A stretch of DNA of 64,000 nt. Source: a virus. The DNA lies in IMG/VR virus record IMGVR_UViG_3300029787_000018, positions 13,140-77,139 of that record; one strand, 5' to 3'. A program made the translations under genes and the position numbers. Positions 1 through 64,000 of this stretch are shown here, piece after piece. The notes under the pieces were generated by a model that saw only the letters and a list, made by a program, of their open reading frames with translations, did not search any database and was not told the origin of the DNA. Every line of letters starts with the position of its first letter. Positions within the stretch are counted from its first letter, which is position 1.

Positions 1-4
1 AATT

Positions 5-1075
5 ATGAGATCAAAACATCAAATATTACAGGAAAAATTAGACGGATTATTGAACAACAACCAACACATCATGGATGTTGTGGAGAAAATAGACCACGAC
101 GTTAACAAGATGGAGGACGCAATAGTTCCTTTCGGTCCAATGTCAAAAATGAGATTCTACTCTAATGGAGAATTCAATGTAATGATGGGTGGAGAAAAAT
201 ATGAACTCCATAGCAATGCATTGAATCAACTATCTTACCAATTCGGTATTCCGGCATCATATAGCAAAAAGCTTATGCAAACCAAATGGGGCAGAGATTT
301 ATTGCAGGACGTATTCACGCAGCACAACGACAACTCTTCAAGAACTAAGATGTTGGTGCGAAGCGTTGACAACGAGATACGAGGTATTGTATCGGATAAA
401 TATAGACGCTTGGACAGTCGTATCATTTATGAAAGGTTTCTTAGTGTTGCTAAACAAAACGGAGCTGTGCCTATACAAGCCCACTATACCAAAGTGAAAC
501 AGTACATGACCGTAGTGTTTCCTAGGGTCTTTGAAATAAATACGGAGAACAATGGAACCGTATATACCGCATTTGGTGCACGTATTGTAAACGGTGATTA
601 CGGTAACAGTGCATTGCACCTTAATTCATTTATGATGCAATGTGTATGTACGAATGGATTGGTAGGTACAAGCGCATTGAATGTAAAGCATTTAGGTAAA
701 CGTCTTTCACCTGATCTAAAGCTTAGTCAACGTACATATGACCTTGACACAAAGACAATGGCAAGTTCTGTGTACGATATTACAAAGAGCTTGTTATCTG
801 AAGAGGTTATGCTCAAGAATGTAGCGAAAATGAAATCTGCTAGTAACGAAATAATAGACATGGATATGGCTATTAAAAAGTTACCAAAGGAAATCCATAA
901 AGAAGAGATTAAAGGTATTCAGACTATTCTGCAGAATGGTGATGAAGAACGTGGCATCTATGGTAAGCCTACCAAATGGAAACTATCACAAGCCATAACA
1001 GCAATGGCTAATGATGTAGGTGGTTCTCGTAAGCAAGAGCTTGACGAGATAGCTGGGAAATTCTTAAAAATGTAA
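5..1075 (+). CDS. DUF932-like phage protein
   Basis: 356-aa ORF (ATG at 6-8 region). 'LVRS..NEIRGIVSDKYRRLDS' and 'MQCVCTNGLV' resemble DUF932-type early phage proteins; recognised from memory, not searched. Confidence 0.55.
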   Translation: MRSKHQILQEKLDGLLNNNQHIMDVVEKIDHDVNKMEDAIVPFGPMSKMRFYSNGEFNVMMGGEKYELHSNALNQLSYQFGIPASYSKKLMQTKWGRDLLQDVFTQHNDNSSRTKMLVRSVDNEIRGIVSDKYRRLDSRIIYERFLSVAKQNGAVPIQAHYTKVKQYMTVVFPRVFEINTENNGTVYTAFGARIVNGDYGNSALHLNSFMMQCVCTNGLVGTSALNVKHLGKRLSPDLKLSQRTYDLDTKTMASSVYDITKSLLSEEVMLKNVAKMKSASNEIIDMDMAIKKLPKEIHKEEIKGIQTILQNGDEERGIYGKPTKWKLSQAITAMANDVGGSRKQELDEIAGKFLKM

Positions 1076-1076
1076 T

Positions 1077-1346
1077 ATGAAAATTCTATTTGTAATAAAG
1101 AAAGAAAACTTGAATAGTTTTAAGCCTTGTACAATGACACAAGCCGTTACCGAAGTCAAAAATATAGACGAGGTAAACGAGATTATGGATTCGTTTGAAA
1201 AACAAGGATTAAAAGTAACAGGAACCTATCCAGAGGATAAAGAAACTTGGAGAGAATGGCAAAAGAAATCAAAGTTGAAAACAAAGACTTCTACCAACAC
1301 CATGGTAAATACTCATCAAGGACAAAAAGAAGACTTTACCAATTAA
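1077..1346 (+). CDS. hypothetical protein
   Basis: 89-aa ORF directly after the previous stop; overlaps the next ORF. Confidence 0.55.
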   Translation: MKILFVIKKENLNSFKPCTMTQAVTEVKNIDEVNEIMDSFEKQGLKVTGTYPEDKETWREWQKKSKLKTKTSTNTMVNTHQGQKEDFTN

Positions 1347-1807
1347 AAGAGATGGGCTTTACCGAAGTAGGCAATGCTGAATTTGGTATAGAATCTGTAT
1401 TCTCCGGACTTTACATAGAAAAAGTCTGGGATTACTCCAATAAATATTGGAACGATTATATCAAGTTTATAAACGATTGTAAAATGAGCAAAGTAAAGTT
1501 CAAAGATTGGGATTGTAAAGTAGAACTAGGTCAATATGCAAATGGTAGAACAGCCATAACTTTGGTTTCATCAAGAATACATGATGAAGACCCTGACATG
1601 ATGGTTCTTGAAGGAGAGCCTATAGCTACGGCAACCATTAATGTTCCAAAAGCCGATATATCGGATAATGAAGTTATCATTAAAGATTGGTCGGAGAACA
1701 AAGGTATATTGGAATGCTTGATGAAAGCTTTTATTGTTGCCGAACCACATGGCATAATACATACGCCTGGCGCAGATGCATCACTTTGCAAATTGCTCAT
1801 TAAATAA
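1256..1807 (+). CDS. hypothetical protein, C-terminal DUF4313-like region
   Basis: ORF 1247-1807, first ATG at 1256. C-terminal 'YANGRTAI..GEPIATATINVP..IKDWSENKGIL' is a common phage domain. Confidence 0.55.
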   Translation: MAKEIKVENKDFYQHHGKYSSRTKRRLYQLKEMGFTEVGNAEFGIESVFSGLYIEKVWDYSNKYWNDYIKFINDCKMSKVKFKDWDCKVELGQYANGRTAITLVSSRIHDEDPDMMVLEGEPIATATINVPKADISDNEVIIKDWSENKGILECLMKAFIVAEPHGIIHTPGADASLCKLLIK

Positions 1808-1875
1808 TAGTTTAATGCTCGGTAATAGATATTTGTTAACTTAGTCCTGTTATAACACATTAAAAATATATTTAT

Positions 1876-2304
1876 ATGGGACCAAAATTTTCAGATCTTG
1901 AAGCACAGAATCAAGAGATTCAAGCTTCTGGTGTAGCTGACGTTATCGCAATGTCAAATGCACCTTTTGATGCTTTCATAGCACAGACTTACAGTGATTA
2001 CAGAGCGCAGATAATCAAAGACAGAACCGAAGTTGTCGTAGGTGATAAAGCCTATGCCGGTAATGTTGAGGGAATAGTTACAGCAATTACCGACGATGGT
2101 GAAGTAGCACCAGAGGACACAATAATTGAAGTAACCTACAGAACTCCGTATATGCAATCGCCCAATGCAGATTCAGTAGAAAATAGAGTCGTAGAATACA
2201 ACATCATAGATAATGATGATGCTGATTCGGACGGTACAAACAAAGTTACCGCACCTAACGAACTATCTGGTGATGGAGTAGTTTTTTTTAGAATTATAGA
2301 ATAA
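1876..2304 (+). CDS. acidic hypothetical protein
   Basis: 142-aa ORF with AT-rich leader, followed by a terminator. Confidence 0.7.
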   Translation: MGPKFSDLEAQNQEIQASGVADVIAMSNAPFDAFIAQTYSDYRAQIIKDRTEVVVGDKAYAGNVEGIVTAITDDGEVAPEDTIIEVTYRTPYMQSPNADSVENRVVEYNIIDNDDADSDGTNKVTAPNELSGDGVVFFRIIE

Positions 2305-2332
2305 TATCATGTATCATTGCTATTAAATTTAG

Positions 2333-2363
2333 AAAAGCCTGTTTATAATAAACAGGCTTTTTT
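2333..2363 (+). terminator. intrinsic (likely bidirectional) terminator
   Basis: AAAAGCCTGTTTA-taa-TAAACAGGCTTTT perfect 13-bp stem with T tail. Confidence 0.8.
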
Positions 2364-2403
2364 ATTAACCTACTTTTTTTATTAACTTTTTAAAACAGAT
2401 AAA

Positions 2404-3195
2404 ATGAAAAGATTATTATTAGTGTTTAGCACATTTATTTTATTATCTAGTTGTAGTAAAGATGAAATTAAATTAACCGAACAACGTTATGGTTATTTAA
2501 AATTCAATACTAATTATGCAGATGTAACAACATCTAAAACACCTGTTCCTGAGTGTTCCGAAGAAACTCCTATATCCATACATTATAAAATGGTAAATTC
2601 AGAAGGTGTGGACTATTCTAAAACTTTGGGAATTGAAGTTTTTGGAAATAAGTTTAATATAGACCCTTTTATATTAGATGAAGGAGAGTATTTAGTTACC
2701 GATATTACATTATTAGACTCTAATGGAGAAGTTACACATGTTGTACCGGATGAAGTGGACCCTAGATTTCCATTTTCACAATTAGTATCTAAAAGTGTAC
2801 CATTCGATATTAGTATTACAGCAGGTGAAACAACTAATGAAGCAATAGAGGTTATTTGCTATACTGAACAAGAATTCGTAAGTTTTAATGGAGAACTTGG
2901 ATTTGACGGAGATGCTTCAAAGTTTATTTCAATAGGAATTTACGTAGGTATAACATCCGTAGAATGCGTATCCACTATAGGAATATCTACGTTTAATGGT
3001 AGGTCTGAAGTAATATTACCTATACAATCTGATTCACCTATGATATTTCCTATACCAGCTTGGAAAAGTTTCAGCATTAGAGCATATGATGCAGATGGAA
3101 ATGTAGTTTGGGAAAGATTAGATGAACCCGGAAAAGAACCAGACTTTTTACTAACTGCTGGGGAATTTTATTATATAAGTCCAAATTGTAACTAA
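2404..3195 (+). CDS. Bacteroidota-type lipoprotein
   Basis: Signal peptide MKRLLLVFSTFILLSS-C (lipobox) followed by SKDE. Confidence 0.75.
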   Translation: MKRLLLVFSTFILLSSCSKDEIKLTEQRYGYLKFNTNYADVTTSKTPVPECSEETPISIHYKMVNSEGVDYSKTLGIEVFGNKFNIDPFILDEGEYLVTDITLLDSNGEVTHVVPDEVDPRFPFSQLVSKSVPFDISITAGETTNEAIEVICYTEQEFVSFNGELGFDGDASKFISIGIYVGITSVECVSTIGISTFNGRSEVILPIQSDSPMIFPIPAWKSFSIRAYDADGNVVWERLDEPGKEPDFLLTAGEFYYISPNCN

Positions 3196-3201
3196 TAAAA
3201 T

Positions 3202-5724
3202 ATGCAAGAAACGATTGATTGGGGTAGCGACATAGCTATCCAAAGAAATCCTGTTTCTGTAGATTTACCTATTTTACAACCTGGCCAAGTTCATAATGTA
3301 GAAATGATCGAGGCTAGGTTTGAAATAGGTAAAGGTCGTATGATTACCGACGGAACAGGAACCGGAAAAACGTATACGGGTTTAGGTGTAGCTAAAAGAT
3401 TTTCTTTGTTGGGCAAAAATAAACAGCTCATAGTTACGCCTACGGACGATAAATGTAAAGATTGGATATTAGAAGGAAACCGCGTCAATCTTTTTATAAC
3501 ACAATTAAAAGATAGCAATGACATGGGTAGAGGCATTAGAACCACTACCTATGCAAACTTTTATCAAAATCAAGCATTACTACGTGAAGAATTCGATTTG
3601 ATTATATATGATGAAAGTCATTATATAATGCAAAACGCAGCAGGAAAAGAAACATCATGTTTCGATCAACATAAATTGATATGTTCCCTTCCTTCTGTAT
3701 TTGAAAAGCGTGGTGCTTATTTTATAGGTAGAAGACCTTTTACTATCAATAGCCCTAGTGAGGCAACACCAGAAAAAATCCAAGCGAATAAGATTTGGCA
3801 AAAGCGCTGTTACGACAAAGGCCTGGAGCTTTATCACAAGACCAAGGTTTTGTTTATGAGTGCTACTCCTTTTGCATATGTCAAGAACATTAAATATTGT
3901 GATGGACTAATGTGGGATATAGAGGAACGCCTAAACGAGGAACTTCATCCTCATGTTGGTTACGGTCAACCTACTAGGTGGGAGAAATTTTTGATTGATA
4001 ATTTCGGCTATCAAATGAAGAACGGTAAGCTTCAAAAACCTGACGTAGAAGTGGACACTTCTATATTGGAACGTGATTTCTTTGAAAGAGCCAAAGAGAA
4101 AAATCTAATGTCAACAAGAGTTCTCGAACTTGATGTTGATTACTCTAGGCACTTTATTAAAGTAGATACGGAACTAGGATTGAAAATCGATGAATTCTTT
4201 AGCTTGCTATGGAATATCAACGATGTTAAAATGTCCGAGATAAGGTTTATATTCAAAAGACATTTCAACCATATCTTTACTTCTAAGATGGTTGAATCGG
4301 CTAAAGCAGAGAACCTTTTTGACCGTATCGACACACATTTGATGCTAGGTAGGAAAATAGTTATTTTTCATGGATATAATAACATAGATATTACGCATCC
4401 ATTTAGAATAGATAACTGCAGAAAGTATCTTGACAAAGATGAACGTTGGCGTGAACATAGTCTGAATAGATTATTGGAACAGTTCTATGAAGCATACCCT
4501 GAGTATGCAAATTATGATGTAAGTCATTTAAGAAGTGTACCGGAAATAATCAAGGGCAGGTATAAAAAACGTTGTGTTCTTTATAACGGAACTATAGGAA
4601 AACCTAAGCGTAGAAGAGATAAAGACACTTTTATGGACGATGATAGCGATGTAGATATAATCGTTATTCAGTCACAAGCGGGTCAAGCTGGAATATCCTT
4701 GCACGACCTTACAGGTTTCAGACCGCGGGTGTCAATAGATATGTCGTTACCTACCAGGCCACCGGAAGCTATTCAGAAAGAAGGTAGGACTTATAGATGG
4801 GGAAGTTTATCTAATGCCATTTATGAGTACCCTACACTGCAAACGGCTATGGAGCGTATGGTATTTGCATATACTATTGCCGAGCGCACAAGAACCGTGG
4901 AGAATTTAGCGATGGGTAATCTTGCTAGAGATTTAGAGTCCGCCTTTAAGAACGGATACGAAAATTTCGAGGAAGGATTGCCCAATATTGGACAAGGCAG
5001 ATTAGGTAAAGCAGAAGATAAAAAACTGACGGCACCTATATCTCCTTTCCAAAAATCCATTACTTACTACTATCAAAAGCAAAAGGCAAATAAAAAAAGG
5101 AACAAAGCTTTACATACCGATTTCTTTGCTACTCCCGAGCCTATTGCGTTTAAGATGGTGGAATGGGCTAATGACAATGAAAATATGGTATGGCTTGACC
5201 CTAGTTGTGGTGATGGTGCCATTGCCAGATTTTTCCCCGATAACACAAAACGAATCGCTATTGATGTAGATGCAAAGCTTTTGTCGTTATGTAAACTTAA
5301 AGCCAATGTAGATGCCAAACACATGGATTTTATAGAATATAAAATCAATAACAAGGCTGATAGGATAATCATGAATCCACCTTTTGGCTATGGTGGTAAA
5401 ACAGCTATAGAGCATTTGCTGAAAGCATTGATACATTTACGTAAAGATAAAGGCAACGCTAAACTTTATTGTATCATACCTAGAGGTTCTAGTTGTGAAA
5501 AACATTTTGAAAGAATGTCGGAGAGCGCAAATATGAAGTTCTTCAACTATACCGGTGAAATACTTTTACCGAAGTGTACTTTTAATAGGGCTGCAACTTC
5601 TGTAGCTACTAGAATCGTAAGATTTGAAGGAACGCACATAGCACAACATTTCCGTTCCATTGACTTAACCTATGTAGAGAACAACAAACAGTTGTTTGAA
5701 GTGTTTGAACATTTAGAATTTTAG
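3202..5724 (+). CDS. SF2 helicase (strawberry-notch/DarB-like) fused to N6-adenine DNA methyltransferase
   Basis: Walker A GTGTGKT, DESH, SATP, helicase-C 'AGQAGISLHD' and 'IQKEGRTYR'. C-terminal MTase motifs FFATPE, LDPSCGDG and MNPPF. Confidence 0.85.
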   Translation: MQETIDWGSDIAIQRNPVSVDLPILQPGQVHNVEMIEARFEIGKGRMITDGTGTGKTYTGLGVAKRFSLLGKNKQLIVTPTDDKCKDWILEGNRVNLFITQLKDSNDMGRGIRTTTYANFYQNQALLREEFDLIIYDESHYIMQNAAGKETSCFDQHKLICSLPSVFEKRGAYFIGRRPFTINSPSEATPEKIQANKIWQKRCYDKGLELYHKTKVLFMSATPFAYVKNIKYCDGLMWDIEERLNEELHPHVGYGQPTRWEKFLIDNFGYQMKNGKLQKPDVEVDTSILERDFFERAKEKNLMSTRVLELDVDYSRHFIKVDTELGLKIDEFFSLLWNINDVKMSEIRFIFKRHFNHIFTSKMVESAKAENLFDRIDTHLMLGRKIVIFHGYNNIDITHPFRIDNCRKYLDKDERWREHSLNRLLEQFYEAYPEYANYDVSHLRSVPEIIKGRYKKRCVLYNGTIGKPKRRRDKDTFMDDDSDVDIIVIQSQAGQAGISLHDLTGFRPRVSIDMSLPTRPPEAIQKEGRTYRWGSLSNAIYEYPTLQTAMERMVFAYTIAERTRTVENLAMGNLARDLESAFKNGYENFEEGLPNIGQGRLGKAEDKKLTAPISPFQKSITYYYQKQKANKKRNKALHTDFFATPEPIAFKMVEWANDNENMVWLDPSCGDGAIARFFPDNTKRIAIDVDAKLLSLCKLKANVDAKHMDFIEYKINNKADRIIMNPPFGYGGKTAIEHLLKALIHLRKDKGNAKLYCIIPRGSSCEKHFERMSESANMKFFNYTGEILLPKCTFNRAATSVATRIVRFEGTHIAQHFRSIDLTYVENNKQLFEVFEHLEF

Positions 5725-5727
5725 ATT

Positions 5728-5892
5728 ATGGTAAGAATATCAAGTACAACTATTTTTGATTCTATTAAAGAAGTTAAAAAACATGTTGAAAAACAAAATA
5801 TAGATGATGATAGATATATTTTAGTTTCGTGTAATTATGGTGATGTAATGTTTGAAAAAAGAAAAGGAAAAATTAAAAGAGTTTTTATTTAA
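5728..5892 (+). CDS. small hypothetical protein (54 aa, MVRISSTTIF...)
   Basis: Hand-translated open frame filling the gap; its TAA overlaps the primase ATG (TAATG). Confidence 0.55.
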   Translation: MVRISSTTIFDSIKEVKKHVEKQNIDDDRYILVSCNYGDVMFEKRKGKIKRVFI

Positions 5893-6845
5893 TGCAGACC
5901 ATAGACGCTAGTAGAGGTCAGTGGGAGAAGATTTACAATAAGTTGGATTTCCCCCCTATGACCTATAATAGCCATTACAAAGGTCCTTGTCCTATTTGTG
6001 GTAAACATAACCACTTTAGGATTGACGACCGTTCTAGTGATGGCGATTGGATATGTACTTGTGGTAGCGGTAAAGGTATAAGCCTTATACAAGAGGTATT
6101 GCAATTGGACTTTGCCGATGCATGTAAGGTTGTTGATGAAATAATAGGAAACAACCAGAACATCAATATCAATAGTCCAGGATTCAAGTCCAAGGAAGAT
6201 TTAGAAAACGAAAAATATTTAGGTTATTCATATCTTCAAAATACCGATGCGGAGAAGTATTTAAAGAACCGTGGAATACATATATTCCCGAATAACGATT
6301 CTTTAAGGTATTCGCACAACTATGAGTACGATCACACCAAAGGTTTGTATTTCCCTAGTATGGTAGCTAAAGTCCTATCGCATGCAGGCACTTACTCTTA
6401 TACTCACATGACCTTTATTTTCAAGGGTGAAAAGATAGGTCTTGATCCAGCTAGGAAAATATATTCCATTGGTAGCGGTTCAAAAGGAGCCGCTATACGC
6501 TTGTTCAATTACAAAAAAGTCTTGGGCGTTGCAGAAGGTATCGAATCGGCTATGAGCGCATCACAGACATACGACATTCCAGTATGGTCAACATTAAATA
6601 CACAGTTGATGAAAAAGTTCGTGTGTCCTAAAGGTGTAAAACACTTTATCATATTTGCCGACAACGACAAGAACCTTTCCGGACAAGCCGCGGCATTTGA
6701 ATGCGCAAGGCGAAATATGCTCGTTAAAAATGACATAGAATATATCACGATTATTTTTCCTAAAATGATCGGGTATGATTTTAACGATTGCATTATGCAG
6801 AACAATTACGAAATAATTAAACAAAAATTTAGAAAAAATGACTGA
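5892..6845 (+). CDS. DNA primase (Zn-ribbon + TOPRIM, P4-alpha-like)
   Basis: CPICG...HFRIDD...WICTCG zinc ribbon; TOPRIM 'VAEGIESA', 'FADND', 'DFND'. Confidence 0.85.
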   Translation: MQTIDASRGQWEKIYNKLDFPPMTYNSHYKGPCPICGKHNHFRIDDRSSDGDWICTCGSGKGISLIQEVLQLDFADACKVVDEIIGNNQNININSPGFKSKEDLENEKYLGYSYLQNTDAEKYLKNRGIHIFPNNDSLRYSHNYEYDHTKGLYFPSMVAKVLSHAGTYSYTHMTFIFKGEKIGLDPARKIYSIGSGSKGAAIRLFNYKKVLGVAEGIESAMSASQTYDIPVWSTLNTQLMKKFVCPKGVKHFIIFADNDKNLSGQAAAFECARRNMLVKNDIEYITIIFPKMIGYDFNDCIMQNNYEIIKQKFRKND

Positions 6846-8280
6846 GTTTCAAATTAACGTATTAAAGACAAATGGATGGAACCCTAATACTGTGGTTCCA
6901 ATACCCGACTCTATTGTTAAGAAAGCCCAAACAAAAACAAAATGGCAATCAACAGTAGTGGAAATAGATGTACCCGCTATCAAGGAGGCTTTCCCTGATT
7001 GTACGCACATAGCTCATATGCCTTGGCTTAAAGTCAATGGTCTATGGGTAGACTATGAAAAGTTTGCAGTAAGCGAACCAGAGCAAGATATGAAGTTTGA
7101 CGACAGGCTTAACAAAGCCAAGGAAATAGCTGGTAGCGGTGTAGAAGATAAAGCACCGACAACAGCGCCTAAAGTTCCTACGGTTCCTTCTGTTTCAAAA
7201 GCAGAGGAAGCCAAGCCTAAAGAAGAGGAGAAAAAAGAACCGGCACGTTTCAAAAGATATGTTGAACGTTTGGATTACCTTAAAGAAAAAGGACTGGTTC
7301 ACGATACATTGGTAAAAGGTTATGTCAACGAAGCTAAAGACAGATTTGTAGACGCAAACGTTGTCAAGAATTTCGATGCTCCGGAAGATGTTATTGACCA
7401 GGAATTTATAAAGTTCATTGATCAACGTCTTAAAATAGAATTCGAGCATCCCGACAATAAAAAGATTGAAGACTTCATGGATAGTCCTACAGAAGTTCCA
7501 GATGTTACGGAAGGACTTAATAATCTTGAAAAAGTTATTCAGAAATGTGACGACAAAATGAGCGAAGTTCCTAAAAGCTTAACTCTTGCAGAAGAAGAAA
7601 AGATTATCAAGGAACGCGTACAATTTTTAGAAGCTCGTGGTTTTGTTCAGAACAAGCAAACATATGTGTTCCAACATGAAAACTTTAACGACGTTAGCTA
7701 TATGCGTGCCGTTAAGGATGTTTCTCCAAAAGGTCAAATTGTATGGGATGCATTGGCAGAGGATATAGCTAAGTCTATAGAAGTAGACAAAGCTAAGTTT
7801 CCTGAAGCTGAAACATCAATGGATATGATTAAGCCTTCAACTGAAAAAGAAGAAGATGGTGAAATAGGTGTCGGCAAAAACGAAGTCGGTCCTGATTCTG
7901 CAGAAATGGAATGGGCCAAGAAAACAGAAGAAACAAAAGAAGTGGATAGCGTTTCTACAGAAGATTTAGAAGCTGCTGCAGAAAAGTTCGACAATCTTGT
8001 TGCTGAACAGGATAACGCAGAACCACCATTTGTTGAAAATGAAGATGAAGAAGATGATTTAATAGGTGCCGTTGCTGATTACCGAAAAAATCATCCTGAA
8101 AAAGATTCTTTAGACCGTCATTTTGAAAAAGAATTGGAATTTACAAACAGATTAGCCAATCTTTTTACAAATCATTCAGAAGCAATCGTTGCTTTAAGTT
8201 CTATTAAGAATAGTTTGAATTCCAATGGTTCTGATAAAGAAAAATTGGAAGTTATTCAAGAAGTAATCAATAATTTATAA
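6838..8280 (+). CDS. acidic hypothetical protein
   Basis: 480-aa ORF, E/K/D-rich, overlapping the primase stop. Confidence 0.75.
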   Translation: MTEFQINVLKTNGWNPNTVVPIPDSIVKKAQTKTKWQSTVVEIDVPAIKEAFPDCTHIAHMPWLKVNGLWVDYEKFAVSEPEQDMKFDDRLNKAKEIAGSGVEDKAPTTAPKVPTVPSVSKAEEAKPKEEEKKEPARFKRYVERLDYLKEKGLVHDTLVKGYVNEAKDRFVDANVVKNFDAPEDVIDQEFIKFIDQRLKIEFEHPDNKKIEDFMDSPTEVPDVTEGLNNLEKVIQKCDDKMSEVPKSLTLAEEEKIIKERVQFLEARGFVQNKQTYVFQHENFNDVSYMRAVKDVSPKGQIVWDALAEDIAKSIEVDKAKFPEAETSMDMIKPSTEKEEDGEIGVGKNEVGPDSAEMEWAKKTEETKEVDSVSTEDLEAAAEKFDNLVAEQDNAEPPFVENEDEEDDLIGAVADYRKNHPEKDSLDRHFEKELEFTNRLANLFTNHSEAIVALSSIKNSLNSNGSDKEKLEVIQEVINNL

Positions 8281-8290
8281 ATCTACAACT

Positions 8291-8716
8291 ATGTCTAAGT
8301 CTACCGGTTTATTTAAAAACAGGATTAAAAGGGAACTCGATCAACGGGCTTCCGATAATCCATTATTCAAAGAGAAGTACGATAATCCAGAAAAGAATCT
8401 GGACGATTGTATTCAGTACATATTCAGTGAAGTAAAAAATAGTGGTTGCAATGGTTTTGAGGATGAAGAAATATTCTCTATGGCTATTCATTACTATTCA
8501 GAAGCAGACATAAAAGCTTCTGGTAAGAAACTTAGTCCTACCGTTGTTATCAACGAAGAGGTAAAGCTTACTGCAGAAGAAATAGCAACTGCAAAGCAAC
8601 AAGCTAAGGACAAGGTTATTGCCGAGGAAATGAATCGTATACGCAACGTTGGCAAAGTAAATAAAAAGCCTAACGATAAATCAAAGAAACCAGACGAACC
8701 TTTAAGCTTGTTTTAA
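8291..8716 (+). CDS. PcfK-like protein (AcrIIA9 family)
   Basis: 'NPLF..KY.NP.KNLDDCIQYI..EV..SGCNGFEDEEIFSMAIHYY' and terminal 'LSLF' match PcfK; adjacent to a PcfJ-like gene. Confidence 0.8.
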   Translation: MSKSTGLFKNRIKRELDQRASDNPLFKEKYDNPEKNLDDCIQYIFSEVKNSGCNGFEDEEIFSMAIHYYSEADIKASGKKLSPTVVINEEVKLTAEEIATAKQQAKDKVIAEEMNRIRNVGKVNKKPNDKSKKPDEPLSLF

Positions 8717-8717
8717 T

Positions 8718-10079
8718 ATGAAAGCTAGAACTAAAAATCAAAAATGTGTTGTCCAACTTAACAAAAGAATAAAGCCTCTAGGTGTACGAATTAAAAATTG
8801 GGCGAAAGATAGTATTCTTCAAAAAAGAGGTGTCAGATATAAGTCTGGCACCCTTAACTGTTTTGAATGCGGTCATAGGTGGAAAAGTGAGAGCAATGAA
8901 GCTTGGCACGATACTATCATGGAATACATATGTCCATGTTGTAAAAAAGAACTTGCCATTGAAGCTACCAATAAAAGAACTAAAAATGATAATGCATATT
9001 TTACTCATGTTACTACTATTGCCGAATACCAACTTATAAGAACTTTTAAAATAGATGTTAAATATAAAGTTGGTAAAAAACCTAATTATGAAATTTATGA
9101 ATGCTTTAGAGTATTTATAAATGAAAAAGGTCAAGGCGAAGTAGTAGGTTCTCTTAGAGGTGGTATGTTTTATTCTTACTTAGGTTTTTGGAATGGTCCA
9201 ATGATATTAAGAGGTAAAAATACTATATATAGCAAATACACTGAACAAGGTACTTTATATCCTAAGTGGAAGCTTCAAGACTTTGTTATTAAAAGAGGTT
9301 TTTATTATTCTAAGTATCAAGAATCGGAATATATAGTCAGTCATGTTCTTATTGAATTGCTGAAAAACCATAAAGCTGAAACAATCTGGAAAGACGATAG
9401 GGTAATGTTATTCGACTATTGCATTTATGCAAAAAATAAAATAGAAAAGTACTGGCCAACGATTAAAATATGTATTCGTAAAGGTTATGATATGCCTAGT
9501 ATATCTTCTTATTTCGATATGCTGAACGCTCTGGAATATTTTGGAAAGGATTTACGTAACCCAAGATTTGTATGTCCGGATAACTTTTTTGAAGCGCATG
9601 ATTATTGGATCAATAAAAAAGCTAAACGTGAAAAGATTTTAGAAGATAAGCTAAAACATGAAGAACGTATAGCCAAACTGAAAGCCAATAAAAAAGCTGG
9701 TAAGATTTACAACAAAAGAATGGAAGTATATAAAGACCTTTCTTTTGTTACTGATGATATTAAGATAGTACCATTGCTAAAAATTGCTGATGTGGCACTT
9801 GCAGGTGATCTTATGCATCACTGTATCTATAAAACCGATAGCTATTGGAAGGAAAAAGACAATGTTCTATTTGGTACTTTTAAAGATAAAAAGCTTATAG
9901 AAACCACTCAGTTTTCATTAAAGGAAGGTAGATGCAAACATTCCTATGGTGTTAACAATAAAGAATCAAAACACCATAAAGAAATCGTAGGTATACTTAA
10001 TAATGCCAAGGATACTATCAAGCGCTTATCAAGACCTAAAAGAAAGCCCAAGCCTAAAAAAGAATTGGTAGCGGCATAA
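8718..10079 (+). CDS. PcfJ-like protein
   Basis: N-terminal CxxC..CPxC, 'LEYFGKDLRNPRFVCP..AHD' and 'GDLMHHCI' match PcfJ. Confidence 0.8.
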   Translation: MKARTKNQKCVVQLNKRIKPLGVRIKNWAKDSILQKRGVRYKSGTLNCFECGHRWKSESNEAWHDTIMEYICPCCKKELAIEATNKRTKNDNAYFTHVTTIAEYQLIRTFKIDVKYKVGKKPNYEIYECFRVFINEKGQGEVVGSLRGGMFYSYLGFWNGPMILRGKNTIYSKYTEQGTLYPKWKLQDFVIKRGFYYSKYQESEYIVSHVLIELLKNHKAETIWKDDRVMLFDYCIYAKNKIEKYWPTIKICIRKGYDMPSISSYFDMLNALEYFGKDLRNPRFVCPDNFFEAHDYWINKKAKREKILEDKLKHEERIAKLKANKKAGKIYNKRMEVYKDLSFVTDDIKIVPLLKIADVALAGDLMHHCIYKTDSYWKEKDNVLFGTFKDKKLIETTQFSLKEGRCKHSYGVNNKESKHHKEIVGILNNAKDTIKRLSRPKRKPKPKKELVAA

Positions 10080-10137
10080 ATAAACCTTGTTTAGTTCTAT
10101 ATAATTATATAGTTTAGCAGTCTTAAACATATAGATT

Positions 10138-10476
10138 ATGGCTGAAGCTAGAATAGACGTTGCGCGACGTATCAATGAAAAACTTGGCATTCGCGATTTG
10201 GAAATGGTAGAAATGGTTATACAAGAATTAGGACCTGTTATTACAGACATCCTAATGGAAGGCGGCGAAGTACATATTCGTAGTCTTGGGCGTTTCTTCG
10301 CTAAATATAAGGAGAATATGCGTGATCCCAGAAACCCAGATCCAACAGTAAAACTACCCCCGATGTTCCTTGCTAAATTCGTAATGGCAAACACCATTAA
10401 GAACAAGGTTAAAACAAAAAAAGCAGATTACTTCATCAACGAAAAGAAAAAAGAAGATGAGATCAAGGACTCTTGA
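10138..10476 (+). CDS. HU/IHF-like DNA-binding protein
   Basis: 'GGEVHIRSLGRF...RDPRNP...KF' HU arm pattern; basic, 112 aa. Confidence 0.65.
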   Translation: MAEARIDVARRINEKLGIRDLEMVEMVIQELGPVITDILMEGGEVHIRSLGRFFAKYKENMRDPRNPDPTVKLPPMFLAKFVMANTIKNKVKTKKADYFINEKKKEDEIKDS

Positions 10477-10693
10477 ACTCATTGATTTTTTTGAACATAA
10501 TTTTTCGTTTGACGAACAACAGTTGTCTGTTATTAAACAAATTTCTTTAGAAACAGGTATTGACGAAAATATAGTCAAACAGGTTCTAACACACTTATTG
10601 AAAGTAGCATACAAAGAGTTGTTGCTTTCATATGAAGACGAAGTTACTATTCGTTTTCCAACATTTAATTTATCTAATATTAAAATCGATTAA
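10457..10693 (+). CDS. hypothetical protein
   Basis: 78-aa ORF in operon context. Confidence 0.55.
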   Translation: MRSRTLELIDFFEHNFSFDEQQLSVIKQISLETGIDENIVKQVLTHLLKVAYKELLLSYEDEVTIRFPTFNLSNIKID

Positions 10694-10694
10694 A

Positions 10695-11735
10695 ATGCAA
10701 AATTCAAACAATCCTCAGAACCCAGCAACTACCAACCTAGTAATGACAGCTCCGGAGTCTACTTCTGATTTTGAAAGAAAAGACAAAACGGATATTGTGA
10801 AAATACAACCTGGCAACCATTTGGGTAGACTTTATGGTATCGTTGACTTAGGTACACAACATAATATTAAATTTAGTAAAGACAACCATAGAATAGCTTT
10901 GTTGTTCGAGTTTCCACATTTGATGCAAGATTTTTACAAGCGTAAAGAAGGAGAACAAGCAGAACTTAGACCTACGATGATCAAAATGGAAGAAACATTT
11001 TCCATGCATCCAAAATCTAATTTCAGAAAGCTTATCGAATCCGCTGTTGGTAGAAAGCTTAACGACGATGAAGCCAAGAGCTTTAATGTTTTTGAGCTAT
11101 TAGGAAAATGGTTCTTATGTAACGTTATGCATGACCCAGATAAAAACAACCCTCAAAACGTATACGAGCGTATCAACTTTTTACAGCCGTATGATGCACG
11201 TTTTATGGTTGAAGGTGTAAACTATAATGGTCATAACGATCTTATGGCTTACCATTTAGGAACACACAAGTTTGCCGGCCCTAACTGGCAAGGACTTTGG
11301 ACTAAGTTCAGAACACAGATACAAGGTTCAAGAGAAGGTCAGGAATGGGCTGCAAAAGGTGGTACTTTTGAGGAAGTCAAATATAATAATAACGACGACG
11401 GACAAGGTTCCGCTCAACAGAACAACACTTACGCTGGACCACAAGGTGCACCGCAAGGAAACCCAATGCAAGGTCAACCTATGCAACAAGCTCCACAAGG
11501 AGCACCACAACAAGCGCCTAACAACGCTATGCAACAACCGCAGTCTCAACCCGCACAACCTATGCAACAAGCACCGGCTACAACGCCACCTGCTGCAGCA
11601 CCTCAACAAGCACCGCAAAAGAAGTTTGTAATTAAGCAAGCACCTTTTGATATGGCGTCTTGGACTAAGGAGGGATGGACGGAAGCTATGATGATCGAGC
11701 ATGGATATGCAGAATACGTAGAAGGAGCTCTGTAA
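10695..11735 (+). CDS. putative single-stranded DNA-binding/replication protein with Q/P/A-rich tail
   Basis: Likely ATG at 10695. 'G.HLGRLYGIVDLGTQ...FEFP...HPKSNFRKLIE' resembles phage SSB-like OB folds; disordered QQAPQ tail. Confidence 0.55.
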   Translation: MQNSNNPQNPATTNLVMTAPESTSDFERKDKTDIVKIQPGNHLGRLYGIVDLGTQHNIKFSKDNHRIALLFEFPHLMQDFYKRKEGEQAELRPTMIKMEETFSMHPKSNFRKLIESAVGRKLNDDEAKSFNVFELLGKWFLCNVMHDPDKNNPQNVYERINFLQPYDARFMVEGVNYNGHNDLMAYHLGTHKFAGPNWQGLWTKFRTQIQGSREGQEWAAKGGTFEEVKYNNNDDGQGSAQQNNTYAGPQGAPQGNPMQGQPMQQAPQGAPQQAPNNAMQQPQSQPAQPMQQAPATTPPAAAPQQAPQKKFVIKQAPFDMASWTKEGWTEAMMIEHGYAEYVEGAL

Positions 11736-12176
11736 ATGGATTTTAAAGCAAAGTTCAACAAAGACGGAAGCTTACAGTTCGCTACAAAAAGCATGGAAAG
11801 AATATGGAATCGGTTAAGGAACTTTCATAGTTCTACCGATTCCTATTTCTCTTTTACCATTGATACTGATAACTCCAAAAATATTACGGAGAAACAGATT
11901 AAGCTTTTTAAAAGACTTTGTGTAATGGTTTCCAAAGATTCGGGAAGTTCTTACCACGAAGTAGAAACAGAACTATTAAAGCTTACGCCTTGTACTACAA
12001 AAGAATCGTTGTTCGGAAATATCAAAGAACGGCATCTTAGATTAGAAGAATTAAATAGTGAACAGTTTCAGGAATTTTTATCGGAAGCACTAATATTTTG
12101 CAATGACATAATGAATAGCAAAATTGTAATGAAGTCCGATAAAAACTTTGGAACTATACTAACAATAGAATTATGA
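11736..12176 (+). CDS. hypothetical protein, possibly NinB-like
   Basis: 'T.KQ.K.F...' and 'L..EQFQEFL' loosely recall NinB; weak. Confidence 0.45.
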   Translation: MDFKAKFNKDGSLQFATKSMERIWNRLRNFHSSTDSYFSFTIDTDNSKNITEKQIKLFKRLCVMVSKDSGSSYHEVETELLKLTPCTTKESLFGNIKERHLRLEELNSEQFQEFLSEALIFCNDIMNSKIVMKSDKNFGTILTIEL

Positions 12177-12320
12177 ACGTATGGCCGTTTTTTATTGCAG
12201 TAGGTAGATTGGGAGTTATATGGATAGCTGATTATCATAAGAGGAAAATATTTCTTACGATAGTAACTATGGCATTTATGATGTACCATTTCCACATAGA
12301 AATGGATAAACTCAAAAAGT

Positions 12321-13685
12321 ATGAGCGAATCGAAAATTAAATTGAATGAAGGACAGCTTGAAGGCGCTCATAAAATACATAAATTTATGAGAAGCCCCGA
12401 GCGAATATTTATTCTCTCTGGACGTGCGGGAACAGGTAAGACAACTCTGTTAGGTCACGTATTCAAATCAGAAATCAAGTCCGACGAAGAAAAAATAAAT
12501 TTTGTAAAGGACGATAATAAAAAGACTTATTCCATTGTAGGGATTGCGATGGCACATAAAGCCAAGAACAATCTTAGGGAGAAAGGTGGTATTCCATACG
12601 TGAATACATTTGCATCCGCTTATGGCCATAAAGAAGTTTACAATAACCGTACAGGTGAAAAGGACTTTGTACCGGACAGGGATAAAATAAAGTTCGCTGA
12701 TTGTAAAAAAGCTTTCAAAGTATTCATTATAGATGAAGTATCGATGTTTAACAGAAAAATGCTTCAATTGGTTCTTAAAGAAACCAATATGTACGCTAAG
12801 ATTATTTTTCTAGGAGACAGAGGACAATTGCCCCAGATACTAGAAAAGAACGAAGTGGATAGAGGTCAGGACAGTCCTGTATGGGATTTGGAACTACCGG
12901 ATTACTGTAGACATGAACTAACCCAAAGGGTAAGACAGACGGAAGGTAATCCTATCGTTGAAATGAGCGACGTTATCTATGAGGAAATATTCAAGGAACG
13001 ACCCGACGTAAACAGAGTTGTTCAATATTTGAAACACGATAGGCTGTTATCTAATGGTCAAGGAATATTGAATATGCATGAGAACGATGCTTATTTTATG
13101 TTCAAGAACAATAGCGAAGATTATTTAGATACTAAGATTATAGCATATACCAATAAAACGGTAAATAAGTTCAATACCGAAATGCGTAATTATATTCATG
13201 GTAATCCAGAGGAACAGTTTATTCAAAACGAGATAATCTACATGAACAATAGCTATTATGGTGAAGATACCTACGGTAATAGATTTGCTTTCTATAACAG
13301 TTCGGAATACCTTATCAGAAATATAGATTATGGTGAAATAGAAGGTATTCAGGTTATTTACTCGGAGCTTGAAGATTCAAAATGGATGCCTATTGTAAAA
13401 GGTGGTAAAGGTCATTGGAACCATAACATCTATGAAGATAGGTTGCTAGAAATGAAGAACAACAAAAAGTGGAAGGACTTTTGGGCTTTTGTAGCCTTGT
13501 TCGGTGATTTCAGTTATGGATATACGCTTACCGCTTATAAGTCGCAAGGTTCAACATACAGAAACATATATATCTGTTTAGCGGACATAATGGGGCTTAC
13601 AAGACTTAGTGATAAGCGAAAGCTTCAAACGCTTTATACAGCCGTTACTAGGTCTTCTCACAATGTAAACATCTTAAACAGTTAA
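12321..13685 (+). CDS. Dda/RecD-like SF1B DNA helicase
   Basis: GRAGTGKTT, IIDEVSM, GDRGQLP, RQ, YKSQGSTY, LYTAVTR. Confidence 0.9.
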   Translation: MSESKIKLNEGQLEGAHKIHKFMRSPERIFILSGRAGTGKTTLLGHVFKSEIKSDEEKINFVKDDNKKTYSIVGIAMAHKAKNNLREKGGIPYVNTFASAYGHKEVYNNRTGEKDFVPDRDKIKFADCKKAFKVFIIDEVSMFNRKMLQLVLKETNMYAKIIFLGDRGQLPQILEKNEVDRGQDSPVWDLELPDYCRHELTQRVRQTEGNPIVEMSDVIYEEIFKERPDVNRVVQYLKHDRLLSNGQGILNMHENDAYFMFKNNSEDYLDTKIIAYTNKTVNKFNTEMRNYIHGNPEEQFIQNEIIYMNNSYYGEDTYGNRFAFYNSSEYLIRNIDYGEIEGIQVIYSELEDSKWMPIVKGGKGHWNHNIYEDRLLEMKNNKKWKDFWAFVALFGDFSYGYTLTAYKSQGSTYRNIYICLADIMGLTRLSDKRKLQTLYTAVTRSSHNVNILNS

Positions 13686-13686
13686 T

Positions 13687-13893
13687 ATGAAAAGAAAGAC
13701 TAGTAATGATTTTAAAATAAATTTTAAAGACGGTTCGGATTACTTTTCAAGTGGTTCTTCTTCTGGTCCAAAAATTAATATTGCACAAGATTTTAAATTT
13801 ATCAGTATAATGATATTATCCGCTATCAATGATTGTGGTCAGTCTATAGACAATGTTGATTCTATAGAGGTTAATCTTAAAATAGAAAAGTAA
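13687..13893 (+). CDS. hypothetical protein
   Basis: 68-aa ORF tightly packed between neighbours. Confidence 0.55.
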   Translation: MKRKTSNDFKINFKDGSDYFSSGSSSGPKINIAQDFKFISIMILSAINDCGQSIDNVDSIEVNLKIEK

Positions 13894-14741
13894 TGGAACA
13901 GAAGCTAGTAATGACAGCTCCGAATACACCTACGACGAACATAAAGTCTACGTTTAAAAGGGTTGGGCTTATAGATGCTGATTTTATAAAGTATCTTGTC
14001 TGTAGCGATATATCCAATTACATAAAACGTAACGGGCACCATCCTAATGAAAAGTATGGTGTCAGTTATTTGGATGTTTTTGTTAACGACCAAATGAAAA
14101 AGCAATTTCACGATAGATTCGATTCTAAAGGAAACATATATTTTTTTAGTGGTAGTTCATCCGAAACCTTTAGAGCCAAGTTAGCTATTACCAAAGAGTA
14201 CAAAGGCAATAGAGGTTTATCGGAACCGGACTACGACGGGTTCTATAGTGACCTTGCTAGTGTGATCAGTATAATTTCTAAAGAACATACTGTTTACATA
14301 CACCCTAACTACGAAGCGGACGACCTTGTATCTATACTGCAGAACGAAAATACTTTTATCTACAGTAGGGATAAAGATTTAAAACAAGTGCCAGGACACC
14401 ATTACAACATTTCAAAGAACAGTCTTGAATACATTGAAGAAAAAGATGCACATTATAGTTTATGGATGCAATTGCTTCAAGGAGATTCCACGGACAATAT
14501 CGTTGGTGTTGAGAATGTAGGCGAAAAAACCGCCAAAAAACTATTGGAACAAATATCCACTAACAACCTTCATAAAAAAGTCATTGAAGTCTATACTAAC
14601 AAATATGGTATTATAGAGGGGCTTGATAGGTTTGCAGAAACATGGATGCTTGTTAAAATGAGAATAAGTAGAGGTGGTTACGAAGCTGATAAGCTGAAAG
14701 CCGCATTTTATTTAAGAGATACATTAATTAATTCAAAATAG
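13893..14741 (+). CDS. 5'-3' exonuclease (FEN/T7 gp6-like)
   Basis: IDAD, YKGNR, EADD, DKDLKQVPG, GDSTDNI.GV..VGEKTA (H3TH). Confidence 0.9.
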   Translation: MEQKLVMTAPNTPTTNIKSTFKRVGLIDADFIKYLVCSDISNYIKRNGHHPNEKYGVSYLDVFVNDQMKKQFHDRFDSKGNIYFFSGSSSETFRAKLAITKEYKGNRGLSEPDYDGFYSDLASVISIISKEHTVYIHPNYEADDLVSILQNENTFIYSRDKDLKQVPGHHYNISKNSLEYIEEKDAHYSLWMQLLQGDSTDNIVGVENVGEKTAKKLLEQISTNNLHKKVIEVYTNKYGIIEGLDRFAETWMLVKMRISRGGYEADKLKAAFYLRDTLINSK

Positions 14742-14748
14742 ATTAGAT

Positions 14749-15813
14749 ATGTCAGACAAAAAAGAAGAGATTATCAATAAGACAATGAACTTATCGGTAA
14801 TGGACAAAGAAGCGAACGAAGCGCTGGAACTGCTTACAAGTAAACTTACCGTTAAGGAAATGGATACTTTAAAGCCAATTGTAGCCGCTACGAACGATTT
14901 ACAAAAAGTTATGGAAATCAAGTACGTTGAAGGCGATGCTGATTCCATACAAGCCTACAAGGATGGAAAGCGCACATATGGTTCTTTCAATTCTAGTTTA
15001 GCGGAAGCCAAAAGAGATTTAAAGGCACCTTATACGGAAATGACCAAAGCTATTGATACCATTTTTAAAAAGTTCTCCGAGCTCTATAAAATGACCAAGG
15101 ATCAATTAGCGGAAGAGTTTAAGCCTTATACGGACGAACAACAGCGTTTGAAAGAAGAAAGATTGGCTAAGAAGAACGCTGCCAGAGAAGCTGAAATGAA
15201 AAAGCTTCAGGACGATAATGCCGAAATGGTTCAAAAAAACGAGAACATAAGAATCTTCAACGCTATTCATTATGAGGTTATCCTTGGTTTAAAGAACAGC
15301 GCTATAGAGAATCTGAATTCTTTAAATTCAAGTGCTATCGAAAAAAAGATAGAGAGCGTTCAGAACATGGCTTTAGCTACGGCTATCTATGAAAGTGATG
15401 TAAAAGTTGTTCCTTCTGAATTCAATGTACTTTCCGATAATCAAAAATCGGAGCTTACAGAGACTTTTACGAAAACGAAGTCCTCTATTGTGGAATCTTA
15501 TAGAAGCCGCTTAAATGAGGTAGTACAATTGGAACAGGCTAAGCTTAGGCAACAACAAAAGCAAGAAGAAGTTGTTCCACCTGTTGTTCCTACCGTAGAG
15601 CAAAAAGAAACTGTTCCTGCTCCACCAGATGAATTTGATATAAATTCGTTTATTGCCGTAAAGACAAGTGAGCTTGAAGGAATTAAAAATGAATGTGATT
15701 TCTTTTACGAAGTGAACAAAGAACATCAAGACGCTCCGTTAGCAAAAAACATAGCTGTTATGCTTTCAAAAGCATTAGAGTATGTTTACAAAGTACAATC
15801 TCAAAAACAATAA
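14749..15813 (+). CDS. coiled-coil protein (DUF1351-like)
   Basis: Helical heptads, 'KRDLKAPY'. Confidence 0.55.
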   Translation: MSDKKEEIINKTMNLSVMDKEANEALELLTSKLTVKEMDTLKPIVAATNDLQKVMEIKYVEGDADSIQAYKDGKRTYGSFNSSLAEAKRDLKAPYTEMTKAIDTIFKKFSELYKMTKDQLAEEFKPYTDEQQRLKEERLAKKNAAREAEMKKLQDDNAEMVQKNENIRIFNAIHYEVILGLKNSAIENLNSLNSSAIEKKIESVQNMALATAIYESDVKVVPSEFNVLSDNQKSELTETFTKTKSSIVESYRSRLNEVVQLEQAKLRQQQKQEEVVPPVVPTVEQKETVPAPPDEFDINSFIAVKTSELEGIKNECDFFYEVNKEHQDAPLAKNIAVMLSKALEYVYKVQSQKQ

Positions 15814-15816
15814 TAT

Positions 15817-16458
15817 ATGCTATCATTAAAATTTCCACCTTTGGAAAAACTATTGGACAAAAACACCGGTGAACTTGAAGAGTTTGACCCAAAAAGAGGA
15901 ATTTGCATTTTTAACGGTAATGCCGTTGTTGTAAACGAACAGTCGGTTCTGTTCTTTGACCTTGAAAGCTATTTTGTCAATACCAATAATTATGTAGACG
16001 ATCAATCTTTAAACAACTTAAAGAGTATACTTGATTTTATGGAAGGCAAAATGTTCTCCGCTATTTTCTGGAAAGAACTTACAAGCTTGAACATCGTTAG
16101 TGTATCTAGCGAGGGGCTTATGCTTAACGGTTCTATTGAGAAGAATGTTTTCTATAAGGAAAAGACATTCGACGAAACGGAGATAAAGCTATTGGCTAAA
16201 GGGTTGTCCGATAAAGAGGATTACAAAAAAGCCATTAACGCTATGTACATGGAACCGTTGTATAATATATTCACGGCATTGAAACCGATGATAAAAATGG
16301 ATTCTATAATCTTGCGTACCATAGGCGAGAACACGCAAATACAGTTTACGTTCAACGATAACCATTGGATAACAGGATTCATTGTTAACGATGGTGCCAC
16401 GGCAAGTAAGAACTTTTTGTTCGACCCATTAAATGAATATTTAAAAGATATTCTATAA
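15817..16458 (+). CDS. hypothetical protein
   Basis: 213-aa ORF in the replication operon. Confidence 0.65.
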   Translation: MLSLKFPPLEKLLDKNTGELEEFDPKRGICIFNGNAVVVNEQSVLFFDLESYFVNTNNYVDDQSLNNLKSILDFMEGKMFSAIFWKELTSLNIVSVSSEGLMLNGSIEKNVFYKEKTFDETEIKLLAKGLSDKEDYKKAINAMYMEPLYNIFTALKPMIKMDSIILRTIGENTQIQFTFNDNHWITGFIVNDGATASKNFLFDPLNEYLKDIL

Positions 16459-17177
16459 TGGCTACAGAAAGAAACGACTTAGAAAAATATTTCGAGTGGT
16501 GGCTTAATGAGCTTCTAGAGCATGGTTATATAAGGGGTTACGATAGGGAAGCTGAAAAGTTTCCCTTGTTCCCCAACTATAAAGCATTAAGATTGAAATT
16601 CTTTAAGACCCGTGAACCGGAAGAAGAAGAATTCAATTTTATGCATCAACGCTTTTACAACTATGATTACAATATCAAGTGGACTGAAAAATCAAGAAAT
16701 ATATTTTTTCAAGAAGCCGACTTTAGTGATCCTGGTAAAAAGCAATTGCTTGTTCATAAAGGAGTTTATTTTGTAGCTCATTGGAACGAATCTGAAAGAT
16801 GCCATATCAGCTATGTGGACGTAAAGCCACCTGCTGCAGGTAACCAGAACGTACAGAATACTTCATACCATACGTTTCCTTTGAAACAGCAAATATTGTT
16901 ATGGTTGCAAGGTATATACATCAATAAGGTAATTCCTTTTCCTATAGCTGGAACAGGAAAGACCATATCGTTGTTTCCTAATACGTTTACACCTCAACGG
17001 TATACTATTACCGATGGTGGTACACGAACGCGTAAAATACGTTTTAACATAATGTTCTTGAACCAATATGTAGAAAAGCGTAAAAAAGCGATAAAGGAAA
17101 TTCAAGACAACTTATCGAAGCTATCCAAAAAATCAAGACCTGAAGGCGAGTCCGGTCAAAAAGAACTGTTATTATGA
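16458..17177 (+). CDS. putative PD-(D/E)xK endonuclease
   Basis: 'E..F..WL', 'Y.YDY' and 'YVDVKP' resemble phage endonuclease/resolvase cores. Confidence 0.5.
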   Translation: MATERNDLEKYFEWWLNELLEHGYIRGYDREAEKFPLFPNYKALRLKFFKTREPEEEEFNFMHQRFYNYDYNIKWTEKSRNIFFQEADFSDPGKKQLLVHKGVYFVAHWNESERCHISYVDVKPPAAGNQNVQNTSYHTFPLKQQILLWLQGIYINKVIPFPIAGTGKTISLFPNTFTPQRYTITDGGTRTRKIRFNIMFLNQYVEKRKKAIKEIQDNLSKLSKKSRPEGESGQKELLL

Positions 17178-17416
17178 GCGATAGACTTAATACTGCCAAA
17201 GATTTATTAGCTAAGCATAAACGTAAATCTGAAATTACTTTTACGCCACTTGCCGAAAAGATATTTGACGTAGGCTTTTATATAGGAATGTTGGCGTATA
17301 CGGAGTTTATGGAAGAAACAATTGATTTACCAAAAGATATAAGTGTTGATCAATTAAAATTAATGAACGATGAAATCGATTCGTTCTTTGATAATTTACT
17401 AGATGATAAAAATTAG
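17174..17416 (+). CDS. hypothetical protein
   Basis: 80-aa ORF with ATGA overlap. Confidence 0.6.
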   Translation: MSDRLNTAKDLLAKHKRKSEITFTPLAEKIFDVGFYIGMLAYTEFMEETIDLPKDISVDQLKLMNDEIDSFFDNLLDDKN

Positions 17417-17771
17417 GAAAGACACTACGGAATATCAGCTAAACGCCCAAAAGTATTGTATTGATAATAAAATAGATGTCGATACTACAAATGATCAAAC
17501 GGGTTGGGCGATATGGATAACTTTTCCTGACGGTACCGATGAAGTATATGCTTGTTTTCTTTTGGAAGATGAAATGACAAAGCAGTATTGGAACGCTATT
17601 ACATATGCAGCGGGATTATGGTGGGATAGGCAAAAAGCTTCTACCACCGTAAAAACGCCACCGGCTGTTCCAAAAGTGCCTTCGGTACCCAAAATTCCTA
17701 AAGTTCCAAAGGTTCCATCTGTACCTCAGATACCTAGAGTTCCAAAAGTTCCTCAAATTCCCAAAAATTAA
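17403..17771 (+). CDS. hypothetical protein with Pro-rich (P-x-V/I)n tail
   Basis: C-terminal VPKVPSVPKIPKVPKVPSVPQIPRVPKVPQIPK. Confidence 0.65.
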   Translation: MIKIRKDTTEYQLNAQKYCIDNKIDVDTTNDQTGWAIWITFPDGTDEVYACFLLEDEMTKQYWNAITYAAGLWWDRQKASTTVKTPPAVPKVPSVPKIPKVPKVPSVPQIPRVPKVPQIPKN

Positions 17772-17786
17772 TACTAACTTTATAGT

Positions 17787-18251
17787 ATGTTTAGAATTGT
17801 AAACACAAAGCGTTCAAATGAAAAAGGTCAAGAATACTTGCTTAGTAGTAAACACATAATTCCGACTACTTTCTTTAAGTATTTAGACCACCTTATCATT
17901 AATGTTATTGAAATGGATCTTAATAATAAAAAGAATATTAAGATTTTTGTAAAACAAGGTGTATCGGAAGAAGAAGCCGTTAACAGGGTTTCCGATATGA
18001 TGTTGATATTTATGGATAATCATTACATACAAAATGACCCGATATCAGGACCTTATTTTATAGAGAAAGTAAAAGAAGAGGTTTACCCTATGCCCAATGT
18101 AAATAGGAAAAAATCAAAATCTGAAATCAAGGAGGAAATAAGTAACCTTGAAACCAGAATGAACAATGCCGTTAGCAGAGAGAATTACGAAGAAGCTGCT
18201 AAGCTTAGAGATCAAATAGAGAAACTTAATGGCAAAGAAACGTCCATATAA
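17787..18251 (+). CDS. UVR (UvrB/UvrC motif) domain protein
   Basis: C-terminal 'LETRMNNAVSRENYEEAAKLRDQIEKL'. Confidence 0.7.
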   Translation: MFRIVNTKRSNEKGQEYLLSSKHIIPTTFFKYLDHLIINVIEMDLNNKKNIKIFVKQGVSEEEAVNRVSDMMLIFMDNHYIQNDPISGPYFIEKVKEEVYPMPNVNRKKSKSEIKEEISNLETRMNNAVSRENYEEAAKLRDQIEKLNGKETSI

Positions 18252-18408
18252 AAGACGTTTTTTAAGAGGTCGTAAATACGACTTTATGGCTAAGTATGCT
18301 TACTCTCTAGGTTTTGATAATGTTACCGATGCGATAAACTTTATGGGTTCTGGAAGAATATTCAGAAACTCTTTTAATGAATGGTGCAAATACAAACGTT
18401 TAAAATAA
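18229..18408 (+). CDS. small basic protein (59 aa, MAKKRPYKRR...)
   Basis: Hand-translated open frame. Confidence 0.55.
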   Translation: MAKKRPYKRRFLRGRKYDFMAKYAYSLGFDNVTDAINFMGSGRIFRNSFNEWCKYKRLK

Positions 18409-18412
18409 ATTT

Positions 18413-18550
18413 ATGGAAGAAGAAACATTTCAATGGATAATTATAGCTGGATTGATCATAGCTGTTGTAGTTCTGTTCTACAGAACACCTAAAAAAGAAC
18501 AGGTAGATACTTTGGAAAATAAGACCAGGTATCTTTCTGAAAACGATTAG
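18413..18550 (+). CDS. small membrane protein (45 aa)
   Basis: Hand-translated MEEETFQWIIIAGLIIAVVVLFYR..., one TM helix; ends just before a terminator. Confidence 0.55.
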   Translation: MEEETFQWIIIAGLIIAVVVLFYRTPKKEQVDTLENKTRYLSEND

Positions 18551-18551
18551 T

Positions 18552-18586
18552 AAAATGTCCAGTTTATTAATAAACTGGACATTTTT
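18552..18586 (+). terminator. intrinsic terminator ending the core early operon
   Basis: AAAATGTCCAGTTTA-ttaa-TAAACTGGACATTTT perfect 15-bp stem plus T run. Confidence 0.8.
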
Positions 18587-18714
18587 ATTTATTTAAACCA
18601 ATAGATATAACGTACTAGGAAATATGACCTATGTGCGTTTTTCTACATACGTAAAACTTATGGCAAATAATAAATATGACGACTTTGATAAAAGTAGGAT
18701 ATTAAGATTGTTTC

Positions 18715-18939
18715 ATGGACTTACAAAAAATGTTTGAAGTGGTCGAAAACACAGACCGTAAAAGATGGGAATTTACCCCAAATGAAGGCGTGAACGAAAC
18801 AAGTTACACAGTAGCCTTTTATGAATGTGATAATGAACCTGATGCGTGGATAGCTTTATATTTAGCAATATCCAAAAAAAACCAAAAGACAGCAAGTAAG
18901 CGAGGTTTAAGCATTTTTTATATGCATTGTTATCAATAG
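18715..18939 (+). CDS. hypothetical protein at the proximal end of the cassette array (possibly degenerate)
   Basis: 74-aa ORF running across the first GTT half-site; an overlapping 25-codon ORF starts at 18660. Confidence 0.4.
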   Translation: MDLQKMFEVVENTDRKRWEFTPNEGVNETSYTVAFYECDNEPDAWIALYLAISKKNQKTASKRGLSIFYMHCYQ

Positions 18940-18968
18940 TTAATGATTAATCACAAACCACAATAGAT

Positions 18969-19238
18969 ATGCCAGATTATAAATTTTTTCCAATGAATGA
19001 GCTACCTGAAAAAAGCGTAGACGACCCAAGTTTTAGCAAGACAGTACTTGTCTATGATAAAACCGATAATAACCACATATTCGAGAACCTTGGCTACTAC
19101 GATTTTGAAGATAGTGAATGGACTCATTTTGGTGATGAAAGTATGAATTTAATATGTTGGTGTTATGTACCTGACCCGAAAAAATTTATAAGCTCGAACG
19201 ATTTAGAAATTGCCTTACATAGAGGTTACCGACCTTAA
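18969..19238 (+). CDS. cassette 1: DUF551-like protein
   Basis: 'ELPE...VLVY...GYY...W...CWCYVP.P' pattern; stop lies inside the cassette's right inverted repeat. Confidence 0.65.
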   Translation: MPDYKFFPMNELPEKSVDDPSFSKTVLVYDKTDNNHIFENLGYYDFEDSEWTHFGDESMNLICWCYVPDPKKFISSNDLEIALHRGYRP

Positions 19239-19242
19239 TTAT

Positions 19243-19363
19243 TGGTAACGTTAAAATGTATGGTGCGTTTTGCACGAACTTAATTAAATATTAAACAACT
19301 TTTGAATTATGGAAAATACAACGCAGAAAATCAACGATAAATGCACTATACATAGTGTTCTTA
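19243..19363. repeat. attC-like site S1
   Basis: TGGTAAC ... ATGTATGGTGCGTTT (19256-70) / AAATGCACTATACAT (19339-53) ... GTTCTTA. Confidence 0.7.
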
Positions 19364-19614
19364 ATAGTGCCGTTGTTTGGGATACTCTCGAAAACTTTGA
19401 TGCAAGCACTACACTTGCTCAACACGCTTTTGTAAGTGTTCAAAGAGGTAAATATTATGAAGATAAGTATGACGGAAACAAGTCTTTATGCGGAAAGATT
19501 GGGGCACACGATGGCGACAAATTCATTGCTTTAAAAGACTTTAACCCTGAAGTATTGAACGAAGAAAAAGCGTGTAAGACCTGCCTTAAAATATATAAAA
19601 AAGGTATTATTTAG
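19309..19614 (+). CDS. cassette 2: hypothetical Cys-containing protein
   Basis: 101 aa; starts inside the S1 loop; SLCG...CKTC. Confidence 0.65.
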   Translation: MENTTQKINDKCTIHSVLNSAVVWDTLENFDASTTLAQHAFVSVQRGKYYEDKYDGNKSLCGKIGAHDGDKFIALKDFNPEVLNEEKACKTCLKIYKKGII

Positions 19615-19663
19615 AACGTTGAGTATAAACCCTCGTTTTAATGGGGTTTATACATTGTTACCC
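19611..19663. repeat. attC-like site S2 (minimal)
   Basis: TTAGAAC gttga GTATAAACCCtCGTT-tt-AATGGGGTTTATAC att GTTACCC. Confidence 0.75.
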
Positions 19664-19709
19664 TTAGTACGGGTTTGAAGAAATAAATTAACTTAAAAAC
19701 AGAAATAAA

Positions 19710-20132
19710 ATGAAAATTGAATTAACAGTAAAAAAGGAATTTGAAGTAAAGACATTATTAGTTGAAGCCAATGTAAGATATTGGGAAGATGCAACTGTAA
19801 ATGGTGTTGAAGACGAAAACGGTGATTTAATACCTTGTAAATTAGGCGACACTTGGAAGCCGATTATTGATTTAGAAACTGGATTAATAACTAATTGGGA
19901 AAAAGGAAAGGAAGCGGATATACATTACAAAGTATGTGATGCAGGTGAATATTGGTTGCAAGATGAAAACGGTGAAAAGATTGTAAAGGCAAAAGGATAT
20001 TATGTACCTGACTTTTTAGCAATTGACGATAGTGGATTGGGCGACTACATTATTATGAAAGTTGACAAAGATGGTAAAATCAACAATTGGCGATTTGATA
20101 GCGAACCATTTACTAACGAAGACGAAGATTAG
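19710..20132 (+). CDS. cassette 3: conserved hypothetical phage protein
   Basis: 140 aa, 'VRYWEDATVNGVED..G.LIPC...W.P.ID...IHYKVCDAG' resembles a widespread phage family. Confidence 0.7.
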   Translation: MKIELTVKKEFEVKTLLVEANVRYWEDATVNGVEDENGDLIPCKLGDTWKPIIDLETGLITNWEKGKEADIHYKVCDAGEYWLQDENGEKIVKAKGYYVPDFLAIDDSGLGDYIIMKVDKDGKINNWRFDSEPFTNEDED

Positions 20133-20138
20133 TATTAA

Positions 20139-20333
20139 GGGTAACGATTAATCTATGATTAGTCGCAGTCTTAAACCTAAACACAATAAATATGGAATAT
20201 AAAAAAATATTAACCGTTGCCGATTTAAGGGATGTTAACGATTCTTATGAGAAGGGTGAAATATTATACTCAAAAATGGTAGAACTTCTAAACAAGCGCA
20301 TATCTGAGCGATTAATTATAGATGTTGTTACCT
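20139..20333. repeat. attC-like site S3 (contains an ORF start)
   Basis: GGGTAAC ... ATCTATGATTAGTCGC (20151-66) / GCGATTAATTATAGAT (20308-23) ... GTTACCT. Confidence 0.7.
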
Positions 20334-20356
20334 ACTGTGGCGATTTAATAAACTAA
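20192..20356 (+). CDS. 54-aa ORF encoded mainly in the S3 loop (MEYKKILTVADLRDVN...RLIIDVVTYCGDLIN)
   Basis: Hand-translated; AT-rich leader; not in the ORF track. Confidence 0.55.
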   Translation: MEYKKILTVADLRDVNDSYEKGEILYSKMVELLNKRISERLIIDVVTYCGDLIN

Positions 20357-20367
20357 AATTTTGATAA

Positions 20368-20616
20368 ATGACTGAAACTAAAAATACATACGAGCCAAAT
20401 GGCACAGAAGAAGAAGTAAAACTTGGTATTTTGCATAATGTAAACGGCTACTGGGTAAGCAACGAGGGAACTAGACAGCAACCAAACTACCACGTATGGA
20501 TACCAAGTGTAACGCACTCGGTTTGCGACAGTGCCTATGCAGAAATAGACCTTGCCGTTTGTAGATGTAATTATTTGGCGAAAAATAAGATTGAGGCACA
20601 TTACCAGCCATTGTAG
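20368..20616 (+). CDS. cassette 4: hypothetical protein
   Basis: 82 aa; TAG stop inside the right inverted repeat. Confidence 0.6.
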   Translation: MTETKNTYEPNGTEEEVKLGILHNVNGYWVSNEGTRQQPNYHVWIPSVTHSVCDSAYAEIDLAVCRCNYLAKNKIEAHYQPL

Positions 20617-20747
20617 GTAACGGCAAAGTATAAGATTTCGGTTGCGTTTAGGCGACTGGCTTAATTAAATGTGCGTTACTCTGATGGTGTAGAAATACCT
20701 CACAGACAATGACAAACTAAGCAACTGAATTTTATACATTGTTACCC
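20615..20747. repeat. attC-like site S4
   Basis: AGGTAAC ... GTATAAGATTTCGGTTGC (20628-45) / GCAACTGAATTTTATAC (20721-37) att GTTACCC. Confidence 0.7.
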
Positions 20748-20796
20748 ACTTTTTAAAAAGCCGTGCGTGAGGTACGAGGGCAAACACATACAGATT

Positions 20797-21492
20797 ATGA
20801 AATACACAGGAAGTAAAAATAGAATTTCAAAATACATATTACCAGTAATGCTTGAAGGTAGAACCAATGAAACTTGGGTTGAGCCTTTTGTTGGTGGTGC
20901 AAATATGATTGATAAAGTTGAAGGAAAAAGAATTGGTTTTGATAATAATGAATATTTAATAGAGCTATACCATTATTTACAAAATGGAGGTTTAATAGTT
21001 AATAGGTTTATAACAAAAGAACAATGGCACAATGTAAAAGAAAATATTGAAAATTACCCAAAATGGTATGTTGGTTTAGTAGGCGTTTTAGGTTCTTATA
21101 ATGGTAATTGGTTTAGTGCTTATGGTGGTGGAAGTAAAACTAAAGAAGGTAATTATAGAAACTACTTTGATGAAGGTATAAGAGGATTATTAAAACAAGA
21201 TTTATCTAATATTCAATTTGTATTTTCTGATTATAAAAATATTAAAATACCAAATAATAGTATTATTTATTGCGACCCGCCATACCAACTAAAAAACAAA
21301 AGATATAAAGAGCATTTTGATAGTGAAGTGTTTTTTGATTGGTTTAGAAATAAAGCAAAAGAAGGACATAAAGTTTTTGTTTCTGAATATAATGCACCAA
21401 AGGATTTTAAATGTATTTGGCAAAAAGAAATAAGTAAAACTAACCCAAAGCAAAAAGTAAACAAAATAGAAAAATTATTTACGATTGAGTAA
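20797..21492 (+). CDS. cassette 5: Dam-like (D12 class) N6-adenine DNA methyltransferase
   Basis: KYTGSK, VEPFVGG (motif I), YCDPPY (motif IV), VSEY; likely ATG at 20797. Confidence 0.85.
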   Translation: MKYTGSKNRISKYILPVMLEGRTNETWVEPFVGGANMIDKVEGKRIGFDNNEYLIELYHYLQNGGLIVNRFITKEQWHNVKENIENYPKWYVGLVGVLGSYNGNWFSAYGGGSKTKEGNYRNYFDEGIRGLLKQDLSNIQFVFSDYKNIKIPNNSIIYCDPPYQLKNKRYKEHFDSEVFFDWFRNKAKEGHKVFVSEYNAPKDFKCIWQKEISKTNPKQKVNKIEKLFTIE

Positions 21493-21579
21493 GCCGTAAA
21501 GATTGGCGGCTTTTTACATTGTGGGTAACAATTCGCTATGAGTACTACAGCATCACATAACTAACTAAAAATCAATAGT

Positions 21580-21792
21580 ATGCGTGTAAATGTAAAATTT
21601 GAAGCGGTATGGCAAATAAAGGGTAATACAGACTATAAAGTTACTAAACGCAAAATGGTAATTAATTCTAAAACAGAAAAACTATTAACCTATAACAGAA
21701 GAGGTTATTTTATAATGGGTAAATATTTAAAGAAAAAAGATTTAAACCATTATTTAGAAAAGATACCTGAAGAAAATAATTTGCCATTTTAA
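21580..21792 (+). CDS. hypothetical protein, last gene of the + arm
   Basis: 70-aa basic ORF ending in LPF. Confidence 0.65.
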   Translation: MRVNVKFEAVWQIKGNTDYKVTKRKMVINSKTEKLLTYNRRGYFIMGKYLKKKDLNHYLEKIPEENNLPF

Positions 21793-21799
21793 TAAATAA

Positions 21800-21876
21800 A
21801 CCAACTGACAAATAATCTTTGACAGTTGGTGTAATTAAGTATTTCAACTACTCGAAAATATAGAGTAGTTCTTTTT
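21800..21876. terminator. paired hairpins at the convergence of the two genome arms
   Basis: ACCAACTGaCAAA/TTTGaCAGTTGGT (21800-30) and AACTACTC/GAGTAGTT followed by CTTTTT (21846-76). Confidence 0.6.
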
Positions 21877-24800
21877 AAAAAATAGACTCTACCATTGATT
21901 TAGTTGTTCTTACTGCAGAAGGTATAAGCTTGTATTCGATCTTATCCAAATCCATGTAGTAATTGGCATCCCAATAAGCACTCTCTGCAAACCTATTATC
22001 GGTGCTCAATGCAAATCCCCCAATAAGTCCTGACATTGCCAGACCTTTTAGCCCACTATCAAGTCGTTTGGCTAGCTCAGGACTTTCTTTTTGAAGCTTT
22101 TTACGATATTCTATATAATCTTTCGGATTCATGCTTTGAACCTCTGAAACCGTCTTAAAAAGCATTCTTAGCGAACCGATATGTTCGTTACCATAAATAT
22201 CTATATCCTGTTTCGCGAATCTATCGTTTACAACAGTAGGTAAGAATCTTGAAAACTGCAACATCATTCTACCTAAGCTATATTGCTGAATCAATCTTTG
22301 ATCAGTAGCTTGATACCCTTTCCCTTGTGATTTCTTCACCTCGTTCTCCAACATGATCAACCTTTGTTGATCAATAGGCTCTTCCATAGGTTTATACTCC
22401 CCGTTCTCGTCAAACTTGTTCCATTCGGCTTCGGTAAGCATACCCGCCATCTGAACACCTTGAATCCATTTCTCGCTCCACGTCATTGGCATAAGTGCCA
22501 AATCGCCCAAGAAATTATCAAGTCTCCCTTTTGAGGACATAGATACGTTATCGTATACATTGATATCCATAAAGTTCAACGTCTTTAGAATCTTCTGTGT
22601 TCTTTTCATTCGTTTTACAATATCAAATGGATTGGTCGTACTGGTATCCATACCCCAAAAACGGCTTTCTCCTTTTGCCCATTCTTTTACAGAACCGTTT
22701 TTAATGTTATGGTACTTACCAGAGGCTACGTTACCCATGAAATAACTAGCGTTAAAACCTAACTGCCAAAATAGGTTCATCTTAGTCAATAGGTCTACAA
22801 CCTTATCTCCTTTTTCACCTAATAGGTTTTGTCGCTTGCCTTTTAAGTAGTAATCTTTCCAGTTCATTTTTACGTACTTACCGGCATTCTTTAAACCTTT
22901 GTCCTGGTTCAATGCAAGGACACCATCTACAACAGCTTGCATGCTCTTGAATCCTGCAAAGTTTTCATTACCGTTAACGAACAACGTAGAATGAACATAG
23001 CTGTTAAGCGCATGGTTTAAATCCATAGAAGGCATTTCGGTAGCTTTATTACTACGTGTATTGGCAAATCGGTTCATAATACCGAAAGACAATGCAGAAT
23101 CCATTTCAAAATCGGAAACTTCAATATCCGAACCGTCTTCATTTTTGCCGCTTTTTAAGAGCTTCTTAGCCTTGTTCTTTAAAAGAATGTAGTCTTTAAT
23201 CTGCTTGGCATTATTCTTAGTGCTGGCCGACATAGCAGAGTATATGTTATCGATATCCTTAAAGCTAACAAGCTCTTTTTTGCCAGTGTCCGGATTATCG
23301 ATATATAGCATTACTTCGTTTAAGGCGTCATCGCTATTTTTCGTAGATTGGAGCAACCCGAGAAGTCCTCTATTTGAAAAAGATTCAAATGTGCCCATAG
23401 AGGTGTGAGGTATATAGCCTCTCCTGACTCTTTTACCGTCTGAGGTAGAAGAAGGGGCAAGTTCTCCGGTAATGTCAGTGAAAGTTTTGTAGAAGTTGTA
23501 TTCGGCTTCGGATAATCTGCCTTGCTCTTTAAGTTTGTTGATTTCTTCATTGCTTTTTAGTTTGAATTCTTTAATGACCTTACCCTCGGAAACAATCTCG
23601 TTCTCTTCTACAAGATTACCGTAAAGTATGTTGTAAAGGTCTTTTCTGTTGTGAATATAACTATAATAGAAACGTTTTAAAATATCTATAGGGTTACCGC
23701 TATCGAACATGAAACCGAACTTCTCTTTGTAAAGTGCGTTCGTAGTTTCGTTGATCCTGGTAACGTATTTTTTCTTTTCGTTCTGAAACTGTTTCTCCAT
23801 AGCTGTCATATTCCTTACCATACCTTGTATCTCTGGATGATTGGAAGGAATATTGTTAGCCATTAACCAAGTTTGTACAGGACCAAGGTCTTCATTGGTT
23901 TTTGTACGTCCTGTCAACTTTGTTTGTTGAGCGGATATCTTTGCCGCCAACGCCTTTACTATAGGTGTGGTAATATTGGCATACGCATAGGCATTTTTGG
24001 AACCGTACGTTCTATATAGTTCCATAAGCTTTTCGGGGCTGAACTGATTAAAGTCCTTACCCCTGAAGCTTTTGTTATATATTTCGTTGGCTCTCTTTTT
24101 TTCCTTTACGTATTCCTGATAAGCCTGGTTCTTGGATTCCTCTGTTTGAAACTTGTTGAACTCCATGGCATCGTTGAACGTCTGCTTGTCCATAAAGTCC
24201 TGTGACTTGTAATCCCAGAACTCTTCACGAGCTTCCATGCCTATCGGCTCAGCTTTTTTTTTAACACGTGGAACAGGATTGTTGGAACTAGAAGTAATGG
24301 TAACTAAATCTATATCCAATTGGTTGTTCGTGCGTCTAGGAACTTTTTTTATCATTTTTGTAGCGTTCTTGGCTAAATGATTAAGTCTGTTCAACGTGTT
24401 TGAAATAGGCTTGTTGAATACTTCGGACTTGTTTCCTATAAACTTGTAAAGGTTCATATTGCCCTTGGCATCCCTTGACTTGAAGTAGAACTGTGTATTG
24501 TTCTCCAACGCTGCTCTGAACTGTGGGTTCTTTTGCATTTCTATCATAGCCTTTTCAGGTGATAGCCCTTTAATGTCAAAGAAAGGAATATTGTTACGTA
24601 CACCATTGATATCTTTAAGCATCAATATTTCTTCCAATTCCCTAAGCTCTGGACGCGTATAGGTTTTATCGTTTTTCTCCTTGAAATCTTGGTTAAGGTT
24701 CTCTACCAACATTTTGTTCGTGAACGAGTCGGTAATAGGCAACATGGACAAAGGACTTCCCCAACCGTTTTTGGTAAGGTCATAATAAACAAGTTTATAT

Positions 24801-27800
24801 TGCAAGTCTGCAGGAAGTTCCGAAAACTCTTTGTTCATTCTACGTACCTCTTGGGTAGTAAGGCTTTCATCAAAGAAACTACTGTTCATAGAAATATAAG
24901 GCTTGTTTCCATCGAACTTCATATTAAGCCCTTGCGTAAGCAATAGATTGTTTTCAAGATTGCCTTCCATCTTAAGCCCGGCTATATATTCCGATAAATC
25001 TGCAAATACGCTGTTTTCATTTTTAGGATCAACTATTTCGGCCAACTCTTCTTTGGACATATTGTTATATCCCGAAATATTGGAATGTAGGAACTTTGAA
25101 ATACTTCTGGTATACTTCTTAATCTGGTTGTCGTTCAACAGTTCCATGCCTTGCTTAACGGCCAAGCCTTGTAGCAACTTGGTAATAGCGGGTCTATAAA
25201 CCAAATCTATTTGTTTGGTATGTTCCAATGTAGCTTCTGCAGTATTCAAATACCTTTTTAAATCTGGATTACTAGCCATTTCTGCAGGTATGTTCATCGT
25301 AGAATCCTCATTGTTCATAATACGCTTGAACTCTCCTATCTGCTTTTCCAACAAATATGGGTTGGTTTCAATACCGTTATGACCAGCCATAATCTTACTG
25401 ACCTTTTGAATGTCGGCATTGACTTCATCCATTTTCATTATTAGGTTAATAATGTTGGACTGGTTTTTCTGGCTATAGAACTCTTTGTTATTGGTATTGG
25501 TAACTACGCCACCTGTAGAATTGGAATCATATTTTACGGTACCGTTATTACCATTGGAAACAGACCTTTTAGCTAATTCTGTCAACATTTGCTTTCTAGG
25601 GGTGTAACCGTGGAACGCAGAATTGTTTTCGTTCATTATCGAAACATATTCTTTTACCATTGGAGCGTTCATCATAACGGCTACATCTTCAATAGGAATG
25701 TTGAGGTTGACCATTAAGGTAAAAGCCGATACCGTATGTTCGTTTATATTCAATGCATCCGCTGCATTTTCGTTAAGGTTGTCCAGAATAAGGTTGGCTA
25801 CCAATGCAGATTTATGGTTACGGCTTTGATCACCTTCTCCCATATCCTCGAATATCTGGTAATTGGTATTGTTTACCATTATACCTTCTTTCATATTGGC
25901 TCTGTACGCGGCAAGCGTATTGGCAATTCTATGCAAGTTGAAAACGGTACCGATATTCCTTTTGGCGATCATGGAATCCTCATAGGACTTTCTTCTGTAC
26001 GATGGAGAAAATGCCAATGGCTGTTCTTTTACATAGTTAGGGAACTGCTCTTTGATATGTTCCTTTAACTTTTTACCTTCTCCGGAAGTGTCCATTGCCG
26101 TTTGAATGAACGGTGCCATTTTTTCACTAAGCCATAGCTTTTCCATACGGTCTATGACTTCGTTCATTTTTTTGTTTTTTCCTTTATGTTGGATGAACAA
26201 GGCATCACCATCTAAATCCGCACCTATTGTCTTACTGAAAGAAGTAGGTACCTGTACTTGGTTTCCTTTACCAACGGCAAACTCAACAGCTTCGAATATA
26301 CCTGTAAAGTTTGGTCCGTTTGAAGGAACACGAGTGGCTATTACCGTTTCCCCAGGAACATAATAACCGATTACCTTACCGTCTTTAAGAACGGTCTGTG
26401 TTTCAAGTTTTGGCGTTGTTTTATCCCTATTTTTATTAAGGTGTGCTACAAACTTGTCCGCAGCTTCTTTTAAACGCATAAGGTCGTTTTCTTGCGGTGT
26501 TTTGGTCTTGTCAAGATAACCGTTCGTATCAGTGGCTTTGATAGCCATTTCGCCTAATTTACTATCAGGTGTATAGTATTTTCTGGCTCTTACCTTTCCA
26601 TTTAAATGTTGGGGCAATACAATCTCCGCCCTATTAAGTCCTGTAGAAGCTTGCGTATAACCGTTAAGCTCATTACTTCCTTTTATTTCTCCATCAACAG
26701 GCAATTCCCATCCATAACTAGACTTCTGGTGCGCATACGTACCAGCTATTCTTAACTTGTTACCTTTTGACTTTAAAGTGTTCGCTAATTGATTGGAAAC
26801 GATCTCTATTGCTCTAGGGTGTAGTATACCATATTTTTCGATAACGAACCTTTGGACTTGATCCATGTCCTCTTTGTTCATTTCCTTGGTAACTATTTTA
26901 TTATATGTAGCAACATCTTTCTTTTTAAGTTCATTGGTAACCTCGTTAAGGTTTTCGGACATCATATCCGATATCAGTTCTTGTATCGCTTCGGCTTCTT
27001 CAAGATGCCCAAGATTTAAAGAATGAACTAATAGCGAGTTCATTTGCTGTACAGGTAACGTTACTTCATCGGTAACTTTATCCATTACTTGTTGTGGTCC
27101 AAAGTTGTAACCACTGATACCCATAAAACCACCTTTGGAATCATACATGATGTTGTCTTGGAACTCACCCGCTTTGGTAACTCCCTCTTCGTTCATAAGC
27201 TCGTTTAAGTATGGTGCATTCTCCATACCCTTGCCTTTTTGAATTCCCGTTTTCTCAGAAGAAAAAGGAATTGCTATCGGAAAGTAGTTCTCTAGACCAT
27301 CGGTAAAGTTATCACTAGGCATTGCACCATTGTTCTTTTTAGCGTATGCATCGAACATTTTAGCACGTCTGGCTTTCATATGTTCGTATAATCCTTTGAA
27401 CTTGTAGTTCTGATCAACAAAATCTTGGTCGATTATAGTAGTATATCCTTTAAGCAATACGGTGTTACCTCTAAAGTTCGGGTTGTCTTTTTCTACAGAG
27501 TAGTTAAGGAACTTGAAACCTTCATTCAAATCAAATACACCTTTACCAACATTAGCCCAGCGCTCAGCATCTTCTCTAAGTATGAACATACCACCATCGG
27601 TAGAAGCTTCATTATCTTTAGGGTCTTTAAAGAATATAGGCTCAAACTTTAAGTTCTTGTTTACGGATATAACAGGACTACCGGCATTCTTTAAACGCTT
27701 GGCAATACTTGATATCTTAATGTTAGGAGATACTACCTCAGCCATGAACAGACCGTTCATAATTTGATTGTATACATATCCTTTTACAATTTTTTCTCCT

Positions 27801-30800
27801 TTAGGATTAAGCTTTCCGTTTTTATCGAACATAGATTTTAAAGAATCTATCTTCATAAGTTCCTTGCCGTTTTTATTAAAGAAATCAACTTCTTTTTCTC
27901 CTTCTTTAATCAACGATAAGTTAAACTGACGTTTACTTATATTTTCCTCAGATATATTTCTGTAAATATTATAAGCCGCAGTAGTAGTATCGTTGGACAT
28001 ATCAAGCCTTTTAGTAGGCATGTAATACTTTCTAGGACTATCACCGAAAACACCGACGTTCGCCAAATATGTTTTTTTGTTAAGTCCGGAAGCGTACATC
28101 ATAAAGTCCTCAAAGGACTGTTCGTATGAAGTACTGTCCTCAAATGCATTGGCATTGTTGCTTACGCTATCATCGATACCGGTATAGTAAACAAGGTCTG
28201 GTTTGTTTCCAGCTACTACACTATCATAGAAATTGTCCAAAAATTGATTAGGAACGGGTTTGCTGTACGCTTTTGAACGAGTGATATGAGAATACCTTTT
28301 TATAAAATCGGCTTTAGGAATCACGTCACCGTCCTTATTAGGGCGTAATGAATCGTACATCTGGTCAAGCTCTTTGGTCATGTGGTTGTTCATCATACGA
28401 ACAGGAACCATATTTCCTTTGGCATTCTCTACAACACTATCTTGGGTAAACTCCCTATTAGTAGCCATAATAGCATTGGCAATAGGTCTAAAGTTATAAG
28501 GGTACATATACCTGTTACCGTTCTTGGCGGGTTTACCTAAATGCTTGTCGTTATCGATAAAGCTTTTAAGAACTGTTACAGGGCTATAGTAAGTACCTTT
28601 TACGTTGATAAAACCATTTTCCAATATATCCATCATTTTTACGTCAGGAGGTGCCATAAATCGATATGCCTTTACGTAATCTTCATTAGTAGCAGTATCG
28701 TCTTTTATTCTAGCTACGATACCCTCGAACTCCGACCATTGATCACCTAATAAATGACCGCTCTTTTTAAGCATGTAATCTCTGGCTTTAGCCATATTGT
28801 CCATCATGTCTTGTGCTTGGCTCTGCTCTCTTTTAGATAAAGATTCTTCAATAGAGTGGTTTATTTTGCCATCGTTCTCCGACATAACGGACTTAACGGC
28901 ATTTACCATTCTATAGTTGGAGAACAGCGTCCATGTAGAATTCAAAAGAACGGTTTTGGCTTCCGGTGCACGTAGTTCCAAAAATTTGTTGAATGCTTGG
29001 ATATCCGCATGAGGACTGTTTTCAAGTGCGTCTATAAAATCAACGGAGTTGTTTGTATTGGCAGCCAATTGGAACATCTTGTACCTAAACTCTTTCTTAT
29101 CGAATAAAGGACCTTGCTTGCCCCATATGCTTTTTCTAAGCCTAATGGCACGATTGTACTCTTTTACAAAGTTGTTGATTATTTTGGTAGCCTTAGCTGT
29201 TCTGGTCATAAAGCTTTTTTCCGCTATACTGATAACGTTATCGGCATCCTCTTGGTTGTCCGCAACCTCATCTAGTATCTGGTCTAAAGCATCCTCTTTT
29301 CTAGTGAACAAGTTCTTGTTCTCTTCCGGGTCAAAATTGGCAACTTCTTCTTCAAGCCTGCTCTTGACCTTTACCCTACGTTGCATGATGTTTGCATCGT
29401 AAGCTGTGGAGCGAGATTCAAAACCTATTTCGGTAGCTTCTATTCTAGGTACTTCTTTAAGGAACTCCATAACGATGTAATCCCTCATATTATCAATTGA
29501 AAGATCTTGGCCGTCGTTAAGCTTTTGAATAAGCTCTTGGCTTTCCTGTAAGTAAGTAGGTTCAGATTTAGCCTTGGTATCTATCATCTTCCACCACTTA
29601 CGGGTAGTATTGGTTCTTTTAGCTTCTGTACTAAGACCAAAGAAATTATTGTACTTTTTAGAAAGAGGACCTTGCATAGTAGCTACAAAGGCTTCTTCCA
29701 GAATGTATTTCTGCTCGGCCAAAGGTAAAATAGATGCTCCGTACTCAACTAGGTCTTCCTCGGTAGGTTTACCTGAGAACGTTCCTACTTCTTTACTTTC
29801 ACCAACACCAAAATTATATAGAACATAATCTGGATATCTTTCAGCTATTTCATTTACAAGCTTTTTGTTTGCCATGACCTGTTCCAGGACCGCTTTGGTT
29901 TCTGGTCTGTCCTTTGCGAATCTGTAGAAGATGTGTGTCATTTCGTGCATGAACACTTCGCCTTGGTTCCATTCATCGCTACGAACGAATACTGCTGCAG
30001 AAACAGCAAGTCCGGTACCTCGTATACCCAACGCTTTTACAAGGTCGTCAAGTATGTATGCATTTACCCTACTATCAGCTTTAGGGAACATAAAGTTCAA
30101 ACGCTGATTAATGGCAACCATTTTATCAAGGTCGCTAGGACTGTTACGTATACGTCCTATAATAGGAGCTTCGGCTCTGTTCTCTTCAAGAGGTTCGTTG
30201 TTCTCCTCAAAGGTTACGAACTCGTCGGCTTCATTTTGTTCAGATAACTCTGAATTTGATTCAGCTAATTCATCGCCTCTTGATTCCATAAAAGGACCAA
30301 CTCCTTTTTTATAAGCATCTATAGCACTACTAAGTTTCTTTTTGATCTTAGTAGCCTGGCTTTTGATTTGCTTCTTTGTTTTGTTAACCTGCTTTGGCTC
30401 GGCTTGCTTGTTAACAAAGTTCTGGAACTGCTTGGATTTATCCTTGGCGGTTTCTTTTACCTTGTCAAAAGTATCGTTGAATTTGTCTACTATTTCCTGC
30501 TCTTTGGGAGTCAACGATTTTTGACCTTTTATTTTAGCTACGATATCATCGTACGTCTTTTTTGCTAAACCTTTAGGTAATGCTTTATTAGCTTTAGCCT
30601 TAGCTTTTTCTGCTAGTTCTGAAATACGTTTCTTAACCTCTTTGGCACGTTGCTCTCTTTTAGAAGCATCTTCCTTAGATTCTTTTTTCTTGGGCTTACT
30701 AAGTGTTTCGGACTCTTCTTCCAAATCACTAAGCTCATTTAATTCATCCTCTGTAATATCATCTGAAACCTCACCCGTTACATCATCTGATTCTACACTA

Positions 30801-33145
30801 TCGTTTTCCCCATTTTCTTCTCCCTGAACGTCTCCGGCAGTAGCACCATCGATTTCATTATCGCCATCTGTTCCTTGTCCAGTAGGTGACGTAGGTGGTA
30901 CACCTTCGCCATCTTCTCGTTGGGATTCAGTTTCTTCGGTGGTTGCAACTTCCTCGGTGGTTTCTGATTCTTCTGATACATCATCTTTGTTTTTATTAAA
31001 TAGATTGTCGAAAAGGCTTTTAGCTTTATTTCCTAGTTCCGATATTTTGCCAATGGCTTTCTTGCCTATATTGGCACCGTCGTACTCCGCATTATCTTTA
31101 AGGACTTCTGCTTGGTTGTTCTTTTTAAGAATATCCTCGTTCGATTTTTGTACAAAGTATTTGTAGTCGGCTTTGGCAAGTCCCGTAGCTATAATATCCT
31201 GACCTCTTTCGTTTTTAACCTGTATAGGTTCTACAACGTTCTCAACAGCCTTACCTAGAATAAGGTTGGCTTTGTTCGCTTGCGCTTGGGCTATACCATA
31301 AGTAAGACCCTGAATCGTTTTATCTGTTTCAGCAGTACGCTCATTGATTTCCGATTCTATTTGTTGTTCTGTAAGATTACTATTTACTAATATTTCAATA
31401 ACATTTTCAAGTTTTGATTTTTCTACCTCAACCTGTTCTTGAAAGAACATTTCGGCACTATGGTTCAAGAACAACGCATGCTTACCTCTAATGTTAAGCT
31501 GTTCGGCTTGGTTATCGAGTACCATGTAATCATCGATATCTTCTTGCATTTTTTGAGCTTCTTCCTCAGTAATAATACCTTCTTTGATAAGGTTCTGTGA
31601 ATAGCTCTCGAACATTTCCGTTTTGTCCTGTAGCACCATATCCGATATGGTTTCACGCATATGGAACTTCTGCATTTCATTGCCTTTTTCATCGGCACTA
31701 TCAAAAATAGTTTTAAGGTTCTCCGTTCGGTTGTATAATTGTCTTGAACGCTCGGCATCCTTATTGATGCCCGATACTATACCAGATACACCGCCACCAA
31801 GGGCACCTAATGCAAATGCAATGGTTTTCGTTCCTTCGTTCTCTTCACTGTTATAGAACTCCATGAAACTACCGTATTCTGGTTCTGTACCCATTACGTC
31901 GCTTTCAGCCATCATAGCCGCCCAGCTTTCATAAGTCTCTTGGAAAGTTTCTTCGTAACCTTCCTGTAAAGCTTTACCCGATGCACTTACCAATTTTCTT
32001 AAAGTAGGTGAAGTCTTTGCCGTAAAAGCCTTGGATATATTTTTAAAATTCTTGCTTGAATCAAAAGCCTGTTTACCTTTCTTGATAAGATTGGACTGCT
32101 TTAATATCTTTCCGGCATTACCGTAGGTCATACCCCATGAAAGAATATCAACAGCCATATACTTTAGGTTGTTACTAAATGTTTTCGCTGCAATATCGGA
32201 TAGTTCATCATTGGTAAACAAAGGGTTTCCGTTTTCGTCGGTAAGTTCTTTTCTTGAATTGTATGCTTCTGCAGAATTCAATAGACCGGAGATAACGTTA
32301 CTTGCCATACCACCTGCAATATTCTCAACAGCGGCTCCTGCAGTATTGGTAAGTTTCCCTAAATCGGTAACAGCTTTTCCTATACCTTTTCCCGTACCAG
32401 CAACTTCCATTACTTCGTCAGCTCCACTAGCAAGTTTCTTGGAACCGTTTTTAAGTGTTCCCTTGGCATTTTTGATAAGACCTTTTTTAAGGGCTTTTCC
32501 AGCTAATGCATTACTACCTCTTTTTGCCAATGCTCCCGCACCTTTAGAAAGGAATATAAACTCTGCTAATTGTGGAATATACTCGGCACCATGTTTAGAC
32601 CAGAATTGAGGGTCGGCCAAGGTTTTGATAGAGAACTCGGGGTTTTTAAGTTCCTCTGGCATGTACACTTGGTTGTTCTCTGAAATGCCTTCTCCTTTTT
32701 CCTGTAGGAATCTTGAAATTACGTTACCGTCGAACATATCTATACCCGGAACGGCAGAACCTACTACTTGTGCTACGTCGCCAAATCCACCGATAACGTG
32801 ATCACCTATACCACGCATAAAGGAAACTCCCGCTTCGGTAACCCAATCCCTACCACTTACATCGGCACCAACGGAATTTTCTCCCGCTTCTGGTTCGTAC
32901 TGTTGCTTTGCACCTAACGGGTCGTTCTTGGATTGAACGGCACTACCTATAGACGCTTGTCTTTCTTGGGCGTTTGGAAATACGGCTTTCGGCTGTTCAG
33001 GTTCTTTAGCAGTTGGTTGTTTCGGATCGGTATTCTCTTGACCTTTCTCGGTTTGGTAATCAGGGTTGTTCTCTTCCGCTTGGGTACCCTCTTCTTCAAC
33101 TCCTTGCTTTTGTAAGGAGCTGATGTAATTTTTAAAATTTGGCAT
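21875..33145 (-). CDS. virion-packaged double-psi-barrel RNA polymerase polyprotein (crAss-like) with zincin-like HExxH region
   Basis: 3756 aa. ATRVP..G followed by GADLDGD (DLDGD at 26204-26218), upstream STDGG and LKG motifs, HEMTH at 29933-29947. Positioned after the ejection proteins. Confidence 0.8.
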   Translation of the reverse strand: MPNFKNYISSLQKQGVEEEGTQAEENNPDYQTEKGQENTDPKQPTAKEPEQPKAVFPNAQERQASIGSAVQSKNDPLGAKQQYEPEAGENSVGADVSGRDWVTEAGVSFMRGIGDHVIGGFGDVAQVVGSAVPGIDMFDGNVISRFLQEKGEGISENNQVYMPEELKNPEFSIKTLADPQFWSKHGAEYIPQLAEFIFLSKGAGALAKRGSNALAGKALKKGLIKNAKGTLKNGSKKLASGADEVMEVAGTGKGIGKAVTDLGKLTNTAGAAVENIAGGMASNVISGLLNSAEAYNSRKELTDENGNPLFTNDELSDIAAKTFSNNLKYMAVDILSWGMTYGNAGKILKQSNLIKKGKQAFDSSKNFKNISKAFTAKTSPTLRKLVSASGKALQEGYEETFQETYESWAAMMAESDVMGTEPEYGSFMEFYNSEENEGTKTIAFALGALGGGVSGIVSGINKDAERSRQLYNRTENLKTIFDSADEKGNEMQKFHMRETISDMVLQDKTEMFESYSQNLIKEGIITEEEAQKMQEDIDDYMVLDNQAEQLNIRGKHALFLNHSAEMFFQEQVEVEKSKLENVIEILVNSNLTEQQIESEINERTAETDKTIQGLTYGIAQAQANKANLILGKAVENVVEPIQVKNERGQDIIATGLAKADYKYFVQKSNEDILKKNNQAEVLKDNAEYDGANIGKKAIGKISELGNKAKSLFDNLFNKNKDDVSEESETTEEVATTEETESQREDGEGVPPTSPTGQGTDGDNEIDGATAGDVQGEENGENDSVESDDVTGEVSDDITEDELNELSDLEEESETLSKPKKKESKEDASKREQRAKEVKKRISELAEKAKAKANKALPKGLAKKTYDDIVAKIKGQKSLTPKEQEIVDKFNDTFDKVKETAKDKSKQFQNFVNKQAEPKQVNKTKKQIKSQATKIKKKLSSAIDAYKKGVGPFMESRGDELAESNSELSEQNEADEFVTFEENNEPLEENRAEAPIIGRIRNSPSDLDKMVAINQRLNFMFPKADSRVNAYILDDLVKALGIRGTGLAVSAAVFVRSDEWNQGEVFMHEMTHIFYRFAKDRPETKAVLEQVMANKKLVNEIAERYPDYVLYNFGVGESKEVGTFSGKPTEEDLVEYGASILPLAEQKYILEEAFVATMQGPLSKKYNNFFGLSTEAKRTNTTRKWWKMIDTKAKSEPTYLQESQELIQKLNDGQDLSIDNMRDYIVMEFLKEVPRIEATEIGFESRSTAYDANIMQRRVKVKSRLEEEVANFDPEENKNLFTRKEDALDQILDEVADNQEDADNVISIAEKSFMTRTAKATKIINNFVKEYNRAIRLRKSIWGKQGPLFDKKEFRYKMFQLAANTNNSVDFIDALENSPHADIQAFNKFLELRAPEAKTVLLNSTWTLFSNYRMVNAVKSVMSENDGKINHSIEESLSKREQSQAQDMMDNMAKARDYMLKKSGHLLGDQWSEFEGIVARIKDDTATNEDYVKAYRFMAPPDVKMMDILENGFINVKGTYYSPVTVLKSFIDNDKHLGKPAKNGNRYMYPYNFRPIANAIMATNREFTQDSVVENAKGNMVPVRMMNNHMTKELDQMYDSLRPNKDGDVIPKADFIKRYSHITRSKAYSKPVPNQFLDNFYDSVVAGNKPDLVYYTGIDDSVSNNANAFEDSTSYEQSFEDFMMYASGLNKKTYLANVGVFGDSPRKYYMPTKRLDMSNDTTTAAYNIYRNISEENISKRQFNLSLIKEGEKEVDFFNKNGKELMKIDSLKSMFDKNGKLNPKGEKIVKGYVYNQIMNGLFMAEVVSPNIKISSIAKRLKNAGSPVISVNKNLKFEPIFFKDPKDNEASTDGGMFILREDAERWANVGKGVFDLNEGFKFLNYSVEKDNPNFRGNTVLLKGYTTIIDQDFVDQNYKFKGLYEHMKARRAKMFDAYAKKNNGAMPSDNFTDGLENYFPIAIPFSSEKTGIQKGKGMENAPYLNELMNEEGVTKAGEFQDNIMYDSKGGFMGISGYNFGPQQVMDKVTDEVTLPVQQMNSLLVHSLNLGHLEEAEAIQELISDMMSENLNEVTNELKKKDVATYNKIVTKEMNKEDMDQVQRFVIEKYGILHPRAIEIVSNQLANTLKSKGNKLRIAGTYAHQKSSYGWELPVDGEIKGSNELNGYTQASTGLNRAEIVLPQHLNGKVRARKYYTPDSKLGEMAIKATDTNGYLDKTKTPQENDLMRLKEAADKFVAHLNKNRDKTTPKLETQTVLKDGKVIGYYVPGETVIATRVPSNGPNFTGIFEAVEFAVGKGNQVQVPTSFSKTIGADLDGDALFIQHKGKNKKMNEVIDRMEKLWLSEKMAPFIQTAMDTSGEGKKLKEHIKEQFPNYVKEQPLAFSPSYRRKSYEDSMIAKRNIGTVFNLHRIANTLAAYRANMKEGIMVNNTNYQIFEDMGEGDQSRNHKSALVANLILDNLNENAADALNINEHTVSAFTLMVNLNIPIEDVAVMMNAPMVKEYVSIMNENNSAFHGYTPRKQMLTELAKRSVSNGNNGTVKYDSNSTGGVVTNTNNKEFYSQKNQSNIINLIMKMDEVNADIQKVSKIMAGHNGIETNPYLLEKQIGEFKRIMNNEDSTMNIPAEMASNPDLKRYLNTAEATLEHTKQIDLVYRPAITKLLQGLAVKQGMELLNDNQIKKYTRSISKFLHSNISGYNNMSKEELAEIVDPKNENSVFADLSEYIAGLKMEGNLENNLLLTQGLNMKFDGNKPYISMNSSFFDESLTTQEVRRMNKEFSELPADLQYKLVYYDLTKNGWGSPLSMLPITDSFTNKMLVENLNQDFKEKNDKTYTRPELRELEEILMLKDINGVRNNIPFFDIKGLSPEKAMIEMQKNPQFRAALENNTQFYFKSRDAKGNMNLYKFIGNKSEVFNKPISNTLNRLNHLAKNATKMIKKVPRRTNNQLDIDLVTITSSSNNPVPRVKKKAEPIGMEAREEFWDYKSQDFMDKQTFNDAMEFNKFQTEESKNQAYQEYVKEKKRANEIYNKSFRGKDFNQFSPEKLMELYRTYGSKNAYAYANITTPIVKALAAKISAQQTKLTGRTKTNEDLGPVQTWLMANNIPSNHPEIQGMVRNMTAMEKQFQNEKKKYVTRINETTNALYKEKFGFMFDSGNPIDILKRFYYSYIHNRKDLYNILYGNLVEENEIVSEGKVIKEFKLKSNEEINKLKEQGRLSEAEYNFYKTFTDITGELAPSSTSDGKRVRRGYIPHTSMGTFESFSNRGLLGLLQSTKNSDDALNEVMLYIDNPDTGKKELVSFKDIDNIYSAMSASTKNNAKQIKDYILLKNKAKKLLKSGKNEDGSDIEVSDFEMDSALSFGIMNRFANTRSNKATEMPSMDLNHALNSYVHSTLFVNGNENFAGFKSMQAVVDGVLALNQDKGLKNAGKYVKMNWKDYYLKGKRQNLLGEKGDKVVDLLTKMNLFWQLGFNASYFMGNVASGKYHNIKNGSVKEWAKGESRFWGMDTSTTNPFDIVKRMKRTQKILKTLNFMDINVYDNVSMSSKGRLDNFLGDLALMPMTWSEKWIQGVQMAGMLTEAEWNKFDENGEYKPMEEPIDQQRLIMLENEVKKSQGKGYQATDQRLIQQYSLGRMMLQFSRFLPTVVNDRFAKQDIDIYGNEHIGSLRMLFKTVSEVQSMNPKDYIEYRKKLQKESPELAKRLDSGLKGLAMSGLIGGFALSTDNRFAESAYWDANYYMDLDKIEYKLIPSAVRTTKSMVESIF

Positions 33146-33147
33146 AA

Positions 33148-35097
33148 TTACTCTTTGTTAATTTGCAAATATCTATTGTAAGTACTTTTCCATAAATCTC
33201 CGGTTTCCTTATTGTCGGCAATGTCTTGCTCACTAGCACCTTGATTCATTTCGCTTACTAAGATATCAATAAGTTCTTCATCCGAAGTATCGTGTCCAAA
33301 AGTTCTCATAAGTTTTGCCGTTTGTGGTACGGTTTCCATAAACTTGTGGAACTCTTGACTATTTGGTTTAGCACCCGTAATAGCGTAAAAAGACTTCATT
33401 ATACTAGACCTGTTAACGCTAGGTTCATCAGGCTTGGAATACATCTGTGCTTCGTTTAAAAAGTTCGGATCGTTTTCCACTTGTGAATCTATCGTCAACA
33501 ATACATTATCGAAGTTCTGTTCCGCTTGTGCCGTTGATGCTTCCGCTTGCTGAAATTCGCTATCAAGTCTTTGTGAAGCTTCATTCTGCTTTTTAAGGTC
33601 GTCGGCACTACCCAACAATACGGAAAGTCCTCTACGTGCCGCGCTGTCCTCTACATTCACACGCTTATAGTATATTCTTTCGTTATCACTGTTTTTAAGA
33701 GCAAGGAAATAACTCATTTTAACCTCTGAACCGTCAAGGGCTTCAACATGGTCTTTTTGCTCTTTGGCTTTAATCTCCCCATCATCGTCCATGATATTCA
33801 TAACGATTTGGTTGTTGCCGTTTTTATCTTTTGCCAATAATCCGGTGATAACACCTAAGTTTTCATATTCGGTGTCGTACTCGCCTTTTTCAAACTTGTT
33901 CCTGCCCGTCATTTCTATACCTTGGCTACTATATATTTCATCTATATCGGCAGGGTCGAATCTATACTGACCTCTTTCGTTAGGTTCTCGGTTCAAGAAA
34001 TATTCTGCCCACGTGTCCTTATGTGGTCCAGCTACTTCTTTAGCTTCTGCAGGTTTCCATCTGTCTCCCCAAAGTCTGCTAATGTTCCTTGAAGTCCTAT
34101 CGTCGGTATGGATTTTAAAACCGTCTTTCTTTTCGGTTACGGAATATGAATCATGCTTCCAATCGCTTTGTACGTTGTCCGAAACAAAAGTATCTCCGGA
34201 TTTCTGTAGCTTGTCCATAATCTTTTTAGGTTGGAAAGAACCTGTTTTGGTTTCAAACAGATCGTTTACCGTAGTTCCTTTTTTGATTACATGGCTCTGC
34301 ATAGCCAAAAGATTGGTCGTATGTAATTGTGGCCTGGTATCTGGTTTTACCTTAACATCTTTTGTTGCTTGCAATGCTTTTTCTTGTGCAAGCTTTTGTT
34401 TTAATCTTAATGTTTCACGGTTACTTCCTTTTTTACCGTAACCCATTAAAGACATAAAGCCTAACAACTTTTCAGTAGTAGGCTGTTGGTCTTCTGGAAA
34501 GTTGGTCATATAGTTACCAAGGACTTTCATGTAATTGTCTTCGTTAAACAAAATATCGGTCATAGGAATATCTTTCCCTAGATCGTAATTATTGTCGTTG
34601 GGCATTTCTATTTCGGACATTAAACCAGAATAGGTAATATTGCCTTCTCCTGTTTGTTCGTAATGTTCCAATGCTTTCTTATCCCTCATAGAAATACGAT
34701 GTCCAAAACCTTTCTCCATAGCATCTTTAATCTTTACGGAGTTTTCCTTATTGGTAATATAAGTCTGGAACTCTGGTGTACTCTTAATATCCTCTGTAAA
34801 GTTTTCCATAATGGAACGACCACCATTTTTAAGAAACTCGGCTCTATTGCCACCGTACATAGCAACCTTGTTTCTTATACTGTTGTGCATCTTACTGACC
34901 ATCTTATCAAAGCGCTCTCTGTCCGGACCAAGCATTTTATCAGCTTCAGCGTTCAACCGCTCGTAATAGGCGGCTTCTTGCGCAGAAGCTTGTTCTTTTC
35001 TAGCGTTCTCTTGATCAACAAAAGTATTTAACGCTAAATGAGATTGTAAGTTTGATTGCGCTCCGTTAGAACGTTGCATTGATTGTCTTGGATCCAT
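33148..35097 (-). CDS. putative ejection/internal virion protein
   Basis: 649 aa, helical, between the tail module and the RNAP. Confidence 0.55.
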   Translation of the reverse strand: MDPRQSMQRSNGAQSNLQSHLALNTFVDQENARKEQASAQEAAYYERLNAEADKMLGPDRERFDKMVSKMHNSIRNKVAMYGGNRAEFLKNGGRSIMENFTEDIKSTPEFQTYITNKENSVKIKDAMEKGFGHRISMRDKKALEHYEQTGEGNITYSGLMSEIEMPNDNNYDLGKDIPMTDILFNEDNYMKVLGNYMTNFPEDQQPTTEKLLGFMSLMGYGKKGSNRETLRLKQKLAQEKALQATKDVKVKPDTRPQLHTTNLLAMQSHVIKKGTTVNDLFETKTGSFQPKKIMDKLQKSGDTFVSDNVQSDWKHDSYSVTEKKDGFKIHTDDRTSRNISRLWGDRWKPAEAKEVAGPHKDTWAEYFLNREPNERGQYRFDPADIDEIYSSQGIEMTGRNKFEKGEYDTEYENLGVITGLLAKDKNGNNQIVMNIMDDDGEIKAKEQKDHVEALDGSEVKMSYFLALKNSDNERIYYKRVNVEDSAARRGLSVLLGSADDLKKQNEASQRLDSEFQQAEASTAQAEQNFDNVLLTIDSQVENDPNFLNEAQMYSKPDEPSVNRSSIMKSFYAITGAKPNSQEFHKFMETVPQTAKLMRTFGHDTSDEELIDILVSEMNQGASEQDIADNKETGDLWKSTYNRYLQINKE

Positions 35098-37374
35098 TTA
35101 AGAAATATTTATATTGTCGTAATTAACGGTTTCTTTTTGAGATAAAAACTGTTTGTCGTCAATATCTTTATACAACATTGATTTATAATCGCCTGTTTCA
35201 ATAGCCGATTCCATTAAAGGTTGGCTTACATTTGAGAAATCGGTATTCTTAGCAAAGTCAACAGCTTTTACAAGACTGTCTATATCACCGGTCTTTGATG
35301 CAGCCAAATTTAAAAACTTATTTCCTTCTTGACTTAAAGTAGGAACCGTTTCTTTTAAGTAATCGACTTTGGTATTGTTCTGCTTGATAGGATTGATAAC
35401 ATTGTTCATGTACCATGACCTAGTACCTTTTTTGGTACCTTTACCATCGTCTTTCATATCTGGGTCATAGCCAAATGCTTTTTGGCGTATCTGTGACATT
35501 AGCATATGTGATGCGGTACCAGGTGCGTTTTGTGCCGCATCGGCAAGTGCATCTGACATAGCCCCAAAACCTGCAAATGCTAGGTCGGTACCGTCTTGAC
35601 GTGTTTGTAAATCCATTGCTTGCTTGGTCTTGGTATTGTCTATATCCCTACGAGAATCGAAATCGTTGATATAGCTCATTACCTCGCCGTACTTATCAAG
35701 TGCCGCTTGCTTTTCTTGAAAGTCAGCAATGGCAATATCGTTATTCGCTTTTAGTCTATTATAATCCAATTGTCCTTGGTTACCCAATACAAGGTTTCTA
35801 TTACCACCGGAAGCTTCTACGATATTGTTCATCATGGATGAATACGCACTTGCGGCATCGTCTTTAAGCTTTGCCTCTATTTCTGGTGGCAATCCCATTT
35901 GAGCTACTTTTTGAAGCTTGGCCGCATAATCAAGTACCCCTTGCGATATCTGCTCTGTACGCATAGGTACATCTGCATTGGCTCTTTCCATACCCGCAAT
36001 ACCTACCATAGCGTTTCCTATAGCTTCAAAAGGTATACTAGGCTCAAAGTCCTTTTTATCGTATACCATATCTTGCGGTTCTTCAAGATACTCCCTATCC
36101 AAGTAGCTCATTAATTGAGCTCGTTTTTCGGCATTAGCATCCTCAACGGAACTTACTTCTATCGGAACAGCGTTACCGTCTTTAGCTACAGTTGTTGTAG
36201 TAGCAACTTCTGTTTTCTTAGGTTGTTCGTTCTTTAGGTTTTTTTCCTTTGGAACAACATCCGTATTAGCGATACTGAAATCGGCTATATTAGAATTGTC
36301 AACGCTAAAATCCAAGTCTATGAACTCGTCGTTCTTATTATCGAAAAGGTCTATTTTATTAAACGGTCCAAAACCTGTAGGTATAGAAATACCGTATTTT
36401 TTATCATCGATCAATTCTTTTAAGCTACCGAACTCTTTACCACTGAACTTCTGAGCGTTGTCCATGATGTACTTACTTACACCGTTACCGCTTTTGGTAA
36501 GTCCTAAAGAAGTTGTGTACTTACCGTTATTGGTCTTATGGAAAGCTTTGGCAAACTCTGGATTGTTCTTGCTGATTTCATCAACAAGTTTTCTTCCCTT
36601 TTCGGTTTCAATACTTAAATGGTGGTATGGTCTACCACCAGAAGCTTTAGCCTTAATGTTTCCTTTGATTTCTTTATAGAACTCTTGGAACAAGGCTTTT
36701 TCGGTTTCAAAATTGTTTATCTTCTTTCCTAGTTCGGCATTGATAATGTCTGAATAACCTTTGTTGTAGAACTCTTGTTTGAGTTCCTTCATCCTAAGCT
36801 TTTTACCGCCATCGGTATACTCGTCGTTATTCTGAATTTTCTCCATCCTAGAAATGTATTCGTTTACATTTTTAGTCTGTTCTTCTTTAGGTATAAGCGT
36901 ACTTTCCTGTACGGGCTGGGCTTCAAATTCAAGAAGTCCTTTTTTACCTTTTTCAAGGTATCTTTCCACACCCATGTTATTACCTCCCGGTTCAAACTTA
37001 CCACCTTGGATATATGTCAATGCAGCTTTAGGACTCATGTGATATAGCTGTCCTATTTCGTCCAAGTCTAAATTCCTTTTGTTCTTAGACGCATTGTTCT
37101 TTACGAAAGAGTACATTTTAGGCATATACTCCTTTTCAAAAAACTCATCTTGAAGTTCTGCGGATTTTTTAAAATCCTCTTCATTGATATCCCCGTAACC
37201 CGCTTTTTTGGCAAACTTCTTTATCGGTTCCCACCAATACTTAGGATGGAACTGATACTTACCTATTGCTTTGGTATCCTTGTTCACCGCTGCAATATCA
37301 CCACCGTTCGTTTCTGAATAGTATAATCTAGCCCTTACGGCTGCCGTTAATTGTTTTAGTCCTGGGTTATCCAT
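35098..37374 (-). CDS. putative ejection protein with N-terminal lysozyme-like domain
   Basis: Likely ATG at 37374; 'YSETNGG...AIGKYQF..W...LQDEF' lysozyme-superfamily pattern. Confidence 0.6.
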   Translation of the reverse strand: MDNPGLKQLTAAVRARLYYSETNGGDIAAVNKDTKAIGKYQFHPKYWWEPIKKFAKKAGYGDINEEDFKKSAELQDEFFEKEYMPKMYSFVKNNASKNKRNLDLDEIGQLYHMSPKAALTYIQGGKFEPGGNNMGVERYLEKGKKGLLEFEAQPVQESTLIPKEEQTKNVNEYISRMEKIQNNDEYTDGGKKLRMKELKQEFYNKGYSDIINAELGKKINNFETEKALFQEFYKEIKGNIKAKASGGRPYHHLSIETEKGRKLVDEISKNNPEFAKAFHKTNNGKYTTSLGLTKSGNGVSKYIMDNAQKFSGKEFGSLKELIDDKKYGISIPTGFGPFNKIDLFDNKNDEFIDLDFSVDNSNIADFSIANTDVVPKEKNLKNEQPKKTEVATTTTVAKDGNAVPIEVSSVEDANAEKRAQLMSYLDREYLEEPQDMVYDKKDFEPSIPFEAIGNAMVGIAGMERANADVPMRTEQISQGVLDYAAKLQKVAQMGLPPEIEAKLKDDAASAYSSMMNNIVEASGGNRNLVLGNQGQLDYNRLKANNDIAIADFQEKQAALDKYGEVMSYINDFDSRRDIDNTKTKQAMDLQTRQDGTDLAFAGFGAMSDALADAAQNAPGTASHMLMSQIRQKAFGYDPDMKDDGKGTKKGTRSWYMNNVINPIKQNNTKVDYLKETVPTLSQEGNKFLNLAASKTGDIDSLVKAVDFAKNTDFSNVSQPLMESAIETGDYKSMLYKDIDDKQFLSQKETVNYDNINIS

Positions 37375-37927
37375 AATTCGGGTTGTAAGTTTTTTGTTGT
37401 TTGCCGTAAACATTGCTCTGTGCTTGTGATACTTGACGTCCTTGCATCAAATAATAGGAACGTTTTCTTTCATCTTTTGTAGATGCCAACATATCCTCGT
37501 ACTCCTTATTTTCTTTTTCAAGACGTATCTTTTTATCTTTATTGGAATCGATTATACCAGCGCCTAAACCTAATGCCCCTCCTATAGCCGCACCCCATGG
37601 ACCACCTACTTTCATACCCAATGAAGCACCTTTTAAAGTAGAACCCATTGTTTGTGCCTTGCTTTCTGCAGTACTGCTGGATACGCTTTGAAAATTAGCA
37701 TATTGCTCTGCGCCAAAATTCATGATATCCCCTGCAGACGCTAATGCGTTCGCTCCTATATCCATTTTAGGTTTGGCACCAACGGAATTTGGCGTAGGAA
37801 TATCAACACCATTTTCTAGTATAGGTGCGTTTATATCTATTTTTTCAAGCTTTACCGGGTTAACAGGCATTGTAGGCATGTATTGATTTACCGGTAAAGG
37901 TTCTCCTGTATATGGGTTTATTTTCAT
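37367..37927 (-). CDS. glycine-zipper ejection/pilot protein
   Basis: GASLGMKVGGPWGAAIGGALGLGAGII followed by a coiled coil. Confidence 0.6.
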   Translation of the reverse strand: MKINPYTGEPLPVNQYMPTMPVNPVKLEKIDINAPILENGVDIPTPNSVGAKPKMDIGANALASAGDIMNFGAEQYANFQSVSSSTAESKAQTMGSTLKGASLGMKVGGPWGAAIGGALGLGAGIIDSNKDKKIRLEKENKEYEDMLASTKDERKRSYYLMQGRQVSQAQSNVYGKQQKTYNPNYG

Positions 37928-40900
37928 TATTGATAGCTTAGACGTATGTAATTTACAACACGATTTAGTTTTCTCAAAGTTCCTTCGTTATATGGGAACA
38001 CAAATTCAAACAGCGCCCACTCCGACCTAACATCTTTTTTCTCGTCGGAATCGGCATCACTGTTGGCGTAGTTCAATGTAGGTATAGTATGCTTTCCTTC
38101 TCTTTTTTTATAGCGTTTATGCGTTGGTAAAAGTTGTCTTACATGACCTTCTTTTGTGGTTATCGTAATACTTTCAAAATCAGTAAAGTCGTTCATTACC
38201 CAAGCCAAATGAGGGAATATAAATGTTTCGTCCGCATCTGGGGAGCAAATGAAACTTATTTTCATTTTAAGTTCTTTTTCAAGAACGTTCAAATATAATC
38301 CTTTGTTCAGTTCATGTAATGACTGTGAGTTAGGTCTTTCGATATCGTTTACGGTAACGATTGTTTCTCTAGGTATATATATTTTTCCGTCAAAAGGCAT
38401 ATATATACTTGAATTCATTTCTCTCCAACCACTGAACAACCCTAAAGGTTCATTGTACATTATCATAGAATTACCGGTATCGGTAACAATATTCAAACAG
38501 GTTTCTTTGAACTCTTCGTCAAAAAATCCGTTTACATCTATAATATTTTCGGTATTCAGTTTATTGTAAAAATCATGATGGTACTGATTCTTTAATGTAA
38601 TCTCTTCAAAATTCTTTATGATTACTTTTTTAGTATCATCTATGAACATAAAACCAAAATCCGGATGCTTTGATAGAGAGCGTCTAATGGACGTTCCATA
38701 GCTTGATACTACTTCGTATCCTGAAATAGATTTGCCGCTACTCTGTGCAACATTTATAGTCTGTCCTTGCTCGGAAGGAATCATTATGTTACGGTCAACG
38801 TACAATAACGATGTTTGATGTTCCTGTACAGCGAATAGATCGTTTTTAATTTTGGCGGCATTGAGAACAGCGCCTTTGTTCTTATCAAGTTCTTGGAACT
38901 CGTTGACCGGAAACGAAGACCAGGCATCATAATATTCTCCCGATAATTTTGTTTCGGATGCAGATACAATATTATCCATATTTGGATCGTCCTGATACCT
39001 ATAAGGTTTTACTATATATTTTTTGTAATTGTTTTTATGAAGATAGGCTGAATTGATTACCTCGTTTTTAGTAATTGCAAAATCTATAGCCGTAGTTTCT
39101 CTATAAAACTCATACTCATAGTTAAGCTTAGGTTCTACCATTGTCTCTACGACAAATGCATAGCACCAAGCACCGTTTAGTTTTTTTACATCTTCTAAAT
39201 CACCTCTAGCACTAGCGTCTTTGGTTCTACCATTATTAAGGTTTCTGTCTATACGTTCCTGAGCTTCGTCTCCATGGCTGTTTTTAGTACGTGCCCATAA
39301 TGTTACATAAGTGTCTCCCTCAATATTGAATACTTGTGCGCCATTAGTGTTTTTTTCTATAGGCTTTGTTTCCGATAAAGGAATAAAGGTATTGTTGCTG
39401 AACGCTTGACTGCTTCTACCGCCATATATAGAATCTTCGTTATCGCGTTCTATATTGATAAGGGCATAGCTATCGTACCAATTAAAACTACTTTCACCTC
39501 TACGTATCTGTGTAGGAAAGGTAGTAGGATTGGCACTACCTAAGAAAGAATCTGTAAATAAATTATCCTCGGACTTTATGAACAAGGTCTTTTCGCCTAT
39601 AGAAAGACTACCACCTCTAGGTAATGCTTCAAATCCATATTGGTCTCTTTCAAATCTGATTTTTCTAACTTCATTAGAATACCACCAAGGCATAGATGGT
39701 AAACAAAAAGCGTTATTGGATATTTCAAAATTAGTACCTAGGTCAGAACCGGGAACGACTTCACCTCGGCCAAGTGAAATTCCTTCTTTTATATCATGTT
39801 CTTGGTCCATCAGTGTATAATTTGAAAATACCGATACATTTACAAAATGCGTTTGCCAAGTACTGTTGTTTGTAATTCTATCATCACCTACAAGCTTAGG
39901 TAAATCGGATATTATAGAAGGAGTGTTAAGCTCTTCCCTTAATATTTTTCTTGAAAATTTAGGAAAAGTCTCCAATGGAAATGCACCGAAGCTTTCACCA
40001 GAAGTCATTAATGCATTTTTAGAGTGATCGGTATTCAACCTACCTACTACGTGTAGTTTTGAATTGAGCACAAGACTATCGCTTACTTCTCCATATACAA
40101 GGTCTGGACAATCGAAATAAAATAATTTCCTATTGTTTATTACACGCTGTTCATATTCGTAGTTAGGATTATCATAATCTTCACCGTTATCATCATATTG
40201 ATCAAAACCCTCTTTATCGAATAATGGTCCACCGTGGTATGGTAATATCCATTTTCTTTGTAGTTTTTCATCTAAGCCATAACCTGCAAAATTAACAGGG
40301 TCTTGCAATCTCATTAATGGTGCTGATATACCTTGGCATATTACACCTCTATTGTTTTCGTCTCGTTCTACGAACAATATTTGGTAAGAATCAAATTGCT
40401 TGCTGAAATTACAATCGAATCTTGTTTCGATATGCATTTCTACACGTACACCATAAAGACTGTTATTGACAACCTTTTGGTTAACGTATTGTTTAGAAGT
40501 GATTACAGCGTTACCAGAATCGTTTATGTAAGAATATGAAGTTCCAAGCTTAGGGATGTGTACATCACCCATAGGAATAGCGAATATCGGTTCTCCATTC
40601 TGATATAACTGTATGGCCAATCTGTAGATTTCATTTTTCATGAAACCTTTTTTTAGAGTTGGTTCCGGCATATCAAGAACACTGCCATTGCCATTATACC
40701 TAGAAGTAGCTTTGTTCAAAAGCTTATCTTCTTCTAGCCTATAGCTTATACGAATACCGGTACCTGAATTGAATCCTGCAGAAAGAGCGCCGTGAACCAT
40801 TTGTTCACTGGAAAGGTTATCGGTAAAGAATACATTTTCGTCTTCTGTTTCATAAAGTACCTGTTCATTGGAAAACGACAAAATTATATTTGTCATATCC

Positions 40901-42585
40901 GTTTTAAGGTTATCGTTTACAGAATTCAACAGTATTACGTTGTCAATATATTTTATTATGACATTAGGAAACTTATTTCCAAATTCTACATTTTGATCAC
41001 TTTCGTTTTGCAATAATAACCCAATTTCTTCTGTTACGTTTTTATAGACATTGGCTTCATTTTCTATAACGTATTCATACTGTTCAGATGTTAGGGTGTT
41101 TACAAGTCTTACCGTAGTACTTCCAAAACTCCTTATTTCAGAGAATACTCTTTTCTTTGCATAGAAAAGTTCTTCTTTGTAATTGGGTGGTATAAGGTTG
41201 TATGTTTTTGGTGACGGATTTAAAAAGCTTGAATGTGTATTACCGGCACTGTTCCATCCATGTAAAGCGAACAAAGTCTTTAGACTATTATATTCGTTTG
41301 TAATAGGGTTGTTACGTAAACCAAAAGCAAAAAGCTTATTGTTCTTTGTTTCAAGGTCGCTGCAGTATTTCCAATTAAGTTCGTTCTGTAACGTATCGGC
41401 AAATGTAATTTCTGTAGATAAATCGGATTCATTGCCAAAATGGTCAAATTCTACAACACTTGAAACAGCTTTGATACCCAAAGACTTTACACCTGTAGGA
41501 ATACCAGAAGCTTCAAATTCCAATGCTATACATTCTATTTCTGAAAATCCTGTAGGGTTTACTATGTTGCAAGTAATTTTTACGGCTTTATTAGTAACCT
41601 CTTCCGGTTCTCCACCTTGTACCGCAACGCTGTTTTCTGGATAGATGTAATGTACTTTTGAATAAGGGCTAAGGTTTGTTACCTGGCCATTGTCCGTAAT
41701 AAGTCTATACAGATATTGAACAGCCATTGATTTAAGCTGACCATTGGTGTTTACTTCTTTGATTCTAGGTTCTAATAACGTAGAGCTTTGAAAGTTCTCT
41801 AGTTCTTTAGGAGATCTTGTTTTTAAATCTGGGTCGTATACATTTATAGACTTAAAAGTGGTAGTAAAATCGGTATACTTTACTCTTCTGTAATTAGAGT
41901 TTTCATCCACGCCCAATGCAACAATCTTTGCATCAAGTGCCCAATTTTGATAACCTGCCCAAAGTACTTTATTTGTGAAGTTTCCGTTATCGTCTTTTGT
42001 AATTGACAATATGCAATCCGAATACAATTCATTGTTGGGCGGTATGGAACCCTCTTGAAGTTGACAAGCCGCAAAATCGTTTACGTTTACGTTTAATCTA
42101 TAATAAGAGTCGTAATCTATTTCATCGTTCTCTGTTCCACTAGGGTCATAGTTATCTTCAATGACCACTTCTGAATCAGGTGCTTTGGATGCTATCTGTT
42201 CCGTATAGGTAACAACGTTTGAGTTATCGGATATTTCATCCGTTAATGCAAAAGCCCCGCTATTAAGTTCTACTTCAAAATCTGAAATATTGGGAACGGT
42301 TCTGTTTACACTTTCATAAATAACACCACCGATATTTATATCTATACCGGAAGCTTTTACAAACACAACAAGTTGATCATTGAAAGATGCGGCACCTAGA
42401 TATTTTACTATCCTGGTATCGTTCATGATTTCTTCTGTTCCTTTTACGGAAACAAATGAAAGCATTCCATCTTTTGCGGATAAACGCCCGTTTTCACCAA
42501 ATATAAAACTGTTCTTAGTTTTTAAATGGTTGTCAAGGTCGGATTTCATACCGCCATCAAAAGTATGTGTTTGTTTATTTGTCAT
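37927..42585 (-). CDS. tail stabilisation/nozzle protein (P22 gp10-like, crAss muzzle-like)
   Basis: 1552 aa; N-terminal 'HTFDGGMKSDL', C-terminal 'YGTS' and 'KKREGKH..P' as in crAss-like stabilisation proteins; synteny. Confidence 0.65.
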   Translation of the reverse strand: MTNKQTHTFDGGMKSDLDNHLKTKNSFIFGENGRLSAKDGMLSFVSVKGTEEIMNDTRIVKYLGAASFNDQLVVFVKASGIDINIGGVIYESVNRTVPNISDFEVELNSGAFALTDEISDNSNVVTYTEQIASKAPDSEVVIEDNYDPSGTENDEIDYDSYYRLNVNVNDFAACQLQEGSIPPNNELYSDCILSITKDDNGNFTNKVLWAGYQNWALDAKIVALGVDENSNYRRVKYTDFTTTFKSINVYDPDLKTRSPKELENFQSSTLLEPRIKEVNTNGQLKSMAVQYLYRLITDNGQVTNLSPYSKVHYIYPENSVAVQGGEPEEVTNKAVKITCNIVNPTGFSEIECIALEFEASGIPTGVKSLGIKAVSSVVEFDHFGNESDLSTEITFADTLQNELNWKYCSDLETKNNKLFAFGLRNNPITNEYNSLKTLFALHGWNSAGNTHSSFLNPSPKTYNLIPPNYKEELFYAKKRVFSEIRSFGSTTVRLVNTLTSEQYEYVIENEANVYKNVTEEIGLLLQNESDQNVEFGNKFPNVIIKYIDNVILLNSVNDNLKTDMTNIILSFSNEQVLYETEDENVFFTDNLSSEQMVHGALSAGFNSGTGIRISYRLEEDKLLNKATSRYNGNGSVLDMPEPTLKKGFMKNEIYRLAIQLYQNGEPIFAIPMGDVHIPKLGTSYSYINDSGNAVITSKQYVNQKVVNNSLYGVRVEMHIETRFDCNFSKQFDSYQILFVERDENNRGVICQGISAPLMRLQDPVNFAGYGLDEKLQRKWILPYHGGPLFDKEGFDQYDDNGEDYDNPNYEYEQRVINNRKLFYFDCPDLVYGEVSDSLVLNSKLHVVGRLNTDHSKNALMTSGESFGAFPLETFPKFSRKILREELNTPSIISDLPKLVGDDRITNNSTWQTHFVNVSVFSNYTLMDQEHDIKEGISLGRGEVVPGSDLGTNFEISNNAFCLPSMPWWYSNEVRKIRFERDQYGFEALPRGGSLSIGEKTLFIKSEDNLFTDSFLGSANPTTFPTQIRRGESSFNWYDSYALINIERDNEDSIYGGRSSQAFSNNTFIPLSETKPIEKNTNGAQVFNIEGDTYVTLWARTKNSHGDEAQERIDRNLNNGRTKDASARGDLEDVKKLNGAWCYAFVVETMVEPKLNYEYEFYRETTAIDFAITKNEVINSAYLHKNNYKKYIVKPYRYQDDPNMDNIVSASETKLSGEYYDAWSSFPVNEFQELDKNKGAVLNAAKIKNDLFAVQEHQTSLLYVDRNIMIPSEQGQTINVAQSSGKSISGYEVVSSYGTSIRRSLSKHPDFGFMFIDDTKKVIIKNFEEITLKNQYHHDFYNKLNTENIIDVNGFFDEEFKETCLNIVTDTGNSMIMYNEPLGLFSGWREMNSSIYMPFDGKIYIPRETIVTVNDIERPNSQSLHELNKGLYLNVLEKELKMKISFICSPDADETFIFPHLAWVMNDFTDFESITITTKEGHVRQLLPTHKRYKKREGKHTIPTLNYANSDADSDEKKDVRSEWALFEFVFPYNEGTLRKLNRVVNYIRLSYQ

Positions 42586-42591
42586 GAAATA

Positions 42592-42873
42592 TTAGTTTCC
42601 TTTGAAAAATCCAGCAGTTACAAAAGCATCGAATACTTCCAATATAGTTGAATTTTCAGTTAACGTTAAAGCTGTAAGTGTTGCTGAAGATAAATTTTTT
42701 GCACTTATAAAAAGCATATTAAGTTCTTTGTTACAAGGAAAAACTATTTTTTCAATACTATCACTAGCTTTGTAATTTTCATTAAAGTTCACTGCTATTT
42801 TTCTAACGGAATTACCTTGTTCTACTGTAATTACCGTAGTGTTCGATTGAACTGCAATTGTTATTTCATCCAT
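42592..42873 (-). CDS. hypothetical protein
   Basis: 93-aa ORF. Confidence 0.6.
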   Translation of the reverse strand: MDEITIAVQSNTTVITVEQGNSVRKIAVNFNENYKASDSIEKIVFPCNKELNMLFISAKNLSSATLTALTLTENSTILEVFDAFVTAGFFKGN

Positions 42874-42875
42874 AA

Positions 42876-43802
42876 TTAAAAGTTTATTGTTGATGTATAT
42901 GTATTGGTTACAGAAACATTCGATGCTTCTCCGTCAACTTCATCTATGGTTAATTGAACCGTTGATGTAGCACTTGTACCAAAATTACTGTAATTGTGTT
43001 CTATTTCAATATCGGATGTTCCAAAAATATCCAAAGGAACATTTATCTGCTGACTTCCATTAGCTGAAATAATAGTTTCAAAAGTACCGTAAGTAATTCT
43101 TATTTCACTGGTTGCTCCGTTAGCAAACATATTCCCTGATACATTGACCGTTATCAAAGCTGTTTTACCGGATAATCCGTTTTCTATTAAAACATTGTCA
43201 TAAACAGGGTTGTCGCCATCTACACCGCTTGAAGATATTTCGGCTAAAGAAGATATATTGAATATTGTTTGATACACTGTAGCTTCATTAAATCCTATAT
43301 GGTTTCCGCAATGATAGGATATCGTTCCATAAGGAAGTCCGGCACCGTTGTCCGTAGCAAATACCAATAATGATAATTGATAGTTATAAATTATATCTCC
43401 TACAAAAACAGGGTCACCGTTCAAAGTCAATGTTCCATAACCTTCGATTGCCTCTATTCTTATTCTATCCGTAGAATTATTTATAGCTATTCCCGAAAAA
43501 TCATAATTCGCATTTTTAGAAGCTGTAACGATTAATTCTGCTGATTCTGGTGTATTTATACCTACAAGTTCTTTTATGGCAACTGTGGAAGGATTTGACC
43601 ACTGACTTTCGTTCTCGGAGACTTCTATTTGCATAGAATCCAAAAACTCGTTTTTAAACCCTGTTTGGTTGTCATAAGTAATTTCGTTTTGCTCGGCCAA
43701 AGGATATGATTGATTCAGCGTAATGGCTACACCGTTTTTTAAGCATGTTACACGCTCTGGCAATTTTGATATTCTAAAATGAGTTATAGCCATTATATAC
43801 AA
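42876..43802 (-). CDS. putative tail-associated beta-rich protein
   Basis: About 305 aa (likely ATG at 43793), Ig-like S/T/N-rich composition. Confidence 0.55.
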   Translation of the reverse strand: MYIMAITHFRISKLPERVTCLKNGVAITLNQSYPLAEQNEITYDNQTGFKNEFLDSMQIEVSENESQWSNPSTVAIKELVGINTPESAELIVTASKNANYDFSGIAINNSTDRIRIEAIEGYGTLTLNGDPVFVGDIIYNYQLSLLVFATDNGAGLPYGTISYHCGNHIGFNEATVYQTIFNISSLAEISSSGVDGDNPVYDNVLIENGLSGKTALITVNVSGNMFANGATSEIRITYGTFETIISANGSQQINVPLDIFGTSDIEIEHNYSNFGTSATSTVQLTIDEVDGEASNVSVTNTYTSTINF

Positions 43803-44224
43803 GGTGGATTGTCATAGAAATTACTATGTGCTTGGGTTCGTTTAAAACTTATTGTTCTGGTGTTGCTCTCACCTACGATACCAACGGTAAGCTGATATTC
43901 CGATTCAAGGTTCTGTACTTCGCTGTTGGCAAGCTTTACCGTGTAAGGTGTCGTACCTGCAGAAAAGTTTTTTGAACCTATGAACATAGAAACACCATTC
44001 GGTGCGGGATTGTTTCCTCCTGCATTTCCAGCTATCATTTCACCAAAAGCATCTCCGGTATATCCATCGGGTATAATAATAATTCCTTGGAAAACACTCT
44101 CGCATGCATTTGAGGTAACAGTAGGATTGGAAACTTTGAACTTTACTTCACCGTTTCCACCTGTACCGCCATCTGAAACAATAACAGTAGATTTTCTAAG
44201 AATATTTTTTAAAAAATTTTTCAT
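43793..44224 (-). CDS. putative tail-associated protein
   Basis: 143 aa, G-rich, in the tail module. Confidence 0.5.
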   Translation of the reverse strand: MKNFLKNILRKSTVIVSDGGTGGNGEVKFKVSNPTVTSNACESVFQGIIIIPDGYTGDAFGEMIAGNAGGNNPAPNGVSMFIGSKNFSAGTTPYTVKLANSEVQNLESEYQLTVGIVGESNTRTISFKRTQAHSNFYDNPPCI

Positions 44225-45975
44225 TATAAATCTTTTAGGTCGCCTGACAATAAATATTCATTAGTAAGACTTGCGTTGACTACAGAAGTAGAATTGGTAA
44301 ATTCATTGTTACACATTAAATAAGCTGAGTAATATTGACCTAATAGCTTAGTTGATTTGTCTGCCGGTTTTCTAATGGTTACACCACTAGAAGAAGCGAT
44401 TATAGTTATTTCATTTACATCGGACGCACTTTGTACAAGGCCACATTCAAAACCTATAGGCAATAATGGAACTATAAGGTTATTGTTACCATTGCTTTCT
44501 ATGTGCAAAATAAGACCGTTATCCTCTTCTTTAATAGTATACGGCAATGTAACCGTTTTCTTTAAAGAAAGTACTTCCTCATATATTTTGGTCACCATAC
44601 AATAGGCTTCTTTTTCATTGACACCTTCGTAGTAGTAATATTCATTAAAAGCAATAGTAGGAGTTGCTAAAGGAAAATTGGTTCCAGCATTACTCCACAA
44701 TCTAAAAGCCCAATAATTAGAGTTAAGGTTTTGAAGAGCTATTTTTCTGGAAAGTATTTTTATATAAGCCAATTTTTGCATTGACTTTGTAGTATTATCC
44801 TTGTACTTAAAAAAAGACAATCCAAGAACATCGTTAGGCTTATTGAAAATTCTTTTACCTACGGATATATCTTTTTTGACAAGCAAATAGATTCTTGATT
44901 CATATTTACACATTACAAAATCTATTCCTGCAGGATAAGGAAACCCTGGAAAACTTGTAGAATTATAATTTGTAGTAAGATCGGCAGTATAGAATCCTTT
45001 TTCCATAAAACCGTTAATAGATTTTGAAACGAACAAATTTTCATATATGTCCGAACTCTGAACAGGCTTGAAGCTTTCTTTGCTCAATTGACCATCAGCA
45101 TTCAGTATTCCTGAAAAATCTTCTGTAATAGTAGAATTATCGGTAAACAAAAATGTAACGATTCCTGTTTCTTCATCTAATGTTATATCCGCAATAGTAG
45201 CTACATTACCTCCAAAAATATTATCTAAATCTGTATTGTAAATAAGTTGGTTACCTTTTGTAAATACTAAATTGGTACCTAATATTTCAACATTGTACGG
45301 AGAAGGTTTTACAACATGAACGAATACTTTTTGAATATTGTAATCGGTAAGTAAATCCCAATCGCTTTTTTCTATAATATCGAGAATTCTATAATTTCCA
45401 TAAGTATTCTCGGTAATAGTAAAATGACCTAAATAAGTATTGTTGGTTCCGTTGACCATTTTTATTTCAGCGCCTACGTTTTCATTTGCCAACATTTGAA
45501 AACCGGACTGTGAAACAAAATTATTAGATACCAATGCTACGTTTTGAACACCGGTTCCTATATTCAGCGTACCAAAGTACATTGCCTGTGTAGGATTGGT
45601 TTCTTCTTTTATTTCGATGTTTACGGATGGTTCTGTGTAGAATAAGGATTTTACTATGCCAGAGCTTTGAGAACTGTCAAGAACAAAATTGAATATCCTT
45701 TCACTATAGTCTTTTCCCTTTACTATTGTATTGGGCGGATATACAAAGCTTGGTGTTATTAAACCATTTGAACCAAAAGTTACTTCTTCCCATCTATATG
45801 TTTCGTTGGTTTCCACACAATAGGAAATCATTCCCTCGTAATAAGTAAAAGCTTTTGAATTGGCTTCTCCAAGGTCTTTCATTTCGTCCAAGGTTTCAAA
45901 CAAGGACTTAGCATCTAAAGGAAACATCGATGCGACTCTTAGGGATTTTGAGATATCGGAAACACTATCGCTCAT
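44224..45975 (-). CDS. tail fibre/spike-like protein
   Basis: 583 aa; N-terminal PLDAK...KAFTYY domain shared with 52330-52845; C-terminal 'YTI...DNG.IL' gp53-like tip. Confidence 0.6.
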   Translation of the reverse strand: MSDSVSDISKSLRVASMFPLDAKSLFETLDEMKDLGEANSKAFTYYEGMISYCVETNETYRWEEVTFGSNGLITPSFVYPPNTIVKGKDYSERIFNFVLDSSQSSGIVKSLFYTEPSVNIEIKEETNPTQAMYFGTLNIGTGVQNVALVSNNFVSQSGFQMLANENVGAEIKMVNGTNNTYLGHFTITENTYGNYRILDIIEKSDWDLLTDYNIQKVFVHVVKPSPYNVEILGTNLVFTKGNQLIYNTDLDNIFGGNVATIADITLDEETGIVTFLFTDNSTITEDFSGILNADGQLSKESFKPVQSSDIYENLFVSKSINGFMEKGFYTADLTTNYNSTSFPGFPYPAGIDFVMCKYESRIYLLVKKDISVGKRIFNKPNDVLGLSFFKYKDNTTKSMQKLAYIKILSRKIALQNLNSNYWAFRLWSNAGTNFPLATPTIAFNEYYYYEGVNEKEAYCMVTKIYEEVLSLKKTVTLPYTIKEEDNGLILHIESNGNNNLIVPLLPIGFECGLVQSASDVNEITIIASSSGVTIRKPADKSTKLLGQYYSAYLMCNNEFTNSTSVVNASLTNEYLLSGDLKDL

Positions 45976-46030
45976 GGTTTAATCTTTTTTCAAATATAAA
46001 GATTAAATGAAGATGAACAATCAGAGCGTT

Positions 46031-46489
46031 TTAGCTTCTTGTCACAAAAGCCTTTCCTATAAAGGCAATAGCACCGAAAAAGCCCAATGCACATACGGAG
46101 TAAAAACCATATTTTGAAAGTATCTTCACTTTCTCTAAATCTATTTCAGCTTCCTTAAAGGACATTTCCATTTTGTACTTAGCCTGTAGTTCCGCTAACC
46201 GTTCTTCTTCCGTCTGTGGGCATAGTATAGTTTCTGAAGCTACCCTACCCTCGCTATCGTATACGCGGGTTGCCGTTGCTCCATTGGTTCCTTTATAGAT
46301 TATGGTGGTATCTCTATGTATGGGTTCCTTTGGAGCTGGCAGTATCACTATCTGATCACCTGGCCTTGTTATTCTTTCGTAAAAACTTTCGTTTACTTCG
46401 AATTCCTCTTCCAGATTTACCTTGGTTACGTCTTTTAAAGGGTTGCAACCAAAAAACAAAAAAACTAGAATAATAAATATTTTTTTCAT
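46031..46489 (-). CDS. putative unimolecular spanin-like lipoprotein
   Basis: Lipobox LFFG-C plus a C-terminal TM helix; directly downstream of the endolysin. Confidence 0.55.
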   Translation of the reverse strand: MKKIFIILVFLFFGCNPLKDVTKVNLEEEFEVNESFYERITRPGDQIVILPAPKEPIHRDTTIIYKGTNGATATRVYDSEGRVASETILCPQTEEERLAELQAKYKMEMSFKEAEIDLEKVKILSKYGFYSVCALGFFGAIAFIGKAFVTRS

Positions 46490-46926
46490 TAAGCTGCTCT
46501 TTTAATTGGGTATTGTCTTACCCATGCCGAATTATAAACAAAGGCATCGTTCTGAGCGTTTTTATAATCCCCGTGTATAAACCCGTTATAAATCGCTAAA
46601 CGTGTGTACCTAGTAACAGCAATTAAAGCTTCAAGTAATATTCCTTGATTCTCTTTAAAGTTATCACAAGTAATATCACAAGCACCCAAAAAATTATAGG
46701 TATGTTCTGAATAACCGCTACGACCTTTTGATTTTTCCCAAGCAGTATTTCTGTAAGAGCTTTTAAGGGATACGTAGAGTTTGATGTCACAATTATATTT
46801 TTCATTGATGTAGTTTTCTGCATCTACTAACGGAGCCATATGAGCAACATAAGCAACGGTCTCCACTTTAGAAGGAAGACCGTCACCTCTAATATCATAA
46901 TTTTTTATATCACGAATAGGATACAT
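46489..46926 (-). CDS. endolysin, peptidase M15 family
   Basis: SSYR...SEH...ACDI...FIHGD Zn-peptidase motifs. Confidence 0.8.
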   Translation of the reverse strand: MYPIRDIKNYDIRGDGLPSKVETVAYVAHMAPLVDAENYINEKYNCDIKLYVSLKSSYRNTAWEKSKGRSGYSEHTYNFLGACDITCDNFKENQGILLEALIAVTRYTRLAIYNGFIHGDYKNAQNDAFVYNSAWVRQYPIKRAA

Positions 46927-47291
46927 TACAATGTAGTGTTAGTTTTAGTTATTTCTCTATACAACTGATTCAGAAATACCGAACCTAGACCGCCTAAGAA
47001 TAATACAATAAAATTACTATCACTTGCAATAGTACCTAAGTAAGCTAATCCTGTAGTGATCAAAGGAACTGCTATCAATGTTACCGTTCCAGTTACGAAA
47101 GGTAATATCTTTTTTACAAGCCACGTAACCCCTAAGGTAATAAGCGGCATAAGCCATGTTAATACCGATGCGGCACTACTGAATTCAATGGTTTCTTCTT
47201 GCGCCATACCTAATAAAGGCACAAATAATAATAATGCTAATCCAATGTTGGCGAATCCTGCTTTTTTCCAAAGTAATTTTAATTTGTCCAT
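46926..47291 (-). CDS. holin-like membrane protein
   Basis: 3-4 hydrophobic segments, immediately upstream of the endolysin. Confidence 0.6.
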   Translation of the reverse strand: MDKLKLLWKKAGFANIGLALLLFVPLLGMAQEETIEFSSAASVLTWLMPLITLGVTWLVKKILPFVTGTVTLIAVPLITTGLAYLGTIASDSNFIVLFLGGLGSVFLNQLYREITKTNTTL

Positions 47292-47330
47292 TTCTAAATG
47301 TTTAGTTATTAATGAATAAAGTTAATGATA

Positions 47331-48038
47331 TTAATTAATTGAGCGCAAAGAGTCTTTCTCTATATCCAATATTTTCTCGGTGTCTTCATATACTTCTATA
47401 CTCTGTATCACTCCATCTTGATCCATTACCATTTTAAAATTAATTATAGGTATCGATATCCCGTACACTAAAGAATCCAATCCATCAAGACCAGGGAACT
47501 TATGGCTATATACCGGAATGGTCACCGAATCGTTTATTTTAGAAAATTCCAATGTGTCCACGGGTGCCCACCTCGCCAGAACCAAACTATCCGTCGTTGT
47601 CCAACCTTTACCTATAGCTCCTGGTGCAATTTCCTCATTGCTTTTACCTAATAAAGAAAACCTATCACAATTGTAATAGATTTCATATCCTTTGTTCATT
47701 CCGTTTATCCGGAATACCCACCTGTCTTTCATTTTCATCTTACGATACCAAGGAACATCTAAGTTGTTCATGGTCGTAGTAGTACTGTTCATAGCTTCTT
47801 TTAAAACGACTATTTCAGTTTCCTGTTCGGTAACCTTATTTTTTAACTCTTCGTTTTCATAACGGACTATATGTAAATTGAACAGTGCAATTACACCAGT
47901 TCCCCATGCGGTCATTTTTTGATGTTTCTTTATCCATACAAAAAATCGCTTAAGATGTAAAAAGACAACTGCTCTGTTGACTTTTGAAATTACATACCTT
48001 TTAAACTTCAAAAATCTTAGAAGCAAAACAGTTATCAT
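47331..48038 (-). CDS. membrane-anchored coiled-coil protein with PAS-like region
   Basis: TM plus coiled coil, then 'P.W.K...N..YE.......LLGKS..EI......D..V'; true start may be the internal M (MTAW). Confidence 0.5.
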   Translation of the reverse strand: MITVLLLRFLKFKRYVISKVNRAVVFLHLKRFFVWIKKHQKMTAWGTGVIALFNLHIVRYENEELKNKVTEQETEIVVLKEAMNSTTTTMNNLDVPWYRKMKMKDRWVFRINGMNKGYEIYYNCDRFSLLGKSNEEIAPGAIGKGWTTTDSLVLARWAPVDTLEFSKINDSVTIPVYSHKFPGLDGLDSLVYGISIPIINFKMVMDQDGVIQSIEVYEDTEKILDIEKDSLRSIN

Positions 48039-48131
48039 TCGTTCGGGGGAATTTGTTTTAATCGCTTACTAAGATCGATATAAAATCGAGAAAGATCATT
48101 ACTATAAAAATTATGGTAGCTAACATAGTTT

Positions 48132-48590
48132 TTAAATTAAAGGTTTGTTAGGGTCTACACCAGTTTTTTTTATAAAATCCTGTGTGATTTTTTTATCTCT
48201 AGCTTGTTTAAGCTGGTCGAGCATTTCACGTTTTTTAGGTCCGTATGCCATACTTGCCAATGAATAGCCGATAGTAAAGAAAGAAGCTTCTTCTTTTACC
48301 GCTATACCAAAATCTAACAAAGTATCCGTAATACCCGTAGGAACTAAAATAGTTACTGCAGAAAGTATTACGGTAGCAGCAGTATGCCATATCCAAAATG
48401 GAGAATTATCCTTTATAAACGTCCAAGTGTTTAATTGTGATCTGATAACCCATACTTTTATTACAATATACAGTAAAAGGGCAAGAAACGAAAATCCTAC
48501 GTTAATACCGAAGTCGATATAGGTTTCTGGGTCTTGTAACAAGTACTTGTACTGTTCAACTGTTTCCGATAAGATTTCTGTTTCTTGCAT
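48132..48590 (-). CDS. membrane protein (holin-like)
   Basis: Three hydrophobic segments and a basic C-terminus. Confidence 0.55.
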   Translation of the reverse strand: MQETEILSETVEQYKYLLQDPETYIDFGINVGFSFLALLLYIVIKVWVIRSQLNTWTFIKDNSPFWIWHTAATVILSAVTILVPTGITDTLLDFGIAVKEEASFFTIGYSLASMAYGPKKREMLDQLKQARDKKITQDFIKKTGVDPNKPLI

Positions 48591-48768
48591 TATCTTCTAT
48601 TTAAAATTATCCTTATTCTTTTTGTAAATTAACAGATCATAAAGCGATGCCGAACAAACCTAAAGCCCATACCATTAATAAATCTCCCATAACTACCACT
48701 TTATATAAGGCTTGATCCGCATACATATCAGAAATAATACATAGTATGTGAATAGTGCCGTTGTCATT

Positions 48769-50022
48769 TTAATATGATAACAAAATATACTCTATCTCTC
48801 TCCTTATTTTATCGCCCTTCGGTACATTAGGGTTTGTTGGCTCAACGGGGTCTGGTGCTGTGCCATTACTCTCTGGGTATACATGGCTACCATAATTCTG
48901 TGCCCAAGCTAAAGAACCTAGCATAGTAGTTCTAATAGAAAACCAAGAATTGTTAACAGTAACTACGCTTTCTAGTCTACTCATAAGTTCTGGATTGTGC
49001 GCTGCGGTCATATACCAACCGTAAGACTTATAACCCGCTACTTTAGGATCTACTCCACTTTCTTTTGAGCTGTACGATCCGTCAATCATAAATCTACCTT
49101 CAATAGGAATGTTGTTATTAAACCATTGTAAGTTGTTATAGGTATTACTAAAAGAAACTAAATCGGATTTATCCCAAATACCATAACCGTTCTCATAACT
49201 TTCTACATAAAATTCTACTACATCACTAGAATGGTCAGTGTCTTGTACAGTATTTTGATCCCAGTCCCAATACCACGATTGGTTTTCAGAATCCACAAAA
49301 AAGAATTGATCAGAAAACCTTGCACCTGGGTATTTGGAATTACTAGGAAACCCGTCGGTTACTATATTGTCATATACAGTTTTATATATAGTTTTATCAG
49401 TCATTATATGTAAATTCATTGCTATCAATGCCCAATGACTAGTCATGTGAGTAAAAACCCTGTAGATGTTATTTATGCTTTGACTGTAAAAATAATCCCA
49501 TACATTATTTTCTGTCCAAGCTAAAATATAATTATATTCATCTTGGTATGTAGTTCCTGCCCAACCTGATTGTCCATGTGCTGTACTTCTTAAAACAGGA
49601 CTTTCATACATAACCCTTAAAACATTGGTGATTTCTCTCCAACTATAAGAAACCCATAAAGGAACTCCATCAGGATAATCATTAGGACTTCTATAACCCG
49701 GCCAATTGTAATGTTCACCTGTACTCATTAAAACGGATTTATTCATCATTATATGAGCCATTTCCAAGATGTTATTAAGCCATCTTTCTTCACCAGTAAC
49801 AACCCACATTTTATAAAGACCTTTAACATACCAGCCCCAATAATAAATATCTTGTGAAAATCTATTATTTACTGGTCCTTGACTAGCGTCTCCATAAGCT
49901 GTTACAGAGTCATATGAAACCCAACGTTCTTCAAATAGTTCAGTATAATCAGGTGTTTGTGCGTTAACTAAACCTGCAAAACAAAAAGCAAATACTAATA
50001 ATAGTTTTTTCATCTTAATCAT
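48769..50022 (-). CDS. signal-peptide protein, putative (alpha/alpha) toroid glycan-modifying enzyme
   Basis: MKKLLLVFAFCFAGLVNA-Q; repeated 'LY.MW..TGEERW' and 'LH.MTD..IY' helical-hairpin pattern; W/Y-rich. Confidence 0.5.
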   Translation of the reverse strand: MIKMKKLLLVFAFCFAGLVNAQTPDYTELFEERWVSYDSVTAYGDASQGPVNNRFSQDIYYWGWYVKGLYKMWVVTGEERWLNNILEMAHIMMNKSVLMSTGEHYNWPGYRSPNDYPDGVPLWVSYSWREITNVLRVMYESPVLRSTAHGQSGWAGTTYQDEYNYILAWTENNVWDYFYSQSINNIYRVFTHMTSHWALIAMNLHIMTDKTIYKTVYDNIVTDGFPSNSKYPGARFSDQFFFVDSENQSWYWDWDQNTVQDTDHSSDVVEFYVESYENGYGIWDKSDLVSFSNTYNNLQWFNNNIPIEGRFMIDGSYSSKESGVDPKVAGYKSYGWYMTAAHNPELMSRLESVVTVNNSWFSIRTTMLGSLAWAQNYGSHVYPESNGTAPDPVEPTNPNVPKGDKIRREIEYILLSY

Positions 50023-52330
50023 CTTTAAGTTTCATCGAAGCTTTTACTCTAATTTTAGATGCAGTTGCTTCATTAGCTACAAAACCATAATTCAATTGCA
50101 CTTCTGTAGCCTGTGCAGTAAATTCGCCTTCAAATAATTGCCAATCTGTGTTAGTTGCGCCATACACTATGTTTTCGACGTCTACGCCATCATATCTAAT
50201 TAATCTACCATTACCGGGATTCTCCGTAACTTTCATCCAAATTTTGTACTCATAAACTTCACCTACAGTAACAGGACTAAGAAAGTGACGCGCTCTTTCG
50301 TTTGAGCCAGTGTTATTAGCTGTAACTTCTATTACATAATCATCACCCGTAGGCACAGTGTCATCAAACACTACGTCAAACGTAGCACCTGTAGATTCTG
50401 CAATTTTTTGAAGACCACTTGAAGGCGTTCTAACATTATTAGAACCAGAGCCAATTGTAGAGGCATAAGTTAAATCAAATAATTCAGGATTAGGATTTAC
50501 GTAAGCTGAAGTAGTATCAGCAAGAACATAAGAAGGTACTTTAATTTCCCATAGTTTAATGTTAGCGCTATCCTTTCTATAACGAGCTAATATCATTTCT
50601 TTTTGTCCGGTTTTCAAAAAATCTGTTGACTTTAAAACACTATCTTTTACATCAAACCATTCATCAGCATTTCTAATAAGTCTTAATGAATCCGTGTAAT
50701 TTTGAATAGGAATCCAAAAGTTTTTAAGTGTTACTCCGGATAGAGAAATAGTATCTTGTGCAAATATTTCATTAATTACACCTTTAGCTCTTTCAGTCCC
50801 ATCTACTGTTACATTATTATTATTATAAGTTACTAATGAACCAGTAGTACCACTTTCTAAACTTTGTTTACCCTGACCACTATCGGAACCTCCACCGCTA
50901 TTACTAATAGCATTATCAACATAAAATTTAGTTGTTAAATGTGCTGAAAACTCAATAATTCCATCATGTGGAATAAAAGCCCTATTAATAGATGAACCAG
51001 CAGAACTATTCCTAAATGCTAAATCACCCGAATAAGTACTACTTGTTTGCTCTGTAATATCCCATGTTCCAGTATCAGAATTTTTATCTGACAAATTTAA
51101 TATTCCGACATTCAATACATCTTCCCCACCGGCATCATTGCCTTCTGTTAATACTTCCGGTAATGTTTGGTCGTCCGTGCCACCACCTGAACCTATTGGG
51201 GTTCCATTGATCAAATAATCTCCTGTTATATTAACATTACCCTCTACGAAAAGTTTTTCCACAGGAGCTGTAGGCGTAGCTTGACCAATCTTTACATTAT
51301 TGGTAGTACCTAAAACTGAATAACTACTGGGTACGCCAGTAATTCTATCGCCTGCACCAGTACTAGGTTTCGCTAAACCAATATAACCGTAATAATCACC
51401 TGAATTATCAGGATCTTCCACGCTGCTTAGCGCAATACTAGAAGTAGCCACACTATTACCTTGCGTTTTGTTCTTTATATGTATTTGATCAAAATACAGG
51501 AGATTAGGTGCAAATCTGTAACCGGTTATAATACTACTAAATGGACTTGTTATATAAGGTTTAAACGTAAACTCATCAGCAGCAAGCGTAACAGGAACCA
51601 TATCCGCGGGCACAGGATTCTGATTAACGTTAACATTTAACCTAGTAGGGTTTATTGTAAAAAAAGCTATCTTATCATTGGTGACAGAACCATTTTGCAA
51701 TTTAAGATTAGTGACACCTGCGTCAGCTATCCCAAAATCAGTATCCGTTAAGGTTAATCCGTCGCCTGCTGTGTAGGTGGTATTATTATCTACCGTATGC
51801 TGTAAATCGCTTATTTGGCTTTCAGTAATGGTAATCTCGTCCTCGGGTATATATTCAATTGGAACCTCGGTCCACGTAACACTTTGGGTAAGGTCGTTCG
51901 CTTCACCCCCTTGTGCCGAAATAACAAGATTACCTGAACCCATTACATCAAGACCATTGATAGTTCTTATATTGGAACCGCTTATCAAGGTTTCCTGTTT
52001 GGCATTCAAAGCATTTTGTAAATCCGTTTGATCTGAAAGTAGTCCGGTAATACTTCCCCATAATGCGCTATCTCCGACTAAAGGAGCTAAATCTATGGTG
52101 TTTTGACCGCTAATGGTTATTTGCGTACCAACTAAAGATAAAGTCTGTTCTAAAGCGCTCTTAGAGACAAATCCAATTTCCTTTGTTCCATTGGTTACTA
52201 AAACACTGTCTGCAGAAATCATTTCTGGATAGTATTTTAATTTTAGCCTAGAGTTTAGCTCTTGTACTGGTTCTTGGGCGTATAACAACGCTCCGCAGAA
52301 AATACTTAAAAGTAAAAGTATCTTTTTCAT
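50015..52330 (-). CDS. tail-fibre-like protein with N-terminal signal peptide and C-terminal CBM-like domain
   Basis: 'WGSITGLLSDQTDLQNALNAKQ', 'VTNDKIA', 'QTL.EVLTEGN' fibre motifs; C-terminal 'GEVYEYKIWMK...TDWQLFEGEFTA' CBM4/9-like. Confidence 0.6.
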   Translation of the reverse strand: MKKILLLLSIFCGALLYAQEPVQELNSRLKLKYYPEMISADSVLVTNGTKEIGFVSKSALEQTLSLVGTQITISGQNTIDLAPLVGDSALWGSITGLLSDQTDLQNALNAKQETLISGSNIRTINGLDVMGSGNLVISAQGGEANDLTQSVTWTEVPIEYIPEDEITITESQISDLQHTVDNNTTYTAGDGLTLTDTDFGIADAGVTNLKLQNGSVTNDKIAFFTINPTRLNVNVNQNPVPADMVPVTLAADEFTFKPYITSPFSSIITGYRFAPNLLYFDQIHIKNKTQGNSVATSSIALSSVEDPDNSGDYYGYIGLAKPSTGAGDRITGVPSSYSVLGTTNNVKIGQATPTAPVEKLFVEGNVNITGDYLINGTPIGSGGGTDDQTLPEVLTEGNDAGGEDVLNVGILNLSDKNSDTGTWDITEQTSSTYSGDLAFRNSSAGSSINRAFIPHDGIIEFSAHLTTKFYVDNAISNSGGGSDSGQGKQSLESGTTGSLVTYNNNNVTVDGTERAKGVINEIFAQDTISLSGVTLKNFWIPIQNYTDSLRLIRNADEWFDVKDSVLKSTDFLKTGQKEMILARYRKDSANIKLWEIKVPSYVLADTTSAYVNPNPELFDLTYASTIGSGSNNVRTPSSGLQKIAESTGATFDVVFDDTVPTGDDYVIEVTANNTGSNERARHFLSPVTVGEVYEYKIWMKVTENPGNGRLIRYDGVDVENIVYGATNTDWQLFEGEFTAQATEVQLNYGFVANEATASKIRVKASMKLKDD

Positions 52331-52845
52331 TATGAATATAGTTTAGGGTTATAGGCTTCTATTATTGCCCAGCTGTTAATGTCTATTATGGAACCGCCTT
52401 TGTATCTTGCTTCCATAAGTTTGTCTGTTGCAAAATGACCTCTTACAACATCGTTTATCTCTAAATAATCACCTGTATTGTTCGGCCAATCTTTCATTAT
52501 TAAGTAGGGCTTTGCTATAGCAGATGAACTTTGAGACTTTTCTTCAAGTACAAAATTGAAATATCTATTAGAATAATCTATGTAATCGGAAATTACATTT
52601 TCAGGATATTGAAAGTTTTCATCTAAAACACCTATATCACTATTTTCAGAAACTTCTTTCCATATATAGTAATTACCGTCTTCTTGACAAAGTACTTTCA
52701 TGTACTCGTAATAAGTAAAGGCTTTTGAATTATCGGTTCCTAAATCTTTTAAAAATGTCAAATTTGAAAAAACACCTTTAGCATCTAAAGGCAACATTCC
52801 CTGTAAATAAAAACCTTTGGCTAAAGATTCGTATATCTGGCTCAT
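52330..52845 (-). CDS. tail adaptor-like protein, paralogous to the N-terminus of 44224-45975
   Basis: PLDAKG.F..L..LKDLG..NSKAFTYYE.M...C.E...Y.W.EV...F.YP.N...DYS.R.FNFVL shared. Confidence 0.65.
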   Translation of the reverse strand: MSQIYESLAKGFYLQGMLPLDAKGVFSNLTFLKDLGTDNSKAFTYYEYMKVLCQEDGNYYIWKEVSENSDIGVLDENFQYPENVISDYIDYSNRYFNFVLEEKSQSSSAIAKPYLIMKDWPNNTGDYLEINDVVRGHFATDKLMEARYKGGSIIDINSWAIIEAYNPKLYS

Positions 52846-53865
52846 TTATCTCTTTTTTACTTTAAAAAATATATTTGAAATAGAATAAAATTCCTTAGAT
52901 ATATAAATATGAAGCTTCAAGCTTTCATTGTAGTATTTATTAAATACGACTTCATCTACAGAATCGTTCAACGTATCGAATATCTCATATTCGTTTTCTG
53001 AAATACCTTCGATTGCAAATGCTATTCTACCTATGGTATTATAAGCTACTGTTCTTCCTTCCAGAAAGTCTGCTAAAGGGTATTTTGTCGCGTTATCGGA
53101 AAGATAGCTAAGGTCTATTGTCGGAGCAATAGCTATATCGGTAACGGTGTCTGGTAATTGCCATGTATATACATTCATAGTTTTCTCTACTTCTCTTAAA
53201 ACACATTCTTCTTTTGCCTCCAAGGCATATGCACATTCTTTCAAAATACAATCGCTACTATTGGATAGTTCCAACATATTTTTAGACCAGGTACTCATAA
53301 CTTGGTTCCACTCTTGCTGACTGCCCGGCATTACATCATTACCTATTGCGGCATCCCTTTCATCGTTCCAGTCTTGCTCATAATCCTTTGCCAATAATCT
53401 TTCGGAACGATTGCCCGATTGAAAGGCTTTAGGTACATAAAGCTTCCATACGATATAAGCTGTTATGGCGTCTTTGTGGTTTCTTGACATTAAAGGCCAT
53501 CCATGACCGTCGAACGTCAACGCTTCGTATACTAGGGTAGGGGATTTAGGCTCTTTTCCTTTTACGAAGTATATAAAGTTGCCTCTTACATAAAAGCTCT
53601 TTAAATCGATTTCTACGCCATCGTCGTACAGTGCCGTAAATTCCCAACAATCTGTAGGTAACCAAATGCTTTTTCCATCAAAGTTAAGACCATCGTTATT
53701 GTAGCTGATTTTCTTGGTTACCATTACACTATTGTAACCAAGTTTTTTTTCGGCATCCGTAGCCAATATTTTTAACTTGTTCTCTAGGTTTCGGATATTG
53801 GTATATCCGGTTTCTATTTTTATAGATTCAAGAAGTTCTGTATGTGGTAATGCAGCGCTTATCAT
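52846..53865 (-). CDS. tail tube/ring protein
   Basis: 339 aa; 'G.P.....DAITAYIVWK' resembles crAss-like ring proteins; synteny. Confidence 0.55.
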   Translation of the reverse strand: MISAALPHTELLESIKIETGYTNIRNLENKLKILATDAEKKLGYNSVMVTKKISYNNDGLNFDGKSIWLPTDCWEFTALYDDGVEIDLKSFYVRGNFIYFVKGKEPKSPTLVYEALTFDGHGWPLMSRNHKDAITAYIVWKLYVPKAFQSGNRSERLLAKDYEQDWNDERDAAIGNDVMPGSQQEWNQVMSTWSKNMLELSNSSDCILKECAYALEAKEECVLREVEKTMNVYTWQLPDTVTDIAIAPTIDLSYLSDNATKYPLADFLEGRTVAYNTIGRIAFAIEGISENEYEIFDTLNDSVDEVVFNKYYNESLKLHIYISKEFYSISNIFFKVKKR

Positions 53866-54281
53866 TAAAGTTTGTTTTTGAAAAAATTATAATCGTCTAA
53901 CATTGATACATCATACATTTTCTCATAATTATTGATCAAGTTAAAAATTATATTCGACTCGACATTTTCAAAATCTATATTTAATCCTTTGAACTTTTCT
54001 TCTAATTGGCTATCGTTCCAATAAATAAAAGGCTTCCCGTCTTTTTGAAGCAATTTTAAGGTACCAAAAATAAAGTTTTTCGTTTCTGGATATTTCTTAT
54101 TAAAAAACTGAATAAAAAACCTTGAAAAAAATTGGTCTACAATTAACTTCTTTTCTTTTGAAGTAAGCTTTCTTCTATTATTGTTACCAGGATCATCTAC
54201 ATATATTTCAGATACAAAAAACTCTTCTTTGTTTTTTAAAAGAAGAGTTTCATAATCTATATGTATTTTATTCGCCGACAT
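53865..54281 (-). CDS. hypothetical protein
   Basis: 138-aa ORF. Confidence 0.6.
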   Translation of the reverse strand: MSANKIHIDYETLLLKNKEEFFVSEIYVDDPGNNNRRKLTSKEKKLIVDQFFSRFFIQFFNKKYPETKNFIFGTLKLLQKDGKPFIYWNDSQLEEKFKGLNIDFENVESNIIFNLINNYEKMYDVSMLDDYNFFKNKL

Positions 54282-54966
54282 TATCTATTTGACTTTTGTT
54301 ATCGGCTTGGTCAAATCGGGTCCTTATCATTAAATCAAAATCCCTTGCAAGTGTAGATGTTTCTATTTGTTCTATAATTTCGGAAGGACATGGATATGGT
54401 GTTTTTGTCCAATTGTAATTAAGTCCTTGGTCTGGATCGTAAAGTACTGCCTTAACATTTGCGAACACTCTTGGTTCATCATCTAAAACGGATGCTTCTT
54501 CATTGAAAGTAGAAACGACATTTTCTTTTAAGGAACTTTCTAAATAATTACAACTATCAGCTTTCCCTATGAACAACGTCAATAATGTTTCTTCAAGCTT
54601 TGCCTTTGGAAATGTTTTATTGATAGGATTGCTTAATGCCAATTCATATTCTTCTTCTCCCAATAAAGGAATGTTCATTCTCGATTTTGTAATCTTTACC
54701 GAAAAATTTTCTTCAAAATTTATAAGTGCCGGTAATGTTACGGAATACTCAAATTCACTTGTCTGTTTAAATTCCAGATCGCCCAACGATTGAAATATGT
54801 AATCACTTAGCCTAGCTCCTTTATTGAAAAAAGGTGCCATTTTTGACGCTCGGTATTTTCTAAGGAAACTACGAACCAACCTTTCGCTGATTACATCGTC
54901 TGCAGAAACCCTACCACCGGATGCAATGTTCATTACATCATAAACTATTTGTTCTTCTGTTCTCAT
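54268..54966 (-). CDS. tail ring/head-tail connector protein
   Basis: 232 aa, 'MRT.EQIVYDV...S.D..ISER.V', 'PYPCP'; synteny. Confidence 0.55.
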   Translation of the reverse strand: MRTEEQIVYDVMNIASGGRVSADDVISERLVRSFLRKYRASKMAPFFNKGARLSDYIFQSLGDLEFKQTSEFEYSVTLPALINFEENFSVKITKSRMNIPLLGEEEYELALSNPINKTFPKAKLEETLLTLFIGKADSCNYLESSLKENVVSTFNEEASVLDDEPRVFANVKAVLYDPDQGLNYNWTKTPYPCPSEIIEQIETSTLARDFDLMIRTRFDQADNKSQIDNVGE

Positions 54967-55610
54967 TGTCTTTTGGTTCTAGCTCCGGCTTCTTTAGCAA
55001 ATTCTGCTTGTGTACGTTGATCGCCCTTACTTGATACGAGTTCTTTTACACATTTCTGAATAATAGCTTCTATTACACCATTTGGAAGATTTACGATTCT
55101 TTCTTGAAGTTCATTTTCTTTAGCGAAAATAGGCTTTGTCAAGTATGTTATGTGTGTCGATATGGGCTTTTCATTAAACCCACTATCAATATTTATATAG
55201 TTATTGTACTGTGTTATCAATGGATATTCAGCAGTAGGCTTGTTATGAGGGTCTGTTCTCATACCGTCATAATTACCATGTCTGATAAGCTTAGGCCTTC
55301 TACTGGTTACACCACCTTTGAAAATTGGATTTACCCTTGATAAATGGTATAAGTCTTCAGGAAGAGCAGCGTTGGTTTTAAAATTATCTTGTGGATCATT
55401 GACAACGTTAATTTTTTTTGTCAACATAACCTGCTGTAAATCTTGGGTATTTCTCTGATTACTTTCCAAATATGGAAGTTGTTCATCGATAAAATCATAC
55501 GTCTGAGTCTGAAACACGTTCAAAACATAAGGCAACTGAAACATGTCAGATCCTTTTTTGTCCGCTCTATCTAAAATATACTCGTATGTTTCATCAAGGG
55601 TATAGTCCAT
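54963..55610 (-). CDS. tail ring/head-tail connector protein
   Basis: 215 aa, 'DPHNKP...YP', 'YL.KP'; synteny. Confidence 0.55.
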   Translation of the reverse strand: MDYTLDETYEYILDRADKKGSDMFQLPYVLNVFQTQTYDFIDEQLPYLESNQRNTQDLQQVMLTKKINVVNDPQDNFKTNAALPEDLYHLSRVNPIFKGGVTSRRPKLIRHGNYDGMRTDPHNKPTAEYPLITQYNNYINIDSGFNEKPISTHITYLTKPIFAKENELQERIVNLPNGVIEAIIQKCVKELVSSKGDQRTQAEFAKEAGARTKRQ

Positions 55611-55616
55611 GTTTCC

Positions 55617-56462
55617 TTATATTTTGAAATTGTCTTCTCTTAAATAAGTTTTAGCTTTATCCAACATTTCAGCATGAAGGTCTGGACTTACTTCCAAAGC
55701 TCCTACTGCAGATTCTAAACTACTACCCAACAAGTGACCGTTATACTTGTAAATACCGTACTCAAAAGATATTTCTTTCTTGTCCAATAATACTTTGATA
55801 GCGAACATTCTTGATGCGTTCTCTACGTTGTTGATTATAGTCTGAAACTCTTCAGCTTGTTTTCTACCTCTTCTAACATACTTTTTAAGTTTGTTTCTAA
55901 GGTGTTTCTTTTCTGCGTCCGGATTATTGGCGTGTCTTTTATCCTTGTAAGAAACTCCAACAGCTGCGGCAGCATATCTTAATTTTGTAATACCTACTGA
56001 ATTAGGTCCTCCCGCAAATGATAAACGACCTACCATTTCATCAATGATATTGTTTTCGTCCATTTCGGTAAGGTCTTGCATATCCAAGTTTACTAACTTA
56101 AATCTAGCTTTGACCTTGTTGTTCTTTTGTTGTTCACTCAACTCCAATCCATCAACTTTTACTTCTGGATGAAGTATCAACCAATCAATAATTCTTTTTT
56201 GATCTGCATTTCGAGAAGGGTCGAAAATAAGAATAATCTTATCAACTACTAAATGTGATAATGGTCTTCCGTTTTCACTAGGAACATAGGTCTGTCCTGT
56301 TACCGGATGCTGATAAGCAGGTAACGTAGTTAAACTGAATTTATGTATTTGGTCCTCAGCAATAATATGCTCTAGTTTCCATCTACCTTGATTTTTGTCG
56401 CCATCAAAAAAACTTAATTTTTTTTCAATTTCGTTAGCTACAATTTGTTCGCTTTTTTCCAT
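55617..56462 (-). CDS. conserved protein downstream of capsid gene
   Basis: 281-aa ORF, position typical of crAss-like genomes. Confidence 0.6.
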   Translation of the reverse strand: MEKSEQIVANEIEKKLSFFDGDKNQGRWKLEHIIAEDQIHKFSLTTLPAYQHPVTGQTYVPSENGRPLSHLVVDKIILIFDPSRNADQKRIIDWLILHPEVKVDGLELSEQQKNNKVKARFKLVNLDMQDLTEMDENNIIDEMVGRLSFAGGPNSVGITKLRYAAAAVGVSYKDKRHANNPDAEKKHLRNKLKKYVRRGRKQAEEFQTIINNVENASRMFAIKVLLDKKEISFEYGIYKYNGHLLGSSLESAVGALEVSPDLHAEMLDKAKTYLREDNFKI

Positions 56463-56487
56463 AATAATAATAATAATCTGTTTAAAT

Positions 56488-56509
56488 AAAGGGAGCCGAA
56501 GCTCCCTTT
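56488..56509 (-). terminator. terminator after the major capsid gene
   Basis: Minus strand AAAGGGAGC-TTCG-GCTCCCTTT followed by ATTT. Confidence 0.8.
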
Positions 56510-56519
56510 AATGTAATAA

Positions 56520-58202
56520 TTAAAAAATGTATGATGTAGCTTTAGTGTTCGCGGTCAAGAAACCTGAACCTGCTAAGGCACCACCGTTAAATTTAGCTGT
56601 TGGATTAACGATACCAGAACATCTGTTATCGTAAAGAACCGGCATTGATTCTCTCAACCAATCGATACGGTACCCGTCGAAACCAGAAGATGCTTTTGTA
56701 CTAGCATCGGCTGCAGAATCGAAACTATGAATACCATCGATATATTTCTTTTTCAACTCTCTACCTGATCTTACAATTACTTCAAAGTTAGAGATACCTT
56801 GAACAGGTGATACATTGATACAGAAAATGATACCAGAACCGGTTACACCAGCGTTTGTATTGAACAGACCAGGGTTTCCTAAAAGTTCATCTTCGATAAC
56901 AACAACTTTGTTTCCTAAGTGCATGTATGTATCAACCTCGAATCCTAATGAAACATTAGAACCTGTGCTGATATTCATAACTTCTTTAGAACCTACGTTG
57001 TTAGCGGTATCTGTATGGTTTGTGAAACCGATAAGCTTTTTAAGCCCTTTATCAACTGCGTTTCTGCCAATCTTATCTACTAAGAAAACAAAAGTGTTTC
57101 CAGAAGTACCGATAGGAGAACGGTTTGATAATGACATCATCATCGCTTCCATTAAAGAATACTCCATACCCTCGTTAGGGTTGTATGCAAATTCAGCGTT
57201 GTTTTTCAATTGCTGAATCCAGCCTTCACCTGACATTGGAGCCGTAAGACCACTTTCTACTTTGAATCCGTTGATTTTTAAATCATTCTCTCCGTAGTTT
57301 TCGTACCAAGAGTGATCATCTGAATTCATGGAGATTTTACTATAACGCATAGATAATTCATCCTGCATCATGAAAAATTGTTCCGCATCAAGTACTTTTT
57401 CAAAATCCCAACGCTTATCGCCACTTTCTGAGTTTTTAACCCAAGCAACTTTTTGTTGTCTTGCAGAACCAGTCATTACAAGCGTGTAACGCTTAATAGA
57501 CATGTAGTTGATTCTCCAACGGTTTTTAGTACTTCTTTGGTAACCTCTCAATGAACCTTGTCCAAAGTAAGAACCTGCCTCGGTAAGAACTTCATCTTCA
57601 TCGAAGTGAGCTTCATCGAAATCGGTAGCTGGACCAACTGTTTTGAAGTTCAATACATAATGAGTCTTATCAGAAGATAATCTAGGGTTGTCCAAAATGA
57701 TACACAAAAGACCTAAGCCTGCGCCCAAGACAAATGAATCATTAGGATTGAACTTGTCACCAAAGATATTGTTCGCTGGATCGTGCTTGATAGCTACTGA
57801 ACCAATCGTATCTGTGGCGATGTTCGAGTCATTTTTACCATTGGTGTAAGTTACACCGGCAACACCTGACATATCAGGAGAAACAACTCCTGGTGAAAAT
57901 ACAGTACCTAATTGTACCGCACCGTAAGAGTAAGCCGGTAACACAAGGGCTCCCTTGTACATTACACGGAAAGCATTATCGTGAATACTTTCAGCTACTC
58001 TTTTAATTTTACCAGCTTTAACACCTTTGTTTACACGTCCTGATAACGCACAGAAAGACGATACTCTTGAAAAGCGCTGATAAAGTTCAATACTCTTGGC
58101 CTGTACAGCCATGTTTTTGTTCATTAGAACGGCTAAGGAGTTTTCCTCCGTATGGATTTGCGGATTAAAATTTTCCGCTGCATCTCTTAATAAAATTCCC
58201 AC
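56520..58202 (-). CDS. major capsid protein (GTG start)
   Basis: 560 aa after terminase-portal-scaffold, followed by a terminator; codon usage suggests high expression. Confidence 0.7.
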   Translation of the reverse strand: MGILLRDAAENFNPQIHTEENSLAVLMNKNMAVQAKSIELYQRFSRVSSFCALSGRVNKGVKAGKIKRVAESIHDNAFRVMYKGALVLPAYSYGAVQLGTVFSPGVVSPDMSGVAGVTYTNGKNDSNIATDTIGSVAIKHDPANNIFGDKFNPNDSFVLGAGLGLLCIILDNPRLSSDKTHYVLNFKTVGPATDFDEAHFDEDEVLTEAGSYFGQGSLRGYQRSTKNRWRINYMSIKRYTLVMTGSARQQKVAWVKNSESGDKRWDFEKVLDAEQFFMMQDELSMRYSKISMNSDDHSWYENYGENDLKINGFKVESGLTAPMSGEGWIQQLKNNAEFAYNPNEGMEYSLMEAMMMSLSNRSPIGTSGNTFVFLVDKIGRNAVDKGLKKLIGFTNHTDTANNVGSKEVMNISTGSNVSLGFEVDTYMHLGNKVVVIEDELLGNPGLFNTNAGVTGSGIIFCINVSPVQGISNFEVIVRSGRELKKKYIDGIHSFDSAADASTKASSGFDGYRIDWLRESMPVLYDNRCSGIVNPTAKFNGGALAGSGFLTANTKATSYIF

Positions 58203-58275
58203 TTGTTTAAAATTTAAAGTTAATACTCGTCATTACTATCTCCTTCATTATTCTTTTTCGGGAACTATGTTCTAC

Positions 58276-59412
58276 CTACATCAAGAACTTCTCATCTCTT
58301 GATTTTGCCTTATTTGAGCTAGAGGCTTGGGATTGCCTAGCGTTGGAGCCCATTCTCTTCCCATTTGTATTATTATTGAGAATAGCATCTATACCATCGC
58401 TGTAGCCTGGTTGTGACGTAACTTTTTGAATTTCTTTCATTTTACGTTCAATCAACGACAGACTAGCTAATAATTTTGGATTATCCATCATTCGTTTGAC
58501 AAAATCGCCAGATTTGGCGTCATTATAAGAAGCTTGCAGGTCTTCTTTAGAAATTGGTACCCCCATGAATACGCCTTCGTTGCTCACGAAAATATCCCTG
58601 TAGTTTTCCAATAACTTTTGTTGATTTTGTTTTTGTTTAGCTTGTTGAGCTTGTGTAAGTTTTGAGTCTATTCCATTATTGAAATTCTCAAAATTTGTTT
58701 TTTGCTGATCAAACTTAAGTCTGATATTATCAGCGTTTAGACCTAATGTAGCGCTAAGCTCCATGCGCTCTATTTTTTCGTCTATTTCGGAAAGATCTTC
58801 TTCTGTTGGCTTTGATTTGTTTTTTTGGTGGAACTTGATAATTTCATGCTCCTTAACTAAATCCGCATCATCCATTTTGAGGATGCTATCCAAATAAGAA
58901 ATATTTCCTTTGTTAATCTCGTACTGTTCTTGCTCTTTGGCAGAAACAACACTTTGTTCTTGTTGCGACTCACTTTCGTTCGTCTTTTTCAAAAAGTCAT
59001 TAAATTCTTTTTCAGTTTTGAAAGAGGTATTATACTTTTTGTTTATACTGTCAAGAAAATCGTTTTCTTGATTATTTTGACTACCACCATCTTCTTTTCC
59101 TTCTGGTTCGTTAGAGGTTGTAGTATTTTGTTGTTGAAAAACTTCATCACCGGTAAGAAAATCATCCGTATCGGTAATATCTTCTTCCATAACATCTAAA
59201 TCATTGAATCCAGCGTAACCCGAATAATCGGTATCTGGTTCTGTATTATGATCTATTGTTCCTTCTTCCATGTCTACACCGGCATTGGCTACGTTGTTTT
59301 CTTGTTCCGAAAAATCACCGTTTCCATTTGGGTCGTCTAAATCTATAAAATCGTTACCTAAATCTTGGTCCGTGTCTTTCGGTTCTGTATCAAAAATGTC
59401 TTTTACTCCCAT
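58276..59412 (-). CDS. scaffold-like acidic protein
   Basis: Very acidic N-terminus plus coiled coil, between portal and capsid. Confidence 0.6.
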   Translation of the reverse strand: MGVKDIFDTEPKDTDQDLGNDFIDLDDPNGNGDFSEQENNVANAGVDMEEGTIDHNTEPDTDYSGYAGFNDLDVMEEDITDTDDFLTGDEVFQQQNTTTSNEPEGKEDGGSQNNQENDFLDSINKKYNTSFKTEKEFNDFLKKTNESESQQEQSVVSAKEQEQYEINKGNISYLDSILKMDDADLVKEHEIIKFHQKNKSKPTEEDLSEIDEKIERMELSATLGLNADNIRLKFDQQKTNFENFNNGIDSKLTQAQQAKQKQNQQKLLENYRDIFVSNEGVFMGVPISKEDLQASYNDAKSGDFVKRMMDNPKLLASLSLIERKMKEIQKVTSQPGYSDGIDAILNNNTNGKRMGSNARQSQASSSNKAKSRDEKFLM

Positions 59413-59415
59413 AAT

Positions 59416-61650
59416 CTAATCTGTTTTTTTAATATTCTGTTCCGCTAATTTAATTCTTTCATTTGAATTAAGCTTCATTGCTTCTGTTTCTGCCTTGTTA
59501 TCAGCATATATATCGGCTACAACAATATCCTTGTCCTGGCCTCGTTTAATAGTTTCATCTTTTCTTTGATCATCGGCTTCTTTTTGTTGAACGGCCATTT
59601 GTTGAGCTTCGTTTGCAGCTTGTTCTCTTTGGTCGGCCATTTCCTTCATAGTATCAACGGTAGCTTGAAGTTTTTTTCTAGCTTCAACAGCCGTGTCCTC
59701 AAAAAGAACATCGATAAGCGCCGATATCATATCCGGTGTTTGCGCATTACCTAATGATTGAGTGGCAATACTATCTATAATTTCTTTCTTACGCATATCT
59801 TTTGACGGGTCGCCAAAAAACAAACCTATATCCGAATCAAAGAAAGGCTTTTTTATTTGTAAAAACTTGGTTTTTAAATCACCTAAAATATATTGTATTA
59901 CCTCGTTTTCTTTATAAGCTTCCTTGCATTTCATTAATACTATCTCCAACATACTTTTGACAAAATCATCAAAAGGTCTATAGTATATTTCTGTTCTTGA
60001 AAATGAAGCTCTCCTTTGACTGTCTACATTGCTAGAGTTGGTATATTCCCCAGCGTTTCCTTGTCGGCCAGGAGTAAAACCAATCATTTTATCCGCTAAT
60101 TCCTCAACCATTGTCAATCCTTCTATAAGGCTTTGGATATGGTTGTTCATAGATAAATCTACCGTTGTGAACTGGTTAAAGGAATAATTGTTTTTTCGTT
60201 CCTTTGAATTTATGAAAATTATTTGATCTTTTCCGATATGGTGCAATACCCTATCAAGTGGATTGCCCGCTCCTTTTAAATAAGCTTTAGGTGTTTGGGC
60301 TGTATCGTAAACAAAAGCTTTTCCTTTGTTTCTACGCATAGCGAATCTTATTTCAAATAAGATTTCACTACACCAATTTTGCATTTCGTATAATTTCTGA
60401 CCTATGGAACGGCTAGTATTTATACCAACGGTATTCTGTCTGTCAATGGCAACCCTGTTAAGTCTACACTTTAACGGATTGCTTATAGAATACATTCTGC
60501 TTTCTTCAACTCCCCAGGATAAACAAACATTAGGACCTGCCAGAACTACGTGTCTTGGAACTTCTAAATGTTCTATGATTTCCTTTTCACTTGATTTTAT
60601 TCTAGCCTTATGGTTTATTAAGGTTTTCACTTCTATACCTTCTTTGTTCACCCATTCTTTTGCGCGAACAAGCTTTGTGGATTTCCAAGACATATCCACT
60701 ACGAATATTCTAAAAGTATTGTTTTCCTTTACGTACCATTTTTGGTTACCATAACCACTACCAATAGCCATATCCTTTCCAGCACTTGACATACCGTTAC
60801 CGTCTTTGCTGTAATTGCTTAATGCGGTAAATTCTTTTTTGATAGCCGATTTTTCATCCTTGGTAAGCTTGAAGGAATTATAAATATCGTTCTCGGTCAT
60901 GAACTTTCCTTTGATGTACCACTCTGGATCATCTTGGATGTTCTTTTCTGGGTTCCTATCGTAATCGGTAAGAAAAGCGTCGTCTTTTTTCCAAACAACT
61001 TTTCCGTTTTCTACCTCAATGGTTCCACAGGTTCTATCATAAAGGAAATAATCAACCAAGAAGTCTTTTAATTTTTCTTGTTGTCTATCAACATCTAAAA
61101 ATTTTTCTATTAAATCATCGGCAACTTCTTCTGCAGCATCCTTATATCCACCGGTAGAAAAGAAATCTTCTACATCTTCGGGTATTTCCATTTCAGGATT
61201 TGGAGTTTTAATATCCATTCCTGTTTCTTGCTTGAACCTTTCTGCAGATTCTCTGAACATCTGCTCGCTAAGCATATCTATTTTGGCATCAAGTTTTCTG
61301 GACTGTGCCTTTTTGTTCATTAAATAACTTTTTCTAATGCTTGGTCTGTACAGATAGTCGCCAACCAACTGCTCTATTTTTTGCTCTATGAGGTTGTAAA
61401 CTTGATACTCTACTCCTAATGGATTTTTATGAGGCTCTGTAACACATTTTATTTTTTCCTTTTCTTCAGGACTTTGTATACACAAATAAGCCCTTAGTAT
61501 TTTTGACATGGAATCATTTCCATTCTGATCAAAAGAATTCCTGTCCGAAATAACATAACCAATAGCATGGTTTACATGCCACTCTTTGGTCTTTTTTGTT
61601 TCAGGAATTGTCTGGTCAGGAAAGTAAAATGTGTTATTTGCTGATATCAT
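59416..61650 (-). CDS. portal protein
   Basis: 744 aa after terL; 'FPDQ.IP...KTKEW', 'YNLI..KI..LVG', 'G.TP.RQG', C-terminal coiled coil. Confidence 0.8.
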   Translation of the reverse strand: MISANNTFYFPDQTIPETKKTKEWHVNHAIGYVISDRNSFDQNGNDSMSKILRAYLCIQSPEEKEKIKCVTEPHKNPLGVEYQVYNLIEQKIEQLVGDYLYRPSIRKSYLMNKKAQSRKLDAKIDMLSEQMFRESAERFKQETGMDIKTPNPEMEIPEDVEDFFSTGGYKDAAEEVADDLIEKFLDVDRQQEKLKDFLVDYFLYDRTCGTIEVENGKVVWKKDDAFLTDYDRNPEKNIQDDPEWYIKGKFMTENDIYNSFKLTKDEKSAIKKEFTALSNYSKDGNGMSSAGKDMAIGSGYGNQKWYVKENNTFRIFVVDMSWKSTKLVRAKEWVNKEGIEVKTLINHKARIKSSEKEIIEHLEVPRHVVLAGPNVCLSWGVEESRMYSISNPLKCRLNRVAIDRQNTVGINTSRSIGQKLYEMQNWCSEILFEIRFAMRRNKGKAFVYDTAQTPKAYLKGAGNPLDRVLHHIGKDQIIFINSKERKNNYSFNQFTTVDLSMNNHIQSLIEGLTMVEELADKMIGFTPGRQGNAGEYTNSSNVDSQRRASFSRTEIYYRPFDDFVKSMLEIVLMKCKEAYKENEVIQYILGDLKTKFLQIKKPFFDSDIGLFFGDPSKDMRKKEIIDSIATQSLGNAQTPDMISALIDVLFEDTAVEARKKLQATVDTMKEMADQREQAANEAQQMAVQQKEADDQRKDETIKRGQDKDIVVADIYADNKAETEAMKLNSNERIKLAEQNIKKTD

Positions 61651-61674
61651 GGAAACAAATTTATTGCTTTAAAG

Positions 61675-63825
61675 TTAATTTTTTTTAATGTAATCATCAT
61701 AAATAAAAGCCATAGCATCGTTTCCGTACTTGTTGGATATCTCGTTAAGCAAGCTATTACGGGATTCTTCTTTTTGAGGAACAGGTTTTTTAACAGTTAC
61801 TTTTTGTCGCCGAGGACCGTCGATTTTAGGATTATAGAGTTCTATTTCGGTATCGTCTCGATAATCGTACCTATCGTCGCCATAGCTTTTGATTACCAAA
61901 TGACCGTTTTCGATATCGTAATAACTCATTGTCAGAAGATCGTCTTCTTCAAAGAATTCATCATCGGATTCTAAGTCTTCCGTAATCTCTGGGAACATTT
62001 CCAATCTGAAGATTAGACACATCACGTAAGCCATAGCTAAATCCGTGTTCGTATCTCCATAGTCCATAAGGTCTACGATAATCTCATTAAACAATATCTT
62101 GTGAACGTTTTCGTTCACTTCGGATTTAAGAAGCTTGGTACCTAAAGCTTTTTCACGTGCGTTCATACGTTGACCGTACTCGTTTCTAGCTTTAGAAGGC
62201 CCTATTACATCTTCAAGTTCTGGTCTTATCTTCAAGTATTCGTGTGCACCAACATCTTTCCACCAAGTCATAATAGCGAACTTGGAATATTCTATAAGCG
62301 TTTCACAGTTATAGTAAATAGCGGTCATTAATGAATGCTCGTAAAATATATCGTCCGTACTACCGTCACCTCTTTCTTTGATATAGGCTATAGGGTAGTC
62401 GTACTCTGTACTTACACCTGCGTAACATCTATACACCATCATCGCACCAAAAGAGTGCTTACCGTCCTGTACTACTTCATCATCATATGAATCTATACCG
62501 GCAATATCCGGTTTGTAATCTGAATTTCTTTTATTGATCGGGTCAGCTACTTTTGTCAACCATGGATCGTTGGTCGTTTCTTGGAACTTAACGGTAGAAC
62601 CATGTTCCAGTCTTATCAAGCATCTTTCTTTTCTATTATTGGCACGTACCAATAACTTAGCGGCTTTTTCTGTATCAACCCATCGTAATACTCCCTCTTT
62701 ACGTTTATTCTCGCCCAAGCCTTCATTTAACTGAATCATTTGGCCTGTAAGCTTACGTCTATCTAGTATACCGCCCTTAGTCTTTATGAAAATCTCACTT
62801 TCTTTGATCGGGTATGACTGAATATGTTTGGTAAGGGCATCCCTAGATTCGCCTACACGTTTACGTTCCGCCATGATATAGGCAAGAGCAGCTTCTTTGT
62901 CGGTATCTCCCGTTCGTTTATCAAAGAACGATATTGAGTTTCCATGTTTGTCAGGAATACCATCCCCAGGATAGTACTCATAGGAAGGAATGAAAACTTT
63001 GTTGAGGTTAAAGGCTTTGTGGTTCTCCCACATTTCCTTGTAACCTTTGGAACCTTTATCGATTTCACCACCTGTTCCATAAACAAGAGGTAGACCGAAC
63101 ATTTTGGAACCGTCTTTGAAACATGGTTCCGTAGCTTTGAATGATGCTATGATATTTTCAAATAGACCTGCCTCTTCAAATACGCACATTGAAAGCGACT
63201 TACCTTCAAAGCTAGAACTATCGGAGAACATCGTTTTGATATACATGCTTGAAAGTATACCATCTTCGATTTTTTGTTTGTTCTCCGTGTAATCATAACC
63301 GATTTTAAACTCTTCGCTGTTCTTTACCAATATACCGCTACGGTATTCTTTCTTAATATTGGAAAACAGAGCAAGTACCTTGGCATAGAAATCATCCGCT
63401 TTATCTTGCTTACCGGCACATACTCCCACTTCGTTTCGTAAGTAAAACAACATATCGTAAACAATGAGCATTGCCCCGAACCAAGAAAGACCTACACGAC
63501 GAGGTTTACCGATAATCAAGCCATATCTATCTTTAATGGCGTTATCTACTTCGTATGAAAGTCTTCTGTCAAGTGAACGGTATAAAGGATTCTTTAGCGA
63601 TTTACGTTCATCATCACCATCGAGCAACATGATTTTATTCATGTTCATATAAAAGTAATGCCGGCCCGTAATGGCTGGCATTCCTACGGGTTTGTACCCG
63701 TTTATACATCTATGGTCTTGTTCATCCCAATATTGGTCATAGGCTATAGTTCCCTCTTTAAGGTCTATTTCCGACTCCTCATAAACTAAAGGAGAGTATT
63801 TTTTTGAATCAAAAAGTACACCCAT
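61675..63825 (-). CDS. terL: terminase large subunit
   Basis: ITGRHYFY.N, KPRRVGLS (Walker A), FEEAG (Walker B), YGTGG, GIDSYD nuclease motif. Confidence 0.88.
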   Translation of the reverse strand: MGVLFDSKKYSPLVYEESEIDLKEGTIAYDQYWDEQDHRCINGYKPVGMPAITGRHYFYMNMNKIMLLDGDDERKSLKNPLYRSLDRRLSYEVDNAIKDRYGLIIGKPRRVGLSWFGAMLIVYDMLFYLRNEVGVCAGKQDKADDFYAKVLALFSNIKKEYRSGILVKNSEEFKIGYDYTENKQKIEDGILSSMYIKTMFSDSSSFEGKSLSMCVFEEAGLFENIIASFKATEPCFKDGSKMFGLPLVYGTGGEIDKGSKGYKEMWENHKAFNLNKVFIPSYEYYPGDGIPDKHGNSISFFDKRTGDTDKEAALAYIMAERKRVGESRDALTKHIQSYPIKESEIFIKTKGGILDRRKLTGQMIQLNEGLGENKRKEGVLRWVDTEKAAKLLVRANNRKERCLIRLEHGSTVKFQETTNDPWLTKVADPINKRNSDYKPDIAGIDSYDDEVVQDGKHSFGAMMVYRCYAGVSTEYDYPIAYIKERGDGSTDDIFYEHSLMTAIYYNCETLIEYSKFAIMTWWKDVGAHEYLKIRPELEDVIGPSKARNEYGQRMNAREKALGTKLLKSEVNENVHKILFNEIIVDLMDYGDTNTDLAMAYVMCLIFRLEMFPEITEDLESDDEFFEEDDLLTMSYYDIENGHLVIKSYGDDRYDYRDDTEIELYNPKIDGPRRQKVTVKKPVPQKEESRNSLLNEISNKYGNDAMAFIYDDYIKKN

Positions 63826-63837
63826 ATTGAAAAATAA

Positions 63838-63853
63838 CGGCCCCGAAGGGCCG
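63838..63853 (-). terminator. GC-rich UUCG hairpin plus U-tract immediately upstream of terL
   Basis: Minus strand CGGCCC-TTCG-GGGCCG TTATTTTT. Confidence 0.65.
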
Positions 63854-63910
63854 CAAAACAGATTAGATTATTATAGCGAGTTGCGCTGTAACAAACTTAA
63901 TCTTTTTTTT

Positions 63911-64000
63911 TTACTTAACCCCAAACCTTTTTTTCAAGGCTGCTAATTCTTTTCTAAGCTTTCTGTTTTCAAGCATAGCATTTCTTGCGGCATCTTGTGA
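63911..64000 (-). CDS. 3' end of a gene truncated by the window edge
   Basis: Open frame ...SQDAARNAMLENRKLRKELAALKKRFGVK*. Confidence 0.5.
   Translation of the reverse strand, partial: SQDAARNAMLENRKLRKELAALKKRFGVK

Follow-up and report, generated by a model that had tools for sequence, protein, structure and literature searches.

The window (the whole 64,000-nucleotide stretch of DNA that was analysed) comes from a marine phage, and its region 18605-21545 consists of five modules, each closed by its own base-paired ends. This region is a tiling of two hairpin classes, i.e., C helices and S hairpins. The C helices are ~16 bp long, run from TGTT to AACG and enclose genes; wobble pairs are kept at positions 0 and 11, with covariation elsewhere, and the consensus is 5'-TGTT N6 (A/T)GT N3 ... 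N3 ATT N6 AACG-3'. The S hairpins have the form GTAT...ATAC, with a variable loop in which a start codon often lies. Each cassette comprises an S hairpin and, 3' of it, a gene that a C helix closes; the cassette ends at AAC|G. The array starts 3' of a terminator-like hairpin, and the features are as follows:

18552..18587, + strand: intrinsic-terminator-like hairpin, a 15-pair stem then a T run, closing a tightly packed upstream operon
18715..19249, + strand: unit 1, genes A and B
18715-18939, + strand: gene A (unit 1), 74 aa, inside a helix (18722-38 / 18906-22)
18969-19238, + strand: gene B (unit 1), 89 aa, enclosed by C1 (18926-43 / 19235-52)
19250..19617, + strand: unit 2, S1, C2 and gene C
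19256-70 / 19339-53, + strand: S1 hairpin (unit 2), 15 pairs, 2 of them G.T, from a helix scan
19357-71 / 19603-17, + strand: C2 (unit 2)
19309-19614, + strand: gene C, 101 aa, starting in the S1 loop and reading through the S1 right arm and C2 left arm
19618..20145, + strand: unit 3, S2, C3 and gene D
19623-32 / 19644-53, + strand: S2 hairpin (unit 3), loop TCGTTTTAATG, read off the sequence and appearing in junction folds
19654-76 / 20126-48, + strand: C3 (unit 3), enclosing gene D
19710-20132, + strand: gene D (unit 3), 140 aa
20146..20621, + strand: unit 4, S3, C4 and genes E and F
20151-66 / 20308-23, + strand: S3 hairpin (unit 4), 16 pairs, 2 of them G.T, from a helix scan
20323-41 / 20607-25, + strand: C4 (unit 4)
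20192-20356, + strand: gene E (unit 4), 54 aa, start within the S3 loop
20368-20616, + strand: gene F (unit 4), 82 aa, phrog_20712
20622..21529, + strand: unit 5, S4, C5 and a Dam-type methyltransferase
20628-37 / 20728-37, + strand: S4 hairpin (unit 5), read off the sequence and appearing in junction folds
20741-63 / 21507-29, + strand: C5 (unit 5), 20/23 match, enclosing the Dam-type gene
20797-21492, + strand: Dam-type D12 N6-adenine DNA methyltransferase (unit 5), Pfam PF02086, phrog_56
21530..21870, + strand: array end, a half junction (AAC-AATTCGC-TATGAG...) whose partner arm is absent
21580-21792, + strand: gene H, 70 aa, 3' of the half junction
21793-21837 and 21846-21870: hairpins after gene H, preceding a convergent giant gene

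The array holds four junction sites in 2 kb, with integrase absent, and its Dam methylase is a typical anti-restriction function. The S2 junction has the same layout and 11-nt loop as P12002L_attC1, a published element of Polaribacter phage P12002L. No Rfam match was found in 18400-22000, even at a permissive threshold. An earlier note on this DNA had called the phage crAss-like, which is true only in a distant sense: its terminase shares 24-26% identity with those of Crassvirales, and the 3756-aa protein lacks the DFDxD motif. Early promoters for a virion RNA polymerase were also considered and rejected, as the giant protein has no DFDxD, Pfam or PHROG match and the same hairpins occur in siphoviruses; a common early motif was not found in the phi14:2 paper.

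The five GTT...AAC arm pairs described in the earlier note were reproduced at their coordinates, with matches of 13/15, 12/15, 13/14, 13/15 and 20/23. In a 5x5 matrix each arm paired best with its own partner, as had been claimed (cognate 11-13/14, non-cognate 5-10). The mismatches were mostly G.T on the + strand and, when G.T was counted as a pair, C1 and C3 were fully paired. The pairs do lie at the triplets, but the helices continue 1-3 bases beyond them, to ATTGTTAC / GTAACGAT. As a further amendment, some left arms (C2 and C4) sit within ORFs that begin in the loop of the hairpin before them. Both triplets, AAC and GTT, are invariant; there is also a second stem (S), and the loop is variable.

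A shuffled-sequence control had been proposed, and it came out in favor of the paired repeats. A strict signature, i.e., TGTT...AACG with at least 13/14 pairs, found four true units and one spurious one in 3.35 kb, whereas 200 shuffles gave a mean of 0.04 and a maximum of 1; the remaining 60.6 kb of the window contained two per strand. Dinucleotide shuffles of the array region gave 6.9 +/- 2.5 high-scoring helices, whereas the region itself has 14 on the + strand; the - strand has 7. The C hairpin signal is far above chance and strand-specific. In a set of 37 distinct units, drawn from five phages, all four Watson-Crick pair types were used at positions 4-9 and 13-15, which remained paired, and pairing ended after about 15-16 bp. 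G.T at position 11, which was not imposed by the search, was kept in 31 of the 37; T.G at position 0 was part of the search signature itself.

These results bear on one alternative, i.e., that the repeats serve as binding boxes for a protein or as promoter elements (paired GTAAC/GTTAC boxes of a regulator), or are chance products of hexamer bias, with no role in folding or mobility. It is true that GGTAAC is over-represented across the whole window (58 versus 25 expected). However, the covariation in 37 units, the complementarity confined to the diagonal of the matrix, the shuffle controls and the unit-wise exchange described below require base pairing and modularity, so this reading is strongly disfavoured and we regard it as highly improbable. 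The claim that pairing is fuller in the circular form was also supported, using DNA energy parameters: for units 3, 4 and 5 the own-arm (circle-form) junction was more stable than the array-form junction (-17.0 versus -9.6, -22.4 versus -16.8 and -26.2 versus -16.3 kcal/mol, respectively).

The hairpin family was found in at least nine other Flavobacteriia-type phage records, including P12002L. An exact 14-mer scan of IMG/VR returned mostly chance matches; six loci passed the strict signature, and other screens added record G002. No relatives of the window's flanking proteins were found in IMG/VR, and phage phi19:1, which has no array, was used as a control. The prediction of interchangeable whole units was upheld by P12002L and P12002S, whose flanks are 99.6-100% identical and which differ by three extra S+C units and one multi-unit replacement. 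Their breakpoints map to AAC| or to the opening bases of the S hairpin, the observed positions being within TGTAT, behind AACGT and at AAC|. Crossovers do not fall at one fixed bond; breakpoints vary within the junction, and TGTAT contains one of the events.

In other metagenomes, single window units are found on contigs beside different neighbours, with divergence at 19250/51, 20142 and 20146 (AAC|G). For unit 1, contigs of three other metagenomes begin matching at 18715 and diverge at 19250/51; for unit 3 the divergence is at 20146; and for unit 4 a contig matches 20142-20637 and is unlike the window upstream of 20142. Since the exchange boundary in relatives is AAC|G, the unit is an S hairpin plus a C-enclosed gene. 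The start codons of genes A and G are further points of contig divergence, and these are not predicted by the cassette model. In sequencing runs there were apparent skips from 19675 to 20123 and from 20802 to 21507, with sides of only 20 nt, which may be arm-to-arm artefacts.

A homologous Dam unit with homologous arms occurs in P12002L and in record G003, and this unit with its arms is the only DNA common to three otherwise unrelated phages. The earlier note had proposed that homologues lacking the repeats would count against mobility. A homologue of gene D in Pseudomonas phages, within a tightly overlapping operon, indeed has no arms, but this does not refute mobility; it indicates that the arms belong to the cassette context rather than the gene family.

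A link to site-specific recombination, suggested in the earlier note, was found in other phages, where the hairpin family is tied to a tyrosine recombinase. Records G003 and G007 encode a 264-267 aa Xer-like enzyme (PF00589 plus PF13495), co-oriented with the array and ~100 nt or less from its 3' end. At 20 loci with relatives of this enzyme, strict C hairpins on the same strand numbered 38 upstream (95.8 kb) versus 3 downstream (130 kb); the opposite strand had 2 and 7. C hairpins are thus ~17-fold commoner directly upstream of, and co-oriented with, the recombinase. The motif AAC-TAYTATATGTR is kept ahead of the recombinase gene; G003, G007 and the majority of the 20 related loci have both at the array 3' end. 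The linked protein is not the IntI that an integron would lead one to expect. It is short and Xer-like, with XerA/XerC/XerD matching best, and it scored 102-117 bits with TIGR02249, in two stretches, against a cut-off of 265.

A six-frame search of the complete 77-kb window-phage genome found no tyrosine recombinase (PF00589), and neither an attI-like site nor the terminal motif AAC-TAYTATNTRT was present in it. The Y1/HUH transposase family (PF01797) was absent from every frame, and an IS200/IS605-like reading was rejected for this reason. Recombinase and Y1 transposase were likewise absent from P12002L, P12002S and G005. Upstream of bacterial relatives of the Xer-like recombinase in a set of genome contigs the C/S hairpin family was not found; the few repeat arrays there represent a different, GC-rich palindrome family.

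In a published study, two junction elements of P12002L were called by HattCI and Infernal as attC sites, forming an attC cluster that lacks a recombinase (CALIN); P12002L_attC2 recombined with attI1 in the presence of IntI1, on one strand only (PMC9892861). By our mapping, the active strand is the gene-sense strand. These data, together with AAC/GTT triplets and a bipartite hairpin layout that fit attC logic, would favour a classical CALIN, i.e., ordinary attC sites that were captured from a canonical IntI of the host or are served by one. However, the site active under IntI1 is the element at the array terminus rather than one of the S/C junction type, and for P12002L_attC1, of the junction type seen in the window, verified IntI1 recombinants were not obtained (PMC9892861). 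As the earlier note had pointed out, the cores depart from the canonical consensus (GTTACCC, GTTATCA and GTTCTTA break GTTRRRY). The array-linked recombinase also falls far below integron-integrase cut-offs, and gene orientation is inverted relative to site polarity. On balance, a classical CALIN seems improbable.

Features in common with integrons and CALINs, including those of virulent phages (Qi et al., 2023, PMC9892861), are the following: co-oriented small cassettes, folded bipartite AAC...GTT sites, offset complementarity with full pairing only once the cassette ends are joined, whole-cassette differences between near-identical genomes, methyltransferase cargo, and a tyrosine recombinase adjoining some arrays. 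The differences are that the cognate stem is ~16 bp rather than the 7 bp of the integron R box, with two fixed wobbles; that the hairpin travels with the downstream gene; that ORFs overlap the sites; and that no enrichment of sigma-70-like promoters was seen. With regard to polarity, the "top" strand of the integron convention is the antisense strand of the cassette genes, on which the AAC|G boundaries read C|GTT; the genes are therefore inverted compared with those of classical integrons.

A second system for comparison is the PeSL cassettes of T4-type phages (Arbiol et al., 2010, PMC2839356; Comeau et al., 2014, PMC4122927). In these phages too, a plastic region of a lytic genome has short conserved structured elements separating small genes that are not essential, close relatives differ by element-bounded insertions, deletions and replacements, and a dedicated recombinase is not required; genes are shuffled when PeSLs recombine with one another, and mini-circles are formed (PMC2839356). 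However, a PeSL is a directly repeated sigma-70-type promoter with its terminator, whereas the window junctions have no recurrent promoter or T-run terminator, and PeSLs lack the private long-range complementary ends of the window units, whose conserved sequence is far shorter.

This precedent supports an explanation in which the S and C helices fold in a polycistronic mRNA, with start codons in loops and cistron 5' and 3' ends tied, serving a host RNase or stability factor, while units are swapped, PeSL-like, by ordinary or short-homology recombination at conserved sequences of the junctions; the recombinase beside some arrays would be unrelated or an occasional helper. Consistent with this, G.T exceeded A.C on the sense strand by 75:14 inside the helices of four arrays, compared with 101:104 in controls, and by 16:5 at non-conserved positions, an unbiased count replacing one of 17:0 that was biased by unit selection. 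The two conserved wobbles lie 11 bp apart, i.e., one A-form turn, and the coding strand carries the array in every case. The sense-strand wobble bias, the ORFs running across arms and the ORF starts in S loops fit a role at the RNA level equally well. The variable breakpoints and the six array-bearing phage records without recombinase also point this way. No common "reader" protein of array-bearing phages was found, and the window phage shares no protein with G001 or G002, so that any reader must be host-derived. Against the RNA explanation stand the excess of C hairpins upstream of the recombinase and the conserved terminal motif; junction homology of about 5-15 nt, far shorter than PeSLs; sigma-70-like promoters that do not recur at junctions (17 versus 18.3 expected, in a scan whose cover does not extend to Bacteroidota-type promoters); S hairpins with no T run; C helices that close gene-less loops of 29-53 nt; and the lack of an Rfam family match. 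We consider the RNA explanation unlikely but plausible.

In CTX-type phages, host XerC/XerD use an attP site that is present only as a folded single strand. That system resembles the one proposed here in that a Xer-family recombinase acts on a one-strand hairpin site and can come from another genome. However, it integrates a whole ssDNA phage at dif rather than shuffling cassettes inside a dsDNA phage, and its site is not known to have sequence similarity to the window sites.

Our preferred interpretation, which we hold to be probable, is that the window carries an orphan integron-like array, recombinase-less and trans-dependent, made up of five mobile one- or two-gene cassettes and belonging to an integron-like system of Flavobacteriia/Bacteroidota phages. 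In an excised, circularised cassette, the right arm, S hairpin and left arm would be contiguous, and on the gene-sense strand the joined arms and S would fold as one bipartite hairpin, with the C stem perhaps playing the attC R box and the S stem the L box. The folded site would be read by a short Xer-like tyrosine recombinase, such as other phages encode directly 3' of their arrays, behind the terminal motif. Because the window phage has neither the enzyme nor that motif, its cassettes would be acquired or moved only in trans, the source being a co-infecting phage or the host, or else by ordinary recombination at the conserved junctions.

More tentatively, and with slightly less than even confidence, we propose that Flavobacteriia phages share an undescribed integron analogue, in which a short, insert-less Xer-like enzyme acts on bipartite hairpins of the sense strand that have two fixed wobbles and cognate stems of ~16 bp. 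By this route anti-defence and other accessory genes would pass, as inverted cassettes, from one lytic phage to another unrelated one, and arrays that lack a recombinase, such as that of this distantly crAss-like phage, would be served in trans when phages co-infect.

Integrons are generally regarded as IntI-dependent devices with which bacteria capture genes. The array described here looks like a recombinase-less cousin of the bacterial integron. The strict signature (TGTT-N6-WGT ... ATT-N6-AACG plus GTAT...ATAC hairpins) offers a direct route to arrays largely missed by current attC models; in P12002L more than a dozen sites were counted here, versus the two called in the publication. If our interpretation is correct, then in a phylum where classical integrons are few, lytic phages would hold accessory and anti-restriction genes as swappable cassettes, using a different site grammar and a simpler, Xer-like enzyme. 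This would explain in concrete terms how mosaic "ORFan" regions arise in marine phages, would show how trans servicing of orphan arrays works, and would represent a testable intermediate in the origin of integron integrases from Xer recombinases.

The window comes from an IMG/VR record representing a complete phage genome of 77,139 nt, of which it covers bases 13140-77139. The array occupies the far end of the + strand block of replication and accessory genes, with the following borders.

Array borders
Start, + strand: after the terminator at 18552-87
End, + strand: ahead of the convergent gene for a 3756-aa protein

The latter ORF (21875-33145, - strand) has no Pfam match, no PHROG match and no DFDxD motif, and is therefore not recognisable as a crAss-type virion RNA polymerase; the terminase of the phage is distantly Crassvirales-like (24-26% identity). 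Elsewhere, an 840-aa protein (3202-5724) shows 34-37% identity to proteins of Serratia, Klebsiella, Ruegeria and Vibrio phages that carry the annotation DarB-like antirestriction or PLxRFG.

The five GTT...AAC arm pairs described in an earlier note, here termed C helices (C1-C5), were all recovered, with positions and match scores unchanged. When every left arm was compared with every right arm (5x5), the best match was always its own partner (11-13/14, vs 5-10 for non-cognate arms), and the mismatches were mostly G.T when read on the + strand. A helix scan gave the order gene A helix, C1, S1, C2, S2, C3, S3, C4, S4, C5, where S1-S4 are hairpins between the C helices; this is an adjacent, long-range tiling with only 3-10 nt between neighbours. 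C helices have the conserved ends ATTGTTAC...GTAACGAT, and S hairpins have GTAT...ATAC. A strict signature, requiring TGTT...AACG and 13 or more of 14 pairs, recovered C1-C4 plus one spurious match in the 3.35 kb array region, as against a mean of 0.04 and a maximum of 1 in 200 shuffles, and 2 matches per strand in the remaining 60.6 kb of the window. The observation of a paired-arm array stands. A separate 17-bp inverted repeat (18974-18990/19178-19194, 16/17 Watson-Crick pairs) is nested in C1, wholly within gene B, and the hexamer GGTAAC/GTTACC occurs 58 times across the whole window, vs 25 expected from dinucleotide shuffles, extending well outside the array.

Using a junction 14-mer scan followed by the strict signature, we found the same architecture in seven other IMG/VR records (G001, G002, G003, G004, G005, G006 and G007). 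Two cultured phages of Polaribacter, P12002L and P12002S, share it; no array was found in the control, Cellulophaga phage phi19:1. From 37 distinct units we derived a consensus for the C helix.

Consensus of the C helix, by position
0: T.G, imposed by the search signature
1-3: GTT/AAC, imposed by the search signature
4-9: Watson-Crick, freely covarying, with all four pair types present
10: A-T or T.T
11: G.T, in 31/37 units
12: T-A
13-15: covarying, with pairing fading beyond ~15-16 bp

Because the loops span 29 nt to about 900 nt, some C helices enclose no gene. The S hairpins also contain recurrent G.T pairs, whose G lies in the 5' arm. When helices were detected without regard to the type of wobble, the ratio of G.T to A.C within them was 75:14 in four arrays vs 101:104 in controls, and 16:5 at non-conserved helix positions; it is therefore the gene-sense strand that folds. 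Frequently, an ORF starts in an S loop, runs through the S right arm and C left arm, and stops in the C right arm.

Examples of ORFs reading through arms
Gene C of the window
4778-5071 of L066, a stretch from another array-bearing record
5668-5880 of L066

Evidence for exchange of whole units came from P12002L and P12002S, whose flanks are 99.6-100% identical. P12002S has three S+C units more than P12002L, and both breakpoints fall within TGTAT, on the 5' border of an S hairpin. In addition, one multi-unit block has been replaced. Its left breakpoint lies directly after ...ACAACGT; its right breakpoint immediately follows ...GGTAAC in one of the two phages and ...TAGAAC in its counterpart. These breakpoints indicate that an S hairpin and the C-enclosed gene behind it are exchanged as one unit, which ends directly after AAC. 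Single units of the window also occurred, at 90-99% identity, on contigs from four other metagenomes; beyond the match, these contigs were unlike the window.

Ends of contig matches in the window
19250/51: match end, between AAC and G of C1
20146: match end, between AAC and G of C3
20142: match start
20730: match start, right arm of S4

The earlier note had proposed, as a test of its cassette reading, that related phages be compared for gain, loss or reordering of whole units, and with the differences between P12002L and P12002S and in the metagenome contigs the reading passes this test. The Dam methyltransferase unit (gene G), including its arms, is the only DNA common to the window phage, P12002L and G003 (IMGVR_UViG_3300038545_000026), and its homology stops at the junction motifs. 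A Pseudomonas phage homologue of gene D has no arms, so that the arms are part of the cassette context rather than of the gene.

A cassette array does not account for contigs that diverge at the start codon of gene A or gene G, for one P12002L/P12002S crossover that falls in TGTAT rather than after AAC, or for ORFs that run through the hairpin arms. In four other metagenomes, a leader of ~70 nt (20730-20802), made up of the right arm of S4, the left arm of C5 and the Dam 5' UTR, occurred at high contig depth; there the contigs diverged from it at or just past the ATG and carried other ORFs beside it, indicating that the structured leader is better conserved than, or is joined to, different ORFs. 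A structural role at the RNA level combined with short-homology shuffling is an alternative that we regard as possible but doubtful. Since attC sites act in RNA as well, it is compatible with an integron-like array.

CALINs in virulent phages, including P12002L, have been described (Qi et al., 2023; PMC9892861). When the published primers were mapped, P12002L_attC1 proved to be a junction laid out like the S2 junction of the window, with an identical loop (TCGTTTTAATG), and P12002L_attC2 was the element that comes after the final AAC in each of the two P12002L arrays. This terminal element of ~70 nt, AAC followed by AACGGATAAAAC...AAAGTTTGAT, is identical at both array ends.

Terminal elements of P12002L (L129, NC_028924)
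About 29175-29242, - strand
About 37200-37265, - strand

The block that varies between P12002L and P12002S adjoins the attC2 element, fitting an insertion site. IntI1 recombined P12002L_attC2 in one strand only (PMC9892861), which maps to the gene-sense strand; with P12002L_attC1 there were no verified recombinants (PMC9892861). We counted more than a dozen units in P12002L, vs the two sites called in that study (PMC9892861). That the array is a classical CALIN served by IntI, a set of regulator boxes, or a product of chance is quite unlikely, even taking all three together. The searchable literature texts contained no account of the S/C architecture or of the long cognate stems; neither the inverted orientation of the genes nor a link with a Xer-like enzyme turned up in them. 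The other close analogue, the PeSL cassettes of T4-type phages (PMC2839356), differs in that the window junctions have no recurring promoter or T-run terminator.

Applying the integron convention, the "top" strand of attC is the antisense strand of the cassette genes. The layout of arrays with a recombinase then agrees with the classical one: the recombinase is divergent and sits at the proximal array end, each cassette starts between C and GTT, and the gene-sense strand of the phage arrays corresponds to the folded "bottom" strand. The sole departure in layout is the inversion of the cassette genes. In folding with DNA energy parameters, the circle form (a unit's own two arms plus the S hairpin) gave one bipartite hairpin, more stable than the array form, at -17.0, -22.4 and -26.2 kcal/mol vs -9.6, -16.8 and -16.3 kcal/mol, respectively, for the array form; for unit 2, the circle form gave no gain in stability.

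The window phage has no protein in common with G001 or G002, and none of these three, nor P12002L or P12002S, encodes a tyrosine recombinase (PF00589) or Y1 transposase (PF01797); PF00589 is also absent from G005. G003 and G007 (IMGVR_UViG_3300048589_001020) each encode one tyrosine recombinase (264-267 aa; PF00589 with the N-terminal domain PF13495), directly 3' of the array on the same strand; the genes occupy 10021-10815 in G003 and 8112-7309 in G007. Their best NCBIfam models were XerA, XerC and XerD, every score being under the model cut-off; the integron-integrase model matched two stretches at 102-117 bits (cut-off 265). The nearest solved structures were XerA (4a8e, 5hxy), then IntI4 (2a3v). 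In G003 a NinG/Rap junction-endonuclease gene (L131 1977-2636) lies 3' of the array, directly behind the recombinase; in P12002L, which has no recombinase there, one small gene separates the array from NinG/Rap (L121 4418-5080).

Searching IMG/VR with both recombinases yielded 20 full-length relatives (L142-L161). At these loci, strict C hairpins on the same strand numbered 38 upstream (95.8 kb) vs 3 downstream (130 kb), and on the opposite strand 2 upstream and 7 downstream. A conserved motif, AAC-TAYTATATGTR, precedes the start codon of the recombinase by 60-70 nt, after the last cassette, and is a candidate attI-like site; there are zero copies in the genome of the window phage. We infer that the array is probably an integron-like, trans-dependent cassette array of the Xer type.

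Follow-up and report, generated by a model that had tools for sequence, protein, structure and literature searches.

Strand-asymmetric stem sites around small gene cassettes in a phage genome and their likeness to integron attC sites

Organization of the locus

The window analysed here is a stretch of 64,000 nt from the virus record IMGVR_UViG_3300029787_000018 (IMG/VR). Between 18.9 and 21.5 kb it contains a block of small ORFs. Each of them stands between inverted repeats whose core reads GTTACC (or GTTATC) on the left side and GGTAAC on the right. Between these flanking cores lie stems of the form GGTAAC...GTTACC, either local or long-range. The features of the block are as follows.

18917-18943, + strand: right half-site (ATAT-GCATT-GTTATC) together with the left arm of cassette 1 (18929-18943; paired to 19235-19249 by 13 Watson-Crick and 2 G.T)
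18969-19238, + strand: ORF of cassette 1, 89 aa, without known family
19235-19262, + strand: right arm of cassette 1 and left half-site (GGTAAC-GTTAAAATG-TAT)
19309-19614, + strand: ORF of 101 aa, situated between a left half-site and the next full site
19615-19662, + strand: compact site S1b (AAC-GTTGAG-TATAAACCC, loop TCGTTTTAAT, GGGGTTTATA-CATT-GTTACC)
19654-20148, + strand: cassette 2, arms 19654-19670 and 20132-20148 (15 Watson-Crick, 2 G.T), ORF 19710-20132 (140 aa)
20140-20332, + strand: long-range site S2, arms 20140-20166 and 20308-20332 (21 Watson-Crick, 3 G.T), with the start of ORF 20192-20356 inside
20327-20621, + strand: cassette 3, arms 20327-20341 and 20607-20621, ORF 20368-20616 (82 aa, phrog_20712)
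20613-20749, + strand: site S3, with a conserved interior of 110 nt (20627-20744)
20738-21532, + strand: cassette 4, arms 20738-20763 and 21507-21532, D12-class N6-adenine DNA methyltransferase (ATG at 20797, to 21492)
21523-21579, + strand: terminal left half-site (GGGTAAC-AATTCGC-TAT), without partner arm

Read in their own polarity, the sites consist of 5' GGTAAC, a spacer of 6-9 nt, a TATA box, a variable hairpin, a second TATA box, a spacer of 4 nt and GTTACC 3'. The triplets AAC (5') and GTT (3') stand in imperfect inverted repeats in all window sites and in 22 homologous sites. Core variants in the window are GGGTAAC, AGGTAAC and TGGTAAC on one side, GTTACCC and GTTACCT on the other. 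An earlier reading of the DNA letters without database searches (the sequence-only reading) had placed the arm pairs correctly. It had also found the AAC-TAT spacer always longer than the ATA-GTT spacer by 2-3 nt, and this holds (6-8 versus 4-6 nt). It had assigned single extrahelical T bases to left arms; an unpaired T is seen on the 5' arm of S3 and of the chromosomal repeats described below, but not at every site.

The loop of S1b recurs in a site of Polaribacter phage P12002L (P12002L_attC1) and in sites of G003, L154 and L172. Site S2 folds with -34.0 kcal/mol on the + strand versus -19.9 on the - strand, and S3 with -41.3 kcal/mol (z = -3.9) versus -31.5 (z = -2.4). The interior of S3 is 85% identical to a stretch of Cellulophaga phage Ingeline, the only match in the scan for this element. 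Cassette 4 is 86% identical to the methylase cassette of P12002L over the first ~190 nt.

Next to the genes, the pairing of the cores is prolonged across each gene by private arms of 15-35 bp. Cognate arms are complementary at 12.9 of 22 positions on average versus 10.1 for non-cognate arms (p = 5e-8, n = 26), and compensatory changes are seen in the gene-flanking arms of the homologous pair of methylase cassettes. Hairpin loops are conserved in sequence while their stems covary (CGTTTTAATG, GAGGTACGA, GACGATAGGA). A scan of 17-23 kb against Rfam (E <= 1) returned no family, and a tRNA scan of the window returned no hit.

Strand asymmetry of the stems

The arms were compared by local alignment, with one equal penalty whatever the mismatch. 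Over eight arm pairs of the window this gave 134 Watson-Crick pairs, 9 G.T, 1 A.C and 9 transversion mismatches. The sequence-only reading had counted 13 G.T and no A.C. The direction of its claim stands and its exact counts do not: the weak stem ends are trimmed by local alignment, which leaves 9 G.T, and the one A.C pair (A20615 x C20747) lies just beyond the core, where the two flanks come from different cassettes. The stems themselves contain no A.C. With RNAduplex, each stem of the nine arm pairs has 2-5 G.U when formed by the + strand and 0-3 when formed by the - strand; the summed energies are -215 and -168 kcal/mol, respectively.

The window alone is statistically weak (p = 0.02; 6:1 in a stricter core-anchored set). 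Other viral contigs supplied 33 arm pairs, with 59 G.T versus 8 A.C on the gene-sense strand (p = 1e-10). GC skew is positive on the + strand of the block, and base composition leads one to expect about 1.1 G.T per A.C (arithmetic from the skews). The asymmetry is thus real and is confirmed outside the window.

Selection on one folded strand, as the same reading had proposed, is supported by folding both strands of the homologous sites with RNA and DNA parameters. Of these 22 sites, 21 fold better on the wobble-rich strand with the former and all 22 with the latter; the mean energies for the two strands are -26.3 versus -19.1 (RNA) and -11.7 versus -9.5 (DNA). When the sites were chosen in a strand-symmetric way, the better-folding strand was the polarity strand in 21 of 24.

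Four bacterial contigs (L198, L289, L241 and L254) separate the polarity of the site from the direction of the genes. In them the strand with the polarity of the site is antisense to the genes, and it carries 13 G.T versus 2 A.C. The wobble goes with the site and not with the gene or its transcript, which argues against a mutation bias linked to transcription and against a purely mRNA role. One G.T pair occupies the identical position in independent sites, namely S3 of the window, G003, L147 and the repeats of G006. Strand asymmetry of this kind offers a simple means, using sequence only, of telling which strand is the functional one.

Cassette exchange and phage P12002L

Single cassettes of the window were found in four other metagenomes, in other contexts. 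Cassette 1 occurs singly there, with homology stopping at 19250/19251; cassette 2 is a separate module in run X3 (19648-20146); and cassette 3 has its junctions at 20326 and 20622. Altogether, homology ends directly after GGTAACG (19250/1, 20146, 20622) or beside GTTACC (20326, 20730). An exact 14-mer scan gave mostly chance matches, and one public run labelled RNA-Seq is probably DNA.

Phages P12002L and P12002S, 99.8% identical in the flanks, differ by one cassette indel and one cassette replacement; two of the junctions fall at AAC(G) and one at the TAT box. In P12002L a terminal site of 70 nt is duplicated, and the exact match of the copies begins at AAC. The exchange of cassettes takes place in DNA, and most junctions fall at the AAC core. 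A second array of P12002L has the cores GCCTAAC/GTTAGGC in an unchanged architecture. Two relatives of the phage backbone (giant ORF with 50% identity) lack a GTTACC/GGTAAC array at the corresponding position, and so offer no comparison with an empty site.

P12002L_attC1 has the architecture as well as the loop of the window sites. In the site attC-aadA7, the strand with spacers of 6 versus 5 is taken here to be the bottom strand. The site attC-aadA7 is the control of a study in which a CALIN was reported in the virulent phage P12002L (Qi et al. 2023, PMC9892861; Table S3). A P12002L site was predicted there as attC by HattCI. The integrase IntI1 recombined P12002L_attC2, one of the two strands of which gave zero recombinants, and P12002L_attC1, the published site closest to those of the window, also gave zero recombinants with IntI1 (PMC9892861). 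In P12002L, the position that matches the terminal half-site of the window carries the site recombined by IntI1.

A chromosomal array and the orientation of the sites

Contig C8 of G006 (Flavobacteriaceae) contains 16-18 near-identical repeats of ~125 nt at 191.7-271.8 kb (~80 kb). They have the cores, the spacers, the G.T position and the extra T on the 5' arm in common with the window sites. S3 fits their pattern, GGTAAC-G-N6-(C/T)ATAA ... TTAT(G/A)-CATT-GTTACC, with G.T in the CGTTGC/GCAATG stem and the extra T on the 5' arm. The window sites and this integron-like chromosomal array are therefore homologous in design. The array starts ~7 kb from a recombinase gene (387 aa), whose product scores 218 bits with NF040815 ('tyrosine recombinase/integron integrase') and 211 bits with TIGR02249; both scores are below the curated cut-offs, and the profile match leaves out model positions 180-240.

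All G006 repeats have a single polarity and nearly all ORFs lie on the opposite strand. Counted over the homologous sites, genes lie opposite the folding strand at 6/6 bacterial sites (five contigs) and on the folding strand at 16/16 viral sites. Two further suggestions of the earlier reading agree with these data. The attC-like character that it saw extends to core, spacers, G.T and 5'-arm bulge shared with the G006 repeats, and to the HattCI-predicted P12002L site, which is alike. The geometry that it called inverted relative to the genes is that of the viral sites, the G006 array and four other bacterial contigs having it the other way round. It is the strand asymmetry that reveals this consistent inversion between phage and bacterial copies.

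Recombinase genes

The complete 77-kb phage record gave zero matches to PF00589, PF00239 and PF01797 (tyrosine, serine and Y1/HUH recombinases), and no recombinase of these three kinds was found in P12002L. The window phage encodes an exonuclease and helicases. With no integrase in the 77-kb record, the region is a CALIN at most. The sole phage recombinase found to adjoin an array, a small Xer-like protein of 264 aa, is that of G002. It gained no support as the enzyme of the arrays: four viral relatives of it are without an array, and only L300 has one S-like hairpin, ~0.9 kb upstream.

Interpretation

The stems are probably attC-type recombination sites of a Flavobacteriaceae or Bacteroidota kind, mounted backwards with respect to the genes, and the region an integrase-less CALIN in a tailed marine phage. 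Sites of this kind would mark the genes as swappable cassettes. As in integron attC sites and CALINs, imperfect inverted repeats AAC...GTT enclose two boxes, unequal spacers and a variable terminal hairpin (54-138 nt); one strand folds better; the sites stand in tandem, one per small gene, with methyltransferase cargo; and cassettes occur singly in other genomes, joined at the core. Unlike integrons, the viral sites have their ORFs on the folding strand (integron ORFs lie opposite) and private arms beyond the core, the phage cores GGGTAAC/GTTACCC miss the consensus RYYYAAC/GTTRRRY, some phage sites contain an ORF or the 110-nt conserved non-coding element, and an integrase was not found in the phage. 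Counting against the attC reading are the core sequences, the failure to find a recombinase in the phage or in P12002L, the sub-threshold scores of the G006 recombinase, the array-free relatives of the G002 recombinase and the negative outcome of IntI1 on P12002L_attC1.

The polarity strand alone holds the stems closed by means of G.T pairs, which turn into A.C mismatches in its complement. This is what would be expected if one folded single strand is at work, as is the bottom strand of integron attC. A tyrosine recombinase may cut the folded strand at the AAC core, candidates being an integron-integrase-like enzyme of the host or a small Xer-like one as encoded by some phages. Excision and insertion of single cassettes could then move accessory genes, e.g. 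for methyltransferases, between unrelated phages. The folding strand is the mRNA strand in phages and antisense in bacteria. The attP site of CTX phage with XerCD, and the end hairpins of IS200/IS605, work as a single folded strand of DNA that contains mismatches and bulges, and a host enzyme can serve a mobile element that encodes none. The window sites may be likened to them; those, however, are single sites or element ends, and the window holds cassette arrays.

As a tentative extension, phages of Flavobacteriaceae may mount the host-type attC backwards in such a way that one strand is both messenger and recombining strand. The hairpins might insulate or process cistrons and also fold on the lagging-strand template for a host integron-integrase-like or small phage Xer-like enzyme. 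The outcome would be a phage-specific swapping system, with the integrase acting in trans, by which unrelated virulent phages trade anti-defence genes in the course of infection.

Shuffling as at the PeSL motifs of T4-type phages is a rather unlikely explanation. It would hold that the sites are conserved intergenic motifs at which general phage or host recombination acts on short homologies or hairpin bases, without a dedicated site-specific recombinase, the asymmetry coming from attC ancestry or another cause. In T4-type phages, recombination between promoter/stem-loop cassettes shuffles ORFs and yields mini-circles; these short conserved stem-loop motifs likewise surround small accessory ORFs in a plastic region, and related phages differ there by whole ORFs (PMC2839356, PMC4122927). 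Junctions after AACG, at TAT and beside GTTACC fit such a process, as do the encoded exonuclease and helicases and the absence of the three recombinase families searched. The junctions are spread over more than one nucleotide, some at the TAT box and some at the right core, which is a point against the attC reading and fits short-homology recombination too. The shared stretches, however, are just 4-13 nt, and asymmetry, unequal spacers and a G.T conserved across very distant phages and bacteria would be unexpected if only double-stranded homology counted. In addition, one site of the array type is a substrate of IntI1 (PMC9892861). PeSLs are direct repeats with a sigma-70 promoter and a terminator that act by homologous recombination, whereas the window sites are palindromes with spacers of different length and an asymmetry between the strands, and they agree with the repeats of the integron-like chromosomal array. 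By eye, the sites gave no match to the Bacteroidota -33/-7 promoter consensus.

It is quite unlikely that the stems serve only in mRNA, as RNase III type processing sites, terminators or stabilisers of polycistronic messages, with DNA mosaicism as a by-product. RNase III stems of phage and rRNA polycistronic transcripts lie between and around cistrons on the sense strand and tolerate G.U. The wobble-rich strand is the sense strand at all viral sites, which together with the gene-flanking arms is a point against a purely recombinational role that an RNA-level one could explain. G.U is cheap in RNA and the strand gap is larger with RNA than with DNA energies; the compensatory changes in the arms, the conserved loops on covarying stems and the failure to find a recombinase in the phage agree as well. 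Against this, sites of the window type, unlike RNase III stems, also occur with the wobble-rich strand antisense to genes, at six sites on five bacterial contigs and in the 80-kb array. The cassette junctions fall at the cores, the G006 array of the same site type adjoins an integrase-like gene, and Rfam gave no match.

A G.T surplus without selection, from strand-biased mutation (e.g. C-to-T on an exposed strand) of decaying palindromes, would suit the positive GC skew of the block's + strand but is highly improbable, as composition predicts about 1.1:1 against the 59:8 observed, the bias reverses with site polarity and not with gene direction in bacterial contigs, and the G.T position is kept among S3, G003, L147 and the G006 repeats.

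Two further candidates were rejected. The compact site is present in just 2/401 Flavobacteriaceae genomes searched, a finding that speaks against a housekeeping motif or terminator of the host. A promoter in hairpin or single-stranded form, serving a virion RNA polymerase of N4 or crAss type, was considered on the ground that the RNA polymerase of phi14:2 uses single-stranded DNA as its template and that no early promoter motif is known for it. This reading was abandoned because the siphovirus P12002L and bacterial chromosomes have the same sites, and because the giant ORFs of the window phage are without the motif DFDxD.

Distribution and significance

One site design joins an 80-kb chromosomal array of Flavobacteriaceae, scattered chromosomal cassettes (Cellulophaga and others) and phage cassette arrays. 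Integrons are usually seen as bacterial devices, and few have been found in Bacteroidota by standard tools. Should a recombinase of host or phage act on the sites described here, virulent phages would have a dedicated trade in accessory genes such as those for DNA methyltransferases, with consequences for phage mosaicism and for the arms race against host defences. Phages with such arrays are Polaribacter phages P12002L and P12002S, Cellulophaga phage phi13:2, the window phage and several uncultured ones, which are unrelated and have the same hosts. Weak partial BLAST matches were obtained for Cellulophaga phages phi19:3 and phi10:1 and for Tenacibaculum JQ.

Cassette region of the phage

The record is complete (77 kb) and the window covers its bases 13140-77139. 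The phage is tailed: its - strand encodes terminase, portal and structural proteins, its + strand a primase, helicases and an exonuclease. The cassette region forms the tail end of the + strand block and contains seven small ORFs and a D12-class adenine methyltransferase, with structured spacers in between. Four ORFs each lie between inverted repeats (C arms), of which the left one carries GTTACC or GTTATC and the right one GGTAAC:

18969-19238, + strand, C-arm-flanked ORF 1
19710-20132, + strand, C-arm-flanked ORF 2
20368-20616, + strand, C-arm-flanked ORF 3
20797-21492, + strand, C-arm-flanked ORF 4

The structured sites between ORFs (S sites) read on the + strand GGTAAC, a 6-9 nt spacer, TAT(A), a variable middle, (T)ATA, a 4-6 nt spacer and GTTACC. 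The middle is of one of these types:

19615-19662, short hairpin type
20627-20744, conserved 110-nt non-coding element
third type, a stretch containing an ORF

It is rather likely that these are folded single-strand recombination sites of the attC type, of the kind found in Flavobacteriaceae, together forming a CALIN (an attC cluster without integrase). The - strand holds an ORF of 3756 aa (21875-33145), in which a quick check found neither a Pfam match nor a DFDxD motif.

Strand asymmetry of the arms

For nine arm pairs, RNAduplex predicted 2-5 G.U in each + strand stem and 0-3 in each - strand stem, with summed energies of -215 vs -168 kcal/mol. Because folding programs favour G.U pairs, left arms were also aligned with the reverse complement of right arms, all mismatches being penalised equally. 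Eight arm pairs yielded 134 Watson-Crick pairs, 9 G.T, 1 A.C and 9 transversion mismatches; the sole A.C lies outside the core, at flanks from different cassettes. The G.T:A.C ratio expected from regional skews is about 1.1 by our own arithmetic. The + strand excess of G.T claimed in the sequence-only reading is borne out, its 13:0 being a more generous hand count, and so are the unequal spacer lengths and an unpaired T in a 5' arm. The asymmetry in the window is confirmed, though the window alone lends it little statistical weight.

Occurrence in other phages and in bacteria

Homologues were sought by pattern scans and BLAST. The same site architecture recurs in the two Polaribacter phages P12002L and P12002S, in Cellulophaga phage phi13:2 and in some ten contigs of uncultured viruses; BLAST matches that are weak and partial (E 0.07-0.9) hint at it in Tenacibaculum phage JQ and in the Cellulophaga phages phi19:3 and phi10:1. 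Across 33 arm pairs of viral loci outside the window, 59 G.T vs 8 A.C were counted on the gene-sense strand (p = 1e-10). Among 22 compact or long sites, the polarity strand (the one with the longer 5' spacer, rich in G.T) folded better in 21 with RNA parameters and in all 22 with DNA parameters; when either strand passing the threshold sufficed for inclusion, 21/24 sites favoured it. The proposed preference for folding of one strand therefore extends to the larger set, in which the two strands do not fold equally well. Complementarity is higher between the two arms of one gene than between arms of different cassettes (12.9 vs 10.1 of 22 positions, p = 5e-8, n = 26). The methylase cassettes of P12002L and the window, which are homologous, have compensating changes in their arms.

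Scanning bacterial genomes revealed these sites also in Cellulophaga tyrosinoxydans, in a Mariniflexile contig and in three metagenome-assembled genomes, beside genes for a DUF1016 nuclease, M23 peptidase, glyoxalase and alpha/beta hydrolase, which are typical integron cargo. In C. tyrosinoxydans (NZ_FWXO01000008, ~8.7-10.2 kb), the M23 peptidase and glyoxalase cassettes are bounded by these sites. A further repeated motif, GAAAATCC(T)CGC ... CCCGCAAC, adjoins the two cassettes; contig L198 has it too.

Among the bacterial genomes with such sites is G006, a Flavobacteriaceae metagenome-assembled genome, whose 360-kb contig C8 has 16-18 near-identical repeats of ~125 nt, of the form GGTAAC-GGTCTTG-CATAA ... 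TTATG-CATT-GTTACC. They keep a single polarity over an 80-kb array (191.7-271.8 kb), and nearly all ORFs lie opposite the repeat strand (51.9 kb vs 7.1 kb). In their cores, spacer lengths, G.T of the CGTTGC/GCAATG stem and extra 5'-arm T, the repeats agree with window site S3. By its layout the array resembles a chromosomal integron of the sedentary type, one whose cores are non-canonical. No description of Flavobacteriaceae integrons was found in the literature searched, and IntegronFinder 2.0 lists only one complete integron for Bacteroidetes.

Orientation of the sites relative to genes

The sites are asymmetric and can therefore be oriented without reference to genes. Flanking ORFs lie on the long-5'-spacer, wobble-bearing strand at 16/16 viral sites and on the opposite strand at 6/6 sites of bacterial contigs (Fisher p = 1.3e-5), and likewise in the G006 array; the suggestion of an inverted geometry thus holds for phages, whose arrangement is the reverse of the bacterial, integron-like one. 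In integrons, recombination of the folded bottom strand fixes cassette orientation relative to the promoter (integron reviews; PMC8876359).

The same hairpins may act in mRNA, additionally or instead, a role that would fit the phage inversion and the long arms. In the bacterial contigs, however, the polarity strand has 13 G.T to 2 A.C and the gene-sense strand 2 to 13. The wobbles follow site polarity, so the asymmetry is a property of the site, not of the transcript, which makes a pure mRNA explanation less likely, and a transcription-linked mutation bias as well. That the G.T asymmetry marks the functional strand is part of the best-supported reading, that of attC-type sites.

Cassette exchange

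Single window cassettes occur in other contexts in contigs of four other metagenomes (four studies). Homology or unitigs end directly 3' of GGTAACG (19250/1, 20146, 20622), directly 5' of TGTTACC (20326) and directly 5' of TTATACATTGTTACC (19648, 20730). Two runs match the arms and initial codons of the methylase cassette (20730-20802; 21487/21507 onward) but have a different gene body in between. The flanks of P12002L and P12002S are 99.6-100% identical; the phages differ by a 1.1-kb insertion and a replacement (2.0 vs 2.4 kb), with junctions at a TAT box once and at AAC(G) twice. P12002L also has two copies of a 70-nt terminal site whose exact match starts at AAC, preceded by GGGT vs GCCT.

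Integron crossover takes place inside the AAC of the 5' core on the folding strand. Most junctions are compatible with a crossover there. Since some do not, recombination by short homology is a possible alternative origin of cassette junctions.

Both Polaribacter phages are cultured; with flanks 99.8% identical, they differ only by whole cassettes, with junctions at attC-type sites. One carries Mom-like and methyltransferase genes, and the other has two different methyltransferases and small ORFs. The pair is a ready experimental system.

A CALIN was predicted in P12002L with HattCI and Infernal (Qi et al. 2023, PMC9892861). Its attC1, located in a second array of P12002L, has the architecture and CGTTTTAATG loop of window site S1b; the array cores are canonical (GCTAAC, GCCTAAC, GTTAGGC). 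In a conjugation assay attC2 was recombined by IntI1, one of its two strands giving no recombinants, and attC1 gave none with IntI1 (PMC9892861). Three features are new compared with published phage CALINs: cores of the non-canonical type GGTAAC/GTTACC, private arms of 15-35 bp that span each gene, and the systematic inversion in phages.

Candidate recombinases

No tyrosine, serine or Y1 recombinase was detectable in the complete 77-kb record or in P12002L. A host enzyme acting in trans may serve the window cassettes. A tyrosine recombinase of 387 aa lies ~7 kb from the start of the G006 array, with which it falls within 184-272 kb. Its best NCBIfam match is 'site-specific tyrosine recombinase/integron integrase' (218 bits, cut-off 220); 'integron integrase' matches in two pieces (211 bits, cut-off 265). 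The related phage contig G002 has a Xer/integron-integrase-like gene (264 aa, 31% identity to the G006 enzyme) directly downstream of its cassette array (L086 6830-7712; G002:C1 ~9.9-10.8 kb), and the two may form a complete phage-borne integron-like unit. None of four relatives of this gene in other viral contigs has an array, and only one (L300) has an S-like hairpin, a single one ~0.9 kb upstream. A CGTTTTAATG-loop hairpin and a TATCATATATCAAC motif lie upstream of the G002 gene; the motif recurs upstream of relatives.

Conserved elements within sites and leaders

The 110-nt element inside S3 (20627-20744) folds well on the + strand (z = -3.9), and has no Rfam match; an attC-type site may here carry a small phage RNA as its 'loop'. 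In Cellulophaga phage Ingeline an unannotated spacer, not surrounded by GGTAAC/GTTACC cores, matches the element at 85% identity. One wastewater run contains an identical copy of a 123-nt piece (20609-20731).

Hairpins with conserved GAGGTACGA or GACGATAGGA loops, covarying stems and G.T on the same strand sit within sites or in the leader sequences 5' of cassette genes; they occur both in phages and in a Saprospiraceae genome:

window 20766-20790
P12002L locus L002, ~2950 and ~3800
loci L013 and L232
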